A DNA stretch of 64,000 nucleotides from Nitrospira sp. (GTDB taxonomy: Bacteria > Nitrospirota > Nitrospiria > Nitrospirales > Nitrospiraceae). This document shows, piece by piece, positions 1-64,000 of this stretch (within the stretch, counting starts at the first letter, position 1; each line of letters begins with the position of its first letter). A program made the position numbers and the translations under genes. The stretch spans positions 73,624 through 137,623 of the forward strand of contig JANRMQ010000009.1 of the NCBI GenBank assembly GCA_040981125.1, in the 5' to 3' direction. A model generated the notes under the pieces. It was not told the DNA's origin. It made no database searches and saw nothing but the letters and a program-made list of their open reading frames with translations.

Positions 1-653
1 GGTTTCGCGCCCTCACCAAACGGGATCTGCACCATCGGGTGTTTGACGGCATCAAGGCGGTGGTCCAGGCGGGATTCTCCTCATTGAAATTCGATACGGT
101 GGTTATCAAGGGGTATAACGACGACGAACTGGTCGACATGATCGAGTACGGTAAAACGGTCAAGGCGGAAGTGCGGTTTATCGAGTATATGGATGTGGGT
201 GGCGCCACCGACTGGTCCATGAGCCAGGTTCTGTCAAAGGCCGATATGTTGGAGCGATTGGGCCGGCACTATGGAAGCATCGAACCAGTCATCGAGGACA
301 GCACCGCGCCCGCTCAGCGGTTCGTCTTGCCTGATGGAACCACGCTCGGAATTATTCCGTCCACCACCACGCCGTTTTGCAGAACCTGCGACCGAAGCCG
401 GCTGACTGCGGACGGCATGTGGTACCTCTGTCTCTACGCGAAGCAAGGCATCGATCTGAGGGCGCCCCTCCGATCAGGGGTTTCTCGTGGAGATATGGCG
501 GCACACATCGCGTCCACCTGGCAAGGCCGCACCGATCGCGGCGCAGAAGAGCGAAAGGCCCTGGAACCGTTGGGTTTGCGGGAACAGCGTCTGATCGAAA
601 TCGGCAAGTTGCGCGAAGATCCCCACCTCGAAATGCACGCCCGCGGGGGATGA
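1..653 (+). CDS. moaA: GTP 3',8-cyclase MoaA, C-terminal part (5-prime end lies outside the window)
   Basis: The frame is open from base 3. FIEYMDVGG and the C-terminal TTTPFCRTCDRSRLTADGMWYLCLYA cluster are typical of MoaA. Confidence 0.85.
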   Translation, partial: FRALTKRDLHHRVFDGIKAVVQAGFSSLKFDTVVIKGYNDDELVDMIEYGKTVKAEVRFIEYMDVGGATDWSMSQVLSKADMLERLGRHYGSIEPVIEDSTAPAQRFVLPDGTTLGIIPSTTTPFCRTCDRSRLTADGMWYLCLYAKQGIDLRAPLRSGVSRGDMAAHIASTWQGRTDRGAEERKALEPLGLREQRLIEIGKLREDPHLEMHARGG

Positions 654-705
654 CGGACTCGACCACATCCAATGCGAATCCCCGCCAGCCGGTTCCGGAG
701 GTTAC

Positions 706-1413
706 GTGACTGATTCGCATGGGCTCACAATCATGGGGCTGGGCTTCGTGTTGGGCCTTCGGCATGCGCTCGATGCGGACCATATCGTGGCGGTCTCTAC
801 GGTGCTCGCCGAACGCCCCAGTTTACGGGCGTCCGGGACAGTCGGTTTGTTCTGGGGATTGGGGCATACGCTGACGCTGTTGTTGGTAGGTATGTTCGTG
901 CTGGCGTTGCGGATTTCTATTCCGGAATCCCTGGCGGCGGCGTTGGAGTTTTGTATCGGCCTTATGTTGGTTTTCCTCGGCCTCAGCTTGGCCCGCCGCC
1001 TGTACCGGGAGGAGTGGCATGTCCATCCGCATGAACATGGCGGCAGGCGACACGTGCACCTTCACCGGCATGCTCTCCGCCAGGACCATGCGCATGCTCA
1101 TTGGTTTCAAGAGGCACGGCGGCCGCTCCTCATCGGCATGGCGCATGGATTGGCGGGGTCGGCCGCCCTCTTGTTGATGGTCGTGTCGGCGGCCGGTACT
1201 GTGTTCCAGGGAATGGGATATATCCTTATCTTCGGTATCGGCTCCATCATCGGCATGATCGCCGTCGGGACGGCGATCAGTCTTCCGTTTGTGTTGTCGC
1301 TCTCGATCGGGCGCGGCGCCTTCATCGCGGTCCAAGGGGTGGCCAGCCTCGGCAGTATCGGCCTCGGTCTTCTGTTGATGTGGCGGCTGAGCCTCGGCGA
1401 ATCCGGTTTCTGA
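706..1413 (+). CDS. NicO-type nickel/cobalt transporter-like membrane protein with a His-rich loop
   Basis: LGLRHALDADHIVAVS signature, several predicted TM helices and a central loop HVHPHEHGGRRHVHLHRHALRQDHAHAH. GTG start; an ATG nine codons downstream is an alternative. Confidence 0.6.
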   Translation: MTDSHGLTIMGLGFVLGLRHALDADHIVAVSTVLAERPSLRASGTVGLFWGLGHTLTLLLVGMFVLALRISIPESLAAALEFCIGLMLVFLGLSLARRLYREEWHVHPHEHGGRRHVHLHRHALRQDHAHAHWFQEARRPLLIGMAHGLAGSAALLLMVVSAAGTVFQGMGYILIFGIGSIIGMIAVGTAISLPFVLSLSIGRGAFIAVQGVASLGSIGLGLLLMWRLSLGESGF

Positions 1414-1593
1414 CCGGGATGGTGTCTCCGGCATGGTCATTGAGTTCTTTTCTGCCTTCTTGTCATCCTATGCGAAGGGCGGGCTCAATTCCGCGTGCGC
1501 GGCTTCATCGGGTGTGTTATCCTCCCACTCGCTTAAACCGTGAGGCACGTGGGCCGGTATGCATGTGATATCGAGGCGACGACACCGTGAGGA

Positions 1594-2003
1594 ATGTGTG
1601 TGTTGGGTTGTCATGACGCCGATCAATTGGCGGCGGGTCCCGAAGGTTCCGTGGAGCGCCGCACGTGCGGATTATTATTAAACGATACCGCGTTGCTGGA
1701 TGCAGGAACCGGCGGCTCGCGTCTTTACCTGCATGAGCAGCGTCGGATCCAAGCGGTTCTCTTGACGCATCTTCATTTCGATCATATCCGAGATCTCCGA
1801 CACTCGCCGACAATTTGACCGGAGAGATCGACGAGCCGACCCCGGCTCTCTTGGCGAAGGAGCTTCACAAGCTTGGTCGACTTGAAGTTCCGGTGTACCT
1901 AATGAAGGCCGGATTCGAAAGCCGTATCGGAACAGAGTCGCGCCGTCTTGAGATTTCCCGCCTGTCGGTGTTGGTGGACCGGCAAGAGTTTTTTCTCACG
2001 TAG
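1594..2003 (+). pseudogene. Remnant of an MBL-fold (class II cyclic-nucleotide phosphodiesterase-like) hydrolase, frameshifted and internally deleted
   Basis: ORF 1594-1818 ends ..LLTHLHFDHIRDL then reaches a stop. Shifting by -1 at about 1797 continues PTLADNLTGEIDEPTPALLAKELHKL.. into ORF 1815-2003. The combined length is about 136 aa, roughly half of what this family normally has. Confidence 0.5.
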
Positions 2004-2010
2004 GTGATGT

Positions 2011-2847
2011 ATGGCATGGTTCAAGAAGAGTAAGGCGGCGGAGACCGAGGGGCCGAAACGCAATAAGGGCGCGGAGGGCATGTGGCTCAAATGCAATCAC
2101 TGCCGCGAGATCGTGTACCGCAAAGAGGTGGACCGGAATAACAAGGTCTGTCCGAAATGCGAGTATCATTTTCCCATTTCGGTTATCGAACGCATCAATC
2201 TGCTGATCGATCTCGGCACATTTAAAGAGTGGGATGCCGATCTCGAACCGCAGGACCCGCTGAATTTTCAGGACACCCGCTCGTATCGGGAACGGATCAA
2301 GTCCCAGCAGGACAAGACCGGCCGCAAGGACGCGATGGTGATCGGCGAGGGTCAGATCAACGGGCGCAAAGCCGCGCTGTGCGTGTTCGATTTCAGTTTT
2401 ATGGGCGGCAGCATGGGCTCGGTCGTCGGAGAGAAAATCTGCCGCGCCGTCGATCGGGCGCTGGCCGGCCGCTTGCCGTTGATCCTGATCACGGCGTCCG
2501 GCGGGGCCCGGATGCAGGAGGGAATTTTGTCGCTGATGCAGATGGCGAAAACGTCGGCGGCCATCGCGAAACTCGGCGAGGCCAAATTGCCGTTTATCTC
2601 GATCCTGGCGGATCCTACGTTCGGCGGCGTGACGGCTAGTGTCGCCATGTTGGGAGATGTTATTATCGCCGAACCGAAAGCGCTGATCGGCTTCGCCGGC
2701 CCCCGTGTCATCGAGCAAACCATCAAGCAGCAGTTGCCGGACCAATTCCAGCGGGCGGAGTTTCTCCTGGAACACGGCATGGTGGATATGATTGTCGAGC
2801 GGAAGCATCTGAAAGAAGCGGTCAGCACGCTGGTCAGTCACTTCTGA
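2011..2847 (+). CDS. accD: Acetyl-CoA carboxylase carboxyltransferase beta subunit
   Basis: MAWFKK start, zinc ribbon CNHC..CPKC, and [15 protein letters not shown] / [10 protein letters not shown] motifs. Confidence 0.9.
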
Positions 2848-2871
2848 AGGCGTCCTCCTTCGGACCTCGCA

Positions 2872-4164
2872 ATGATCTATTCGTCTGCCGTCGAATATCT
2901 CTACGGCCTTCAAAAACACGGGATCAAGTTAGGGCTGGCCGGTACAGAAGCGATCCTGTCCCGGCTCGATCATCCGGAACGGCGATATCGCGCGATTCAC
3001 ATCGGCGGAACGAACGGAAAAGGGTCCACGGCGGCGATGGTAGCGTCGGTGTTGATGGCCGCCGACTACCGCGTCGGTTTGTACACCTCGCCGCATTTGG
3101 TCGATTTTCGTGAACGAATCCGCGTGAACGGCGCGTTGATTCCGGAACGCCGCGTCGGCGAACTGGTCTCGCACATCCGGGCTTCGGTGGACCCGGACTC
3201 TCCCTTGACCTTCTTCGAATTCACGACCGCCTTGGCATTCCAATATTTTGCCGAGACGCAGGTGGACGTGGCCGTGCTCGAGGTCGGCATGGGCGGGCGC
3301 TTCGACGCCACCAATGTCGTGCAACCGGTTGCGACGGCCATCACGACCATCTCGCTGGATCATGAAGATTATCTGGGGCATACGACCGAACGCATCGCTT
3401 ACGAGAAGGCGGGCATCATCAAACCTGGTATTGCGGTCGTTCTCGGACGGGTGGATCAACAGGCGGGGAGGATGATTCGAGCAGTTGCAGAAGCGCAGCG
3501 CGCGCCTGTCTATCAACTCGGAGTCGATTTCGATGTACGGGGGGACTCGACCTCCTTCGAATATGCAGGGATCGGTGTCACCCATGGCGGTTTGCCGTGC
3601 CGGCTCCTCGGCCGACATCAACTCGATAATGCCGCCTGCGCGCTGGCGCTGATGGAGGTGGCTGAACGGGCGGGATTGCGGGTACTCCCCGAGGCAAGGA
3701 AAAGCGGCCTCGCCGCGACTCAATGGGAGGGGCGCCTGGAAACGGTGGATCGGAATCCCGCAGTGGTCCTGGACGGGGCCCATAATCCCGCGGCAGCCGG
3801 GGTGCTTTCGGCATTCCTTGCGGAGTTTCGCGCCTCGCATCCGGGAAGCCGCGTGGCACTGATTCTCGGCATGATGCGTGACAAGGCTCATCGTGCATTC
3901 GTGCAGTCGCTCCTGTCGACGATCGATGAATTGATTGTGACGCAAGCCGCGATCCCACGGGCGGCGTCTCCTCTCGAACTTCGCGAAAGCCTGGCCGATC
4001 TCATGCCGTCCATGCATACGGCTGCGACTCCCGGCGAGGCGTTATCGCTTGCGCGCGGTCTCATGAAGCCGGCCGATCTCATTTGCGTTGCCGGATCGCT
4101 CATGCTCGTGGGTGATATGAAGGCGTTACTCCGCGGGTGGACCCTTTCGCCCGTCCGTGGATAA
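2872..4164 (+). CDS. folC: Bifunctional folylpolyglutamate synthase / dihydrofolate synthase
   Basis: HIGGTNGKGST P-loop, Mur-ligase-type middle and C-terminal regions (DGAHNPAA). Confidence 0.85.
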   Translation: MIYSSAVEYLYGLQKHGIKLGLAGTEAILSRLDHPERRYRAIHIGGTNGKGSTAAMVASVLMAADYRVGLYTSPHLVDFRERIRVNGALIPERRVGELVSHIRASVDPDSPLTFFEFTTALAFQYFAETQVDVAVLEVGMGGRFDATNVVQPVATAITTISLDHEDYLGHTTERIAYEKAGIIKPGIAVVLGRVDQQAGRMIRAVAEAQRAPVYQLGVDFDVRGDSTSFEYAGIGVTHGGLPCRLLGRHQLDNAACALALMEVAERAGLRVLPEARKSGLAATQWEGRLETVDRNPAVVLDGAHNPAAAGVLSAFLAEFRASHPGSRVALILGMMRDKAHRAFVQSLLSTIDELIVTQAAIPRAASPLELRESLADLMPSMHTAATPGEALSLARGLMKPADLICVAGSLMLVGDMKALLRGWTLSPVRG

Positions 4165-6631
4165 GATGGAGCAGCGCCTCCGTTCCTGCCTCGCTTCCGT
4201 CTTCATCGCGTTCGTCGCCTGTCTCGCCGTCTTGCTTTCCGGGTGGACCGGCGACATTCGGGCGGAAACCAGCGTCACGGCGCAGCCGGGCGCGAGCCAG
4301 CCGCTGAATATTACCGCAGACCGCATCGATTACCTCCAGGATCTGGAGGTCTACGAAGCGGAGGGGTCCGTGGTAGTCACTCAAGGCGCCGTACGTCTCA
4401 CGGCCGATCATGTGACCATCCGACCCTTGACCGGTCTCCTGATCGCGGTGGGACATGCCCGGCTCGGGGATCCGACGGCGGAAGCCACCGCCGAGCGGCT
4501 TGAACTTAACGTGAATACCGAAGCCGGCATTCTGGCCAATGGATCCTTATATGTCAGACCGAGCAATTCATACTTGACCGGCAGGGTTCTGCAACGGTTC
4601 TCGGAAGATCACTACCGGATCAAGGACGGCACGTTTACCAATTGCGATGCCAAGGATGGAGAGATTCCGGCCTGGCGTTTTCAATTCGATGACCTCGACG
4701 TGAATACGGGAGAAAGCGTTGCCATGAAGCGCGGCTGGCTTTGCGTGAATGATCACCGGGTCGTTCCCATTCCGACTCTCACGTATCCTTTGACCACCAG
4801 ACGGAGCGGGTTCCTTATCCCGTCACCCGGATACGACAGTCGATTCGGCCTGCGCTACCAGCAGGCATACTTTTGGGCCATCAACCCCAGCCAGGACTTG
4901 ACGGTCGCGCCTTTCTATTTTTCCAACTTGGGTTATGGCAGCGATTTTGAGTACCGATATTTCCTGGATCGGAGATCGAGAGGTCGCTGGTTTATCAGCG
5001 CCCTCCAACAGACGGAATTGCCGAATGTCTCCGGCGTAGATCAGAATGCATCCGACGCCAAACGCGCGCGCGCGCTGATCAGCGGCACCCATATCCAGCA
5101 AGTGACACCGACGCTCCTGGTTCAGGGCCAGGCTTCATTGGTGACCGATCGGGAATACTTGCAGCAATTGAGCAATTCCGGCGCACAACGAGCGGCCCCG
5201 AGCGGTGAATCCAGTCTTCTTGGCACACAGAAATTGCCGTACGGCAACGCCTATATGCTTGCCCAGTATCTCCAACCGCTCAATTCCGGTGGTCCGGATA
5301 CATTCCAACGGCTGCCGGAAATCGGCTACGTCCTGCCGAATTCCGCCCCCACCAGCCTGCCGTTTCTGGTGAATTTTGACGGGAATTTCGTCAATTTTTA
5401 TCGCGACCAGGGATTCACCCTTAATCGCATGGACATTGTGCCGGGCTTGACCACCGATATTATGGATATCGGCCATGTCGTCGGCATTGCCCCTCACTTC
5501 AAGGCGCGTGAGGTGTATTACACACGAGGCGCGCAGACCACCGATACGATTCATCGCGAGACATTCTGGGCCGCTCTGGAGGCGACATCCAAGCTGAGCC
5601 GCCGATTCGGTCAGGGACAGGGCGGCGGGATGTTCTTGCATACGATCGAACCAAGCTTGATGTACGAGTATGTGCCGGCTTCCGATCAATCTCAAATTGC
5701 CCAGATCGATCAGGTAGACGATCTGCCGAAGAAGAATCTGCTGACCTATGCGCTTCGCAGCCGGTTATTGGAGCAAAAGGTGGACGGCAAATCGTTCAAT
5801 TGGCTGGATCTGACACTGGCCCAAAGCTATCACGTCGGCGGCGTGCAGACCAAGGCAAGGGACTTCAACCCCGGTGTCGAGCCGTTTTTGGGCACGGTAA
5901 CGCAACCGTTGCAGCCGGCGACCGTTGATATTCAAGGAAGAAGATTCTCCGATTTTTGGCTGCGCGCGGTCGTGGGGAACACTGCGCCGGAGTTTTTCCG
6001 CCCCCCGAATCTCTCAACGAGTTTTACTCAGTCGCCTATGGGAGGGCAACTGCTTCCGCCGCGAAACCAGTATCTCATTGTCGATGCGTTTTTTGATCCG
6101 TATCGCGGCACGTTCAGCCAGTGGAACACGGACTTTCGCGTGCAACAATCGAACTATTGGTATGTGGAAGTTGGACAGCGATATTCGCGGGACGGCAATC
6201 GAGTCCGGCGCGGTGATGTCTGGAATCCCATATCGTTTAACGAAGTGTTCGCGCCGACCGCGGAAGTGGAATTCGTCACGGCCGGCGGCGGGTTCCGGAC
6301 ACCTTGGGGATGGACAGTGGGGGCGAAAGGTTATTACGATGTCAAGAACGGCAGGAGTCCCGAATATGATGTGGTCGGACTGTATCAGAACCCGTGTAAA
6401 TGTTGGTCTCTTGGATTATATTATCTTCAATTTCCCGATCGAACTCAGTACAACTTTATGTTCAGCATGACGGGCGTCGGATGGACGGAAAATTTCGGCA
6501 CGACGGTCTTGAGGACGGTGTTAGGTCCTCTGCTGGTCGGAGAACGGGGATTGCCGTGGGCTGCGCCCGGGGGACCGTATGGCCGCGCCGAAACCACACT
6601 GCCGGTGCCGACGATGCCGAGTCTTCGGTGA
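4157..6631 (+). CDS. lptD: LPS-assembly outer-membrane protein LptD
   Basis: Signal peptide, OstA-like N-terminal domain (ITADRIDY..EAEGSVVV..LTADHV) and a large beta-barrel region. Overlaps the folC stop by 8 nt. Confidence 0.8.
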   Translation: MDKMEQRLRSCLASVFIAFVACLAVLLSGWTGDIRAETSVTAQPGASQPLNITADRIDYLQDLEVYEAEGSVVVTQGAVRLTADHVTIRPLTGLLIAVGHARLGDPTAEATAERLELNVNTEAGILANGSLYVRPSNSYLTGRVLQRFSEDHYRIKDGTFTNCDAKDGEIPAWRFQFDDLDVNTGESVAMKRGWLCVNDHRVVPIPTLTYPLTTRRSGFLIPSPGYDSRFGLRYQQAYFWAINPSQDLTVAPFYFSNLGYGSDFEYRYFLDRRSRGRWFISALQQTELPNVSGVDQNASDAKRARALISGTHIQQVTPTLLVQGQASLVTDREYLQQLSNSGAQRAAPSGESSLLGTQKLPYGNAYMLAQYLQPLNSGGPDTFQRLPEIGYVLPNSAPTSLPFLVNFDGNFVNFYRDQGFTLNRMDIVPGLTTDIMDIGHVVGIAPHFKAREVYYTRGAQTTDTIHRETFWAALEATSKLSRRFGQGQGGGMFLHTIEPSLMYEYVPASDQSQIAQIDQVDDLPKKNLLTYALRSRLLEQKVDGKSFNWLDLTLAQSYHVGGVQTKARDFNPGVEPFLGTVTQPLQPATVDIQGRRFSDFWLRAVVGNTAPEFFRPPNLSTSFTQSPMGGQLLPPRNQYLIVDAFFDPYRGTFSQWNTDFRVQQSNYWYVEVGQRYSRDGNRVRRGDVWNPISFNEVFAPTAEVEFVTAGGGFRTPWGWTVGAKGYYDVKNGRSPEYDVVGLYQNPCKCWSLGLYYLQFPDRTQYNFMFSMTGVGWTENFGTTVLRTVLGPLLVGERGLPWAAPGGPYGRAETTLPVPTMPSLR

Positions 6632-6633
6632 GA

Positions 6634-7248
6634 ATGTCACTGAAAGCGATGTCTGACGCGCAGGATTCCATGGTCCAAGAGTATGGATCGCATGAACCTA
6701 CCGTTCACCGGCTTCATCGTGCGCCGGGTGTTCGGGGGATCCTATTTCTCCTCTGTGTGGTGTGGTGGGGCATGGCGTGGTCGGGCGGGACTGCTGCGGC
6801 CAAGGCGGAGGAGCCGCTGTCTCAGCTTCAACGGGCAAAAATATTCCTTCAGGCCGCCGACTATCGACGGGCGATCGATGCCTGCCAGGAAGAAATTCGC
6901 ATCCGTCCCTCAGCGGCCGCTTATGTGTACCTCACGTATGTGTATCTTGCGCTGGATCAGTATCTGAATCATTTGGCGCAAAGCGATCAATGGGTGACGG
7001 TTGAGTTGGTCTATCTCAATCTCGCGTCCGGACGGGTTGAAGATTTAACGGACCCGCCTGATGTCTTGGCACGGGTCGCGAAAGAGGTCATTCAACAAGC
7101 GTTGCAGCGACAAGCCGATGTCACGGCTGCCATGGCGAAGAGGTTGGACGGCTCTCTTGTGCTGGAATTATGGAAGCAGCAAGCGGCGTGGCGCGAAGCC
7201 AGGCCGATCGATTGGTGGTTCGGTGTGCCGCCGGAATGGCGATGGTAG
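6634..7248 (+). CDS. Hypothetical exported protein
   Basis: Hydrophobic signal-like segment ILFLLCVVWWGMAWSGGTAAA followed by a helical region. The ATG at 6634 lies directly after the lptD stop; 6670 is an alternative start. The upstream part of ORF 6400-7248 overlaps lptD. Confidence 0.45.
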   Translation: MSLKAMSDAQDSMVQEYGSHEPTVHRLHRAPGVRGILFLLCVVWWGMAWSGGTAAAKAEEPLSQLQRAKIFLQAADYRRAIDACQEEIRIRPSAAAYVYLTYVYLALDQYLNHLAQSDQWVTVELVYLNLASGRVEDLTDPPDVLARVAKEVIQQALQRQADVTAAMAKRLDGSLVLELWKQQAAWREARPIDWWFGVPPEWRW

Positions 7249-7257
7249 GCCGATGAA

Positions 7258-7285
7258 TTGACACTCGAAAGAAGCGTGGTATAGG
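7258..7285 (+). promoter_or_regulatory. Candidate sigma-70 promoter for trxA
   Basis: TTGACA (7258-7263), 16-nt spacer, extended -10 TGgTATAGG (7277-7285). Lies about 58 nt upstream of the trxA GTG. Confidence 0.4.
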
Positions 7286-7342
7286 ATGCACGAGTTCTTT
7301 CTGCAAGTGGTTGAAAGCTGAAAGCCGGAAGGAGGGCTGTCC

Positions 7343-7690
7343 GTGGGAGGAGAGGCACAAAAAGTCAGCGAGGCGACGTGGGATGCCGATGTGATGAAGG
7401 CGCCTGAGCTTGTGTTGGTTGATTTTTGGGCGGTATGGTGCGGGCCGTGCCAGATGGTGGCGCCGATTATCGACGAGCTGGCGGGAGAGTATGCGGGGAA
7501 ACTGAAAGTGTGCAAACTCAACACGGATGAAAACCCTGAGATCGCCGGTCGCTACCAGGTCATGAGCATCCCCACGATACTCTTTTTCAAAGGCGGGCAG
7601 GCGGTCGAGCGTCTGGTCGGTGCGCGACCGAAGCGCCAGTTCAAGGAAATCATCGATTCCCTGTTAGCGCAGCATTCCGGCACCGCATAA
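7343..7690 (+). CDS. trxA: Thioredoxin
   Basis: [18 protein letters not shown] active site and [13 protein letters not shown] start preceded by GGAAGGAGGG. Confidence 0.9.
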
Positions 7691-7710
7691 GAGACTCCCC
7701 TGCAGCAGCA

Positions 7711-9408
<1,698 letters not shown>

Positions 9409-9412
9409 TCAA

Positions 9413-10597
9413 TCACGCTTCCGATGTGCCGGTTGAAGAGGCGGCGATGGCCAATGCAGGCAGCGAAGATTTACATTCCTGGACCACTCGGGTAAACAGT
9501 TCCGCCAACATTGGGTCGAAGTGGGTATTTGCCTGAAGGGCGATTTGGCGGATCGCGTCGTCGATCGACAGAGGATGCGAGCCCGGGATATCGACCGTGA
9601 GCCTGTCGAACGCTTGAGCGATCGCGACAATGCGGGCAAGAAGCGGAATGCCGTCCCCGCGCAGACCGTGGGGATATCCCAGCCCATCGAACCTCTCGTG
9701 GTGGTAGGCGATGATTTGCCCTACCTCCGCGGGAAATCCCAACGGGAGAATCATGCGCGCGCCGACATCCGGATGCTCGGACCCAGGCCCCTCCGCCCCT
9801 TCCTGGGCGGAGAAGCGAGATGGAGAAGTGCGTATGCTGCCGATATCATGCAGAAAGGCTCCCAGCGAGAGGGATTTTTGCTCTGCCACAGGCAGGTTCA
9901 GACGGTTGGCGAGCAGGGAGGCATAGAAACTCACCCGGCTGCAATGATTGAGCAAGTGCCGATCTTTCGCTTCGAGCAGGTCCGATAATAGCGGGATCAA
10001 CGCGGTGGCCTCATTGTCCGTCGGGGCCGGTTCACCTTTTTGCGCCAAGCCGATTGAAAAGTACCCCTCCTTGATCTCTTTCCATGCCCGAGCAATGTCT
10101 TGCTCCGTTCCCCACAGCGCCGACGATTGTTTGAGGAACGAACGAAGAAAGTCCAAGCGGCGTTTTTTCTCCAGCGTTTGGTTGATGAGCGTAATGAGTT
10201 CCGTCACGTTAAAGGGCTTCAAAAGGTAACCGGCGGCGCCGTGGCGAATGCCCTCCATCGCGGACTTGAGGCTCCCGTAACCGGTAATGATAATGACTTC
10301 AATATCGGTATATTCCTGTTTGATATCCTGAAGGAGATCAATTCCCTGCCTGTCCGGTAATTTTTGATCCAAGGTAATCAAGTCTATATGCTGCTGCTTG
10401 AGGACTTGGAGAGCAGCCTGGGCGCTTTCGGCGGCATGGATCGTAAAAAACGGGCGAAGGATGACCTTGAGCGCGTCGCGCGGTCCTGTTTCATCGTCTA
10501 TGACCAAGACGGAAGGTTTACTTACGGAGTTACCTAGAGAAGGTAGGATCCCCATGCGGCGCGCTCCACGGGTGAGTTGCGAAGCAGTTGACTGCAT
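9413..10597 (-). CDS. Response regulator with an HD-GYP phosphodiesterase domain (RpfG-like)
   Basis: Receiver domain (VLVIDDE..DLITLDQKLPD), then HDIGS and HHERFDGLGYPHG motifs. The stop lies 4 nt from the convergent recN stop. Confidence 0.85.
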   Translation of the reverse strand: MQSTASQLTRGARRMGILPSLGNSVSKPSVLVIDDETGPRDALKVILRPFFTIHAAESAQAALQVLKQQHIDLITLDQKLPDRQGIDLLQDIKQEYTDIEVIIITGYGSLKSAMEGIRHGAAGYLLKPFNVTELITLINQTLEKKRRLDFLRSFLKQSSALWGTEQDIARAWKEIKEGYFSIGLAQKGEPAPTDNEATALIPLLSDLLEAKDRHLLNHCSRVSFYASLLANRLNLPVAEQKSLSLGAFLHDIGSIRTSPSRFSAQEGAEGPGSEHPDVGARMILPLGFPAEVGQIIAYHHERFDGLGYPHGLRGDGIPLLARIVAIAQAFDRLTVDIPGSHPLSIDDAIRQIALQANTHFDPMLAELFTRVVQECKSSLPALAIAASSTGTSEA

Positions 10598-10774
10598 GCA
10601 AGCAATACCGATGCCTTTTCAATGACATACGCATCGTTGCAACCTTGAACGGGCCGCCTACACGCGGCACGCTAGATATAGACTTCTACATAGAAGAGGT
10701 CAAGGCCGTTCTTCATAGTAAATCAAAGAGATGCACGCGATGCGGAAGGCCGCTGGATCTGTATCCATACCCCG

Positions 10775-12172
10775 TTACGATTCGACGGGAAGGGCGCTGT
10801 CCGGCCGGCTGATGCCCAAGGTGTCCATGCGGTATTTCAGCATCCTTCGACTGATGCCCAACATGCTCGCCGCGTGCGTTTGAATATAGTTGGTCCGCTT
10901 CAGCGCGTCGAGAATGATCTCCCGTTCAAATTCCATGACGGCCTTCTCCAGCGACAGACGACCGGCGAGCGTATCGTCCCGGAGAGAGGAGGAGCGCGTA
11001 TCTGTCCGCACGATCGTGGGCAGATGTTCGGGCAGAATGATGCCGGACCCTTTGGACCAGATAAACGCCTGTTCGATGATATTCTCCATTTCTCGGACAT
11101 TGCCCGGCCACGGGTATCGGGCGATCAGTTCCAGCGCGTCCTTGGAAAATTCCTGAACCTGGCGCTTTTCTTCCTCGATACGCCGAGCGAGAAAGTGTTT
11201 CGCGAGCAAAGGGATGTCCTCGCCGCGTTCCCGCAGGGGAGGCAAGTACAGCGCAATGACATTGATCCGGTAATACAGGTCTTCTCGGAATAATCCTTTG
11301 CGGACCAATTCATCCAAGTTCTTATTCGTCGCGGCGATGATACGCACATCGACTTTGATCGATTGGACGCCTCCGATACGGGTAAACTCGCGCTCTTGAA
11401 GCACGCGCAGCAGCTTGGCCTGGGTCGCCGGACTCAGATCTCCGATCTCATCGAGGAACAGGGTTCCGCTGTTCGCCAATTCGAATTGCCCGACTCGCCT
11501 CGCCGTGGCGTCGGTAAACGAGCCTTTTTCATGGCCGAACAATTCGCTTTCGATCAGCGTTTCCGGAAGCGCCGCGCAGTTCAGCGCGATGAACGGACGA
11601 TCCCGGCGAGCACTATTATAGTGAATGGCTTTGGCAACCAGCTCTTTTCCGGTCCCACTTTCGCCCGTCACGAGGACCGTGGTGCGGCTGTCCGCTACCT
11701 GTTCGATCTTGGCATAGATCTCTTGCATCGACGGGCTCTTGCCGATCAGGTTGTGAAAGGCATACCGTTGCACGATTTGAGCGCGGAGCTGTCGGACTTC
11801 GCGTTCCAGATCGTGTGAATTCAGGGTGCGATCCACGACAATACGCAGTTCTTCCACGTCAAACGGTTTGGAGAGGTAGTCGGCGGCGCCCAGCTTCATG
11901 GCATCGACGGCCGTTTTCACCGATTTGGTTCCCGTAAGCATAATGACCGGGGTATTGGGTCCATCGGCGCGCATCGTTTGAAGAACCGTCAGACCATCCG
12001 TCCCGGGCAGGATCACATCAAGAAGCACGAGATCAGGGGATTCCCGCTTGAACAACTCCAGGCCCTCTTGGGCGTCCGCGGCTTCCAGGATGTCATAGAC
12101 CGGCTCCAGCACCAGCTTCAGGGAAGCCCGCACCCGCGGCTCATCATCGACGAGAAGGACCCGCTTTTTCAT
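10775..12172 (-). CDS. Sigma-54-dependent response regulator (NtrC/AtoC type)
   Basis: Receiver (VLLVDDE..DLVLLDVILPG), AAA+ core with GESGTGKE, GAFTDA-like loop (KGSFTDA), LFLDEIG, and a Fis-type HTH (AASMLGISRRMLKYRM). Confidence 0.9.
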   Translation of the reverse strand: MKKRVLLVDDEPRVRASLKLVLEPVYDILEAADAQEGLELFKRESPDLVLLDVILPGTDGLTVLQTMRADGPNTPVIMLTGTKSVKTAVDAMKLGAADYLSKPFDVEELRIVVDRTLNSHDLEREVRQLRAQIVQRYAFHNLIGKSPSMQEIYAKIEQVADSRTTVLVTGESGTGKELVAKAIHYNSARRDRPFIALNCAALPETLIESELFGHEKGSFTDATARRVGQFELANSGTLFLDEIGDLSPATQAKLLRVLQEREFTRIGGVQSIKVDVRIIAATNKNLDELVRKGLFREDLYYRINVIALYLPPLRERGEDIPLLAKHFLARRIEEEKRQVQEFSKDALELIARYPWPGNVREMENIIEQAFIWSKGSGIILPEHLPTIVRTDTRSSSLRDDTLAGRLSLEKAVMEFEREIILDALKRTNYIQTHAASMLGISRRMLKYRMDTLGISRPDSALPVES

Positions 12173-13509
12173 ATGACTCCCGTACCGTCACTTGAATGCC
12201 GGCGCGCGTCGATCGGCAAAGAAACACGAAATGTCGATCCGAAGCCCTCCCTGCTTTCCACGGTAATGTCTCCTTGGTGTTCGCGAATGATTTGATGGGC
12301 GATCGTCAAGCCGAGGCCCGCGACCTCACTGCTGCTGTTCGAATGGCGGGTCGTGAAGAACGGATCGAAAATATGCTCCCTATCCTGGGGCGCGATGCCT
12401 TTTCCGTCGTCCTGTACCTCGATGCAGACGCGGCCGGCGGCGTCGGAGCGGTGTTCGATAAACGTCCGCACCATGATCTCCTTGCTTTGGTCTCCCGCTG
12501 CATCCAGGGCGTTCAGGAGCAAATTGATGATCACCTGTTTGATCTGCTGACGGTCCAGCAACACGATCGGCAAATGTTCGGAGAAATGGGTTCGTACTTG
12601 GATGCCGCGTCCGGAGGCCCGCATGGAAATGAACGAGAGACAGGAGGACACCAATTCGTTGAGATCTTCTTCCGTCGGTGCGGGGACGATGTAGCGGGCA
12701 TAGTCTAAAATCTCTTGAAGGAGGTGTTCGATACGGTGGATATCCTGCACCGCCACGCGACTGAACTCTTGCATGAATCGCGCATCATGGCGGCGTTCGG
12801 GAGCCAGTTGCACGAAGGTTTTGATCGACGTAAGCGGGTTGCGTATTTCATGCGCGAACCCGCCGGCCATGATTTCGAGCGACCGGAGACGGTCGGTCCT
12901 GCGCAGGAGAGTGTGGGGATGGCGGAGACTGTCTTTGGCAAGAGACCGGTGTAGCGCGCCGGCTGAAATTTGGGCGGCCAATTGGAAAGCGGATGTCCTG
13001 GTGGGGTCATGCAGGGCGCCGTTTTGAGTCTCCAATTCGAGCGTACAAAGCCCGACCGTCGATCCCGCGTAAGTTAGAAAGGAGACCGCATTGGAGCAGG
13101 AGGCGGTGAACAGCTCTTCTAAGATGGCTTCGACATCAGGGGCGAATAAATGCCGTGCTGTCTCTCGTCCAAGAATGCCTGGAACTTCGCGCAAGGCATT
13201 GGAAAGCCCGAATGATGCCGGCAACACGATCGGAATGGTCCGGCCGGACGACCCCAGCCGGCCGCGCCGGCGGTATTGCCCTTGCTCGACGTCTATCGTC
13301 CAAAGCGCGGTCGATGATGAGCAGGCAAGATCCGACAAGGTGTCGAGAATGTGTTGATGAGTACGATCGATATCCCCGGCGGTTTCCAGCTTCCGCATGA
13401 AACCGCCCAGAAGGATGAGAAGGTCCGAAGTCGGCCCGGTTGGCGCGATGCAGCAATGGTTGTCCATCATGATCTTGATAGGCGGTCGGCCCGCAAGGAT
13501 ATCCCTCAA
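12169..13509 (-). CDS. Sensor histidine kinase (GAF-like N-terminal region, HisKA, HATPase_c)
   Basis: H-box FAHEIRNPLTSI, N-box LLLNALDA, G-boxes DDGKGI and GLGLTI. ATGA stop/start overlap with the downstream regulator at 12169-12172. The start codon is uncertain. Confidence 0.8.
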   Translation of the reverse strand: MRDILAGRPPIKIMMDNHCCIAPTGPTSDLLILLGGFMRKLETAGDIDRTHQHILDTLSDLACSSSTALWTIDVEQGQYRRRGRLGSSGRTIPIVLPASFGLSNALREVPGILGRETARHLFAPDVEAILEELFTASCSNAVSFLTYAGSTVGLCTLELETQNGALHDPTRTSAFQLAAQISAGALHRSLAKDSLRHPHTLLRRTDRLRSLEIMAGGFAHEIRNPLTSIKTFVQLAPERRHDARFMQEFSRVAVQDIHRIEHLLQEILDYARYIVPAPTEEDLNELVSSCLSFISMRASGRGIQVRTHFSEHLPIVLLDRQQIKQVIINLLLNALDAAGDQSKEIMVRTFIEHRSDAAGRVCIEVQDDGKGIAPQDREHIFDPFFTTRHSNSSSEVAGLGLTIAHQIIREHQGDITVESREGFGSTFRVSLPIDARRHSSDGTGVI

Positions 13510-13895
13510 CCCAGAATGTGCGGCGGAGGCCCCATGGCGGCGGGAGTTCCTCCGGTCTGACGAAGGAAGTATACATCCCGGTTCTAGATGCGCCTAATGG
13601 AATCAAGCTTTTGCACGGTGGTGAGGAGGAGGACATGATTGTTTCACTATCATACAACCGAGTAAAGGCCCCATCCCATGCGCGATGGGTTGTGTGAAAC
13701 ACTCCGGGAGGGAAGCAACCGGTGAGGGCGCAAACCTGTGCGGATGTCAGTGCAAAGACGGGAGAGGCGCGAATGAGACGGACGATATTCGATGATCTAT
13801 AGAACGAAGAGACCAAGCGCAGGGCGCACACGTCAGATTGAAGGGGAAGCGGAGGCGGCCGCACGACCGCGATCCGTTTGCCCGATTAGTTTGCA

Positions 13896-14900
13896 CTATC
13901 GCGCGGCGGCCGTGCTGCTGGAATCGGCACAGTTGCCCGGCGTCATATAGAGGAGGTAGTTCCCCATCCCATGGTGAATATTGGGATTATGCAATGGATG
14001 GTGATGCACCATGATCATTTCATAGTCGTCTTTTCGAGTCACCTGAAATCCTTGGGCGTCTCGATAGACCTGATGAGGCTGGAACTCCAGAAAGGTTCCC
14101 TCCGAATCGACTGCCGGCACCGTGCGGAGGAGGGTCCGCCCTTCAGTTTTATTTTCAAGCGCAATGAGAAGCAACTCGTCATGGCCGTGAGGATAGGCAA
14201 ATTTGACGCAGCCGTCCATGTTAAACTTCAGCGGAGCTGTTTGAACGTTGACGCCGGGTTTGATTTCTATTCCTTCGTCGGTTTGGTCGGCCCCGCGCTG
14301 GCCAAATTTGCTATAGCAGACGATATTCACCCCCACCTGATATACGTCCATCTCTTTGACGGCGGTCCCTTCAGGCGCGACATACATGGTAAAACGCGCC
14401 ATCACGTCCTTGGTCGGCGGCGCCTTGTGATAGAAAGCCACCACGGACATGAGATTTTGGCCCTTGGCCAATTTGACACCATAGCCGTCCGGAAAGCGGG
14501 CCTCGGTCATCTCAAGACCGGCGCCGGCGAAGAACAACGGCTCTCCATCACAGGAGACGCTTGGTTTGTCGTTGTTGAGCATCAGGATATGATGAAGGTA
14601 ATTCCTCGGAAGCTGCTTTCCGTCCTTGGTAAACACTTCGGATTTGAATCCCGTCATGTACATATCCCGAGGCAGCTGAAAGATGTGTTTGGGCATGCTG
14701 GCGGCCAGATCTCCGTCATGGCCGGACGGCAAATCCACCGGTCCGAACGTCAACGCCACAACATTGTTCTCGATCGTGATGCTCGTGGCTGCTCGGCTCG
14801 GCATAGTGGGAATCGCATGATGGTCATGTTCTCCTGACGCAAAGGCGAACGATTGCCAGCCGAGTGTGACGAGCAACGACACGATCAGAGTTTTCAGCAT
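13896..14900 (-). CDS. Secreted His-rich protein of unknown function (possible copper monooxygenase-like fold)
   Basis: Signal peptide MLKTLIVSLLVTLGWQSFAFA. Ordered His/Met motifs HH(103-104), H158, HGH(238-240), M295/M297. Coherent long ORF with GGAGGAAG upstream. Confidence 0.5.
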   Translation of the reverse strand: MLKTLIVSLLVTLGWQSFAFASGEHDHHAIPTMPSRAATSITIENNVVALTFGPVDLPSGHDGDLAASMPKHIFQLPRDMYMTGFKSEVFTKDGKQLPRNYLHHILMLNNDKPSVSCDGEPLFFAGAGLEMTEARFPDGYGVKLAKGQNLMSVVAFYHKAPPTKDVMARFTMYVAPEGTAVKEMDVYQVGVNIVCYSKFGQRGADQTDEGIEIKPGVNVQTAPLKFNMDGCVKFAYPHGHDELLLIALENKTEGRTLLRTVPAVDSEGTFLEFQPHQVYRDAQGFQVTRKDDYEMIMVHHHPLHNPNIHHGMGNYLLYMTPGNCADSSSTAAAR

Positions 14901-14988
14901 GCCTTCTTCCTCCTTGCGTCGGTGGTGATCATGACCGCTTTTCTAAGACAGGATATGTCGCGAGGAAAGTACATCTAGACTGCGGTAT

Positions 14989-15951
14989 TCATTGTTGAGT
15001 ACTGGGCCGAGGAGATGCGATCCGCTTCCATACGTAGGTGCCGCCATGTTGCCGGGGAGGAATATTTTTTTTGTCTCCTACCCGCACATACCACCATATT
15101 CCTTTTGCCTGCGTGCCGTCCTCGGACAAGACCAATTCAAACCCACCCTCGCGATCATTGCCGGTTTGTTTCCACGTGCCATGCCATCGGCGGTCGTCAA
15201 AATTAGTAGTGGTGAATTGTCCGCCTTGCCAGGTATAGGGTCCGTTTCCGTGGCTATCCAAGGTCGCGCGGTAGGTCTTATTGTCCTCGATTTCCAGGAC
15301 TTCCCATTCGCCGCTTAGGTCGTAGTTTGGAGCTGCGTTCGATAAAGAAGCGCCCTCGGCTATTCGATGCTTGAGATCATGGGAGGTGTCGAGCTGGCCT
15401 AGGGTACCTTCTTCTCGGGCCGATTCATGCCAGGATACCAATATCCACCGGCCGTCCCGTCGCTCCAATACGCCGGTTTCCCGCAATGGAATCACCATCC
15501 GCTGGTTCGACGCTGCCTTCGATCCATGCGTGGCAACGTGACGGATATAGTCCAGTTCCATGACGAACCAGGCGATATCCCCTCGGCGCCAAACTTGGAG
15601 ATCCAAAATAGGAATCTCAAGTTTAACAACGGAATTGAATTCGCTGCGCATCTCATCGGCGAACGGTTCCCACCCGACGTATTTCCGGCCGCCGATGCTG
15701 TAGCCGATCGCGTCCACATCATGTGACATATGTTTCGCCATAGCGGCCAAGTCTTTGTCGGCGTTCGCTTGAACGAGCATGCGGACGACGGCCTCCGGGC
15801 TCAGTTCATCGCCTGCAAACGATGGGGGAACCATCCCACCGATGAAAAGAGCCAAAAGAACCAACCTGATACAGTGCAAAAATTGGCAGAACTTTCGGGT
15901 GTGAGTCCGCTTCAACATACGTGTTATCGGGTGATAATGGCGTGGAAACAA
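14989..15951 (-). CDS. Exported SnoaL/DUF4440-like (NTF2-fold) protein with an uncharacterised beta-rich C-terminal domain
   Basis: The N-terminal half (VVRMLVQANADKDLAAM..RRGDIAWFVMELDY..RRDGRWILVSWHES) looks like DUF4440. The start is uncertain (15918 is an alternative). Confidence 0.55.
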   Translation of the reverse strand: MFPRHYHPITRMLKRTHTRKFCQFLHCIRLVLLALFIGGMVPPSFAGDELSPEAVVRMLVQANADKDLAAMAKHMSHDVDAIGYSIGGRKYVGWEPFADEMRSEFNSVVKLEIPILDLQVWRRGDIAWFVMELDYIRHVATHGSKAASNQRMVIPLRETGVLERRDGRWILVSWHESAREEGTLGQLDTSHDLKHRIAEGASLSNAAPNYDLSGEWEVLEIEDNKTYRATLDSHGNGPYTWQGGQFTTTNFDDRRWHGTWKQTGNDREGGFELVLSEDGTQAKGIWWYVRVGDKKNIPPRQHGGTYVWKRIASPRPSTQQ

Positions 15952-15986
15952 TAGCTCAGGAGGCTACCTGGGAGCTTGGCGCCTTG

Positions 15987-16760
15987 TCAATGAATTTTTC
16001 CACCGCGATCAGGCTGTCCATCGATGACTACGGCGGTGATATTATCAACCCCTCCCGCATCTAAAGCTGCAGTAAGGAGTGATCCACAGAGGGCGTCCAA
16101 ATCACGGGGAAATGCGTTCATGGCACTCTCTATCCGCGCGTCTTCGATCATTTTGGTGAGCCCGTCAGTGCAGAGCAGAAGGACATCACCGGGGCTGAGC
16201 GGCTGGATCACAACATCCACATCGGATTGCGGCCCCAGACCGACCGCCCGAGAGAGCACATGTCGTTGAGGATGATGGAGCGCCTGTGTGGGTGAAATCA
16301 GGCCCTGCCTGAGATATTCCTCGACTACCGAATGGTCGCGTGTCAACTGCTTCAACATCCGGTCTCGCAGGAGATAGGCGCGGCTGTCTCCCTGATGAAC
16401 TATAGTGGCGACGGAAACAGGCCGTGAACAAATATGGAGGAGCGTCAACGTGGTTCCCATTCCGGTCAGTTCGGGATGCCGCACGGTGTGGCCGAGAATC
16501 GCCTGGTGCGCGGACTCCGCCATGTCACGTAACACCGGTTCGATATGTTCCGGCGAATGCCGCAGCAGCGCGTCTTTCCGAACCGCCTCTTCCGCGACGG
16601 TATCGACCACCAGCCGGCTGGCTACATCGCCGCCGGGATGGCCGCCCATGCCGTCGGCGACCGCCCAGAGTTGAAGTTCGGTGTGCATGAAAAAGGCATC
16701 CTGATTGGTGGGGCGGGCAAGTCCTTGATGGCTGATTCCCACCCCTGTCCATTGCATCAT
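15987..16760 (-). CDS. PP2C-family Ser/Thr protein phosphatase
   Basis: NQDAF..WAVADGMGGHPGGDVAS..LLLCTDGL..GGVDNITAVV motifs. The start was trimmed to the Met that avoids overlap with the upstream gene. Confidence 0.8.
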   Translation of the reverse strand: MMQWTGVGISHQGLARPTNQDAFFMHTELQLWAVADGMGGHPGGDVASRLVVDTVAEEAVRKDALLRHSPEHIEPVLRDMAESAHQAILGHTVRHPELTGMGTTLTLLHICSRPVSVATIVHQGDSRAYLLRDRMLKQLTRDHSVVEEYLRQGLISPTQALHHPQRHVLSRAVGLGPQSDVDVVIQPLSPGDVLLLCTDGLTKMIEDARIESAMNAFPRDLDALCGSLLTAALDAGGVDNITAVVIDGQPDRGGKIH

Positions 16761-16773
16761 AAATGACAAAATC

Positions 16774-17559
16774 CTAAGCAGGGGCAGGCGAGCTGCGATG
16801 AGGATCGGGCGGCCCATAGCGGGCTATGAGCTGCGGATATAGCAATGCCGAAAGCGCCTCGAGGTTTTGCGTATCAGCCCGATTATATCGAATGAGCAGG
16901 TCCAGCGCGGCAGAATCGCCGGCACGCCAACGGTGCCAGAGCCTCACGGCTTCCCAGCCGTCCAGTGAGCTGATGTCGGAATCACGAATGATGTCGAAGT
17001 CGCGCTCGATAGACTTGAGTCCGCCCGTCAGATTGAGTCGCCGGGCGGCAAAACAAAGATCGAAGTGGGGCAGATCAAACCGCACCTGCGGGAACTTGGC
17101 CTTCAGATAAGGCACGTCGAAGACGCTTCCGAAGAAGGTCACCAGGAGATCGGCTTGATCGAACTCTTCCTGCAGGCGGTCCGGCGACAGAGACTCGCCA
17201 TGGATCAACGTGGTCATCCGACCATTCCGATACAGCCCCACCATGGTGACGGATCCGTCGTAGACGGACGTCCCTGTCGTTTCGATATCCATATAAAGAA
17301 TGCGGTGCCCGAACGTGTCGAAGAGACGCCAGTGTTCTTTGGTTTGGAGGCAACGGGCGAAATAACGCGAGTCGCCTTTTTCAAGAGCCGATGCCGCGTC
17401 GGTCACCTGACGGTCGTACAAGCCTTTCCGTTCCATGGAAATGCCCGAAACGGCGTGCCGATGCAAGAAGGCGGTCCAATCACGAATGCCGTCAAGCCAC
17501 AGCCGGCGTTCCGTCGAGGGGCCGATTCCCTTGAGATGCACGAAGGTCGAGGTCAACAT
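16774..17559 (-). CDS. RNase H-like (YprB/COG3359-type) predicted exonuclease
   Basis: LKGIGPSTERRLW HhH-like N-terminus, ILYMDIETTG acidic motif, LVTFFGSVFDVPYL. The start was chosen at MLTSTF to avoid overlap with the divergent gene. Confidence 0.6.
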   Translation of the reverse strand: MLTSTFVHLKGIGPSTERRLWLDGIRDWTAFLHRHAVSGISMERKGLYDRQVTDAASALEKGDSRYFARCLQTKEHWRLFDTFGHRILYMDIETTGTSVYDGSVTMVGLYRNGRMTTLIHGESLSPDRLQEEFDQADLLVTFFGSVFDVPYLKAKFPQVRFDLPHFDLCFAARRLNLTGGLKSIERDFDIIRDSDISSLDGWEAVRLWHRWRAGDSAALDLLIRYNRADTQNLEALSALLYPQLIARYGPPDPHRSSPAPA

Positions 17560-17689
17560 AAGCAGGCGAGTCCGCCGTGCCGGGATTGTAGCCTTGATTT
17601 CAAAGGATAAACAAGCTAGAGTCGGCGACCGACACGAACACAATTCATTCCATTCTTTCTCACAAAATCGTCCACAAGATTCAGGCGGC

Positions 17690-18076
17690 ATGGTGGAACC
17701 GGCAAACAAGCGAATCCGAATCAGAGTCGGCGGCATTCAGCTCGATGCGGAGCTCAAAACAAACCGAACCGCGGAAGAAATTTATAAGGCATTGCCAATT
17801 GAGGACCAGCTCAACGTCTGGGGAGAGGAATTCCATTTTAAGATTCCCGGTGTCAAAGATCATCGAGAAACGGCGACCACGCAGGTGAAGGTGGGGGATG
17901 TGGGATTTTGGGGCGCCGGCCAAGTCCTGACCATATTTTTCGGCCGGACCCCCATGAGCATGGGAGCGGACCCCGTACCGGCTGATCGCGTCAATATCGT
18001 GGGGCGAATCCTCGGTGACGCGACCGTGCTTCGCCAGGCGATGGCCTCATCAAAAATCCGCGTCGAGCCGCTCTAG
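17690..18076 (+). CDS. Cyclophilin-like fold protein (TM1367-like)
   Basis: IRIRVGGIQLDAELKTNRTAEEIYKALP..NVWGEEFHF..VGDVGFWGAGQVLTIFFGRTP pattern of the Cyclophil_like family. ATG at 17690. Confidence 0.6.
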   Translation: MVEPANKRIRIRVGGIQLDAELKTNRTAEEIYKALPIEDQLNVWGEEFHFKIPGVKDHRETATTQVKVGDVGFWGAGQVLTIFFGRTPMSMGADPVPADRVNIVGRILGDATVLRQAMASSKIRVEPL

Positions 18077-18096
18077 CAGAACCAGCCGGACTCCGT

Positions 18097-18378
18097 ATGC
18101 GACTGGCCAAAGAACGTATCCAACACATGGCCGAGGGCCTGATCAGCCGATTGGAACAACAAGGCTATATCGAGGTCACGGGCGAGAAGAAGGCCTTGCG
18201 CGAGTCGATCCAGCACACGATCACCGAAGAATTGGCGGTTGAGGACCGGTTGAACGCGGAAGTCCGTCAACTTATGAAGACGTACGAGAGGGAAATCGAA
18301 CAAGGCAAGGCGGACTATCAAAAGATGTTTACGATGATCAAGCAGAAGCTGGTGCGCGAGCGGGGAATCATTCTGTAA
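18097..18378 (+). CDS. DUF507 family protein
   Basis: About 90-aa charged helical protein beginning MRLAKERIQHMAEGLISRLE, with the paired arrangement typical of DUF507. Confidence 0.6.
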   Translation: MRLAKERIQHMAEGLISRLEQQGYIEVTGEKKALRESIQHTITEELAVEDRLNAEVRQLMKTYEREIEQGKADYQKMFTMIKQKLVRERGIIL

Positions 18379-18420
18379 ATTCCGCCAACTCAACACGTAG
18401 AGCTTTCAGCGACCCTTATT

Positions 18421-18696
18421 ATGTTGAGCGAAGACAAAGCCAGCCACCTCTCTCATCTGATTCTCGGCGCGTTGAAGAAGAGCGTTCTGTGCCGGATGAA
18501 AGAAGAAGACGGACGCGTGTTGCGGGAAATCAAACGAGTGCTGGCGTCCGAGATGGCTCTGGAGGAGGGCATCGACCGCAAAGTAAGAGCCAGGTTGGCA
18601 TCCTATTCCCGTCCAATTGCCGAGGGCAGCGCCGAATGGGATGTCCTCTACCGAAAAACGTTCGAGGAAGAACAACGCAAACAATCGAAGCCGTAA
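18421..18696 (+). CDS. DUF507 family protein (second of the pair)
   Basis: MLSEDKASHLSHLILGALKK... The same size and composition as its neighbour, 42 nt downstream. Confidence 0.6.
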   Translation: MLSEDKASHLSHLILGALKKSVLCRMKEEDGRVLREIKRVLASEMALEEGIDRKVRARLASYSRPIAEGSAEWDVLYRKTFEEEQRKQSKP

Positions 18697-18729
18697 TCGC
18701 CCGCCTTGACGTTGTGAATAGGTGACTCT

Positions 18730-19170
18730 ATGAAATGGATCATGGTTCCTCTTTCGGTCCTCATGCTGGCGGCGGTCGTCTCATGCACGAAATCCAAGCC
18801 CAAACCACTGGTGCCGCTGAATCTCGGGACCGGAGCCACCTCGGAAGCTCAAGCATTGACGCAGCGCGGCACGCAGGCCTACGCGGCCATGCAGTTCGCG
18901 GAGGCGAAATCATATTTTGATCAGGCGGTCAAGGCGGCTCCGGATTCCGGCCCGGCCCATTACAATTTAGCCCTCGCGCTCAATGCTGTCGGAGAAACGG
19001 AGCAAGCGCACCAGCATTTCATCGAGGCGGCGAATCTGGCTCCCGGCGATAAAGTAATATGGGATTCGCCGGCGCTGCGACCGTTCGGCAGCCCGGCTGC
19101 GCCGAAAGGTCCACCCAAAGAACATCCTCACGGAACACAACGGCCGGTATTCGGTGGAGGCCCGCGGTAG
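18730..19170 (+). CDS. TPR-repeat lipoprotein
   Basis: Lipobox LAAVVSC, then TPR-like AQALTQRGTQAYAAMQFAEAKSYFDQAVKAAPDSGPAHYNLALAL. Confidence 0.6.
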   Translation: MKWIMVPLSVLMLAAVVSCTKSKPKPLVPLNLGTGATSEAQALTQRGTQAYAAMQFAEAKSYFDQAVKAAPDSGPAHYNLALALNAVGETEQAHQHFIEAANLAPGDKVIWDSPALRPFGSPAAPKGPPKEHPHGTQRPVFGGGPR

Positions 19171-19195
19171 CAAGAGCAAGGGGGAATCGAGACCC

Positions 19196-19669
19196 ATGGC
19201 GAAAGACCTCATGCCTGGTGACAAGGCGCCCGAATTCTCACTGCCGGACCAGGACGGAAAGACCGTCACCCTCAAGAGCTTCAAGGGGCGCCAGGTCGTG
19301 CTGTATTTTTATCCGAAGGACGACACTCCGGGTTGCACCAAGGAGGCGTGCGGATTTCGCGATTCGCTGGAGTCGGTCAAGCAAGCCGGCGGAGTGGTGC
19401 TCGGCGTCAGCCTGGACGATGGAGCCTCCCATCAGAAGTTTATTGCCAAATATGGACTCCCGTTTTCGCTCTTGAGCGATGTGGACGCGCAGGTGTCCAA
19501 AATCTATGGGGTTTATAAACAAAAGAACATGTATGGCAAGAAATATTGGGGCATCGAACGATCAACCTTCGTGATCGATTCAGCCGGCAACCTGAAGGCC
19601 ATTTTCAAACGGGTCAAAGTGGATGGCCATCTTGATGAGGTCTTGGCCGCCCTTCGCAGTACCGCATAG
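19196..19669 (+). CDS. bcp: Thioredoxin-dependent thiol peroxidase (Bcp peroxiredoxin)
   Basis: APEFSLPDQDGKTVTL..VVLYFYPKDDTPGCTKEAC active site. ATG at 19196. Confidence 0.85.
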   Translation: MAKDLMPGDKAPEFSLPDQDGKTVTLKSFKGRQVVLYFYPKDDTPGCTKEACGFRDSLESVKQAGGVVLGVSLDDGASHQKFIAKYGLPFSLLSDVDAQVSKIYGVYKQKNMYGKKYWGIERSTFVIDSAGNLKAIFKRVKVDGHLDEVLAALRSTA

Positions 19670-19709
19670 TTTTTGTGCTCCTTCACTTGGGCAGTCCGTC
19701 CGGTTTTAC

Positions 19710-19949
19710 ATGAATACTGCCGAGAAATCACGGCACGCCGCGCGCGCCGCCGGGCTCAGTCTTTTACCCGGTCTCGGCCATCTCTATATCGGAGAAAGGC
19801 GCGGCTATCGGCTGCTCCTGGTTTCCGTCACCGCGATACTTGTCGCCTGGCGGTTTTGGCCGCCGGCGATCTGGCTGTATCTCGTATTGGCGGCGGGCTC
19901 AGCGTGGGATACCTACCTGATGGTCACTCGTGATCGAGGCTTATGGTGA
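19710..19949 (+). CDS. Small membrane protein, unknown function
   Basis: Two hydrophobic helices (LSLLPGLGHLYIG.., LLLVSVTAILVAW.., WLYLVLAAGSAW). ATG at 19710. Confidence 0.4.
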   Translation: MNTAEKSRHAARAAGLSLLPGLGHLYIGERRGYRLLLVSVTAILVAWRFWPPAIWLYLVLAAGSAWDTYLMVTRDRGLW

Positions 19950-20872
19950 GGCCTCTTTTTCTCGTTTATCGAAACCGATTTATTCGCATACCGAAGCAAC
20001 CATGTCTTTATTGCTCGCTTGGATGCCGGATTTTCCTGTTATGGGTGATGCTCGGGATTCTATCCGGGACGACCGCCGCGGCGCCGGCCAAGAGAACGGG
20101 ACTGCTCCACACCAAAGATGCGCTCACGATACCGAATCGAGCCGCCAAGGTGGAGGCGCGGTTGATACAGCAAGGCTTGATCGGAGAAACCGGCCTGGGT
20201 GGCGAATCATTGCAACTCGAGATCGCGGGTAAGACCGTGGCCACGGCAATGACGGGAGGAGACGGACGAGCCTACTTTGAGTACACCCCCAAAATGCGGG
20301 GAAACGTACCGTTTACCGTGGCGCTTGCCGATTCACCGCGGGTCGAGGCCTCCTCGGCGGCTGGTTTGTTGGCGGTATGGGAGCATCGAAGACCGATCTT
20401 GCTCGTAGAGGCCTCGGCGCTGGCGGAACAAGAGCCGGAGCCTCCTGCGCCGGCCCTGCCGTTTGGGAAGTCTGCTGTCGCGCCACTACGCCCATCGCCG
20501 GACGCAGCGGAAGAACTGAAGAGAATGGCGCAGTTCTACTATAATGTGATCTATGTGGCTGGGCAGGCCGAAGGACCGTTCTCCGAGGCAAGAATCGGGC
20601 AGTTCCGACAGTGGTTGTCCGACCATGGATTTCCGGCCGGGCTCATCATTCATGCAGAAATCAATTCCACAGGATTGGGTGCCACGCTGGACGATTTGAA
20701 ACAAGAGGGATGGACTGCGATGAAGAGCGGCATCGGCCGGTCCCCTGCGTTTGCCGCCACGCTGGTAGAGCGCCGGATGGAAGCGGTCCTGGTGCCCGAA
20801 CCAAGGAAGGGCGACGTGCCGCGCAAAGCGAAAACGGCGAAAGATTGGAAGGACGTTCGTAAGAAACTGTAA
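19943..20872 (+). CDS. Hypothetical exported protein
   Basis: Coherent 309-aa ORF with an N-terminal hydrophobic segment. I recognise no motif. Confidence 0.5.
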   Translation: MVRPLFLVYRNRFIRIPKQPCLYCSLGCRIFLLWVMLGILSGTTAAAPAKRTGLLHTKDALTIPNRAAKVEARLIQQGLIGETGLGGESLQLEIAGKTVATAMTGGDGRAYFEYTPKMRGNVPFTVALADSPRVEASSAAGLLAVWEHRRPILLVEASALAEQEPEPPAPALPFGKSAVAPLRPSPDAAEELKRMAQFYYNVIYVAGQAEGPFSEARIGQFRQWLSDHGFPAGLIIHAEINSTGLGATLDDLKQEGWTAMKSGIGRSPAFAATLVERRMEAVLVPEPRKGDVPRKAKTAKDWKDVRKKL

Positions 20873-20961
20873 GCCGCGTCGGTGCGGCGGTTCACTCCGG
20901 CCTTCCGACCGTGCTATCTTGCACCGTCGGGAATGTTCACTTTTCAGGAGATCACGCGACC

Positions 20962-21741
20962 ATGTTGCTGGATGGTAAAAAGGGATTAATCATCGGCGTA
21001 GCGAACAAACATAGCATTGCCTGGGCCATCGCGCAGGCGGCGGCGCGGGAAGGCGCCCAGCTCTTTTTTAACTATCAGAATGACCGGTTGAGAGAGAATG
21101 TTGAAGAACTGGTCGGCGGCTTGCCCGGTTCAGAGGCCATGGCTTGCGACGTCGGCGACGACGGCCAAATCGAAGCGCTTATGAAGCAGGTGGGGGCGAA
21201 ATTCGACCGGCTGGATTTCGTGATCCATTCGGTCGCCTTCGCGCCCCGTGAAGAATTGACGGGGCAGTTTGTGAACACGACACGCCAAGGATTTGCTACA
21301 GCCCTGGACGTAAGCGCCTATTCACTCGTTGCGGTGAGCAGAGCCGCTGTGCCGTTGATGTCCCAGGGAGGGGCGATTGTGACGTTGACCTACCTGGGCA
21401 GCGAACGGGTTGTCCCCCATTACAACGTCATGGGAGTGGCGAAGGCGGCGCTGGAAGCGACCGTGCGCTATCTTGCTCACGACCTTGGTCCGAAAAATAT
21501 CCGTGTCAACGCCGTTTCTGCCGGTCCGATCAAAACCCTTGCCGCGCGCGGGGTATCAGGGATCAGCAAGATGGTCGATCATCACAAAGAATTCGCCCCG
21601 CTGCGCCGGGCGACTGAGCAGGCCGAGGTGGGAGATACGGCGCTCTATCTGATCAGCCCGCTTGGTCGTGGGGTAACAGGCGAAGTGATCTATGTGGACG
21701 GGGGCTATCACATTCTTGGGTCTCTGGCCTCCGCCGACTAG
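20962..21741 (+). CDS. fabI: Enoyl-[acyl-carrier-protein] reductase (NADH)
   Basis: GKKGLIIGVANKHSIAWAIA, HSVAFAP, YNVMGVAKAALE (Tyr/Lys catalytic pair), NAVSAGPIKTLAA. Confidence 0.9.
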   Translation: MLLDGKKGLIIGVANKHSIAWAIAQAAAREGAQLFFNYQNDRLRENVEELVGGLPGSEAMACDVGDDGQIEALMKQVGAKFDRLDFVIHSVAFAPREELTGQFVNTTRQGFATALDVSAYSLVAVSRAAVPLMSQGGAIVTLTYLGSERVVPHYNVMGVAKAALEATVRYLAHDLGPKNIRVNAVSAGPIKTLAARGVSGISKMVDHHKEFAPLRRATEQAEVGDTALYLISPLGRGVTGEVIYVDGGYHILGSLASAD

Positions 21742-21779
21742 CGTCGCGTCTCAGCCGTTGGGCCCCGGATTCTTCCTGA

Positions 21780-22700
21780 ATGGCGCCCATGCAGATGTCC
21801 TTCCTTGCCCGGAACGAAACACTCATCCTTCTCCTCCGGATGACCGCGGCTGTTCTCATTCCGCTGCAGACCGCATTCGCCTCCGCCGGCATTCACCACC
21901 CGACCGATCGAGCCGACGCCGGGCTAATCGGAAACGTAAGCACGATTGAAACAATCGAGGACTTGGTCAGGGAGACGCATTCCTATGATAAGTCCGGCCG
22001 CTTGTTGCAGCGCGTCCAGGAACCGGTTGAAGGGCAGGGTGGGATCGGGCGGATCGCCGTTACCTCCGAATACGATTCAGCCGGTTTGAGCAGGCTCGAT
22101 ACGATTCGTGATCATGCCGGGGCGCCGATCAAACACACGGTGTATCTCCATGATGATCACGGACGCCGGCTGGCGGAAGTCACGGCCTGGGCCGATGGGA
22201 TGTTCGCCAATAGCTCCTTTTATGAGTATGACGACAAGAACCGCCGCATTCGTGAACTCCATTTCAATGCGCCGAATCTGATCAATCAGAATCGCTACCG
22301 ATACGATAACCAGGGGCGGATGGTCGAGGAAATCTACAGCAGAAATTATGAGTATGAGGAAGGTTCCGGCCAGCTGCGTCAGTTCCCAAGGGCCACGGCC
22401 GGCTATCATGTCACTGTCCGCTACAATGAAAAGGGTTTCATCGGCGAAAAACTCATCTCTGATTTGCGCGGTGTGCGACAGTCACGATCCGAATTCGACT
22501 ACGATCTACACGGCCAGCAGACCGAGGAGCGCATCTACGATCGAAAAGGCCGGTTGACCGGCCGGAAGCGGTATGAATATTCGTATGATGCCCGAGGAAA
22601 CTGGATTACGGAAACGCTGCACTGGTGGACCTTTGCGGCCGGGGGGCCTCACCTGAAGCAGGCACACTCGAGGCGGCGCGTCATCGTCTATTTTCCATAG
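21780..22700 (+). CDS. Exported YD-repeat-like protein
   Basis: Signal-like N-terminus. Repeated Y-D-x-x-G-R motifs (YDKSGRLL, YDNQGRMV, YDRKGRLTG, YDARGNWI). Confidence 0.5.
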   Translation: MAPMQMSFLARNETLILLLRMTAAVLIPLQTAFASAGIHHPTDRADAGLIGNVSTIETIEDLVRETHSYDKSGRLLQRVQEPVEGQGGIGRIAVTSEYDSAGLSRLDTIRDHAGAPIKHTVYLHDDHGRRLAEVTAWADGMFANSSFYEYDDKNRRIRELHFNAPNLINQNRYRYDNQGRMVEEIYSRNYEYEEGSGQLRQFPRATAGYHVTVRYNEKGFIGEKLISDLRGVRQSRSEFDYDLHGQQTEERIYDRKGRLTGRKRYEYSYDARGNWITETLHWWTFAAGGPHLKQAHSRRRVIVYFP

Positions 22701-22796
22701 GCTTGTCCGGCCTGGTCCATTCTTTCCTTTTGCGGCATGTCTGCTTTAAAATAAGGCATTCTTTACCATTTGACCCGTTCAGAAGGCGTCGGGCGG

Positions 22797-24158
22797 ATGC
22801 GGGCCAAGACCAGTTTTCATTGCCAGGCATGCGGCCACCAAGCTCCACGGTGGCTGGGACGTTGTCCCGATTGCGGCGCCTGGAATACCCTAAAGGAAGA
22901 ACGGGTTCCGGTTGCTCCCAAAGGACGGCAACCGCTTGTGAAGGCCGCCGGTTCCGGCGCGACTCCGATCTGTGACATCGAAGTCATTGGAGAGAGCCGC
23001 CGCAACACGGGCATGGGAGAATTTGACCGTGTGTTGGGGGGAGGCGTCATCCCCGGCTCACTTGTGCTGATCGGCGGAGATCCCGGTATCGGAAAAACGA
23101 CTCTGTTGCTGCAAGCCCTGCCGGGCCTGGGACTTTCCGAGGAGCAGGTGCTGTATGTGTCGGGCGAAGAATCGCCAAGACAGATCAAAATGCGCGGGCA
23201 ACGGCTTGGGGTTGAAAATCGGAATCTGTTGATTCTGGCGGAAACCTCGCTCGAGCAGATTCTCAAATCCATTCAGGAGATTCAGCCGGCCGCCGTCGTC
23301 GTGGACTCCATTCAAACCGTGTATACCGAGCAACTGACGTCCGCCCCCGGAAGCATCAGCCAAGTGCAGGAAGTCGCCGGCCAGTTGATGTGGTTTGCCA
23401 AGCGCAGCAGCGTGCCGGTGTTTATCATCGGCCACGTGACCAAGGAGGGCGCGATCGCGGGCCCCCGATTGCTCGAACATATCGTGGATACGGTGCTGTA
23501 TTTTGAGGGAGACAAGGGCCATAGCTATCGGATTCTGCGCGCAGTGAAGAACCGGTTCGGCTCGACGAACGAAATCGGCGTGTTTGAGATGAAGGAGAGC
23601 GGCTTGGCCGAAGTCGCCAACCCCTCCGAATTGTTTCTCGCCGAGCGGCCGCTGCAGAGCACCGGCTCGGTGGTGGTGTCCAGTCTGGAAGGAACCCGTC
23701 CTATTCTCGTAGAATTACAGGCGCTGGTGTCCCCGACGTCCTACGCCATGCCGAAGCGCATGGCCAATGGGGTGGAGATGAACCGGCTCTCCTTGCTGCT
23801 CGCCGTGATGGAAAAGCGGTTGGGATTGCATCTCTCCGGCCAGGATGTCTATGTGAATGTGGTCAGCGGTATCCAGCTCGAAGAGCCGGCGATTGATCTC
23901 GGATTGGTCACCGCGATTACGTCGAGTCTGCGGGAGACCTCGATCGATCACTTCACCATGATCATGGGAGAAGTGGGCTTGGGCGGAGAGGTCCGGGCCA
24001 TCAACCAGGCGGAGTTGCGGATTCGGGAAGCGGCCAAAATGGGCTTCCGCCGTTGTCTCCTGCCTGAGCGGAATTTGGCCAAACTTGATGCGATTGACGG
24101 GATTGAACTCATCGGTATTCGTGAAGTAGGAGAAGCGTTGGATGCGGTACTCGCCTAA
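22797..24158 (+). CDS. radA: DNA repair protein RadA/Sms
   Basis: Zinc ribbon CQACG..CPDCGAWNT, Walker A GGDPGIGKTTL, KNRFG motif, Lon-like C-terminal domain. Confidence 0.9.
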   Translation: MRAKTSFHCQACGHQAPRWLGRCPDCGAWNTLKEERVPVAPKGRQPLVKAAGSGATPICDIEVIGESRRNTGMGEFDRVLGGGVIPGSLVLIGGDPGIGKTTLLLQALPGLGLSEEQVLYVSGEESPRQIKMRGQRLGVENRNLLILAETSLEQILKSIQEIQPAAVVVDSIQTVYTEQLTSAPGSISQVQEVAGQLMWFAKRSSVPVFIIGHVTKEGAIAGPRLLEHIVDTVLYFEGDKGHSYRILRAVKNRFGSTNEIGVFEMKESGLAEVANPSELFLAERPLQSTGSVVVSSLEGTRPILVELQALVSPTSYAMPKRMANGVEMNRLSLLLAVMEKRLGLHLSGQDVYVNVVSGIQLEEPAIDLGLVTAITSSLRETSIDHFTMIMGEVGLGGEVRAINQAELRIREAAKMGFRRCLLPERNLAKLDAIDGIELIGIREVGEALDAVLA

Positions 24159-25026
24159 GGTACGGGGTAAAAAGGGAAAAAGAAAAGGTAGCAGAGAACT
24201 ATTCTGTGCTGTTGCGTTTGTACTGTGTACTTTGAACTTTGCTGCCTGCGGCCTCTTTGCCACGCGCGACGAAGTTCCGCTTAAGAGCGCCACTCTTGAA
24301 GAGCTCACGGCTTTATTGGTGAAACGGCAAGCAGCGATGCATTCCCTGAAGGGCCTCTTCAGCGCCAAGATCACGGGAGGCATTCTTCCGATCGGCCAGC
24401 GGGTGGAGGGGACGGTATTTTATCGGCAGCCGGATGCCATGCGATTGCGTGGGTTCACGGCGTTCGGCGGTGAGCTGTTTGAATTCGTCCAAGCCGATGG
24501 TCAGTATCGACTCAGGTTGCCCACTGTGGGGCGGGAATTCAACGGCCTGCGGTCAGAGCCGGAAAAGATGGGCAAACTGGCCCGCGCGTTTCAGCTCAGC
24601 GCATGGGCAATGAGCGGGGTCATCGGGACCACCGCGATTGCCCCATCCGAGCGGGCGGTATTGGTTGAGGAGGGAGAACAGTATCGGCTGGATGTGTATG
24701 CGGCTGAGAGCAATCCCGTGGCCGCAGCGGCGCCCGTTCGACGCATCTGGTTCGATCGGCGTCTTCTGGTGGTGGTTCGGGAGGAGCGGTTGTCCCCTAC
24801 GGGCGACATCGATGCGATCATGCAGTATGATGATTTCCGGCCGATCGGGGAGCCAGCCGGGGGGAATGGCGACCACGTTGCCATGGACGCCGCTCATGGT
24901 GAGCGATTGCTTCGGCCCTTCAAGGTATCGATGAAAGATGGACAGGGGAAGGGGGCCGTTCAAGTCACGTTCCACGAGATTATCCCGAATGTGCCGCTGG
25001 AACCGGCCGAGTTAGGGCGCGTGTAG
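24142..25026 (+). CDS. Lipoprotein, possibly LolA/LolB-fold (DUF4292-like)
   Basis: Lipobox LNFAAC and a beta-rich sequence. Overlaps the radA end by 17 nt. The functional call is weak. Confidence 0.45.
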   Translation: MRYSPKVRGKKGKRKGSRELFCAVAFVLCTLNFAACGLFATRDEVPLKSATLEELTALLVKRQAAMHSLKGLFSAKITGGILPIGQRVEGTVFYRQPDAMRLRGFTAFGGELFEFVQADGQYRLRLPTVGREFNGLRSEPEKMGKLARAFQLSAWAMSGVIGTTAIAPSERAVLVEEGEQYRLDVYAAESNPVAAAAPVRRIWFDRRLLVVVREERLSPTGDIDAIMQYDDFRPIGEPAGGNGDHVAMDAAHGERLLRPFKVSMKDGQGKGAVQVTFHEIIPNVPLEPAELGRV

Positions 25027-25039
25027 CGCGACGGAAATC

Positions 25040-25855
25040 ATGAAGATTTTGGCGATCGACAGCGCAACTTCGCATCAAAGCGTGGCGATTCTTGACGGCG
25101 CGGCGGTATTGGCGCACATCCACCGGGATGCGGAAGGTTCGCATGCCAAATTCCTGGTCGGTTCGATCGATAGAGCCCTTCGGACAGCGGATCTGACCCT
25201 CCGGGATCTGGACGGATTTGCCGTATCGATCGGTCCCGGCTCGTTTACGGGCCTCCGAGTAGGACTCGCCACATTGCTGGGATTCCGGACGGTGCTCGGC
25301 AAACCGGTAGTGGCTGTTCCCACCCTGGAAGCCATGGCGTGGAATCTCCGTTCCATTCGGGGGCAGGTCTGCCCCATTTTGAAAAGCAGAAGGAATGAAG
25401 TGTATTGGGCTCGTTATGAATGGATGCCGAAGCTCGTGTTGCGCCGGTTGGTTGCCGAGCAAGTATCGTCACCGGATCAGGTGTTGGCTGCCATTCAAGA
25501 TCCGGTCGTAGTCGTCGGGAACGGATGGGAGGCTTACGGCGCCGAGATGCGGAAAGGAATGGGCTCACGGAGCAGCCTCCTGACTGAAGCTCCGCCGGAA
25601 ACCATGCGACCTTCGGCGGTGAGCGTAGGTCTTGCCGCGCGGGAACGATTTATGCGTAGCGAGTTTGTGGGGATCGGCGCCGCGCCGCTCTATGTGCAGC
25701 GTCCCGAAGCGGACATTCAATACGAACAAAACGGTGGGATATCAGCGATCGAACGGCGGAAAGAGCGAGCGGCGCGCCGATCCCGTCCGAAGTCAGCTGA
25801 TCCGGTTCGCAATCAAGCCTCGGCGGTTCGTCTGAATGCAAAAGACAGAGCTTGA
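25040..25855 (+). CDS. tsaB: tRNA t6A37 biosynthesis protein TsaB (YeaZ)
   Basis: MKILAIDSAT..SVAIL, GPGSFTGLRVG motif. Carries a basic C-terminal tail longer than usual. Confidence 0.8.
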   Translation: MKILAIDSATSHQSVAILDGAAVLAHIHRDAEGSHAKFLVGSIDRALRTADLTLRDLDGFAVSIGPGSFTGLRVGLATLLGFRTVLGKPVVAVPTLEAMAWNLRSIRGQVCPILKSRRNEVYWARYEWMPKLVLRRLVAEQVSSPDQVLAAIQDPVVVVGNGWEAYGAEMRKGMGSRSSLLTEAPPETMRPSAVSVGLAARERFMRSEFVGIGAAPLYVQRPEADIQYEQNGGISAIERRKERAARRSRPKSADPVRNQASAVRLNAKDRA

Positions 25856-25868
25856 ATAACTCACTCGT

Positions 25869-26444
25869 ATGGGCAATGCTGAATCACCGTCGGGTATTAT
25901 AATCGAGCCGGCAACGGCTGCAGATGTGGATGAGATCGTCCGGATCGAAGAAGCTTGCTTCTCGGCCCCCTGGACGCGCAAAATGTTGGAAGCCGAGTTG
26001 GTCGGCAACCAATTCTCGTCATTTCTTGTCGCCAAGCAGGCCGACCACGCGTCGAACGACATTCGCCTTCTCGGATATGTTTGCTTTTGGGTGGTCTTTG
26101 AAGAGTTGCGAATCATGAATGTGGCCGTTGCCCCATCGGCCCGCCGCCGAGGCATCGCCAGACAGCTCATAGTTCGGGCGCTGGAGAGTGGTCGCGAAAA
26201 ATCAGCCGCCAAGGGATTGCTCGAAGTCCGCGCATCCAATACGGCCGCCCGACGGTTGTATGGAGCGTTGGGATTCCGGGAAGCTTCCGTTCGAACCCGC
26301 TACTATACCAACCCTATTGAAGACGCCATTCTTATGGAGACGCCCTTTCAGCGGCCGCTTGGCCCGGCAGGAATGGATTCATCAGCATCATTGGAGGACA
26401 GTTCAGCCACGGTCGACTCTATCAACGGAGGAGGTGCGACATGA
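25869..26444 (+). CDS. rimI: Ribosomal-protein-alanine N-acetyltransferase
   Basis: GNAT fold (NVAVAPSARRRGIARQL, LEVRASNTAARRLYGALGF). Classic tsaB-rimI adjacency. Confidence 0.75.
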   Translation: MGNAESPSGIIIEPATAADVDEIVRIEEACFSAPWTRKMLEAELVGNQFSSFLVAKQADHASNDIRLLGYVCFWVVFEELRIMNVAVAPSARRRGIARQLIVRALESGREKSAAKGLLEVRASNTAARRLYGALGFREASVRTRYYTNPIEDAILMETPFQRPLGPAGMDSSASLEDSSATVDSINGGGAT

Positions 26445-26683
26445 TGACGGAACGTGCCATCGCCGAGCAGTTACGCCAATCCAACACTGAATTCCGGGAA
26501 CTCGAAGAATCTCATCACCGTCTGGATAATGAATTGGCGGAACTTCAAAAACGACACGTTCTTACTCCTGCAGAAGAGCTCGTCAAGAAGCAGCTTCAGA
26601 AGGAAAAGCTCGTGAAAAAGGATAAGATGGCGGAGCTGATCCGCCTCTATAGGCGACAGGACGATCATTCCACGGTTCATTGA
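26441..26683 (+). CDS. DUF465 (YdcH-like) protein
   Basis: 80-aa coiled-coil FRELEESHHRLDNELAELQKR. ATGA overlap with rimI. Confidence 0.65.
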   Translation: MMTERAIAEQLRQSNTEFRELEESHHRLDNELAELQKRHVLTPAEELVKKQLQKEKLVKKDKMAELIRLYRRQDDHSTVH

Positions 26684-26762
26684 TCATCGAGCAGAACGCG
26701 ATTTCCATTCTCTCTGATGGAACGGACGGAGACCAGCGCGACCCGAGCGACATGTAAGCGAT

Positions 26763-27536
26763 ATGGCGATCCTTGCACCGTTAGCCGTACACATTCAAAC
26801 GTTGAAGCGCCGGCTGATTATCATGGCCGTGACGCTGTGCGTGGCGTTCGGGTTCGCCTTTACCTATTCGGCGGACATGGTCGCCTGGTTGAACCGGCCG
26901 TTTCCCAACCAACTCGTCTTCTACGGACCGACCGAGGCGTTATTTGCCTCCATCAAAGTCTCGTTCTTGGCGGGGGTGGTGCTCAGCCTCCCGATCATTT
27001 TTTACCATTTCTGGAAATTCATCGAACCGGCGCTGCTTCCGCAGGAGCAGCGCTGGGCGATTCCGTTGTTTCTGCTGGCCGGCTTCCTCTTTTCTCTGGG
27101 ACTCGTCTTTTGTAATCTCGTCATCCTTCCGCTGGTCATCGATTTCTTCGTCAGCTTCGGCATGGACCGGGACATTACGCCTGCGCTGGGAGTGGGCACC
27201 TACATTGATTTCAATGTGAAGTTTCTTCTGATTTTCGGATGCGCGTTCGAGCTCCCGCTTGCATTGACGCTGCTGGCGCGGGCGGGGCTGGTATCCGCGG
27301 CCATGTTGGCCCGGTATCGCAAGCACGCAATTTTGGGCTCCCTCGTCATTTCGGCCGTCGTCACGCCGGATGCGACACTATTCACCATGCTTCTCATGGC
27401 CGTTCCGTTGATGGTCCTCTATGAGATTGGAATCTTGGGCGCCCGCTGGTTCGGCCGCGGCGGACCCGATCCTGATATGAATCTGCCGCTCGATCCGGAC
27501 ATCCCTATCAAGACGGCCGGGCATCGGGTGCGGTAG
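26763..27536 (+). CDS. tatC: Twin-arginine translocase subunit TatC
   Basis: Six-TM protein with HLQTLKRRLI, FYHFWKFIEPAL, PLALTLLARAGLVS, VITPDATLFTM. Confidence 0.9.
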   Translation: MAILAPLAVHIQTLKRRLIIMAVTLCVAFGFAFTYSADMVAWLNRPFPNQLVFYGPTEALFASIKVSFLAGVVLSLPIIFYHFWKFIEPALLPQEQRWAIPLFLLAGFLFSLGLVFCNLVILPLVIDFFVSFGMDRDITPALGVGTYIDFNVKFLLIFGCAFELPLALTLLARAGLVSAAMLARYRKHAILGSLVISAVVTPDATLFTMLLMAVPLMVLYEIGILGARWFGRGGPDPDMNLPLDPDIPIKTAGHRVR

Positions 27537-27538
27537 CC

Positions 27539-28633
27539 ATGCAAACGGTTCCATGGCATAGACCTCTCGTCCGGTCCCTGGCCTGCGCGGTGCTGATGGC
27601 TCTCTCCGCTTCCGCTGTCGCAGCCGAACCGCGAACGGCGGCGGAGGGGGTCGCCCCGGTTCCGCCTCGTGGGCATGGGAGCCAAGGATCCGCCCAAGGC
27701 GAGGCGGCACGGGATGAAGCCGCCAGTATTCAGGCTCTGACGACCGTCGGTAAGACAACCATATATGCCGGATCGTTTGGGATGGGAATCTTTCGGAGCG
27801 AGAATCGCGGGAGCGTCTGGACTTCGACCAACGAAGGCTTGACCGATCCGTTTATTCTTTCACTTGCAACCGGGAAGGACGGCGTTATCTACGCCGGTAC
27901 GTTTAGAGGAGGCGTGTTCCGGTCGCGGGACAAAGGAAACACCTGGCAGCCGCTCAATGAAGGATTGAAACGACTGGAAATCAAAACGCTCTTGGTGACG
28001 GCGACTGCGATCTATGCGGGCACCGGGGATGGAGTCTATATTTTGAATGCCGAAGGAACAAAGTGGACCGTGGTGACGGAAGGCTTGGATGAAATCCTCG
28101 TCCACTCGATCGCGAAGGCGAAGGACGGCACCCTGTATGCCGGAACGTCGGGCAAAGGCGTGTTGCGTTTCAAGGAGCGAAGCGCCGGATGGACGAGGCT
28201 GCGGCAGGGATTGCGGGATCACGAAGGATTGGTGGAAAACTTCATTCGCGTGTTGGCGATCGACAAGGACCAAGGTATCTATGCCGGCACGTTCGACGGG
28301 GGCGTCTTCCGCAGCGCCGACGGCGGGCAGACATGGACGCCGATCAGCCGCGCGCTGCCGAACGATTCAATCAGAGGCGTGATCAGCAATGATCGGGGCA
28401 TCTACGTCGCGACCGGCCGGGGCATTTATAAGACCGTCGATCGAGGCGGCCAATGGACTCCGCTGAACAAAGGCTTGAGCAATCTGTCGGTGCAGGTGCT
28501 TATCGAGGCGGGAGATGGGGTGTGGTTTGCCGGGACAAATTCCGGGGTATTTCGGAGCGATGACGATGGGCTCAGTTGGACGGCCGTCAGTGAAGGGTTG
28601 CAAGGAGAGACCGTATCGCCATTTCGATTTTGA
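27539..28633 (+). CDS. Exported beta-propeller repeat protein (BNR/Ycf48-like)
   Basis: About eight repeats of G-x-YAGT..GVFRS.D.G.TW..L..GL. Signal peptide. Confidence 0.6.
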   Translation: MQTVPWHRPLVRSLACAVLMALSASAVAAEPRTAAEGVAPVPPRGHGSQGSAQGEAARDEAASIQALTTVGKTTIYAGSFGMGIFRSENRGSVWTSTNEGLTDPFILSLATGKDGVIYAGTFRGGVFRSRDKGNTWQPLNEGLKRLEIKTLLVTATAIYAGTGDGVYILNAEGTKWTVVTEGLDEILVHSIAKAKDGTLYAGTSGKGVLRFKERSAGWTRLRQGLRDHEGLVENFIRVLAIDKDQGIYAGTFDGGVFRSADGGQTWTPISRALPNDSIRGVISNDRGIYVATGRGIYKTVDRGGQWTPLNKGLSNLSVQVLIEAGDGVWFAGTNSGVFRSDDDGLSWTAVSEGLQGETVSPFRF

Positions 28634-28652
28634 AGGAGAGGAGAGAGACCGT

Positions 28653-29159
28653 ATGAGCGAGACCGGACCGATGAAAGCGACGATTGCCGTGAGTTCAAAG
28701 GGTGAACAGTGGGGCCAGATTGTGTTGCGATTCTTTCCCGATGTGGCGCCCAATCATGTCAAGAATTTTGCCACGCTGGCGAAACAGGGTTTTTATAACG
28801 GAACAACCTTCCACCGAGTCATTCCCGGGTTCATGATTCAAGGCGGAGATCCGAACAGCAAGAATCCGGACCGGGCCACGCATGGAATGGGCGGACCGGG
28901 ATTTCGAGTGAAAGCGGAATTCAACAGCAAGCCCCACAAGCGCGGGACCGTTTCCATGGCCCGTTCGAATGATCCCGATAGCGCCGGATCCCAGTTTTTT
29001 ATCTGCGTCGCCGATTCACATTTTTTGGATTGGCAGTACACGGTATTCGGCGAAGTCGAGAGCGGCATGGACGTGGTCGATAAGGTCGTCAATATCAAGC
29101 GGGATGGCCGCGACAACCCGCTGGAGCGGGTCGAGATGACGGTGACCATCGCCGAATGA
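28653..29159 (+). CDS. Cyclophilin-type peptidyl-prolyl cis-trans isomerase
   Basis: FHRVIPGFMIQGGDP, GTVSMARSNDPDSAGSQFFI. ATG at 28653 preceded by GGAGAGGAG. Confidence 0.85.
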   Translation: MSETGPMKATIAVSSKGEQWGQIVLRFFPDVAPNHVKNFATLAKQGFYNGTTFHRVIPGFMIQGGDPNSKNPDRATHGMGGPGFRVKAEFNSKPHKRGTVSMARSNDPDSAGSQFFICVADSHFLDWQYTVFGEVESGMDVVDKVVNIKRDGRDNPLERVEMTVTIAE

Positions 29160-29920
29160 CGCGGGGTGAAGGCCAAGACGTGGGCAGCAAAGTGGAGAAT
29201 GTGTCAGCCACCATGCGTCAAGCGGGCCGGGCCTTCACCGTCGCGGTATTACGCTTGACGCCGTACGCTTCATACGCCGTTGTTTTCCTCCTGCTCAGCG
29301 CCTGCGCGATTCCCCAAGTGCCCTCTCGCGTCGTCTATGAAGATCCGGTGAATTATGTGCGGCTGGAAACGGATCCGAACGTATTGCCGGAATGGCCCCC
29401 GAGTTACTTCGCCCACCCGGCGGAATTCAGCCAAGAGCAGGTGCGCAGGATTCTCAAAGCCCTCACCGTTCGAGAGCACCGTGTCAGCCTGCAGAGGTGG
29501 TTCCTTGGGGAGGCGCCGCGCGTGCCCGTGTTCCGTGACGAGGAGATCGCCCTGCTGGTGCCGCAAATTTCGGAAGCGCTGGCGCTGGCAAAGGAAAACG
29601 AGCGGGTCACATTCTATCTCAGTCAACCTCAGACCTCGATCAAGCGCATCATCACGTCGGGCGGGTTGTATATCAAAGGAACGAACCTCCATGTCATTCT
29701 CGGGAACTGGCAGATCGTTTACGGCATTCCGGCGTATGGCATGATTTACGACCGGCGCTATCCCATGAGCCCCACCGCGGCGAAGGGATTCGATTTGTTT
29801 TTTGAGAAGGAAGCCGCGATGACACGCCGGAAAACCAGTTTCTGGGATTGGCTGCTGGCCAATGTCAAAGACGAACTGGTCATCGATCTCGCCAAGGTGT
29901 TTCCCAATCCGTCCGTGTAG
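29156..29920 (+). CDS. Lipoprotein of an uncharacterised family (paralog of 52768-53499)
   Basis: Lipobox LLLSAC. Clear similarity to the second copy (VVYE..L E.DP, FRD[DE]EIA.L, ERV.F.LS.P). ATGA overlap with the PPIase stop; an internal Met at 29213 is an alternative start. Confidence 0.55.
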   Translation: MTRGEGQDVGSKVENVSATMRQAGRAFTVAVLRLTPYASYAVVFLLLSACAIPQVPSRVVYEDPVNYVRLETDPNVLPEWPPSYFAHPAEFSQEQVRRILKALTVREHRVSLQRWFLGEAPRVPVFRDEEIALLVPQISEALALAKENERVTFYLSQPQTSIKRIITSGGLYIKGTNLHVILGNWQIVYGIPAYGMIYDRRYPMSPTAAKGFDLFFEKEAAMTRRKTSFWDWLLANVKDELVIDLAKVFPNPSV

Positions 29921-30271
29921 ATCCATCTCATACTTATTTACGGACATCTCCGTTGTGCCGGCGTGCGAATATCGTGATGTGTGGGGAGGCTATGGGGAAG
30001 GCGGAATACGACCGGTCGCCCGTTGTTTCAGGCGCTGCCTTAGTGAGATCGAGCATGAACTTTGTGTGGGCGGTCCTAATGGAGCAAGGTGAGTGCCTGA
30101 TCAATGCCATTGTAAATCGATTGAATCAATGTGTTAGATGATAAACATAAAGTATAAGATTATGATTATTATGACCTGTGAGACAATCCAGTTTGTCGCC
30201 TGCCCATGTAAGGCTGCGCCGCAGCGTCGCGCTGCCGTCGTAGCCTCGCTCAAGGCTCGCTGGAGAAGACC

Positions 30272-31498
30272 ATGAGGACGCTCACAAGTAAAGATCATCA
30301 CAGAAGTTACGACGGAACGAGAATCTCGATCCGACCCCACGTCCTAGGGGTCTTGGTAATCGGCTGCTTCGCGATGGCGGGAACGGTCTTATCGTTGACG
30401 GCCGAAGCAAACCATGAAGGACGCGAGCATGCAGTTGAAGATCATCATGAGGCGATTGGGGCGGGCCATCCAATCCCGGGCGTGTCCTTTCAAGTATTCC
30501 TGGATCGGGCGCAAGTAACGACGCCAGGAGATGGATTTGACCAGGCTCAAGCCGATGCGGCTGTTCAAACGGTCGTCGATGCCTTCACATTCATGATTCA
30601 GCATCGGACCGACTATCAGCGTTTTGATGAAACGATAAAGAAAAATCTGCTTGAAAAAGTCATCATTGAATCGACCGTCGTCAATCAGGATGGAAAGTCC
30701 TTCCCTTTCCTGGTCGCTCGCACGAAGGAGCCGGGACGGGTCAAACTGTTGATCAACGGGTCCTCATTGAAGGAGAAAGGCCATCTGGGCCATCCCGACC
30801 GGCTTGTCCCTGTGCTCGCCAGAGAGTTTCAATGGGTCGTCAGTAAAGCCGATACGAGCCCAAAACCGAAGACCGTGTCGGTTGAACGGGATCTCAAACA
30901 TGCCCCTATCCGCAGCGACAAAGAGATCCGAGAGATGTCGGGGGACGACCGCACCAGCCTGATTCAACAGTTGTTCGACACCTATCTGAAAACCGTCGAT
31001 GACCATAAGAGCCTGGAAGGGCAATCCTATTATGAAGTCGGTACGACCGCATTGATTCCACCGGCGCAACCGGATTCCACGATCAAGCTCTACGAGATCC
31101 GGGTTCGCGAGGCCTTACAGAAGATCGTACGGGATGCGTATTTCAGCGAACGGACGCCGAAAGCGGTCAAGAGCCTACTGAACGGCACAGTTTGGAATGT
31201 CGCCTTCGTCAAGATCGATCAACGTGATTGGGCTACGCGCACCAGAGTGCTGTCGGAAGACAAGGCTGTGGCGGTAGGAGGAGCCGGCCGAGTGGTTCAA
31301 CCGGCTGCGATCTTGGTGAATACGTATCGGACGGCTGCTCCGGACGACCCGTTTTATCAGGATACAAAGGGCCTGCCGATGGGTGCGCTGTCGGCGGACC
31401 AACTTGCCCGCGTCATCGCGTTGGAAATTCAACACAACATCATCGAGAAATCCATGACCGGCCATGTGGCGCAGGACGAGATGACGGCGCCCAAGTGA
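30272..31498 (+). CDS. Membrane-anchored/exported hypothetical protein
   Basis: Coherent 408-aa ORF with an N-terminal TM (VLGVLVIGCFAMAGTVLSL) and a His-rich stretch. I recognise no domain. Flanked by non-coding A/T-richer DNA. Confidence 0.5.
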   Translation: MRTLTSKDHHRSYDGTRISIRPHVLGVLVIGCFAMAGTVLSLTAEANHEGREHAVEDHHEAIGAGHPIPGVSFQVFLDRAQVTTPGDGFDQAQADAAVQTVVDAFTFMIQHRTDYQRFDETIKKNLLEKVIIESTVVNQDGKSFPFLVARTKEPGRVKLLINGSSLKEKGHLGHPDRLVPVLAREFQWVVSKADTSPKPKTVSVERDLKHAPIRSDKEIREMSGDDRTSLIQQLFDTYLKTVDDHKSLEGQSYYEVGTTALIPPAQPDSTIKLYEIRVREALQKIVRDAYFSERTPKAVKSLLNGTVWNVAFVKIDQRDWATRTRVLSEDKAVAVGGAGRVVQPAAILVNTYRTAAPDDPFYQDTKGLPMGALSADQLARVIALEIQHNIIEKSMTGHVAQDEMTAPK

Positions 31499-31819
31499 AA
31501 AAGACCGCATAGCGCTCATTCCAGTAAGGAACAGACTTCCAGCTCGGGCCCTCTATTCTGCGGACAGTATGTTGTGTATCCCTTCTGATACGTTCCTGCG
31601 TGATTATTGGATACAGCCCGTGCCATATCATCCCAGCCGCAAGAATACTTCCATTCGTATTCCCTTGTAGAGTCACCTCCCGAGATCTTCTTTGCCACGG
31701 TACGTAGTTTGCTTATGCCGTAGGCCTGATTTTAGCCATCGGTCAAGTGTGATGCCGCCTACAATGATCGCCGACATCGTATGCGGAGCTATGCGGAACG
31801 GAAGCCTGAGGGGGGTCGA

Positions 31820-33310
31820 ATGAAGCCTACACTGCAATTTGATGAGCTGCATGTCATCTCCGATCTTCACCTGGGAGGCGTGAAGCCATTTCAGATTTTC
31901 GGATCGACCAGGGAGCTTGTAGCCTTAGTCGAATATCTAACGAAGATAACCGTTGAGAGGCAGGTGGGACTACTCATCAACGGGGACTTCATTGATTTTC
32001 TGGCTGAGGAGCCGAGCGCATATTTCGATCCAGATGGCGCGGTCAGTAAGCTGAATCGCATACTGAAAGACGCAACCTTCGAGCTGATTGTTGATGCACT
32101 CAGCAAGTTCGTTCGTACCAAGAACCGCATGCTCATGATCAATCTGGGCAATCATGACTTGGAGCTTGCCCTACCATGGGTTCGCGAGCACCTGATCCAA
32201 TCTCTGTGCGGCGAAGATCTCGAAGCGAGAGGAAGACTCAACATTGTCCTAGATGGGACCGGCGTTCTCTGCCAAGTCGGAAATGCCCTCGTGCTCTGCC
32301 TCCATGGTAACGAAGTGGACAGCTGGAATGTCGCGGACTTCGAAACCATTCGCCGTGTTGGACGCGATGCCCAGTTTGGCTGGCCCGTCGAAGCTTGGGT
32401 TCCGAACGCCGGAACCCGGATGGTAATCGATGTGATGAATACAATCAAGCGTCGCTTCCCGTTTGTGGACTTGCTGAAACCGGAAGCCGAAGCCGTGGTG
32501 CCGACCTTGCTTGCGTTGGATCCGTCTGCTTTGCCGACACTCCGGGACGTGGCGTCGGTAGCAGGGCGTAGAGCATGGGATGCGGCCCGCATGGCCACGG
32601 GTTTTCTTGGTGATCCGATAGCAAACACGAACGGCGTGATTTCCAGGGCAGTGGAGCCGCCAGCCGCAATTATGGCCGGTGGAGCCGGCAGATTCAGTGA
32701 ACGAGGCGGACGAGTGCGTGCCGACGACGAATTGTTGAGTCTCATGGAAGTGGTGGAAATCGAGGCGCGCAAGGGAACGGTGCCGATGGATCTCATCAAA
32801 CAAGACCAAGATAGGCAGCTTGGCTTCTGGGGGGCGACATGGAAGTTGATCTCGGGAAAACCCATGCCCGAGGTTCTGCGTGAGGCGCTTGAAGATCTGG
32901 ACAAGGACAGATCCTTCGATATCGAGGAACCCGATGATACCTTTAAGCGGCTGGACGCGCTGGTAACCTCGAATATCGATTATGTTGTCGCAGGTCACAC
33001 TCATCTGGAACGGGCGCTGCGAAGAAAATCAGGCCGGGCTTATTACTTCAACAGCGGCACATGGGCGCGTCTGATCAAGATCAAGAAGGCGACTCGCCAG
33101 GATCCGGTGAAGTTTGAGCGCGTGTTTAATCTCCTCAAAGGCGGATCGATGGAGGACCTGGATAAGGAGCCTGACCTGGTCATCAAACGCTGCTCGATTG
33201 TTTCAGTTTGGACGGACCCAGATGGTCGGACCTATGGCGAATTGCGCCGAATGGGAGCGGGACAAGACCAGCCTCAGCCAGTCGAGGACAGCCGCTACCC
33301 CAGGAGTTAA
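31820..33310 (+). CDS. Calcineurin-like metallophosphoesterase with a large internal insertion
   Basis: Full ordered motif set: SDLHLGG, NGDFIDF, GNHDLE, LHGNE, AGHTHLE. About 230 aa separate the last two. ATG at 31820 after GAGGGGGG. Confidence 0.8.
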   Translation: MKPTLQFDELHVISDLHLGGVKPFQIFGSTRELVALVEYLTKITVERQVGLLINGDFIDFLAEEPSAYFDPDGAVSKLNRILKDATFELIVDALSKFVRTKNRMLMINLGNHDLELALPWVREHLIQSLCGEDLEARGRLNIVLDGTGVLCQVGNALVLCLHGNEVDSWNVADFETIRRVGRDAQFGWPVEAWVPNAGTRMVIDVMNTIKRRFPFVDLLKPEAEAVVPTLLALDPSALPTLRDVASVAGRRAWDAARMATGFLGDPIANTNGVISRAVEPPAAIMAGGAGRFSERGGRVRADDELLSLMEVVEIEARKGTVPMDLIKQDQDRQLGFWGATWKLISGKPMPEVLREALEDLDKDRSFDIEEPDDTFKRLDALVTSNIDYVVAGHTHLERALRRKSGRAYYFNSGTWARLIKIKKATRQDPVKFERVFNLLKGGSMEDLDKEPDLVIKRCSIVSVWTDPDGRTYGELRRMGAGQDQPQPVEDSRYPRS

Positions 33311-33314
33311 AGCT

Positions 33315-35351
33315 ATGCGCACCATCACACTCGAGTTGCTGCGACATGGGCCGACTCACAATCAACTGCTGTCGCCGCTGACCCAATATTTGGCGTTGTG
33401 TCAAAATCATTCGGCCGTGACGGTGCGCGTTCCGTTTGAGCATAATCAAATGCTGTATCGCCTGCGCGCCCTGAGTTACGCGCTTGGTCCGGAGGGCCGT
33501 CAGTTTCAAGTCAAGGATACCGCGCAGGTACTCGGCTCTTTGCTGGCCGAGATTCCAGGTCTCACCGCCGATATGAATCGATGGCAGGACGACGCCAATT
33601 CAGATCCGGTGACGCATCTGAGGCTCGTGCTCTCTGCTTCTGAACTGGCCCTGCTTCCCTTCGAACTGGCGCTCGCACCCAATGGATTTCCCGGCGCAGG
33701 TCAGCCGCTATGCCTCCAGGCCCAAATGCCGCTGTGCATCATGCGCGAGACGCGGAGGGTAGCGGAGGAATTCGATGAGTGGCCCGACCGTCCTCGGATA
33801 TTGTTCGTTGCGTCGACTCCGCCGGGGTATGGAGCCGTTCCCGTTGAGGCGCATTTGCTAGCACTTCGCAAAGCGCTCGAGCCGTGGATAGGATTTGTTG
33901 AGACCAATGACTCCGACACACGGCGCCGGCAGGTCGCGCGGTATCTATCTGTTCTGACTCATGCGAGCATTGAAAGCATCGAGGAGGCTTGCGCCACCGA
34001 ACGATTCACTCACATTCATATCCTGGCGCATGGAACCCAGTGTCCGGGCGACTATGACATCCGGTTTGGCCTTGCATTGCATGATGCTCGGGATCCGCTT
34101 GCACGGGCGGACGTTGTGAGCGGCGAACGGCTTGTAAGTGCGTTGAGAGTTTCCAGACGCGGTGAGCACGGAAAGCTCATGCGGCCGGCGGTGGTTACCC
34201 TCGCTAGCTGTGACAGCGGCAACGTAGGCACGGTTGCCGGCGTCGGCGGCAGCATTGCGCATGCTCTGCATGAAGGGGGCATTCCACTCGTGATCGCATC
34301 CCAGTTTCCGCTTTCGTTTGGCGGCTCGGTGCGCATGGTGGAAACCTTGTATGGAGGTCTGTTGTGGGGCGAGGATCCCCGCAAAGTCCTGATCGATTTA
34401 AGGCGGCAACTCCACGCAGAGTTTCCAAATACGCATGATTGGGCCAGCGTGACGGCCTATGCATCGCTTTCTCCAGGGTTTGAGGGTCAACTCACCTCAG
34501 CACAGATTCGAAGGGCTAAATCCAGCATTGATGAAGCATTGAGGGTTGCGGACGAAGTCACACGGCGATTTTGTTCTCGGTCGGCCCAGCGCTTGAAGCA
34601 TTCGAAGCCCGGAACAAAGCTGGAGCAAGAGCAACTTCTCGACAACACAAGGTTCCAAGTCGTGGCGGCGAAGCAACGACTGGAGAAACTGTTAACCCGA
34701 TACCCGTCCGAGCGAGCAAGAATCCGTGGACTACTTGCGAGCACGGAAAAGCGCGAAGCTGCGGTGCATTACGCGAGACGGAATATCGTTCCCATAGAAG
34801 CGGATCAATTGGTTGAGTGTCGCGAGCAGGCACTCAATGCCCTCATTCGTGCACGAGAGCATTATTGGGACGCGTTCATAACGAATCGTGAGAACTACTG
34901 GATCATTGTCCAATATTTGTCATTGACGATCATTCTACAGAAGAGCGAGCGGCTTCCGAAGTCTGTGGGGGACGCGGAGCGCATTCCCGCCGCACTTTGG
35001 ACCATGGCGGAAATGCAATCGCTATGTGATCTTCGGAGCAATGGCCGGCTCACGCGAATCTGGGCGTTGGGCAATTTGGTCGAACTCTATATCCTTGCAC
35101 CGTTGACCGATCATATTGCCGTGCAAAACGATGTTCCGGGTCTTATCGATAAGGCGTCAGCGCGAGCAAAGGATCTCGTGGCTGTCGCAGGCTCGGACCC
35201 ATTTGGAATCTTTTCCACGCGTCGCCAAGTGGCTCGCTATTTGGATTGGTACAACGATCTCACCGGAGGCTCTCTGAAACCGATCATTCCAATCGCTGAA
35301 GCGGTATTTGCTCAGTTGCCAGAACGGGAGGAACCCGAATGGGATTATTAA
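33315..35351 (+). CDS. CHAT-domain (caspase-like) protease with a helical C-terminal region
   Basis: LALLPFELA, HIHILAHG (His239, codon 34029-34031) and TLASCDSGN (Cys299, codon 34209-34211). ATG lies 4 nt after the upstream stop, with GGAG inside the upstream gene's end. Confidence 0.8.
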   Translation: MRTITLELLRHGPTHNQLLSPLTQYLALCQNHSAVTVRVPFEHNQMLYRLRALSYALGPEGRQFQVKDTAQVLGSLLAEIPGLTADMNRWQDDANSDPVTHLRLVLSASELALLPFELALAPNGFPGAGQPLCLQAQMPLCIMRETRRVAEEFDEWPDRPRILFVASTPPGYGAVPVEAHLLALRKALEPWIGFVETNDSDTRRRQVARYLSVLTHASIESIEEACATERFTHIHILAHGTQCPGDYDIRFGLALHDARDPLARADVVSGERLVSALRVSRRGEHGKLMRPAVVTLASCDSGNVGTVAGVGGSIAHALHEGGIPLVIASQFPLSFGGSVRMVETLYGGLLWGEDPRKVLIDLRRQLHAEFPNTHDWASVTAYASLSPGFEGQLTSAQIRRAKSSIDEALRVADEVTRRFCSRSAQRLKHSKPGTKLEQEQLLDNTRFQVVAAKQRLEKLLTRYPSERARIRGLLASTEKREAAVHYARRNIVPIEADQLVECREQALNALIRAREHYWDAFITNRENYWIIVQYLSLTIILQKSERLPKSVGDAERIPAALWTMAEMQSLCDLRSNGRLTRIWALGNLVELYILAPLTDHIAVQNDVPGLIDKASARAKDLVAVAGSDPFGIFSTRRQVARYLDWYNDLTGGSLKPIIPIAEAVFAQLPEREEPEWDY

Positions 35352-35572
35352 GAATATGAACTCGCCGCTCATGAGGCTCTTCAGACAGCCTGTGCCATGC
35401 TCACGTCCTCCTCTTTCGATCGGAAATTTCGGCCTTCCTCGGGTCTTGAACGAAATAGTCAGCCTCTCTAGACTCATTCATGTAGACTCTACGCCTGATC
35501 GCAAGCGCTGCCTCGTGCAGGGCGCTGATTCGATGAATGTGTCCGCACAACTCCAAATAGAAAGGAGCCGTT

Positions 35573-35980
35573 ATGGGTCTCTTCGGCACAATTCTGGAAA
35601 AACTTGGTTTCGGTGGCGCTGCCGCTCAGGCTTCACCCACGGCCGCACCACAGGCCGAGCCGGCTCAAGCTCAAGCGGCGCCTCAACCTGCAGCGCCACC
35701 TCCGGCAAAGGCATCCGGCTCCGTCGATGTCGTCGCCAAGCTGGGAAGTCTCGCCGCGAAGCACAAAGAAAAACTCAATTGGAGAACATCGATCGTGGAT
35801 CTTCTCAAACTACTAGGCCTCGACAGCAGCCTTACGGCGCGCAAGGAATTGGCGACGGAGCTTGGATGTCCTACGGATAAAATGAACGATTCGGCGCAGA
35901 TGAACATGTGGCTGCATAAGACCGTCATGAAGAAACTTGCCGATAACGGGGGCAACATCCCGAAGGAACTTTTGAGCTGA
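35573..35980 (+). CDS. DUF3597 domain protein
   Basis: MGLFGTILEKLGFG N-terminus, Pro/Ala/Gln-rich linker, conserved C-terminal LNWRTSIVDLLKLLGLDSS..ELGC. AAAGGAG precedes the ATG. Confidence 0.6.
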   Translation: MGLFGTILEKLGFGGAAAQASPTAAPQAEPAQAQAAPQPAAPPPAKASGSVDVVAKLGSLAAKHKEKLNWRTSIVDLLKLLGLDSSLTARKELATELGCPTDKMNDSAQMNMWLHKTVMKKLADNGGNIPKELLS

Positions 35981-36006
35981 CGGGTGGCTGGAAAGCTCGC
36001 CGTTGA

Positions 36007-36474
36007 ATGTTCGCCGTCATCCTTTTTGAACCGGAAATCCCCTCGAATACCGGCAATATTATCCGGCTCTGCGCCAATACCGGCGTCGCCTTGCATCTCG
36101 TCAAGCCGTTGGGTTTCACGCTGGACGATAAGCGATTGCGGCGGGCCGGGTTGGATTATCACGAGTTTGCTACGCTCACGGTTCATGACAATTGGGGCGA
36201 GTGCGCCGACAGCATGAAGGAGCGCCGCGTCTTTGCGGTTTCCACCAAGGGTGCGCAACGCTATGATCTGAACGATTATACCGAGGGCGACGCGTTCCTG
36301 TTTGGTCCGGAAACGCGTGGGCTGCCGGCCGAGATCCTTCACGCATTCCCGGAACAACGGCGTCTTCTCGTACCGATGGTTCCGGGAAGCCGAAGCCTGA
36401 ATTTATCCAATGCGGTCGCGGTGGTGATTTACGAAGCCTGGCGACACGCCGGGTTTATCCCGCCTCATCAGTGA
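36007..36474 (+). CDS. trmL: tRNA (cytidine/uridine(34)-2'-O)-methyltransferase TrmL
   Basis: Near-colinear with E. coli YibK/TrmL: LFEPEIPSNTGNIIRLCANTG, DDKRLRRAGLDYHEF, FGPETRGLPAEIL, SLNLSNAVAVVIYEAWR. Confidence 0.9.
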   Translation: MFAVILFEPEIPSNTGNIIRLCANTGVALHLVKPLGFTLDDKRLRRAGLDYHEFATLTVHDNWGECADSMKERRVFAVSTKGAQRYDLNDYTEGDAFLFGPETRGLPAEILHAFPEQRRLLVPMVPGSRSLNLSNAVAVVIYEAWRHAGFIPPHQ

Positions 36475-36728
36475 CTCGCCAAACGTTCTCCGTCACGACG
36501 TCTTCACGATTCTCAGCGAGCGATGTCGTGATGTCTCGTGGTCGTTCGATCCGCGTCGATCCCCGCCGAATCGCAATTCGGACGAAATCGTTGGAAAGCC
36601 GATAGTTTAGCCGGTCGATTGCCTAGCGCATGGTGCATGGTATGCGCCATGCATCGGCTTGTCGATATGAAGTATCACTTGGGACCGACGCGTTCAATAT
36701 CGCATGGACATTCAGAGAGGAGGCATCG

Positions 36729-36941
36729 ATGAAATGCACACGCTGTGGCGGGTTCATGATGATTGAGTCACTGTACGACGTGAAACATGAGGACACGCGG
36801 GTCGGTAAATTCGGCGGTCGCTGCATCAACTGCGGCAATATCGAAGATTCGGTGATCCGCCGGAATCGCGTGGTGCGACCTTCGCTGAGAAACGCGCCTC
36901 GTGGTGGAACCGTAGAGCAAGGCGTCATTCTGGTCTGGTAA
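36729..36941 (+). CDS. Small zinc-ribbon protein (70 aa)
   Basis: CTRCGG...CINCGN pairs. ATG at 36729 after GAGAGGAGG. Confidence 0.5.
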   Translation: MKCTRCGGFMMIESLYDVKHEDTRVGKFGGRCINCGNIEDSVIRRNRVVRPSLRNAPRGGTVEQGVILVW

Positions 36942-37475
36942 CACCTGCGCTGCTTCCATCGCCGGCGCCTGTACGAGTCCCACGGAATAAGTGAAGAGCA
37001 ATCCTAAGTGAATCGGTATGGTTCGACTGCAGAACAACAGGCGCCGGCCCGGAAGATGGACGTAGCCGTCGAAGATCACGTCACAGCAGTTCTCCCTTCA
37101 ATACGAATTCTCTCCCGCGCGTAAACAGCCGGCCTGTGTGATGGCGATGGTGCCGCGCGCGCCCCGTCATAGCAATAGCCGCGTGCGAACATGCCTTCGG
37201 TGTTGCAGAACATTCCCTCCTCCGGGATAGATCACGATTGATGAAGGTATTCACGGTGAGTCTTCGTGACCGTTCACTGCGAGCAGTCATGTCGCATTAC
37301 TCTCTTTCCGTGAACTGCCCAGGGTCTCGACAGGTTAGCTCGTGTCTTTTGAACCGTCCCTCCTGGTACAAGCCATGCAACTTGACCAAAAGCGCGCCGC
37401 GCGACTTAACTTTCACGAATGGCGCGACCGGTCGGCTGACATTCACATGCGAACCGAGAAAGTGAGGGCTGGGCG

Positions 37476-37667
37476 ATGGGTGGTCTGTTCTTTGAAGACA
37501 ACTCACTGGTGAGCGGCATCCTGGCGATCATGGGAATTCTTGGAGCATTCGTATTGGCGGTCTATAGCCTCACGCTTCCTCCTCCTCCGGCCACGTCGCC
37601 GCTTGACCGGCATGCAGAAGAAAAGGTCAAGCAAATTTACACCAGGCATGACCTATGGAGATGGTAA
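37476..37667 (+). CDS. Possible small single-TM protein upstream of the bd-like oxidase
   Basis: One hydrophobic helix (VSGILAIMGILGAFVLAVYSL) and a weak SD. Coding status is uncertain. Confidence 0.3.
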   Translation: MGGLFFEDNSLVSGILAIMGILGAFVLAVYSLTLPPPPATSPLDRHAEEKVKQIYTRHDLWRW

Positions 37668-37738
37668 TTGCCTCGCGCCGGATCATGCCGATGCGAGGTG
37701 AATCGGGAGAAGCGAGCGATACATGAAGGAGTTCAGCC

Positions 37739-39682
37739 ATGTATAGAACCGTGTCCCTGAAAACATCGATTGTCGCGATCGGACTGATGAGCCTCTGCCT
37801 GTTTGTTATGCCGGTCATCCTATCCTGGCCGGACGATTTATCTCGGCCGATCGCGCTGGCTGCGGAATCCGATGTCCCATTGTCCGAAACGGCGGTAGCG
37901 GACGCAAGGGACGAGCAAAAGATCGAGACGTCGCGGGATGTCTATTACAAGACGGAAGGAATCGTGTCGGGCCAGCCGGCTCCGCAGGCGACCGATAGCC
38001 AAAAGGATTACCCTCGTTACAACTTTGAAAGTCGCGTGCTGATCTGGATCGCCAACCAACAGCATCTCTATTACGGCAGTTTTGTTCTCGCGGTGCCGAT
38101 CTTCTGCATGATCATTGAATTCATGGGCATGGTGGCCAAAGACAAGACCATGGCTCAACGGTACGATCGGCTCGCGTACGATTTCGTGAAGATCAGTCTC
38201 ACGGCCTATTCGTTGACCGCGATTCTCGGAGGGATTCTCGTCTTCACGTTCCTGACCCTGTACCCGACGTTCTTCGGATATTTATCCAGTATTTTTCGGC
38301 CGGTCATGCATCTCTATGCCTTGCTCTTCGTGGCCGAGAGCGGGACCCTCTATGTCTATTATTACGGCTGGGACAAAATGAAAGACGGCTTTCTCAAATG
38401 GATCCATCTGAGCCTGGCCGTCGCCTTGAACACCATCGGCACGGTGCTCATGTTTCTGGCCAATTCCTGGATCGGCTTCATGATGTCTCCGGCCGGAGTA
38501 GACGAGCAGGGCCGTTACCTGGGCAATATCTGGCACGTCATCCATACGGCACTGTGGAATCCGCTGAACATGCACCGGATTCTCGGCAACATGGCGTTCG
38601 GCGGCAGCGTCGTCGCGGCCTATGCGGCCTACCGGTTTCTGGCGGCGAAAACGAAAGAGGAGCGGGCCCATTATGATTGGATGGGCTATGTGGCGATGTT
38701 CATCGCGGTCGTGTTTCTTATTCCGTTGCCGTTCGCAGGCTACTGGCTCATGCGCGAGGTCTACGCCTATCGCCAGCAAATGGGCATCACGCTGATGGGC
38801 GGTCTCCTCGCCTGGCTCTTTATCATCCAGGCCACCATGATCGGCGCGCTGTTTCTCACGGCGAGCTACTATCTCTGGCAATGCTTGGATCGCATGCGCG
38901 GAGCGGAGCGTTATCAAAAGTACATCAAGTACGTATTGTTCGCCATGGTCGCGGGATTCCTCGTGTTCATCACGCCGCACACCATGGTCATGACTCCTGC
39001 CGAACTAAAGGCAATGGGCGGCCAGCAGCATCCGGTGCTGGGCAATTTTGGAGTCATGTCGGCCAAGAACGGCGGCATCAATATCCTGATCGTCGCGACC
39101 ATCTTGAGCTTTATCTGGTATCAACGCGGGAACAAGGTACCCACGGTGTCCTGGGCGAAATTCGGCAACATTCTCATGGGCTGCTTTTTCGCCGTTGGGG
39201 CGTTAAATATCATCTGGCTCGCGGTCTATGGCTACTATATCCCGGCGAATGTACGGGTGGGCCTGTCCGTGCCGCAGGTGGCGACGACTTTGTCCTGTCT
39301 CATCTTCATGACCACCCTGAATCTTCTCATGTTACGGGGGGCAACGCTCGCCGGACCGGTGGAATGGGGGAAGATGGCGGGACGCAGCCAGTATGCCTTG
39401 ATCATGTTGGCGACGGAATTCACTTGGATGATGGCCTTGATGGGGTACATCCGGTCGTCCGTCCGGCTGTTCTGGCACGTGAACGAAATCATGCGCGACA
39501 ACAGCCCGTGGGCCTACACCCATACCGTGGGATTTGCGGCCAACATGATCTCATTCAACGTGCTGTTTTTCTGGGTCAGCATTCTCTTTGTATTCTGGTT
39601 GGCGTCGCTGGGTGAAAAGAAGGCGGTCCAGAAACAGCCGGCGGCAACACCCCACATGGTGCCGCAGCCGGTGAGGCGTTGA
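37739..39682 (+). CDS. Cytochrome bd-like oxidase subunit I family membrane protein
   Basis: 647 aa, polytopic (more than 10 hydrophobic helices). The N-terminal QHLYYGSFVLAVPIFCMIIEF resembles the CydA first-helix His motif. No cydB follows. AAGGAG precedes the ATG. Confidence 0.6.
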   Translation: MYRTVSLKTSIVAIGLMSLCLFVMPVILSWPDDLSRPIALAAESDVPLSETAVADARDEQKIETSRDVYYKTEGIVSGQPAPQATDSQKDYPRYNFESRVLIWIANQQHLYYGSFVLAVPIFCMIIEFMGMVAKDKTMAQRYDRLAYDFVKISLTAYSLTAILGGILVFTFLTLYPTFFGYLSSIFRPVMHLYALLFVAESGTLYVYYYGWDKMKDGFLKWIHLSLAVALNTIGTVLMFLANSWIGFMMSPAGVDEQGRYLGNIWHVIHTALWNPLNMHRILGNMAFGGSVVAAYAAYRFLAAKTKEERAHYDWMGYVAMFIAVVFLIPLPFAGYWLMREVYAYRQQMGITLMGGLLAWLFIIQATMIGALFLTASYYLWQCLDRMRGAERYQKYIKYVLFAMVAGFLVFITPHTMVMTPAELKAMGGQQHPVLGNFGVMSAKNGGINILIVATILSFIWYQRGNKVPTVSWAKFGNILMGCFFAVGALNIIWLAVYGYYIPANVRVGLSVPQVATTLSCLIFMTTLNLLMLRGATLAGPVEWGKMAGRSQYALIMLATEFTWMMALMGYIRSSVRLFWHVNEIMRDNSPWAYTHTVGFAANMISFNVLFFWVSILFVFWLASLGEKKAVQKQPAATPHMVPQPVRR

Positions 39683-39726
39683 GACGCCGGTGTCCGGAGT
39701 GAGCCGGAGATTCAGGGAAAGCGTAG

Positions 39727-40350
39727 TCAGCCCAGGGGAGTTCGGTTCTGGTTCAACACCTGGGCTGACAATGATGGGATCCGGAGTGTGATTGTCGTAA
39801 TTCGATAGAGCAAGTCGTCGCTGAAGCGCCCTTGCAGCACGAGCGCTTGCAGGTCTTGGTTGGTGGCGCCGACAATACGAACATCCGCACGGAGTCTGCG
39901 CCGGCTTTGTACCGGCTGATACGCTCCTTGCTCGAGAAAGCGTAAGAGGCCGATTTGGGTTGGTCCGGACAGAACGCCGAGGTCGTTGAAAAACAGGGTG
40001 CCTGTTTCAGCCGCGGCGAGAAGTCCCGGTTTGGTTCCCGTGACGCCGGTGGATGAATCGGTTTCATAGCCGAACAGCTCGCCCTCCAACAGCTTCCGGC
40101 TCACCTGATCGCAGTGGATCGCAACGAACGGACCGCCGGCCCGGCGGCTCTGCGTATGCAGGAGGCGCGCGACTACTTCTTGGTCCGGCTTGGCCCCGCC
40201 CTGAATGAGGATCGGCGCATCGGAGCGGGCGGCTTGCGCAATCAGCGGCTGCAAGTCCTCCGTGACTTCGTCTTTTCCCCACGACATCGAGAACGGCTCC
40301 GTCCTTTCTTCGGCCGCGAGATCGATCCTGATCTGCGCTCCCTCTTCCAT
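39727..40350 (-). CDS. Stand-alone sigma-54-activator-like AAA+ domain with degenerate catalytic motifs, no receiver and no HTH
   Basis: Colinear with EBP cores, but Walker A is GGAKPDQE (normal GESGTGKE), the GAFTGA loop is DSSTGVTG and Walker B is LFFNDLG (normal LFLDEIG). RIVGATN and DLLYRI are retained. Confidence 0.6.
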   Translation of the reverse strand: MEEGAQIRIDLAAEERTEPFSMSWGKDEVTEDLQPLIAQAARSDAPILIQGGAKPDQEVVARLLHTQSRRAGGPFVAIHCDQVSRKLLEGELFGYETDSSTGVTGTKPGLLAAAETGTLFFNDLGVLSGPTQIGLLRFLEQGAYQPVQSRRRLRADVRIVGATNQDLQALVLQGRFSDDLLYRITTITLRIPSLSAQVLNQNRTPLG

Positions 40351-40525
40351 GCGTTTACCCTATCATAGGCGTGAAAACGGGGCCACAGCAGGGGACCGAC
40401 TGATTCGGTCGGTGAGCCGCGCCGTGAGATTGATGAGATGCTGCTCCTGACGCAGTGAAGCAACAGATTGTGCTGCTCTATCAGCACCCATGCCTTGGAT
40501 GATGTGAAAATCCCCGCCAACTGAG

Positions 40526-40541
40526 CGGCATGCATGCTGCA
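40526..40541 (+). promoter_or_regulatory. Candidate sigma-54 (-24/-12) promoter upstream of mop
   Basis: CGGCATGCATGCTGCA compared with consensus TGGCAC-N5-TTGCA. GG (40527-28) and GC (40539-40) have the canonical 12-nt offset. Lies 94 nt upstream of the mop ATG. The match is imperfect and overlaps a GCATGCATGC palindrome. Confidence 0.25.
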
Positions 40542-40634
40542 ACAGCTCACGGGCAAGGCGATCAAGCATAAACAACCGGGAATGTCTTTGGCCGCCTTCT
40601 TGAACGGCATTCCCATAATTCACGGAGGAGCAGC

Positions 40635-40850
40635 ATGGCGATTGAAGCGATCAACACACGCAATCAGTTTCGGGGCAAGATCAAGGAGATCGTTCCAGGT
40701 CCCGTCTTGTCGGAAGTCGACGTCGAGACGCCGTCGGGCATCGTGACGTCGGTAATCACGAGTCGGTCCATCGCGGATTTGAAGTTGAAGGTTGGATCGG
40801 ACGTGCTGGCGCTGGTGAAATCGACGGAGGTGTCGATCGCGAAGCTGTAA
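40635..40850 (+). CDS. mop: Molybdopterin/molybdate-binding Mop (TOBE-domain) protein
   Basis: 71 aa, STRNQFRGKI-type start (INTRNQFRGKIKEI), VDVETPSG..VTSVIT, LKLKVGSDVLALVKSTEV. Confidence 0.8.
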   Translation: MAIEAINTRNQFRGKIKEIVPGPVLSEVDVETPSGIVTSVITSRSIADLKLKVGSDVLALVKSTEVSIAKL

Positions 40851-40912
40851 TGATGACACGGGCGCGTGAGGATCCATTTACAGGGCCTGAATAAAAGAAA
40901 GGAGCGTTCAGC

Positions 40913-41275
40913 ATGGCACGATCAGTGGATGAGTTACTTCGACTCAAAGGCGCCGTCGCATCCGGGGAGTTTTCCTCGGACGGGAAGGTGAAGGAGTTTC
41001 GATCGAAGAGCAACGAGCTTTCGTCGGAGGTGGCGGACTTGACGGCCCAGTTCGCCGCCTCGGTCAGTCAACTGCTCGGAACGTTGGCTGTGGCCCATTC
41101 CAAGATCAGCGGCTTCAATTGGATTCCCGAGCAGGGATGGGCCTACTCCGGTGGAGAGCTGACGATTGCCGTCGGCGGCAATCGTGGTGTCTTTGTAAAG
41201 ACTGCCGAGGCCGATTTCAATCAATTGTTTGAAGCATTGATCGGCTCACGGCAATTGGCGGGCGCGTCGCGATAA
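40913..41275 (+). CDS. DUF2173 (roadblock/LC7-like) protein
   Basis: LLRLKGAVASGEFSSDGKV..GWAYSGGELTIAVGGNRGVFV pattern. AAAGGAG precedes the ATG. Confidence 0.6.
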   Translation: MARSVDELLRLKGAVASGEFSSDGKVKEFRSKSNELSSEVADLTAQFAASVSQLLGTLAVAHSKISGFNWIPEQGWAYSGGELTIAVGGNRGVFVKTAEADFNQLFEALIGSRQLAGASR

Positions 41276-41435
41276 GGACGCCACATTAGACTTGGGTTCC
41301 GTTCCGCCATGGCGTCGACGGTCGGTTCGAGGGGGGAGACCGGAGAGATTCGGTCATCCCTCCTCAGGAACCGGCGGTGACGACGGGTGAAAAAACACAG
41401 TCGGCTTGGGCCGGCAAGTGCAACGAGGAGAATCT

Positions 41436-41759
41436 ATGAACCAGTATGCTGCCCACGGGATCGGGAGCCGGCCGGATGAGGGTTCTATTGACGAACGGAT
41501 TGTAGACCTGTTGCAGATTCATGGGCCGCAATCCCTCGACATTCTGAGCGATGTGTTTTGCGAGGAGGGGTGGGCCCAGGTGTTCCTTGCCATCGATCGG
41601 TTGAGTCGTGCGGAACGGGTGCTTGTCGGCCCTCCTTGCAATGGCGATTACATCGTCTCGGCTTCATGGACACCGAAGGAGGCGTCTGCTTCAAAGTCCG
41701 GATCCGGGAGCAGGCCGCTTCGAACGCCAACGGCTTGCTTGGTCCCATCCGATTCTTAG
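41436..41759 (+). CDS. Hypothetical small protein (possible winged-helix)
   Basis: ATG at 41436 lies 5 nt after GAGGAG. I recognise no motif. Confidence 0.35.
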   Translation: MNQYAAHGIGSRPDEGSIDERIVDLLQIHGPQSLDILSDVFCEEGWAQVFLAIDRLSRAERVLVGPPCNGDYIVSASWTPKEASASKSGSGSRPLRTPTACLVPSDS

Positions 41760-41924
41760 TAGAACGACGATCAAGGGGTATGTATTCTTGAGGCGGCTTG
41801 GGTTTGCCGGTATAGAGCTGTCGAGATCCGGTTGGAGAAAGTGCATGAACGCTGACGCACGATGATGCGGACCGATAGTGCACGTCGGGTCGGTATATGA
41901 AACACTCACGAGATCGAGGCGCTG

Positions 41925-42893
41925 TTACGAGGAGCTGCTATGAGAAGAAGTCGGCGGTTTCGGCTCAATTGTCGCCGTATTCCGCATTTGCGCCTGGATG
42001 ACATTGCTGCCGGGCGGGACACTTTGAGTCAGCCACACATTCCCGCCGATGATCGACCCTTTTCCAATTGTGATCCGCCCCAGGATCGTAGCGCCTGCGT
42101 AAATGACCACATCGTCCTCCACGATCGGATGGCGCGCATTGCCTTTGATCAGTCCGTTTGCGTCTTCCGGAAAGCGCTTGGCGCCGAGGGTGACGGCTTG
42201 ATACAGCCGGACGTGCCGGCCGATGATCGTGGTTTCGCCGATGACGACCCCGGTGCCGTGATCGATGAAGAAGTGTCCGCCGATTTCCGCCGCAGGATGA
42301 ATGTCGATGCCGGTATTCGAATGGGCGATGTCCGAAATCAGCCGCGCAAGCAGCGGCGCCCCCCAACGATGCAGTTCATGCGCCAAGCGGTAATAGATAA
42401 TCGCCGTCATCCCGGGATAGCACAACAGAATCTCCGACGGGTTGGTGGCGGCCGGATCGCCTCGATACGCGGCCTGCAAATCGCTGAACAAGAGCGCGCG
42501 GATGGCAGGCAATTGAGCGGCGAAATTGGCCGTAATGTCGATGGCCGTTTGTGTGAGACGGTTCTCCTGCGCGTCGCGCGAATCCGACATAAACAGGAGC
42601 CCTTTGCGGACTTGATCCTGCAACTCGCTCAATGTCAGGTGCAGCTGATTGCCGACGAAATAGTCAATGTTCCCTTCATTCAAATCCGTGCGTCCGTAAT
42701 GAGTCGGGAACAGGACGGCGCACAAACCGTCCAAGATGCCGAGGAGCGCTTTGCGCGACGGCAATTCTCTGATACGGCCGAGATGCCGCACATTGTGAGT
42801 GACTTCGCGCGATGTGCGTAGTTCCGCCACAATCTGGTCCAAGCGCCAAGTGGGCGACGTCCCACCCTGCGCGTCGATCGGATCCGATTTCAT
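41925..42893 (-). CDS. cysE: Serine O-acetyltransferase
   Basis: Hexapeptide core DIHPAAEIGGHFFIDHGTGVVIGETTIIG, N-terminal SATase helical domain. ATG lies 4 nt after the upstream stop. Confidence 0.85.
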   Translation of the reverse strand: MKSDPIDAQGGTSPTWRLDQIVAELRTSREVTHNVRHLGRIRELPSRKALLGILDGLCAVLFPTHYGRTDLNEGNIDYFVGNQLHLTLSELQDQVRKGLLFMSDSRDAQENRLTQTAIDITANFAAQLPAIRALLFSDLQAAYRGDPAATNPSEILLCYPGMTAIIYYRLAHELHRWGAPLLARLISDIAHSNTGIDIHPAAEIGGHFFIDHGTGVVIGETTIIGRHVRLYQAVTLGAKRFPEDANGLIKGNARHPIVEDDVVIYAGATILGRITIGKGSIIGGNVWLTQSVPPGSNVIQAQMRNTATIEPKPPTSSHSSSS

Positions 42894-42897
42894 GAGG

Positions 42898-44736
42898 TCA
42901 GTCCCTTCGAAGTTGATGCAGCGCCTGTACCAAGGCGTCAATTTCATCATGCGTGTTATAGAGAGCCAGTGACGGACGCACCGTACCGGCTAATCCATAT
43001 CGATGCACGGTCGGCTGCGCACAATGATGACCTGCACGGACGGCGATGCCATGCCGGTCGAGATGGCGAGCGACTTGTTCATTCGAAAATCCGTCCATCA
43101 CAAAAGACAGGACGCTCGCCTTGGACGGGGCGGTGCCGATCGGGCGGAGGCCTTGCACGGATGAGAGCGCATTTGTTGCATACATCAGCAGCTCGTGTTC
43201 GTACGCGGCAATCGCAGGCATCCCGATTTGGCCCACATAATCAATCGCGGCTCCCAGCCCGACCACTTCGGCGATGGCGGGCGTCCCTGCCTCGAATTTC
43301 TGCGGGATCCCTTGATACGTCGTCTTCTGGAACGTGACGTCCTTGATCATATTGCCGCCACCCTGCCACGGCGGCATGGATTCGAGCAGTTCGGTTTTTC
43401 CGTACAGCACGCCGATTCCGGTGGGCCCGAAAATCTTGTGACCCGAAAAGGTAAAGAAGTCACAGTCCATCGCTTGAACGTTGACCGGCATATGCGGCGC
43501 CGATTGCGCGCCGTCCACGAGGACAGGTACGCCCTGTGCATGGGCCATGGCAATGATTTGTTCGACGGGATTGATGGTTCCCAACGCGTTGGAGACCTGC
43601 GTGATCGACACCAATTTGGTACGTGGACCCAATAACCCGGCGAATTCGTCCAGGAGTAATTCGCCTGCGTCATTGATCGGCGCGACGCGAAGCGAGGCCC
43701 CGGTCTGCTCGGCCAGCATCTGCCAGGGCACGATATTGGCGTGATGCTCCATCGTCGTCAGGAGGATTTCATCACCCTGGCCGACATGCGCGCGGCCATA
43801 ACTCTGGGCCACCAGATTAATGGCCTCGGTAGTCCCCCGGACAAAGACGATTTCATTCGGATCGGCCGCGCCAATGAACCGCTGTACTTTTTCGCGACCG
43901 GCTTCGTACAGCTCTGTCGAGCGTTGCGCGAGTGTATGGGCTCCCCGGTGAATGTTGGAGTAGTCCCGATGATAAAACCGGGACGTGGCGTCGATGACGG
44001 CCTGCGGCTTTTGCGTGGTCGCCGCGTTGTCGAGCCAGATCAGCGGCATCCCGTTCACCTGTCGGTGCAAAACGGGAAAATCACGGCGAATGAGGTCGAT
44101 GTTCAACGAGGACAGTGATACGCCGTGGCCGAGCGTCGATGCGGGCGGATGTATCCGATCGTCGGAGATGCGAGGGCTTTGGAGAAAATAGAAATCAGGC
44201 GTGGAGAGCTCCTGGTGGTGCGAAAAGGGAAATCCGAGGCCGGCCGGCTTCGTAAAATATGGAATGGCCGAGGTGCTTCCCGGTGACGGTTGCGCGGCAG
44301 ACGGAGCATGTGCCTCTTGCGTCCTGCCGCCATTGCACCGTGGCTCGCCGAATGGATACGTTTCCCCGGATCCCGGGCTATGTCCACCGGACAGGGTGCC
44401 GGCCCCTGTCGGCGGGGACAAGGCATCCTGAAGTCCTGGGTGTACCGGCGGATGCGTGTCGGCTGTGGCCGATGGGTAGCCACCGGCGAGGCCGGGGTAG
44501 CGAGGCCCGCCTGTTGGAACTGTAGGCGCAGGACTTGGTCCGCCGGCTCTTTGCGGGAATACCGCCGGTGCTTCAGGTGGCGCAAGCGATGTGGACGTTG
44601 GAGCAAGCGATGTCGATGTCGGTATCGAAGAAGATCCGTCGGGTTCGGAGAAGAATTCGTTCGCCGGCCTCGTAATGAGTTCCGTGCCGAACGGGTCGTA
44701 CGGAAGGCCCGTGAGATTGTCGTCTGCGTGTGTCAT
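42898..44736 (-). CDS. SufS-type cysteine desulfurase with a ~210-aa disordered N-terminal extension (encapsulin cargo type)
   Basis: Class V aminotransferase core (LDNAATTQKP, SNIHRGAHTLA, FSGHKIFGPTGIGVLYG, RAGHHCAQP). The Pro/Ser/Gly-rich NTD contains LITRPANEFFSEP. Start chosen at 44736 (SD GAAGGGGTGAGG); 44760 is an alternative. Confidence 0.85.
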   Translation of the reverse strand: MTHADDNLTGLPYDPFGTELITRPANEFFSEPDGSSSIPTSTSLAPTSTSLAPPEAPAVFPQRAGGPSPAPTVPTGGPRYPGLAGGYPSATADTHPPVHPGLQDALSPPTGAGTLSGGHSPGSGETYPFGEPRCNGGRTQEAHAPSAAQPSPGSTSAIPYFTKPAGLGFPFSHHQELSTPDFYFLQSPRISDDRIHPPASTLGHGVSLSSLNIDLIRRDFPVLHRQVNGMPLIWLDNAATTQKPQAVIDATSRFYHRDYSNIHRGAHTLAQRSTELYEAGREKVQRFIGAADPNEIVFVRGTTEAINLVAQSYGRAHVGQGDEILLTTMEHHANIVPWQMLAEQTGASLRVAPINDAGELLLDEFAGLLGPRTKLVSITQVSNALGTINPVEQIIAMAHAQGVPVLVDGAQSAPHMPVNVQAMDCDFFTFSGHKIFGPTGIGVLYGKTELLESMPPWQGGGNMIKDVTFQKTTYQGIPQKFEAGTPAIAEVVGLGAAIDYVGQIGMPAIAAYEHELLMYATNALSSVQGLRPIGTAPSKASVLSFVMDGFSNEQVARHLDRHGIAVRAGHHCAQPTVHRYGLAGTVRPSLALYNTHDEIDALVQALHQLRRD

Positions 44737-44740
44737 GACC

Positions 44741-45718
44741 TCACCCCTTCGGATAGACATAGTCGTGGTAGAACCTGACGGACACGTTATCGAGGCGGGC
44801 GATGGCGTCTTCGGTCAACACGGCCGTGGAGAAATAGCGCGTGACCAAATGCGCCGCGATGCCGTGCTCGTTCGTCCCCATATAGCGTACGGAAAGACCC
44901 GGCTCGACTTCTCCGGTCACCCCGCCCTTTTGCAGGCCGACGACGCCTTGGTGCGGTTCACCGACGCGCAGCAGCAGCACGGTCGTTTTGCCGGCCTTGT
45001 CGATTTCCAGTTTGTTGGTCGGAATGACCGGCACGCCGCGCCAGGTAATAAACGGAGAGCCGAAAAAAGTCACGGTGGGCGGCGGGACACCGCGCCTGGT
45101 CGCTTCGCGTCCGAAGGCGGCGATTGCCTTGGGATGAGCTAGGAAAAACGCCGGTTTCTTCCAGACCAGGCTCAACAGTTCATCGAAATCGTCGGGTGTG
45201 GGCGTCCCCTTTCGGGTATTGATCCGTTGTCCCGGCGCGACTTCTTTTAACAGCCCAAACTTCGGATGATTGATCAGTTCCCACTCCTCGCGTTCCTTGA
45301 CGCCTTCCACGGTCAGCCGCACTTGTTCCCGCAGCTGGTCGATACGATTGCTGTAGAGATCGGTCACGCGGGTGTGCGTGTGCACGATCGCTTGGATAGT
45401 GCTGAGATGATATTCGCGTGGATTCACTTCGTAATCGAGGAAGGTCGTCGGCAGCTTCGGCTCGCCGTCATCGACCGTCAAGACTTCGACGCGGTCTTCC
45501 CCGAAGTCGTTGTCCGGCGTGCCGCTCGGCGCCTCCTTTGAGACCCGGTTCACACGATACACTCCGCCATCGATATTGACCCACGGGAGCAGTTTGTGCA
45601 GCCATCGTGGGGTGATCTGCACCATCTGGGGCACCGTGACCGTCGCAGTTGCAAGATTGCGGGCGGCCTTGGCGCTCAAGCTCGTCGCCTGACCCGTTGT
45701 CCCTGTCCGTTCAGCCAT
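44741..45718 (-). CDS. Family 2A encapsulin shell protein (SrpI-like)
   Basis: N-terminus AARNLATATVTVPQMVQITPRWLHKLLPWVNIDGGVYRVNRV matches the Family 2 encapsulin signature as I recall it. At 325 aa there is no cNMP-binding insertion. AAGGAG lies 7 nt upstream of the ATG. The operon partners fit. Confidence 0.75.
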   Translation of the reverse strand: MAERTGTTGQATSLSAKAARNLATATVTVPQMVQITPRWLHKLLPWVNIDGGVYRVNRVSKEAPSGTPDNDFGEDRVEVLTVDDGEPKLPTTFLDYEVNPREYHLSTIQAIVHTHTRVTDLYSNRIDQLREQVRLTVEGVKEREEWELINHPKFGLLKEVAPGQRINTRKGTPTPDDFDELLSLVWKKPAFFLAHPKAIAAFGREATRRGVPPPTVTFFGSPFITWRGVPVIPTNKLEIDKAGKTTVLLLRVGEPHQGVVGLQKGGVTGEVEPGLSVRYMGTNEHGIAAHLVTRYFSTAVLTEDAIARLDNVSVRFYHDYVYPKG

Positions 45719-45870
45719 TCTGTTCTCCTTTTCCGATGTGGTTGATGCGGTATCGTTGATTCACGGATTCACGCAGGCACAATGACCCGCTTGCGTTTTC
45801 TGCCATTCAGATGCATTGCAGGATGCAGTATGATTCTCAGATAGGTCAAGACAAATGCCCGGTGCGGGGG

Positions 45871-46071
45871 TCATTGTCCGCCGCCCATGTAGAAAAGAAA
45901 TTCCACCCGGTCGCCATCCGTCACCGAGGTGGAACTTAGTTGGTCGCGCTCGATCATCGTATCGTTCAGCTCCACCCCGACCATGCGAGGGTCGATGTTT
46001 TTCGCTTTCAATACGTCCAAAATCACCGTCGCCTGAATATCCTCAGACTTTCCATTAATGATGACGATCAT
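45871..46071 (-). CDS. ThiS/MoaD-like sulfur-carrier protein ending GGGQ
   Basis: 66-aa beta-grasp-like sequence MIVIINGK..V.LN..I..R...S...V.DGDRVEF..YMGGGQ. One residue follows the Gly-Gly. Confidence 0.65.
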   Translation of the reverse strand: MIVIINGKSEDIQATVILDVLKAKNIDPRMVGVELNDTMIERDQLSSTSVTDGDRVEFLFYMGGGQ

Positions 46072-46104
46072 ATGTTGTGCGCTCCAACTTATTCCAATGC
46101 AGCA

Positions 46105-46524
46105 TCAGATAAACAATGTCGTCTCGGCGCCGGCGGTCAACGCCAGAATGGCCGGCAATCCCAGGACGTGGTCTACCTGTTTGGTAACGGCTTCCGAATC
46201 GACCCCCATGTATTCAAGGCCCGCGCTGCAGGCGACCAATCGAAATTCGCCGACCATCCGGGCCTCGCTGAACATCTCGGAAATGCGGGGCACACGCTTT
46301 TCCTGGAGTAGGCGACGAACCTCATCTGCCCCTCCTTCATACTCCGGTGGAAAATCCATCTCGTCGATCCGTCCGTCAGCCAGTTTCTTGATCGTCCAGA
46401 ACAGTAAAACGACGGTGACATCTTTCCCCATCGCAGCCGCCGTGAGGCCGAGTGTCGCCACTTGATGGAGGGTATCATAGGTGGCACTGTGGGCAAAAAT
46501 TACAAATCGTGGTTTCTGGGTCAA
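46105..46524 (-). CDS. DsrE/DsrF-like sulfur-relay family protein
   Basis: 139 aa: FVIFAHSATYD..LGLTAAAMGKDVTVVLLFW..LVACSAGLEYMG (conserved Cys). Confidence 0.55.
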   Translation of the reverse strand: MTQKPRFVIFAHSATYDTLHQVATLGLTAAAMGKDVTVVLLFWTIKKLADGRIDEMDFPPEYEGGADEVRRLLQEKRVPRISEMFSEARMVGEFRLVACSAGLEYMGVDSEAVTKQVDHVLGLPAILALTAGAETTLFI

Positions 46525-46528
46525 GATC

Positions 46529-47590
<1,062 letters not shown>

Positions 47591-47599
47591 GACAGTTCT

Positions 47600-48718
47600 C
47601 TATTCCAGATCAATTGAACATTCGGTCGCCGCTGGGTGTCTGCCATCATCGTTCGATCGGGTTGGAAACACCCGCATAGTCTTCGGCCTGACGAATACTT
47701 GTTCGCCCGGACTAAGCGCGAGTTCCCGCCATCGTTCCTGGCTTAGCTCGCCTTCGAGGATCTCCCCGTTATCGGTCCGCAGAATCTCCACGCGCGCAAC
47801 GGCCCCGACCGCCTGGATTCGGCTGATGACGGCTTCGATGGCGCCCGCTTTCTCCGGCCGGCGATGGAGGTCGATCTCATGGGGCCGCACGTAGCCGATC
47901 GCCGGGCCGTCCGGAACGCCGTGATGATGTTCACGTAGCGCGACCTCAAGGTCTCCGACTTGCACGCGGCCTTCATGCACTCGGCCGTGAAACAGGTTGA
48001 CGCCGCCGAGAAAGTCATAGACGAATGGACTGGCCGGATGGTCATAGACGTCTTCAGGCGTTCCGATCTGCTCAATCCGCCCGGCGTTCATGACGATCAC
48101 CTGATCCGCGACCTCAAGGGCTTCATCTTGATCATGGGTGACGAAGACGCTCGTCACATGGAGGTCATCGTGCAGTCGCCTGAGCCAGCGGCGAAGCTCC
48201 TTTCGAACTTTGGCATCAAGGGCGCCGAAGGGCTCATCGAGCAACAGCACGCTGGGCTCAACCGCCAGGGCTCGGGCCAGCGCGACCCGTTGCCGTTGTC
48301 CGCCGGACAGCTGTCCGGGATAGCGGTCCCCAAGCCATTCCAACTGCACCAGTTTGAGTAATTCGCGCACCTTGGCGTCGATGGCCTGTTTCGATGGACG
48401 CTTGGCCCGCGGCCTGACTTTCAAGCCGAACGCAATATTGTCGAAAACCGTCATATGACGGAATAACGCATAATGCTGAAACACGAAGCCGACGCCGCGC
48501 TCTCCGATATGGCGATCGGTGACCTCATCACCGTCCAACAGAATGGCGCCGCGGTCCGGTCTTTCCAAGCCCGCCAGGATGCGCAGCAGGGTCGTCTTCC
48601 CGCAGCCCGATGGACCAAGCAATGCGACCAGTTCGCCGGAGCGGACGTTGAGCGTGACATCGCGGAGCGCGGTGAAGCCGTGATACGCTTTTGTTACGTC
48701 GCACACGTCAATACTCAT
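47600..48718 (-). CDS. cysA: Sulfate/thiosulfate ABC transporter ATP-binding protein
   Basis: [36 protein letters not shown]-terminal TOBE-like domain. ATGA overlap with cysW (48715-48718). Confidence 0.9.
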
Positions 48719-49593
48719 GCGAGGCGCTCCTTTGCTTCCGATGAGGATTTCCATTCCACCAGACTTTTCGCGATTAACGTGACGACCGACAACGAGGCCA
48801 AGAGAGAGGCTACGGCGAACGCCGCGACATAGTTGTATTCGTTATAAAGAATTTCCACATGCAGCGGCATGGTGTTGGTTTCGCCGCGGATATGCCCCGA
48901 CACGACCGAGACGGCGCCGAATTCCCCCATGGCGCGCGCGTTACACAAGATGACCCCGTACAGCAGGCTCCATTTGATGGAGGGCAACGTCACGCGCCAA
49001 AAGACTTGCCACCCGCTTGCGCCCAGTACCAACGCCGCTTCCTCCTCGTCGTTGCCTCGGGTTTGCATATGAGGAATCAGCTCGCGTGCGATAAACGGAA
49101 AAGTGACAAAGATAGTGGCGAGGACGATCCCCGGCACGGCAAAGATGATCTTGATGTCGTGCTCGGCCAGCCAGGGGCCGAGCCACCCCTGCAAGCCGAA
49201 GAGAAGCACATAAATCAGGCCGGAGACCACCGGCGAGACGGAGAAGGGAAGATCGATCAACGTCACCAGCACCTGTTTGCTCCGGAACTCAAATTTGGCA
49301 ATGGCCCAGGCGGCGGCGAGGCCGAAGACGAGATTGAGCGGAACGGCAATGCCCGCCGCAAGCAAGGTCAGTTGAATAGCTGAGATCGCGTCGGGCTCCT
49401 GGAATGATGCAATATAGGCGCCGAATCCTTGCTTTAATGCCTCGACGCAAATGACGGCAAGGGGAACAAGCAGGAAGAGTCCCAGGAACGCCAGTGAGAG
49501 GCCGATGAGAACCAGTCGCACTGAAAACGGCTCGCCTATGACCGAAACTGCGCGAGGCGTTCTGTGCAGCACACTCAGGATAGTGGTCGTCAT
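48715..49593 (-). CDS. cysW: Sulfate ABC transporter permease CysW
   Basis: Six-TM permease with the EAA-like loop ([18 protein letters not shown]). Start trimmed to MTTTIL at 49593, 16 nt after the cysT stop. Confidence 0.85.
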
Positions 49594-49609
49594 GGTGTAG
49601 TAACTCCGC

Positions 49610-50446
49610 TTACAACGCTGCCAGCCGCCTGCCGCTCCACCATTGCAGGCCGTTGATGAGAAGAAGCAGCGCGAACGATACCACCAGCATGACGACCGCA
49701 ATAGCTGTCGCCCCGGCATAGTCGTATTGTTCCAGTTTGGTGATGATGAGCAGCGGTGTGATTTCCGTCCGCATCGGCATGTTGCCCGAAATGAAAACCA
49801 CAGAACCGTATTCTCCCACCGCCCTGGCGAAGGCCGATGTGAATCCGGTAAGCAGCGCCGGCAGCACCTCCGGCAGGATCACGCGGGTGATGGTTTTCCA
49901 CCGTGTGGCGCCCAGGCTGGCGGCCGCTTCTTCGATTTGAGTTTCCAGGTCTTGCAGCACCGGCTGGACGGTGCGGACCACGAAGGGCAGACCGATAAAA
50001 GTCAGAGCCACGAGGACTCCGAACGGTGTAAATGCCACTTTGATGCCCCAAGGTTCCAGGTACCGGCCGATCCATCCGTTGACGGAGAACACCGCGGTCA
50101 ACGTAATGCCGGCCACCGCGGTGGGCAGGGCGAACGGCAGGTCGATCAGGGCGTCCAGGAGTTTCTTGCCGGGAAATGAGTATCGGGCCAGCACCCAGGC
50201 GATGATCAGTCCGAACACGGCATTGATCATGGCCGCCACCAGGGAGGCTCCAAACGTGAGTTGATACGACGCCACCGTTCGTGGATCCGTCACGGCCGCC
50301 CAGAACTGATCCCAGGCGAGGGTGGCCGTCTTCATGAAGAGTCCGGCCAGCGGGATCAGGACGATGAGGCTCAGATACAGAAGGGCGAATCCGAGCGCCA
50401 GGCCGAAACCCGGCAGCACACTTGGTTGTTTCAATAGGAAAGCCAT
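49610..50446 (-). CDS. cysT: Sulfate ABC transporter permease CysT
   Basis: N-terminus [27 protein letters not shown] parallels E. coli Cys[21 protein letters not shown] loop. Confidence 0.85.
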
Positions 50447-50527
50447 GGTGATTTCTTCACACAGCGATCTTGGTGATCCGGTGAGTTCTCCGGGACACGT
50501 GATGGCACTGTCTCTCCTCATTTCCTC

Positions 50528-51559
50528 TCATTGTTTGCTCCGAGCAATCTCTTGAAAGATCTGGTCAAAGAGCCCGCCGTCGGCGAAATGGATTGCGTTC
50601 GTCTTGTGCCAATCGCCGGCGATCTCATTGAGCGTGAACAGGGCGACCTTGGGAAATCGTTCGGCATACTTGGCGGCGACCGAAGCGGATCGCGGCCGGT
50701 AGTAGTGTTTGGCGGCGATGTCTTGGCCTTCTTCCGAGTAGAGATGCTCGAGGTAAGCTTGCGCAATGGCTCTCGTGCCTTTCTTATCGACCACCTTGTC
50801 GACCAGGCTCACCGCCGGTTCCGCCAGAATACTGACCGGAGGCACGACGATCTCGAACTTATCGCGGCTCAACTCTTTGCCGCCCAGCAGGATTTCGTTT
50901 TCCCAATTGATGAGGACGTCCCCGATGCCGCGATCGACGAAGGTCGTCGTGGCACCGCGTGCTCCGGAATCGAGCACCGGCACGTTCCGATAGAGTTGCG
51001 TCAGAAACGCACGGGCGGCGGCGTCCGTCCCCCCTGGTTTGCGGAGGGCATAGCCCCACGCGCCCAAGTAATTCCATCGCGCGCTCCCGGACGTTTTCGG
51101 ATTAGGCGTGATGACGGACACGCCGGGCTTGATCAGATCGTCCCAATCCTTGATGCCTTTGGGATTTCCCTTGCGTACGAGGAAAATAATCGTGGAGGTG
51201 TAAGGCGCGCTGTTGTGGGGGAGGCGCGTATTCCAATTCTCCGGAAGCAGCGCCGCTTTGTCCGATATCGCATCGATATCGTAGGCTAATGCCAAAGTCA
51301 CCACGTCGGCTTGCAGGCCGTCGATGACGGCCCGCGCCTGCTTGCTGGATCCGCCATGGGATTGTTTGATAGCGACGGGTTGTCCGGTCTTGGCTTGCCA
51401 CTGTTTGGCAAAGGCCGCGTTGAATTCCTGATAGAGTTCCCGCGTGGGGTCGTAGGAGACGTTGAGCAGTGAAATCGTATCAGCCGCTCGAGCCGGCGAC
51501 TGGAGCAAAGAGATGCCGAGCAGGATGAGAAGAGAAACAATAAAATGTCCGAACCACAT
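50528..51559 (-). CDS. sbp: Sulfate/thiosulfate-binding periplasmic protein
   Basis: [51 protein letters not shown] is near-colinear with E. coli Sbp. Confidence 0.9.
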
Positions 51560-51583
51560 GTGAAGTCTCCTTATTTGGTCTCA

Positions 51584-51610
51584 GAGAACTTCCGGTGGTC
51601 CGGTCAGTTC
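51584..51610 (-). promoter_or_regulatory. 27-nt conserved palindromic element, copy A (upstream of sbp)
   Basis: Sense strand GAACTGACCGGACCACCGGAAGTTCTC. It ends 24 nt before the sbp ATG, just 5-prime of the AAGGAG SD. 25/27 identical to 56001-56027. Confidence 0.5.
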
Positions 51611-51634
51611 GATCAAATGGACGCGTGTCTACTT

Positions 51635-52384
51635 CTATGCGTGCCCGTAGAGAACGGCCTTGGCGGCCGGACCATCCCGCTCGGCGAACGCTTGCGTGAG
51701 CGCGGCCTTCGCCAGCAGTCGCGTGGAATCCAACAACGGCACGACCGATTCATCCGACGTAACTAAAAGCGGCAACTCCGTACAAGCCAGGATGACGGCA
51801 TCGCAATCCCGCTTGTACAGACGTTCTATCACCTCATAGACATACGACCGGGATTCTTTTCTGATCTCTCCGGCAACCAGTTCCTTCAGGATCACGTCCT
51901 GCAATTGTGCTCTATCACGCTCGTCAGGTATTGCGTAGTCGATGTCGAGCCGTGCCAGTCTGCGTGGATAAATGGAGCCCTCCATGACGACCCGGGTGCC
52001 GATCAGGCCCACCCGATGAAAGCCGCGGCGGGCGGATTCGGTTACGGCCACATCGGCAATATGCAGCCACGGGATCGGAGAATTGGTCAGGTCGATCGCT
52101 TGATGCAGCGTATTGTTCGGACAAATGATGAAGTCCGCTCCCGCGAGAGCCAGTTTGTCGGTCGATCGGGAGATCAGCGCCGCCACGGTTGTCCAATCCT
52201 GTTGCTGGATCGCATCCAGATACAGATGGAGAGGAAACGTATGCATGGTCACCTCGGGATGGACATCGGAGCCCAGTAGCTTGCCGGCTTCCTTGTAAAT
52301 CGTCCGATAGCACAGCGCGGCGCCTTCGGCCGTGCCGGCGACGATACCGATATGTTGGATGGCGGCGTTGCGATGATCGGCCAT
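51635..52384 (-). CDS. Aspartate/glutamate racemase family protein
   Basis: IGIVAGTAEGAALCY, FIICPNNTLH, AVILACTELPLL (two-Cys racemase pattern). Confidence 0.7.
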   Translation of the reverse strand: MADHRNAAIQHIGIVAGTAEGAALCYRTIYKEAGKLLGSDVHPEVTMHTFPLHLYLDAIQQQDWTTVAALISRSTDKLALAGADFIICPNNTLHQAIDLTNSPIPWLHIADVAVTESARRGFHRVGLIGTRVVMEGSIYPRRLARLDIDYAIPDERDRAQLQDVILKELVAGEIRKESRSYVYEVIERLYKRDCDAVILACTELPLLVTSDESVVPLLDSTRLLAKAALTQAFAERDGPAAKAVLYGHA

Positions 52385-52390
52385 CTCGAC

Positions 52391-52771
52391 CTACCTTTCT
52401 TTGACCGCGCGCAATTGTACGAAGTCGTCTGAGTTGCCGTTGACGGCGCCGACGTGTGCCCGCTTTTGGTACACGACGGGGAGGCCGCGGCGGCCGGCCT
52501 CGATGCGGATCTTTCTGGCTAAGGCATGGCTCACCCGGTCCAGCACGACGACGACGGCTTCCGTGTCTCGGGGGATCGGCCTCGTCAGATCCCGCCGTTT
52601 GCGGCCGCTGAAGTGCTCAATGGATCCTCGACCCCGTGCCTTCCTTTGTCGGAAGATGCCGATGGAGTCTCCTCCGACGATGAGGATATTGGGCCGGCGC
52701 TGTCCGGCCTGTGGATCGCGTGCAGAAATTGCGCCGGCTCTTTTGTTGTCGCGAGCGGATATGGCATTCAA
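52391..52771 (-). CDS. DUF2325 domain protein
   Basis: ILIVGGDS...VVVVLDRVSHALARKIRIEAGRRGLPVV resembles DUF2325. The ORF-track start is TTG, so the true start is uncertain. Confidence 0.45.
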   Translation of the reverse strand: MNAISARDNKRAGAISARDPQAGQRRPNILIVGGDSIGIFRQRKARGRGSIEHFSGRKRRDLTRPIPRDTEAVVVVLDRVSHALARKIRIEAGRRGLPVVYQKRAHVGAVNGNSDDFVQLRAVKER

Positions 52772-53499
52772 GGTCGGAACTCCTTTGTGTTTTCTTCCTT
52801 AACCGGGTAGACCGGCATCGCAGACAGCGCTTCACGATATCGGATTTGCAACTCTTCCCGCTGATCCGGGGCGTAGAAGCGGCCCGCGGATTTCACCCGG
52901 ACCAAATATTCTTCCGGTTCAAAGATCACATCGAATTCAGGCGAAACCTGAGGGACATTCGGCATTTGCCGATCATATTTGCTGATGTCCGGGCCCGGTC
53001 CATGTTTGTCGTGCACTTCGCTGAGGGAGAGATAGAGCAGTTGATCGCGAACCGACAACCATCCGGTGGTGGTCTCTTCAAATCCGTCCTCCGTTGGACT
53101 GCTGAGATGGAAGTACACTCGCTCCGATGGCGAGGCTTCAGCCAGAGCTTTTGAAAGGGCCGATGCCAGAACGGCGATCTCATCGTCACGGAACGCTCTG
53201 GTTCTATCCGCCTGGCCGACAAAGAGCCGGTGGATCACGTTGCGTCGTTCCCATGTCCGCACCCCGCGCAGCAACGTACCGATTTCGCTCGGAGTGAGTG
53301 TGACCGGATGCGAATTCGATGTGGAATCCGGGTCCTGTTCCAGGTGCACCACTTTTAAGCCTGACTCATATACCACCTTGGGCGGCGCCGGCTTGGTCGA
53401 GGCGCAACCGGTCATGACGGACAATCCTGCAATGAGCACAGCAGCCGACAAGCGGGTCGTTAATCGCAATGTGGAGGGTTCCTTCCTGACGAATGTCAT
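52768..53499 (-). CDS. Lipoprotein of an uncharacterised family (paralog of 29156-29920)
   Basis: Lipobox VMTGC. ATGA overlap with the modA stop (53496-53499). Shared blocks with the other copy. Confidence 0.55.
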   Translation of the reverse strand: MTFVRKEPSTLRLTTRLSAAVLIAGLSVMTGCASTKPAPPKVVYESGLKVVHLEQDPDSTSNSHPVTLTPSEIGTLLRGVRTWERRNVIHRLFVGQADRTRAFRDDEIAVLASALSKALAEASPSERVYFHLSSPTEDGFEETTTGWLSVRDQLLYLSLSEVHDKHGPGPDISKYDRQMPNVPQVSPEFDVIFEPEEYLVRVKSAGRFYAPDQREELQIRYREALSAMPVYPVKEENTKEFRP

Positions 53500-54326
53500 T
53501 GTGGCGCCTCCCACCGCTGAGCGACTCCGGCCGATGAGGGGACGCGATCGAAACCGTATTTTTCCAGCTGAGCATGCACTTGGGGGGTGACCAAGAATTC
53601 GGTGAAATCCTTCGCCGCTGAAATATTGCGAGAGGTCCATACCGTCGCCGCCCCATAGCGGATCGGACTATGAGAGCCGGCCGGAGCGGTGTCGATAATC
53701 CGGACCTTCCGATTCGGGCCGACATCCGTGCGGTAGACCACGCCGATCTCGGCTTCTCCATTGGCGACAAGATCGAGAACGGCTTTCGAATGCTCTCCAT
53801 AGACATACTGTGATTTCAATCGGGGTTCCAAATCACTGGACTTGAGGAATTGGGCGGCGACCTTGCCCACCGAGGCCGTCTTTGGGTCGCCTACGGCAAT
53901 CCTGCGGATAGGAGTTTTATGCAAATCCTGAATGACGCCGATCGGGGCGGGAACATCCGTGTTGGTGATCAAGACAAGGGTCGTACCGGCATAGACACGT
54001 TTGGTGCCTTGAATGACCAGGCCATTTTTATCGAGTTGTTCAATCTCCTCGAACAGCGACGGCAAAAAGACGTCGACCGGAGCGCCCTGTTTAATCTGGT
54101 CGCGTAGTGTCTGGGAGGGGCCATAGACGACACGAATACTGACATGTGGATATTGAGCTTCGAAGAGAGGGAGGACGTTCCGCAGCGCCTCCCGAAGACT
54201 GTTGGCGGCTGCGATGGTCAAGGTCTCGGTCGGTTCCGCCGAGACGGACGTCGTCATGCCGAGGACGGCAAAGAGCAAGCCCAGAAGAAAAAGTTTGAGG
54301 GGTGTCGTGTGTAACTTCATGACCAT
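53496..54326 (-). CDS. modA: Molybdate ABC transporter substrate-binding protein
   Basis: Signal peptide, LTIAAANSLREAL..F....P.V.I.VVYGPSQTLRDQIKQGAPVDVFLPS parallels E. coli ModA. Confidence 0.8.
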   Translation of the reverse strand: MVMKLHTTPLKLFLLGLLFAVLGMTTSVSAEPTETLTIAAANSLREALRNVLPLFEAQYPHVSIRVVYGPSQTLRDQIKQGAPVDVFLPSLFEEIEQLDKNGLVIQGTKRVYAGTTLVLITNTDVPAPIGVIQDLHKTPIRRIAVGDPKTASVGKVAAQFLKSSDLEPRLKSQYVYGEHSKAVLDLVANGEAEIGVVYRTDVGPNRKVRIIDTAPAGSHSPIRYGAATVWTSRNISAAKDFTEFLVTPQVHAQLEKYGFDRVPSSAGVAQRWEAPQ

Positions 54327-54364
54327 TGTCTCCTTATTTCCAATAGTGAGATGCGTCCGGTGAT

Positions 54365-55978
54365 CTAGAAGAAAAACTGGTACTGGACATTGATCCTGTT
54401 TTCGATGAGGTCGCGGCCGAATCCCGGATTACTTTCGAAGGGAAATCTGTCCGGCGCGCGCCCGCCGCTGCCATACGTGATATTCGAGTAGTCGATGACC
54501 AGGCGATTATTATATGTGCCGTCGAAACTGTAGTTGATCGCTGCGCCGAATTCTTTGACCAGGTCGTGGGTCTGCTTGGTGGATGGATCCATGAAGCCGT
54601 AACGCAGCGCGACTTCGAGTTTCCGGGGAATCACATATTTGCCGACTTGCGCGTACCAGCCGTAGGCTTGTCCGAGCTCTACCGGGGGACCTAAGATGAC
54701 GGCGGTGTTGGGATCGAACGGAATGGCTCCGGAATCAGGGCTCCTTACTCGCTGGTGCCGGTAGTAGCCCTCTCCCTGCAAAGACCAGCCTTGGTACTTC
54801 GCAATGAAGTCGACCTCGTAGGTTTGAAAATCGTAAATCCCGCCGCCAAGAAGACGGCCGTTGTAGCTCTTCGTGATAGCCTGGCGGTAAGCGCGGGTCA
54901 CGATGTCGGATCGAATGGAACTGAGGTAGTTCTGCCCGGGATTGTAGGCGTAGCCGGCGCCGATGGCCACCTGCGGAACACGCGAGTTGAGAATATCTCC
55001 CTGTCCATACCCGGGATTGCCTGAAATTTTAAACAAGAGCCGAGCGGTATACATCAGCTCGCCCGTCATGAAGCGCGTGTCGTAATTAAATGTCCGGCGC
55101 TGGGAAGCGGGCAGGTCGGCGTTATTCGGAAGCGCCTGGCTGACGGCCGTGCCTTCGCGCGAGAGATTCGTTCCGGCTCCGTTCCAAATACCGAACGCAT
55201 AGTTGAATCTGTATTGGTCCTCGTCGCTGAGGACCGTGATGCCGATATCTCGACTACTCGCCTGGTTGGCCGCGAACGCGCGCTGGACAATCAAATTATC
55301 CGCGAACGTCGAGGTGGCGATCGAACTGATGAGGGCTCGATTGAACCACACCCGCTGCTGTCCGACTTGGATGGTTGCAAACGGAATATGCCAGGACGCC
55401 ACGTAGGCATCCAGCAGGGAGCCTCTGCCGCTGCCGCCTTCTTGATTCCACGCCGTCTGGTCAAATTGAATCGAGAAGTTGTAGCGAAGATCGGGATCGA
55501 AGGCATAGCCCAGGAACTGGAGGCGTGTGCGCGGCACCGTAAACGTGCTTGAATCACTCTGCTGCCGGACGGCTCGATACTCGACTTGACCTCCCAGGAT
55601 CTCCGGGTACCTGGAATCTCCGATCGTCGCCCATCCTTCGTTGTAGGTGCTGTAGGAATAACGGACTTGGGTGAGCAGCCGCATCTTCAGCAGGAATTTG
55701 GAGCCGACGCGGATGTTCAATCCATTATTGATATCGACGCTATAGTTGGGTTTGGAGGCGTATTCCTTTGTTTCGAGGACCTTCAGCCCGCGCTCGTATT
55801 CCTGCTGGGTGATGATGCCTTTGAGATAGAGATATTTCAGTCCAGGATCTTCCGTGGTGACATATTCCCAGCGACCGTCCTTCTTCATGAGCTGGCCTTC
55901 TTCAACGGCATGAATGAACGGCGCCGATAACATTAAGAATCCGACGATAAGAAAAGGAACGAACCCAAACGGTCTCAT
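54365..55978 (-). CDS. Outer-membrane porin (OprO/OprP-like anion-selective porin family)
   Basis: Signal peptide, alternating beta-strand pattern, C-terminal ..NVQYQFFF. AAGGAGGAG precedes the ATG. Confidence 0.55.
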   Translation of the reverse strand: MRPFGFVPFLIVGFLMLSAPFIHAVEEGQLMKKDGRWEYVTTEDPGLKYLYLKGIITQQEYERGLKVLETKEYASKPNYSVDINNGLNIRVGSKFLLKMRLLTQVRYSYSTYNEGWATIGDSRYPEILGGQVEYRAVRQQSDSSTFTVPRTRLQFLGYAFDPDLRYNFSIQFDQTAWNQEGGSGRGSLLDAYVASWHIPFATIQVGQQRVWFNRALISSIATSTFADNLIVQRAFAANQASSRDIGITVLSDEDQYRFNYAFGIWNGAGTNLSREGTAVSQALPNNADLPASQRRTFNYDTRFMTGELMYTARLLFKISGNPGYGQGDILNSRVPQVAIGAGYAYNPGQNYLSSIRSDIVTRAYRQAITKSYNGRLLGGGIYDFQTYEVDFIAKYQGWSLQGEGYYRHQRVRSPDSGAIPFDPNTAVILGPPVELGQAYGWYAQVGKYVIPRKLEVALRYGFMDPSTKQTHDLVKEFGAAINYSFDGTYNNRLVIDYSNITYGSGGRAPDRFPFESNPGFGRDLIENRINVQYQFFF

Positions 55979-56000
55979 GTCCCGATCTCCTCCTTGACAT

Positions 56001-56027
56001 GAGAACCTCCAGTGGTCCGGTCAGTTC
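56001..56027 (-). promoter_or_regulatory. 27-nt conserved palindromic element, copy B (upstream of the porin)
   Basis: Sense strand GAACTGACCGGACCACTGGAGGTTCTC. It ends 22 nt before the porin ATG. A degenerate third copy lies at 56061-56082. Confidence 0.5.
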
Positions 56028-56092
56028 CCGAGCAGATTGTTGAATGCCGCTAATGATGGCCCAGTGGTCTGGTGGCCGAGTTAGAAACGACT

Positions 56093-56272
56093 TCAGCGCT
56101 CCCGATCGAAACGCAGCTTCTCTTTCCGCTCTATTTGGACGATGCGTGAATCATGAATGGTGATTTCAATGGAGCCGTACCGGATACCTCCGATAGCCGT
56201 CGCAATATGAGACAGATCTTGTTCCCTGGCATAGGAATAGGCGGTGAAAGATTCCTCGCTCTGCATGGTCAT
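56093..56272 (-). CDS. YezD/DUF2292 family small protein
   Basis: GSIEITIHDSRIVQIERKEKLRF is the family hallmark. Start trimmed to MTMQSEE. Confidence 0.6.
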   Translation of the reverse strand: MTMQSEESFTAYSYAREQDLSHIATAIGGIRYGSIEITIHDSRIVQIERKEKLRFDRER

Positions 56273-56465
56273 TCTCCTACGTGTAGGTATTCTTAGTAAT
56301 CCGATGAGGATTAAAATAATTAACTTGAATAAGAAAGTCAAGAATAACTTTCTGAACTACTGCTGATGCAAGAATATTTGACTATTATTATACTATGCTG
56401 TACTGTCCTGCAGCCTGCTCTACGCAGAGACGAGGGTCACCTAATTATTAACAAGGGGAAACTCC

Positions 56466-57206
56466 ATGGAAGAAAGTTGCTGTACATCGCAGCGAAAGGG
56501 TTCCAGGCGGCGTCCGTTTCAGCTGGAAGGGGAGGATCTCCACGCGTTCGATCGTATTAAGATTCCGATTACGTATAAAGCCAATCAAACAGTATTTTAT
56601 GAGGGGCATGCGAGCCTCGGTTTGTACATGTTGTGTTCCGGGAAGGTGAAGTTGACGCGATCTTCGATAAAGGGCCAACGTGTCATCGTCCGTATTCTTG
56701 AAGGGGGGGACATTATTGAGAAAGAAGCCTTCGGGGACAAGACGGTTCATCAAGTGACCTGTGAAACACTGGAGCCGTGCAAGATCTGTCTGATTGAAAG
56801 AGCACCCTACCTCGAATTGGTCAAGCGGAACGGCGCACTCGCTCTGAGCTTGATCGAGTTGCTCAGCTCCGAAGTACGCTCGCATATCGGCCAACTTGAC
56901 GAGTTTCTTTTTAAGAACGCACGGGAAAGGCTCGCCGCAAAACTGTTGCAGTTGGCATTACGATTTGGTTTTCGTGTTGAAGGTGGTGTGAGCATCGGAA
57001 TGAATCTCAAACGTGAAGAAGTCGCCGAGATGGCCGGTATCACGCCGGAGACATTGGCGCGGTTACTCGGAGCTTTTCAAGGGGAGAAACTCATCACCGT
57101 GCATGGGAGGACCATCACACTTGTCGACATCGACAGGCTTTCACGCATCGCCCGCTATCCCGATCTCAAGTTGGCGCAGGTTTCAGCAGAGGCGCCGGCT
57201 TCTTAA
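56466..57206 (+). CDS. Crp/Fnr family transcriptional regulator
   Basis: cNMP-binding-like beta-roll (FYEGHASLGLYMLCSGKVKL) and C-terminal HTH (REEVAEMAGITPETLARLL). Confidence 0.85.
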   Translation: MEESCCTSQRKGSRRRPFQLEGEDLHAFDRIKIPITYKANQTVFYEGHASLGLYMLCSGKVKLTRSSIKGQRVIVRILEGGDIIEKEAFGDKTVHQVTCETLEPCKICLIERAPYLELVKRNGALALSLIELLSSEVRSHIGQLDEFLFKNARERLAAKLLQLALRFGFRVEGGVSIGMNLKREEVAEMAGITPETLARLLGAFQGEKLITVHGRTITLVDIDRLSRIARYPDLKLAQVSAEAPAS

Positions 57207-57380
57207 GTTTCTGCAATCAACTATGAACATCACTCTGCATAGGCCTTAGGCCCCATTGTCAAAGTTGACGTAAATCATGATTTTATCCATCGAGGTCAAG
57301 GAGCATTCCGTTGACCCCAAATATAATTCACTCCGCCGGCTGCGAAGTTGATTCTCTGTCAATGTCCCGAGACAAGAAGA

Positions 57381-58373
57381 ATGAAATTTGGTTTGTCAGG
57401 GTGCGGAGCGGGATTTGAGCCTTTCCATCCGCTGCATTGGCCTCGCCTTGCGCAAGTGGCGGAAGCCGCCGGTTTTGATTCCCTGTGGCTCAACGAAGAA
57501 CATTTCCAGGAGCCGCGCGACGGCCGAGGAAGGCTGTGCCTCTCTCCCTTGATCGTGGCTGCCCAGTTGGCGGCGCAAACGCAACGTATCCGCATCGGGT
57601 TTTCGGTGCTCTTGCTTCCGCTACACCAACCGATACGGCTTGCCGAAGAGATTGCGTCATTGGACGTGATCAGCAATGGTCGGATCGATTTCGGTGTGTC
57701 GCGTGGAGGCAATCCCGGCTACTCGAAGGCCTTTGGCATCGATCCTTCTGCCGGCCGGCAACACTTTCAGGATGATCTACTCCTGATGCGCGAATGCTGG
57801 TCGGCCCGGGAGGTTCACGTGGGCGAGCAGCGTCTGAATGTGCAACCCAAACCGGTTCAGACTCCGCATCCTCCCGTCTATATCGGAACGTACAATGAAG
57901 AGACAGCCGGATGGGCCGGCAATCAGGGGCATCGTCTGATTCAGCACGGAATTCAATCCATGCCCAACATATGCCGAATCATTCGGGCTTTTGAGGCAGA
58001 AGGCGGGAAAGCCTGCGACACGCCGATCGGAAGATTTGTCTACGTCAGCACCAGCGATCAGGCCGCCAGGTCGGAATTATGTCCGGTTCTGCGCTTGCTG
58101 ACGGACCGCTTGCGGAAAGCGGGGATCCCGGCTCGGCCGGGGACACTGACGGAAGATGAGCTTGACGTCGAACAATTCTACAAGAATATGGTCGTTGCCG
58201 GCAGCCCGCAGGCCTGCCGCGAACGGCTCGAGGAGATCTGTCGCGCCACGGGGAGCCGGCATGTGAATTGTCTCATGGGGTTCTTTGGGTACTTGCCACC
58301 GCGCCTGCATTACCGTTCTCTCCGGCTGTTTGCGGATGAAGTCCTGCCTCAGTTCCGGAATGAGTCTCGATAA
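57381..58373 (+). CDS. LLM-class (luciferase-like) flavin-dependent oxidoreductase
   Basis: MKFGL....AEAAGFDSLWLNEEHF, LAEEIASLDVISNGRIDFGVSRG. Confidence 0.8.
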   Translation: MKFGLSGCGAGFEPFHPLHWPRLAQVAEAAGFDSLWLNEEHFQEPRDGRGRLCLSPLIVAAQLAAQTQRIRIGFSVLLLPLHQPIRLAEEIASLDVISNGRIDFGVSRGGNPGYSKAFGIDPSAGRQHFQDDLLLMRECWSAREVHVGEQRLNVQPKPVQTPHPPVYIGTYNEETAGWAGNQGHRLIQHGIQSMPNICRIIRAFEAEGGKACDTPIGRFVYVSTSDQAARSELCPVLRLLTDRLRKAGIPARPGTLTEDELDVEQFYKNMVVAGSPQACRERLEEICRATGSRHVNCLMGFFGYLPPRLHYRSLRLFADEVLPQFRNESR

Positions 58374-58638
58374 GATAAAGCGCGCGCCCACGTTTCTTCA
58401 CTCAGATCCTTCATGAGACTCGTCAGCGTCAGCTTGTCGGCCAATCCTCCGACTTTAGCAATGGGAGTGACCTTACTTGATCGCTCGCTCCGCGAATGAG
58501 CCGAAAGACCCAGCATGCGGTTGACTGAAATCAGGTGACGAGCCTCCCACGATCAAGGAACTGACGCCCTGCTTCCGGTAGTGTCCAGCCCATCGAGACC
58601 ATGGTGAAATCAGTAGATCTTGAATCAGGAGTTTCTCG

Positions 58639-60972
58639 ATGGAGCGTGTCGGCCTATTGGCGGGGTGTGTGACCATTGCTGTAATGATCTGTGTGAGCGG
58701 AGAAAGCAGTGCGGAGGAGGCCGTTTTGCCGGAAGGTAAAGCGGAGGAGGTGCTGTTGGAGGATGTACATGTCAACCCAACGGCGGCGACGACGTCCATG
58801 ATCGAACGCAAGCAGTCGGAACCACGCACCGAGCGGACCATCACCAAGGAAGGCATCGAGCGATTGGGAGGACCCGGACAGACATCACTGTACAAGGCCA
58901 TTGATATTCTTCCTTCCGTCCATTTTGAAAATATCGACGCCTACGGCCTCACCACCAACCTCTTGAATAATACCGGTGGAGTTCGTATCCGGGGGCGGCA
59001 AGGCATTACCGCCGGTCTCCTCGTCGAAGGAATTCCGGTGTGGGGGATTTCCTCGCCCGGACCTCGATCGGACATGTTCGACCTTGAAAATATCGCGAAC
59101 ATTTCACTGTATCCCGGTGCGGTTCCCGTCAACAAGAGTTTCGGCGCCGCGAACACGGCCGGCGTGATGGAGACGCAACTCTTGCGGCCCGCCGATGAAT
59201 TCGGGGTGACGGTGCGTCAAGGATACGGCATGTTCGATATGTTGCGGTCGTATGCGCGCCTGGATACCGGACGGCTCAAAACCGGAACGCGATTGTTCGG
59301 ATCCTATTCCTATACCTCGGTGGACAAATGGCGGGGAGCCGGCGACTCGCCGATCGGCCGCACCCATGTGGCCATGGGGCTTGCGCAAGACTTCGGCAAC
59401 CGGGTCAAGTTTGAACTCTTCGGCAATTATACCGAAGCCGTCGAGAACAATTATCGGCCGTTGTCGTTTGCGCAGGCGCGAAACCTAGATCAGTTCCGGT
59501 TTTTCGATTACAACACGACCATCCGGAACGCCCCGTCTCAGGATGTCAACTATTACGGCTTCAACAAACAAAGCTTTCGAGGCGTCAGCGTTATCGGAAA
59601 ACTGGTCGTGGAAACTTCCTCCACCGGTTCTCTGACCTTCCGTCCGTACTATTGGCGCGAAAACAGAAGAAATTTTTCCGGTTCCGGTAACCTTCAGATT
59701 TTCCAATACCCCGACGGACCAAATACGACCGGGCCGGGGATCCAACTGGGTATGAATTCAGATTTTCAGCGGTATGGCGGAACGCTCGAATACAAAACTC
59801 AACTCTTCGATACGACCGTCCTCGCTGGAATCTGGTCGGAATGGTACGACCACCCCTTGGCCATCAAGGGGTATCGGGTAGTCGGCGGGGAACTCTCGTT
59901 CGACAACTGGATGGTGCTGACCAAAAATGACGGCATCTCCCAGTTTCACAGCCCTTATATCAGAGTCATCAAGGACATTAAGCGGCTCCACATCGACGGC
60001 GGCGTGCGCTATCTCTACATGAACGAGGTCGGAAAGGATGCGTTCGTGACGAACGGCGTGGGCGATGTGTCGTTGGATGAAGCCTACGATCAAAACCTCA
60101 CGAAGGACCCGGCCGCGAGTTACGGCCGGCGGATTCAAGGGCAAGTCCTGCCCAATCTCGGGTTGAGCTACGATCTGACGGACCGTGTTTCGTTGTATGC
60201 CAATTACGGCCGGCAGTACGCGAGGCCGAGAGGTTTCCCCAGTCTCATGAGCGTGTTCAACCAGAATCGAAACACGTTCCTCAACCAAGGTCTGACGCTC
60301 GATTACATTGTCGGATCGATGCGTTTGGAAACCGCCGACAAGTTCGACATCGGATTCCGCTATGGCGGTGACAGATGGTATGTGGCGCCGGTGTTGTTTT
60401 ACAACCGCGTCCATCATCAGATGGTCAATATCTTCGATACGACGATTAATCAATCGGTGCCCACGGCGGGCGGGGAAGGCCAACAGTACGGCGGCGAATT
60501 AGAAGTCGGCGCGCAGCCGCTCGACAATCTCTCGCTCTATGCGTCGGGAAGCTACACTCGGGCGGAGCTGGTGGAAGACCTGCAAACCGCCACGGGAGTT
60601 GTTTCTCCCGTCAGCGGGCGGCAGTCTCCCAACGTCCCTCGTCTGACGGTCAAAGCGGGAGCCACCTACAATTTGCATGGCTTCTCGGTTTCCCCGATCT
60701 TCCGTTACGTGGGCGCCCGGTTCGGCGATGCCTTGGGTACCCAGCAGATTTCCCCTTACATGACCGTAGACCTGAATCTGATGTATTCCGATCCCAAGAC
60801 CTTTCAAAAATTCTACATGAAAGACGGGTTTATCCTGGTGAGTTTCTTGAATCTCTTCGATAAGAAATATATCGGCCTCATCAATTCGTTCGACGAAACC
60901 GTGGCGAGCGGCACGTCCTATTTCCCAGCCGCTCCCTTCACGGTCGCGTTGACGGTGGGTGCCAAGTTTTGA
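58639..60972 (+). CDS. TonB-dependent receptor
   Basis: Signal peptide, plug domain (ITKEGIERLGGPGQTSLYKAIDILPSV, IRGR), long barrel, terminal ..TVGAKF. Confidence 0.85.
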   Translation: MERVGLLAGCVTIAVMICVSGESSAEEAVLPEGKAEEVLLEDVHVNPTAATTSMIERKQSEPRTERTITKEGIERLGGPGQTSLYKAIDILPSVHFENIDAYGLTTNLLNNTGGVRIRGRQGITAGLLVEGIPVWGISSPGPRSDMFDLENIANISLYPGAVPVNKSFGAANTAGVMETQLLRPADEFGVTVRQGYGMFDMLRSYARLDTGRLKTGTRLFGSYSYTSVDKWRGAGDSPIGRTHVAMGLAQDFGNRVKFELFGNYTEAVENNYRPLSFAQARNLDQFRFFDYNTTIRNAPSQDVNYYGFNKQSFRGVSVIGKLVVETSSTGSLTFRPYYWRENRRNFSGSGNLQIFQYPDGPNTTGPGIQLGMNSDFQRYGGTLEYKTQLFDTTVLAGIWSEWYDHPLAIKGYRVVGGELSFDNWMVLTKNDGISQFHSPYIRVIKDIKRLHIDGGVRYLYMNEVGKDAFVTNGVGDVSLDEAYDQNLTKDPAASYGRRIQGQVLPNLGLSYDLTDRVSLYANYGRQYARPRGFPSLMSVFNQNRNTFLNQGLTLDYIVGSMRLETADKFDIGFRYGGDRWYVAPVLFYNRVHHQMVNIFDTTINQSVPTAGGEGQQYGGELEVGAQPLDNLSLYASGSYTRAELVEDLQTATGVVSPVSGRQSPNVPRLTVKAGATYNLHGFSVSPIFRYVGARFGDALGTQQISPYMTVDLNLMYSDPKTFQKFYMKDGFILVSFLNLFDKKYIGLINSFDETVASGTSYFPAAPFTVALTVGAKF

Positions 60973-61073
60973 GGCGCGAGATGAGACGGCGATGAGAAAG
61001 CATGCCGCTGACGATCGCGCCGGCCGATGTGGCCAATAAGTTTCAGGTTTGCTGTGAGCAAGACGGAGCGCAG

Positions 61074-62114
61074 ATGACGCGAGGGAACGAACGCCGGACG
61101 GTTGGAGCCTTGCTGCTCGTGTGGTGCTGGATTGTGATGGCGCCGCTACCGTCTTCCGCTCAGGGCCATTCGCGCATGGTCACCGACATGGCGGGCCGGG
61201 CGGTGTCTTTGCCGCCGGTGGTTGAGCGGGTGGCCGCGGTCGGTTCCGTACCGGTCATCCACAGTTTCATCTTCACGATGGGGAAAGCGGACACGATTGT
61301 AAATGGGCTCCCGCTCTTTGCGCAGGGAAAGCGGTACGACATCCACCGCCTGTTTGCGCCGAAGGTGGCGACACAGCCGACGACGCAAGGACCCGGTGGA
61401 GAACCGGACATGGAACGCTTGCTTGAACTGAAGCCTCAAGTTGTATTCGTCATGGATAAGATGTTGCTCAATATGTTGGAGCGGAAAGGCTTCACGGTTG
61501 TCTTTCTTGCCTGGCGGCAACCGGATGATGTGCGGACTCTCATGACCCTGCTTGGTCACATCTTTCATAGGGAGGAGCGGGCTGCTGCCTACTTGGAATG
61601 GTTCGATGAGACCGTCAGGCGAGTTCAAGCCGGGCTTCACGACCACCCTCAGGTTGTTCGGCCCCGCGTGCTCTTTGCCAGCATGAAAAGCATGCGAAGC
61701 CCCCATTTAATCGGAGACTGGTGGATTCAGCAAGCAGGAGGCGTCAGCGTCACCGCGGATGGCCGTGAAAGCGAACGGTTCGATTTTTCCATCGAGCATA
61801 TGATCCAGTGGAACCCCGATGTGTTGATTGTGAATGACCCGGGAGAAGTTGAGCAAGTCTATAAGGATCAACGGTCGAGGTATGTGAAGGCGGTGCAAGC
61901 CGGGCGAGTATTTTCTATCCCGGTCGGTGCTCATCCGTGGGGGTATCGCACGGCTGAACAACCGTTAATGGTGATCTGGGCGGCCAATCGGTTGTACGGC
62001 GACGGCTTTGCCGGCCTCAATCTCATGGAGGAGATGCAACAGTTCTATCGCCGATTTTTCAATGTACAACTCACCGATGATCAACTGCGCATGATCTTAA
62101 ACGGCGGCGCGTAA
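61074..62114 (+). CDS. Periplasmic substrate-binding protein of a FecB/BtuF-type (cluster A) ABC importer
   Basis: Signal peptide, VTDMAGRAVSLPPVVERVAAVG, PDMERLLELKPQVVFV, WNPDVLIV. Start at 61074 (61002 is an alternative). Confidence 0.75.
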   Translation: MTRGNERRTVGALLLVWCWIVMAPLPSSAQGHSRMVTDMAGRAVSLPPVVERVAAVGSVPVIHSFIFTMGKADTIVNGLPLFAQGKRYDIHRLFAPKVATQPTTQGPGGEPDMERLLELKPQVVFVMDKMLLNMLERKGFTVVFLAWRQPDDVRTLMTLLGHIFHREERAAAYLEWFDETVRRVQAGLHDHPQVVRPRVLFASMKSMRSPHLIGDWWIQQAGGVSVTADGRESERFDFSIEHMIQWNPDVLIVNDPGEVEQVYKDQRSRYVKAVQAGRVFSIPVGAHPWGYRTAEQPLMVIWAANRLYGDGFAGLNLMEEMQQFYRRFFNVQLTDDQLRMILNGGA

Positions 62115-62159
62115 TGTAGGCAACAAGACGGAGAACAATCAACGTGAAAGGAGGCAGTC

Positions 62160-62603
62160 ATGGCAAGTTTTGCAGAGTTGTCGGAATTGGTCGGGGTCCT
62201 GAACGAAAAAGACCGTGAAACCAGCAAGGTCTTGAACTGCGTCGAAAGCAAATTGGCCGGCATGGACCTCAATCTGGAATCGTGGCTCATGAGTGATCCG
62301 CTCGTCTCGGAGCCGGCGATGATCGAGGGCGTGCCGCATCAAATTGACCAGGTTATCGGGTTTGGCCTCCACAACGGCCGGCATGCGTTGCTGGTCAAGG
62401 AAGTCGTTCATGCCAGGGAGGAGGGGTGGGAGTCCAAAGGGGTTCAGAGCCATGGGCCTGCACGCTTGCTTCGCGAGGCCCCGCGCGAATTGCGGTTTCG
62501 GTCGATCGGGAAGATGGATGCGCTCGTGGATTCCCTGACGGTCCGCGCTCGGTCGATCATCGAAGCGTTTGACGCGGGTCGCAAAGAGCAACGGCACTGT
62601 TGA
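62160..62603 (+). CDS. Hypothetical protein
   Basis: Coherent 147-aa ORF with GAAAGGAGG 5 nt upstream of the ATG. I recognise no motif. Confidence 0.4.
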   Translation: MASFAELSELVGVLNEKDRETSKVLNCVESKLAGMDLNLESWLMSDPLVSEPAMIEGVPHQIDQVIGFGLHNGRHALLVKEVVHAREEGWESKGVQSHGPARLLREAPRELRFRSIGKMDALVDSLTVRARSIIEAFDAGRKEQRHC

Positions 62604-62720
62604 CGATGTTGCGGCGTCCTCCCTTTGCCGGAGTCTAGGCGTGGCGAGAATGACAGTATAGTTGACAATAGTTAGCATTCTGTGTAATGCAGACAGCGGG
62701 CGGCAGGCAAGCAGGAAGAA

Positions 62721-63785
62721 GTGGCGACGATTAACTCACAGTGGCATGGATGGGGGTGGTCGCTAGTCCTGCACGCCTGTCTGGCCGTTGCCTTGTTTGG
62801 TCTATGGCCGGTCCATCGGCCCGATCCGATTCTCTTCAAATGGGAAGTCAATGTGGTGCAACCTCCGCCGGCGGCGGAAGCTGCGCCTGCCTCTGAACCC
62901 CATGCTGAATCTCAGCCTGCGAAAACATCGGTCGAGAGCGCGGTGTCCGATAGGGCAATGAATCAGCCGGCGCGCGACAGACCGACCGTGTGGGAGCGTC
63001 CACAGGCCATGGAAAAGGCGATTGTCCAACGCGCGCCGGAACAGAGCCGTCCCGTACACCAGCGAACGGCACGTATGGCGGAGCCGGGGCTCACAACTAA
63101 TCCGTCGCCGATCGAACATGCGCGGGCCATGCCGGCGACTCAACAGAGAACGCCGATGGAGACGAAAACCGTGGAGGCCATGCCGTCTGCGAAAGAGATG
63201 CAAGCGGCGGCGCAAACCCCGCCATCAGCAGTTTCACGCATGGCTGCCCACACAGCACAGCCAAGTCAAATAGAGGAAGGAGAGGTAGTGCAGCGTGGGG
63301 CAAGCGCGTCAACGCCGTCGCGGAGACAGGAAATAGCAGAAGCTGTCACCGCACAGGCTGTGCGGGAGGTCTCCCCGGTCGAGCAGGTCACACGGCAGAC
63401 CGAGGCTCGCCAGACCGAGACAAGCCAATCCGAACCGGTCCCCGTGAGGCAGTCGAGGCCAGCCGGCGGCGCCGCTCGATCTTCGAGGGAGGTCCGTGCA
63501 CACTACGGATGGCTGAAGGCCGACCTGATGGCCCACATTGAGCGACTAAAGCGATATCCTCAGTTCGCGCTGGACAACAAATGGGAGGGTCGAGTGGTGG
63601 TGCGAGCTGTTATTTGGGCGGACGGCCGGCTTACGGACCTCTCGGTGGTCGAGACCTCGGGACATGATCTGCTGGATCGTGAGGCGCTGGAGCTATTGAA
63701 ACGGATTTCGCCCGTTTCGCTCAAGCATGAATTGGTTCCCTCACCGGTGACGTTGCGGATCCCGATCAATTATGGCATCCGGTGA
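62721..63785 (+). CDS. tonB: Energy transducer TonB
   Basis: N-terminal TM anchor, long Pro/Ala/Gln-rich spacer, TonB_C (YPQFALDNKWEGRVVVRAVIWADGRLTDLSVVETSGHDLLDREALELL). GTG start. Confidence 0.75.
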   Translation: MATINSQWHGWGWSLVLHACLAVALFGLWPVHRPDPILFKWEVNVVQPPPAAEAAPASEPHAESQPAKTSVESAVSDRAMNQPARDRPTVWERPQAMEKAIVQRAPEQSRPVHQRTARMAEPGLTTNPSPIEHARAMPATQQRTPMETKTVEAMPSAKEMQAAAQTPPSAVSRMAAHTAQPSQIEEGEVVQRGASASTPSRRQEIAEAVTAQAVREVSPVEQVTRQTEARQTETSQSEPVPVRQSRPAGGAARSSREVRAHYGWLKADLMAHIERLKRYPQFALDNKWEGRVVVRAVIWADGRLTDLSVVETSGHDLLDREALELLKRISPVSLKHELVPSPVTLRIPINYGIR

Positions 63786-64000
63786 ACTCAAGAATGTGAT
63801 GGCCGATCCTTCAATGGCGTCTCGGGACATGGATGTGACCGTGCGAAAACTTCCATGGCTCTGCGGCTTGGTTCTATTTCTGGCCGGCTTGGCCTTGTTG
63901 TCGCTTGGAGTCGGGCGATATGCCATTTCGACGGCGGAGCTGTCGCGGTTCTTTCTCTCGCTGGTGTCAGGTGTGCCTTTACTGGACGAAACGAGGTATC
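63772..64000 (+). CDS. FecCD/BtuC-type ABC permease, N-terminal part (continues beyond the window)
   Basis: The frame is open to the window end. LVLFLAGLALLSLGVGRYAISTAEL resembles the first TM/start of FecCD permeases. Overlaps the tonB end. The start is uncertain (63772 or 63799). Confidence 0.5.
   Translation, partial: MASGELKNVMADPSMASRDMDVTVRKLPWLCGLVLFLAGLALLSLGVGRYAISTAELSRFFLSLVSGVPLLDETRY

Follow-up and report, generated by a model that had tools for sequence, protein, structure and literature searches.

A metallophosphoesterase (MPE) and a CHAT protease are encoded next to each other in Nitrospira sp. as a two-gene operon that is self-contained and spreads horizontally; its two genes hardly ever occur separately and have diverged together. 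Its closest resemblance is to a defence or cell-suicide device switched by a protease. The best reading, put forward tentatively and at somewhat less than even confidence, is that of a conflict module in which a triggered CHAT protease would cut and so unleash the MPE, arresting growth. Such gating of a phosphoesterase by a protease was among the possibilities raised in an earlier note on this DNA, and the analysis now adds a concrete candidate cleavage motif.

Operon layout, linkage and distribution

The window (the whole 64,000-nucleotide stretch that was analysed) carries both genes on the + strand, as it does all features described below. Gene 1, the MPE reading frame, spans 31820-33310 (496 aa; 100% identical to the public protein MEX5219179.1), and gene 2, the CHAT protease, spans 33315-35351 (678 aa; MEX5219180.1). 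The longest open reading frame would begin gene 1 at 31781, but this start was rejected in favor of 31820 because the homologues and the identical 496-aa public protein begin with MKPT at that point; a Shine-Dalgarno-like GAGGGGGG (31808-31815), read from the sequence, ends 4 nt before the ATG. Gene 1 terminates with TAA at 33308-33310 and, after a gap of 4 nt, gene 2 begins with the ATG at 33315; its Shine-Dalgarno AGGAG (33302-33306) is within the last codons of gene 1, and the co-directional, closely spaced arrangement reported in the earlier note is thus confirmed. In homologous loci the median gap at this junction is 10 nt, and the genes are separated by no more than 30 nt, or overlap, in 64 of 77. 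The pair had also been placed in an A/T-richer segment, which is not the case: its GC content of 0.56-0.58 is that of the window mean, and only the region upstream, at 30-32 kb, is lower (0.526-0.536). No CRISPR array, other tandem repeat or Rfam family was found in the window, and the scanned window proteins include none of cas type.

Co-localisation of the homologues in other genomes had been proposed as a test of the pair, and it is pronounced. Of the evaluable genome loci reached through the MPE, 79/79 have the CHAT gene directly downstream and on the same strand; of the metagenome loci reached through the CHAT gene, 67/69 have the MPE upstream. Distance matrices of the two proteins are correlated (r = 0.90, Mantel p ~0.001). 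Linkage of this kind, with fixed order, a short junction and parallel divergence, in at least eight phyla and between unrelated flanks, effectively refutes fortuitous adjacency of two functionally unrelated genes and leaves that explanation next to no probability. In one variant (L108) a subtilase replaces the MPE beside the CHAT gene, and one CHAT copy (L152) stands alone, so that the protease does not strictly require the MPE. An accessory subtilase accompanies the pair itself in 4 loci. Across 80 loci there is no recurring third gene beside the pair and no conserved cyclase, nucleotidyltransferase or kinase gene, nor did a conserved metabolic neighbour or an SbcC/Rad50-like partner recur with it. 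MPE-CHAT fusion proteins are absent from the top 150 family representatives, and the two proteins have no adaptor domain in common.

The family is rare and scattered, with ~240 hits in 185,579 species genomes (~0.1% of species), mainly in Paraburkholderia, Bradyrhizobium, Acidobacteriota, Planctomycetota and Verrucomicrobiota. About 50% identity is retained across phyla, and the Nitrospira copy shares 63% identity with one from a deltaproteobacterium but only 47% with another from the Nitrospiraceae. One small plasmid is the only plasmid occurrence, and none was found in phage genomes or in 2.9 million viral contigs. One copy is interrupted by an IS element, and in one symbiont copy both genes have decayed jointly.

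Neighbours of the pair are mostly housekeeping genes, at the window locus as elsewhere, in agreement with the earlier description of genes lodged among housekeeping functions. The proposed enrichment beside known defence genes is weak, as is the association with defence islands; several apparent PADLOC defence hits nearby were rejected as ABC ATPases or housekeeping UvrD. Individual copies adjoin a TIR/MoxR/vWA-like cluster, a trypsin-NucA fusion gene or, on the plasmid, Dam with a calcineurin-type MPE and an ORC/Cdc6-like ATPase. As first supposed, the pair corresponds to no named system in PADLOC-DB 2.0, and no description of it was found in the searchable literature.

The phosphoesterase and the protease

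Gene 1 encodes a calcineurin-like metallophosphoesterase (Pfam Metallophos E 4.5e-09), which by its sequence is a soluble, binuclear enzyme with an intact active site. All five motifs recognised at the outset are present in the expected order: SDLHLGG (motif I, S14-G20; 31859-31879), NGDFIDF (II, N54-F60; 31979-31999), GNHDLE (III, G110-E115; 32147-32164), LHGNE (IV, L161-E165; 32300-32314) and AGHTHLE (V/VI, A391-E397; 32990-33010). The metal and catalytic residues D15, H17, D56, N111, H112, H162, H393 and H395 are invariant, 8/8, in 129/129 homologues. From H162 to H393 there are 231 residues, close to the original estimate of about 230, and most of this interval, aa 166-385 (32315-32974), is an inserted helical lid, or cap, according to AF2 secondary structure (model pTM 0.78). 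In the model this lid of ~220 residues sits where LpxH has its substrate-binding lid. LpxH heads the fold search (6pib, E 2.4e-04, TM 0.51 normalised to LpxH), followed by the cyclic-nucleotide phosphodiesterase Rv0805; Mre11 ranks far lower, and with no SbcC/Rad50-like partner the Mre11/SbcD-type nuclease flavor suggested earlier is not borne out.

Outside its central loop the lid is about as conserved (0.67-0.69) as the N-terminal catalytic core (0.70). The loop itself (aa 262-306; 32603-32737) contains the Gly/Ala/Arg-rich stretch noticed previously and is hypervariable, with a majority frequency of 0.31 and a length of 17-61 aa in homologues; modelled at pLDDT <50, it is probably disordered. 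Only two conserved [LM]-[GSA] dipeptides occur outside the ordered core of the MPE, and both are Leu-Gly and bracket the lid loop. Leu263-Gly264 (32606-32611) is at the loop mouth, with L263 in 128/129 homologues and G, S or A at position 264 in 119/129, while Leu334-Gly335 (32819-32824; L334 in 127/129, G335 in 119/129) falls in a second low-confidence segment, aa 319-339. These are candidate CHAT cleavage sites, picked by analogy with the CHAT protease of the Runella gasdermin system, which cuts the same P1-P1' pair. The conserved Leu-Gly beside the loop may also be simply structural.

Gene 2 encodes a CHAT (caspase-fold) cysteine protease. Its CHAT domain (aa 68-382; 33516-34460) matches PF12770 over profile positions 2-287 of 289 (E 3.8e-22), as do 30/30 family members, and the hallmarks LALLPFELA, HILAHG and LASCDSGN listed in the earlier note are all there. 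His239 (codon 34029-34031, in HILAHG) is invariant with G240 in 139/139 homologues and follows a modelled strand at 233-237; Cys299 (34209-34211, in LASCDSGN) is likewise invariant, 139/139, and follows a strand at 293-297. Both occupy positions that are canonical for a caspase fold and fall within the Pfam CHAT match as well as the stretch that Foldseek aligns to SAVED-CHAT; this indirect evidence from sequence and model marks them as the predicted, intact CHAT catalytic dyad that had been proposed. The CHAT core superposes on SAVED-CHAT 8tl0 with Foldseek E 7.4e-07 and an rmsd of 3.3 A over 231 columns, and the PADLOC SAVED_CHAT model matches only this part of the protein (profile positions 110-276 of 498). 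Profile searches of the pair detected no known ligand-sensor domain, whether SAVED, CARF, cNMP-binding or another.

The CHAT domain is flanked by regions of opposite character. The N-terminal module (aa 1-67; 33315-33515), outside the Pfam match, is the best-conserved stretch of the two-gene module, with a majority frequency of 0.86 over aa 1-65 and 0.96 over the first 20 aa, and R10 is kept in 139/139 homologues; aa 1-151 are modelled at pLDDT <50, leaving the fold of aa 1-67 without a prediction. The C-terminal domain (aa 389-678; 34479-35348) consists of AF2 helices, mostly with pLDDT >80, and is the least conserved folded part (0.50-0.53). It measures ~290 aa, longer than the ~230 aa first given, and is not devoid of recognisable relatives, as had been thought: TPR-S matches 18/30 family members (best E 1.1e-07), although the window protein scores 21.3 bits, below the cutoff, and fold matches are TPR/IFIT-like. 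These TPR-S-type repeats are a putative sensor or regulatory domain.

Proposed protease gating and competing explanations

In the gated reading, a trigger sensed by the repeat domain would allosterically switch on the CHAT protease, which would cut the co-expressed MPE in its disordered lid loop, at Leu263-Gly264 and/or Leu334-Gly335. The lid would open, and the unleashed phosphoesterase would attack a conserved phosphodiester or pyrophosphate of the cell, either a nucleotide or a metabolite linked to a nucleotide diphosphate; growth would thereby be arrested. The conflict would be one of abortive infection or regulated death, in a build like that of gasdermin-protease operons and Csx29-Csx30. 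This reading is supported by the linkage, the intact active sites, the patchy horizontal distribution, the sensor-plus-protease architecture, the substrate-like loop, the Runella and Csx29 precedents and the conflict genes beside some copies. Against it are the weak defence-island signal, absence from phages and rarity on plasmids, conservation unusually high for an immune sensor, and the occurrence of the protease without the MPE in L108 and L152. It is also important to emphasize that a cut in the lid parts motifs I-IV from V-VI, and thus cleavage could inactivate the MPE rather than activate it.

The roles could instead be reversed, with the CHAT protease as the effector, cleaving host or invader proteins, and the MPE as a regulator that keeps it off or resets it, by hydrolysing a signal that is a nucleotide or a small phosphorylated molecule, or by dephosphorylating the protease. 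Rv0805 among the fold neighbours, the predicted nucleotide phosphodiesterase activity of calcineurin-type domains in other conflict systems, the CHAT genes that lack an MPE and the near-invariant N-terminal module, which could bind an invariant small ligand, are all consistent with this idea. Nevertheless, it is quite unlikely: the earlier proposal of a signal-degrading phosphoesterase is weakened by the lack of any recurrent signal-making enzyme and of a recognisable nucleotide-sensor domain (the SAVED_CHAT match being confined to the CHAT part), and the Leu-Gly-bracketed disordered loop is left unexplained. Somewhat unlikely, rather than quite so, is a stable complex in which both enzymes are effectors and act independently, neither processing the other; sensing by the repeats would direct the protease to proteins and the MPE to nucleic acid, nucleotide or lipid. 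Genes so tightly coupled in translation and so strictly inherited together would suit a stoichiometric complex, the active sites of both enzymes are invariant, the conserved but unfoldable CHAT N-terminus could serve as an MPE docking surface, and the accessory subtilase at some loci suggests modular stacking of effectors; yet nothing in this scheme indicates how the MPE stays inactive before the trigger, and the pair shows neither fusions among the top representatives nor a shared adaptor domain.

Of similarly modest probability is that the pair is no conflict system but an accessory module in the physiology of soil and freshwater bacteria with large genomes, in which regulated proteolysis might, for example, be coupled to the hydrolysis of an intermediate (a lipid or a nucleotide sugar) in stress, starvation or envelope remodelling. 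The housekeeping neighbours, the host range, the absence from phages and viral contigs, the rarity on plasmids and the LpxH-like fold would suit such a role, as would the high sequence conservation, which includes the lid and so implies a conserved cellular substrate. Arguing against it are occurrence in so few species with relationships incongruent with phylogeny, the ready loss or disruption of the pair, the lack of a conserved metabolic neighbour, and a CHAT plus TPR-S architecture that is typical of conflict systems.

Comparison with known systems

The MPE shares with LpxH (UDP-2,3-diacylglucosamine pyrophosphatase) a calcineurin-like core and a helical lid between motif IV and GHTH, and JGI pipelines annotate family members as 'LpxH'. 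In LpxH, however, the position of the motif III His is occupied by Arg, whereas the MPE has GNHD with an invariant His; it is also twice as large, and it occurs in few species and never without a protease partner. It is distinct from the lipid A enzyme. SAVED-CHAT proteins (type III CRISPR/CBASS-like) provide the best structural match for the protease core, but the pair has no SAVED domain, nucleotide cyclase or CRISPR context, and sensing would use the TPR-S repeats.

Kaur et al. 2020/2021 predict two-gene and ternary conflict systems whose caspase-fold peptidases process or release effectors, and they count calcineurin-superfamily phosphoesterases as effectors (MoxR-vWA and GAP1 systems); text searches of the two papers returned no passage on an MPE-CHAT pair. 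As presented there, EACC1 is a single-TM membrane protein 5' of the caspase, whereas the 5' gene here encodes a soluble enzyme, and the conserved core here, unlike those systems, has no NTPase (MoxR, STAND or GTPase).

In Craspase (type III-E CRISPR), Csx29 is likewise a CHAT protease with TPR-type repeats, which relay allosteric activation to the His/Cys site, and its substrate Csx30, a product of the same locus, is cut once, within a small flexible loop (Strecker et al., PMC10028731). The present pair differs in having no CRISPR array in the window and no recurring third gene, in carrying its repeats C-terminal rather than N-terminal to CHAT, and in that the partner is an enzyme, Csx30 being a sigma-factor-inhibitor-type protein.

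Bacterial gasdermin operons are also short, with the effector gene adjoining that of a caspase-like protease, which is often of the CHAT type. In Runella the CHAT protease cleaves its neighbouring gasdermin once, in a flexible loop with Leu247-Gly as P1-P1', and thereby releases autoinhibition; gasdermin-associated proteases often carry fused TPR, LRR, WD40 or NACHT domains (Johnson et al., bioRxiv 10.1101/2021.06.07.447441). Here a 496-aa metallophosphoesterase of LpxH-like fold takes the place of the pore-forming gasdermin (gasdermin models match neither protein nor two scanned window neighbours), the candidate site is inside a lid and not just before a C-terminal inhibitory peptide, and cleavage and toxicity are predictions. 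The likeness is that of a repeat-bearing CHAT protease next to a partner whose loop is bracketed by conserved Leu-Gly, and the MPE-CHAT pair is a good candidate for an extension of protease-gated effector systems to a phosphoesterase partner.

Linkage and mobility of the gene pair

The gene for the 496-aa calcineurin-like metallophosphoesterase (MPE; 31820-33310, + strand) and the gene for the 678-aa CHAT protease directly downstream of it form a real, obligate unit. A scan based on the MPE, with one genome per species, yielded about 240 matches in 185,579 species, scattered over at least eight phyla, and the best 80 loci of these relatives were analyzed. A CHAT homolog lies immediately downstream on the same strand in 79 of the 80, the exception being a contig that ends 36 nt past the MPE gene. 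The synteny in unrelated genomes that the earlier note had proposed as a check is seen at all 79 evaluable loci in the forward direction and, when the search was reversed and begun from the CHAT protein, at 67 of the 69 metagenome loci with enough upstream sequence. The best 80 loci represent the Alpha-, Beta-, Gamma- and 'Delta'-proteobacteria, Acidobacteriota, Bacteroidota, Gemmatimonadota, Planctomycetota, Verrucomicrobiota, Nitrospirota and Bdellovibrionota, together with one MAG labelled Heliobacteriaceae (L037; L-numbers denote homologous loci in other genomes or metagenomes, with positions counted in that locus). Culturable carriers include Paraburkholderia caribensis, Bradyrhizobium japonicum and Adhaeribacter. 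The CHAT gene stands alone at L152.

The median gap from stop to start is 10 nt, and 64 of 77 junctions overlap or span no more than 30 nt. Pairwise distance matrices of the two proteins are correlated (r = 0.90, Mantel p ~0.001). No third gene recurs across the 80 loci; the largest cluster of flanking genes, generic histidine kinases, occurs at 12 of them, and the flanks are entirely different from lineage to lineage. Family-specific HMMs run on the flanks detected no paralogous modules. At 50% identity the family falls into about 944 clusters, and sequences of more than 1000 pairs are available. The best 150 cluster representatives include no MPE-CHAT fusion of the Rosetta-stone type, and the two proteins have no adaptor domain in common (hhalign probability 0.1%). 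Judged from sequence, the two are co-inherited, live enzymes that are probably co-expressed.

Genome comparison also shows the pair to be mobile and dispensable. Identity of the Nitrospira copy to one from a deltaproteobacterium is 63%, versus 47% (MPE) and 51% (CHAT) to the copy of another member of the Nitrospiraceae. In a Bryobacterales genome the CHAT gene is split by an inserted IS630-type DDE_3 transposase (L081:12467-13579), and frameshifts occur in both genes of an insect-symbiont Paraburkholderia (L078:196-2879). The CHAT gene is also split at L055:9326-11342, and at L051:11434-11520 it is truncated after 29 aa, with a second, intact copy (L063) present in the same MAG. In Pontibacter the pair borders directly on an IS110 transposase. 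Phage genomes and IMG/VR viral contigs contained no copy, and a plasmid search returned one small plasmid and Paraburkholderia chromids.

In the Nitrospira window the two open reading frames are as the earlier note described them, the first ending in TAA at 33308-33310 and the second running from ATG 33315 to 35351 (+); every motif that it quoted was found in the two genes, and a Shine-Dalgarno sequence (AGGAG, 33302-33306) does lie within the last codons of the MPE gene. ATG 31820 is preferred as the start of that gene over ATG 31781 farther upstream, with which the longest ORF opens, because homologs begin with MKPT and a 100%-identical public protein has 496 aa. The surroundings are housekeeping in character, as had been noted from the cyclophilin gene upstream and TrmL downstream: the former is accompanied by TatC, a BNR propeller and two proteins of no assigned family, the latter by DUF3597, a cytochrome bd-like oxidase and a sigma-54 activator. 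The description of the segment as A/T-richer did not hold, in that the GC content of the pair (0.56-0.58) equals the window mean and only the upstream 30-32 kb dips (0.526-0.536). No tRNA genes were found between 20 and 45 kb, no flanking repeats around the cassette (31350-35700), and no tandem repeats, CRISPR-type repeats or Rfam elements anywhere in the window; a promoter and terminator scan gave nothing that exceeds shuffle expectation.

Two ORFs upstream of the pair, at 30272-31498 (408 aa) and 29156-29920 (254 aa), are without a Pfam match, and neither recurs beside the pair at other loci. The 408-aa ORF, which is also without an NCBIfam or PADLOC match, begins with a hydrophobic N-terminus and falls where GC content in the vicinity of the pair is lowest (0.526-0.536). 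The bd-like oxidase (37739-39682) is a divergent 647-aa membrane protein whose match to cytochrome bd oxidase subunit I is limited to aa 98-345 (E 1.6e-19). The GC minimum of the window, 0.483 versus a mean of ~0.57, falls at 56001-57000.

A lid-bearing phosphoesterase and its CHAT partner

Assignment of the first gene product to the calcineurin-like metallophosphoesterases was confirmed by the Pfam Metallophos profile (PF00149; 37.5 bits versus a cutoff of 21.5, E 4.5e-09, aa 12-193), and the metal-binding motifs DxH, GD, GNH[DE], H and GHxH occur in order. The MPE is predicted to be an active enzyme because its eight metal or catalytic residues (D15, H17, D56, N111, H112, H162, H393 and H395) are invariant in 129 of 129 homologs. 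The MPE is a soluble protein, and the core of its AF2 model (pTM 0.78) is predicted with confidence. Foldseek placed LpxH structures at the top of its matches (E 2.4e-04), the phosphodiesterase Rv0805 next, and Mre11 (4yke) at rank 29 (E 0.094). A nuclease of the Mre11/SbcD type, which the earlier note had raised through the breadth of the fold, is disfavored by this low rank, by the lack of any recurrent SbcC/Rad50-type ATPase, and by a partner that is a protease. Searches of the PDB with single sequences and profiles of both proteins returned nothing meaningful.

The wide spacing of motifs IV and V is genuine, with 231 residues from H162 to H393, and in the model the interval from motif IV to the GHTH motif is occupied by a helical insertion, or lid (aa 166-385). 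Outside a single loop the majority frequency of the lid is 0.67-0.69, versus 0.70 for the N-terminal catalytic core, and that of the motif V-VI block is 0.79; conservation of the lid about like that of the core implies a specific, conserved substrate for the MPE. The loop (aa 262-306) is hypervariable, ranging from 17 to 61 aa among homologs with a majority frequency of 0.31 and pLDDT <50, and is rich in A, G, P, E and S. At its mouth Leu263 is found in 128 of 129 homologs and is followed by G, S or A in 119 of 129. A second segment of low confidence carries Leu334 (127/129) followed by Gly335 (119/129). Besides Leu263-Gly264 and Leu334-Gly335, no [L/M]-[G/S/A] dipeptide outside the ordered core is conserved.

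The second gene product is, as proposed, a CHAT protease, matched by PF12770 over aa 68-382 and profile positions 2-287 of 289 (79.5 bits versus a cutoff of 24, E 3.8e-22), and the profile is matched by 30 of 30 family members. Residues H239, G240 and C299 are invariant in 139 of 139 homologs; in the model H239 and C299 follow strands 233-237 and 293-297, as in caspase-fold enzymes, and the core superposes on the SAVED-CHAT structure 8tl0 (E 7.4e-07, rmsd 3.3 Å). The C-terminal region is helical, as had been noted; it is larger than the 230 aa first estimated (~290 aa, residues 389-678), and the statement that it holds no recognizable domain is amended at the family level. The window protein itself scores 21.3 bits against TPR-S (PF20308), under the cutoff of 27.6; at E <= 1e-3, 18 of 30 family members match (best E 1.1e-07), and the C-terminus thus appears, for the family as a whole, to belong to the TPR-S repeats. 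Model and fold matches agree on confident all-helical repeats, TPR/IFIT-like, and this is the least conserved folded part of the protein (majority frequency 0.50-0.53).

Conservation within the module peaks in residues 1-67, which the Pfam CHAT match does not cover: majority frequency is 0.86 across them and 0.96 over the first 20 aa, and R10 is invariant in 139 of 139. The region is part of a segment (aa 1-151, window 33315-33767) with AF2 pLDDT <50 despite its high conservation; docking to the MPE is one possibility for this N-terminus. A PGAM-type phosphatase motif at its 'LLRHG' was ruled out, H11 being replaced by Q or D in homologs.

Neighboring genes at homologous loci

Enrichment beside defense genes, which the earlier note had suggested as a further check, gave a weak signal: most of the 125 nearest neighbors are housekeeping genes, and contextual support for an immune role of the pair is weak. 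Several PADLOC matches among the neighbors (AAA_21/AriA, GajB and PD-T4-6) resolved on inspection into ABC ATPases, UvrD of the housekeeping kind and Ser/Thr kinases.

Genuine conflict-type neighbors are few (L085, the Methylobacterium plasmid L084, and L072). L085 (1647-6560 and 8724-10004) has a defense-like cluster 3-8 kb upstream of the pair that includes a UPF0175/DUF3368 toxin-antitoxin pair, a TIR_2 protein, a vWA-like DUF2201 protein and a MoxR-type AAA protein; the start codon of the MPE gene at this locus lies within an overlap with an AlkZ-like gene. On the 37.5-kb plasmid of L084 (NZ_CP099612.1), four genes adjoining the pair (9186-14084) encode a Dam methyltransferase, the locus's second MPE (calcineurin-type, carrying a wHTH-Calcineurin_assc domain), an ORC-CDC6-like ATPase (PF24389, E 1e-95) and a hypothetical protein, and look like a separate conflict system. 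In a Prosthecobacter MAG, an 807-aa Trypsin_2 and Endonuclease_NS fusion directly downstream of the pair (L072:13629-16049) resembles the NucA-peptidase conflict genes described by Kaur et al. 2020. At several Acidobacteriota and Gemmatimonadota loci (L018:7308-9686, L087:7196-9559 and L003:869-3265), a gene upstream of the pair encodes a UvrD/PcrA-type helicase that has a Tudor domain, which is probably lineage synteny and not a functional link.

An S8 subtilase of ~390-430 aa lies beside the pair in four genomes, three of Bacteroidota and one Acidobacterium, with 57-61% identity across the two phyla (Bacteroidota and Acidobacteriota). Its coordinates are L027:8582-9763, L034:8488-9678, L036:8788-9960, L041:14376-15671 and, at a metagenome locus where it is directly upstream of the CHAT gene and replaces the MPE, L108:1402-2595. 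It matches generic subtilase and IetS catalytic models only. The subtilase may serve the module as an additional, accessory protease. Two proteases at some of the loci would fit cascade-type conflict systems, though this is no more than a hint.

Proposed function and comparison with known systems

Linkage and catalytic competence of the pair are secure; a defense role and cleavage of the MPE, both argued by analogy, are not. Two precedents supply the analogy. A CHAT protease of Runella cuts its gasdermin after Leu247, with the Leu-Gly dipeptide important for cleavage (bioRxiv 10.1101/2021.06.07.447441), and Csx29 cuts a small loop of Csx30 upon activation relayed from its TPR domain (PMC10028731). 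From these we infer that the pair may be a conflict-type module that works as gasdermin-protease operons and Csx29-Csx30 do. A trigger would be sensed by the TPR-S-like domain, the CHAT protease would cut the MPE at Leu263-Gly264 and/or Leu334-Gly335, and opening or excision of the lid would set the phosphoesterase free to act on a conserved metabolite, either a phosphodiester or a pyrophosphate. This full chain, from sensing to release, is offered tentatively, as somewhat short of probable. A cut in the lid parts motifs I-IV from V-VI, and so might instead inactivate the MPE. The strongest form of the activation scheme, a new immune or cell-death system in which a TPR-S-guided CHAT protease activates an LpxH-like MPE proenzyme by opening its lid, or cutting it out, at the conserved Leu-Gly sites, and the freed enzyme kills or arrests the cell by hydrolyzing an essential nucleotide or nucleotide-diphosphate-linked metabolite, seems to us unlikely.

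Executioners known to act under caspase-like proteases are pore-formers (gasdermins) and transcription-linked factors (Csx30). If activation by cleavage is true, the MPE would be the first protease-activated metallophosphoesterase effector, and the 'caspase-cuts-neighbor' logic of gasdermins and Csx30 would extend to a metabolic enzyme, making a lid-locked phosphoesterase the third executioner class gated by bacterial caspase-like proteases; a function would also emerge for the uncharacterized TPR-S repeats and for a family of LpxH-like enzymes. Should the module be physiological instead, it would be an unusual case of obligate protease-phosphoesterase coupling in soil bacteria. The family is large and cleanly delimited, consists of two genes only, and has both catalytic sites and a specific candidate motif for cleavage mapped, which makes it directly testable with few mutants.

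Among known proteins, the closest in fold to the MPE is LpxH, an enzyme of ~240 aa with Arg in place of the His of GNH[DE] in motif III, whose gene belongs to the core lipid A pathway in its own lineages. The helical lid of the MPE lies between motif IV and the GHxH motif, the same position as in LpxH. Identity with LpxH was nevertheless rejected: the MPE is twice the size at 496 aa, has GNHD with an invariant H112, and gives a TM-score normalized to the query of 0.28. It is also rare and protease-linked, with ~240 matches in 185,579 species and a CHAT gene adjacent at 79 of 79 evaluable loci, a distribution unlike that of a housekeeping gene.

Membership in named CHAT systems was likewise rejected. 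The Craspase of type III-E CRISPR (Csx29) comes with Cas7-11/gRAMP and a CRISPR array and has its TPR domain N-terminal to CHAT; here the window is without CRISPR repeats, the 80 loci are without a third recurrent gene, and the repeats are C-terminal. PADLOC-DB 2.0.0 gave no match for the MPE and only a partial SAVED_CHAT match for its partner, confined to the CHAT part of that model (positions 110-276 of 498), and Pfam finds no SAVED. A bacterial gasdermin system is contradicted by the adjacent MPE gene, with no PADLOC gasdermin match in the pair or the scanned window neighbors and no gasdermin family among the listed top families of the 125 nearest neighbors. In the two-gene EACC1-caspase system, a single-TM protein is encoded 5' of the caspase gene according to Kaur et al. 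2020; here that position is taken by the MPE gene, whose product is soluble, 496 aa long and modeled with a confident globular core. As the earlier note had supposed, the pair fits no named system: no single PADLOC-DB 2.0.0 system is matched by both proteins, and full-text literature searches found no named MPE-CHAT system, though a recent naming is possible. Two Aravind-lab catalogues (Kaur et al. 2020/2021) name calcineurin-type domains as effectors in other systems, and term searches of both found no passage on an MPE-CHAT pair. What the pair would share with gasdermin-protease operons and Csx29-Csx30 is a repeat-bearing CHAT protease that cuts a protein from the same locus once, within a flexible loop; the plan of a sensor-protease and a neighboring effector is known, and the pairing of an MPE with a CHAT protease is what appears to be new.
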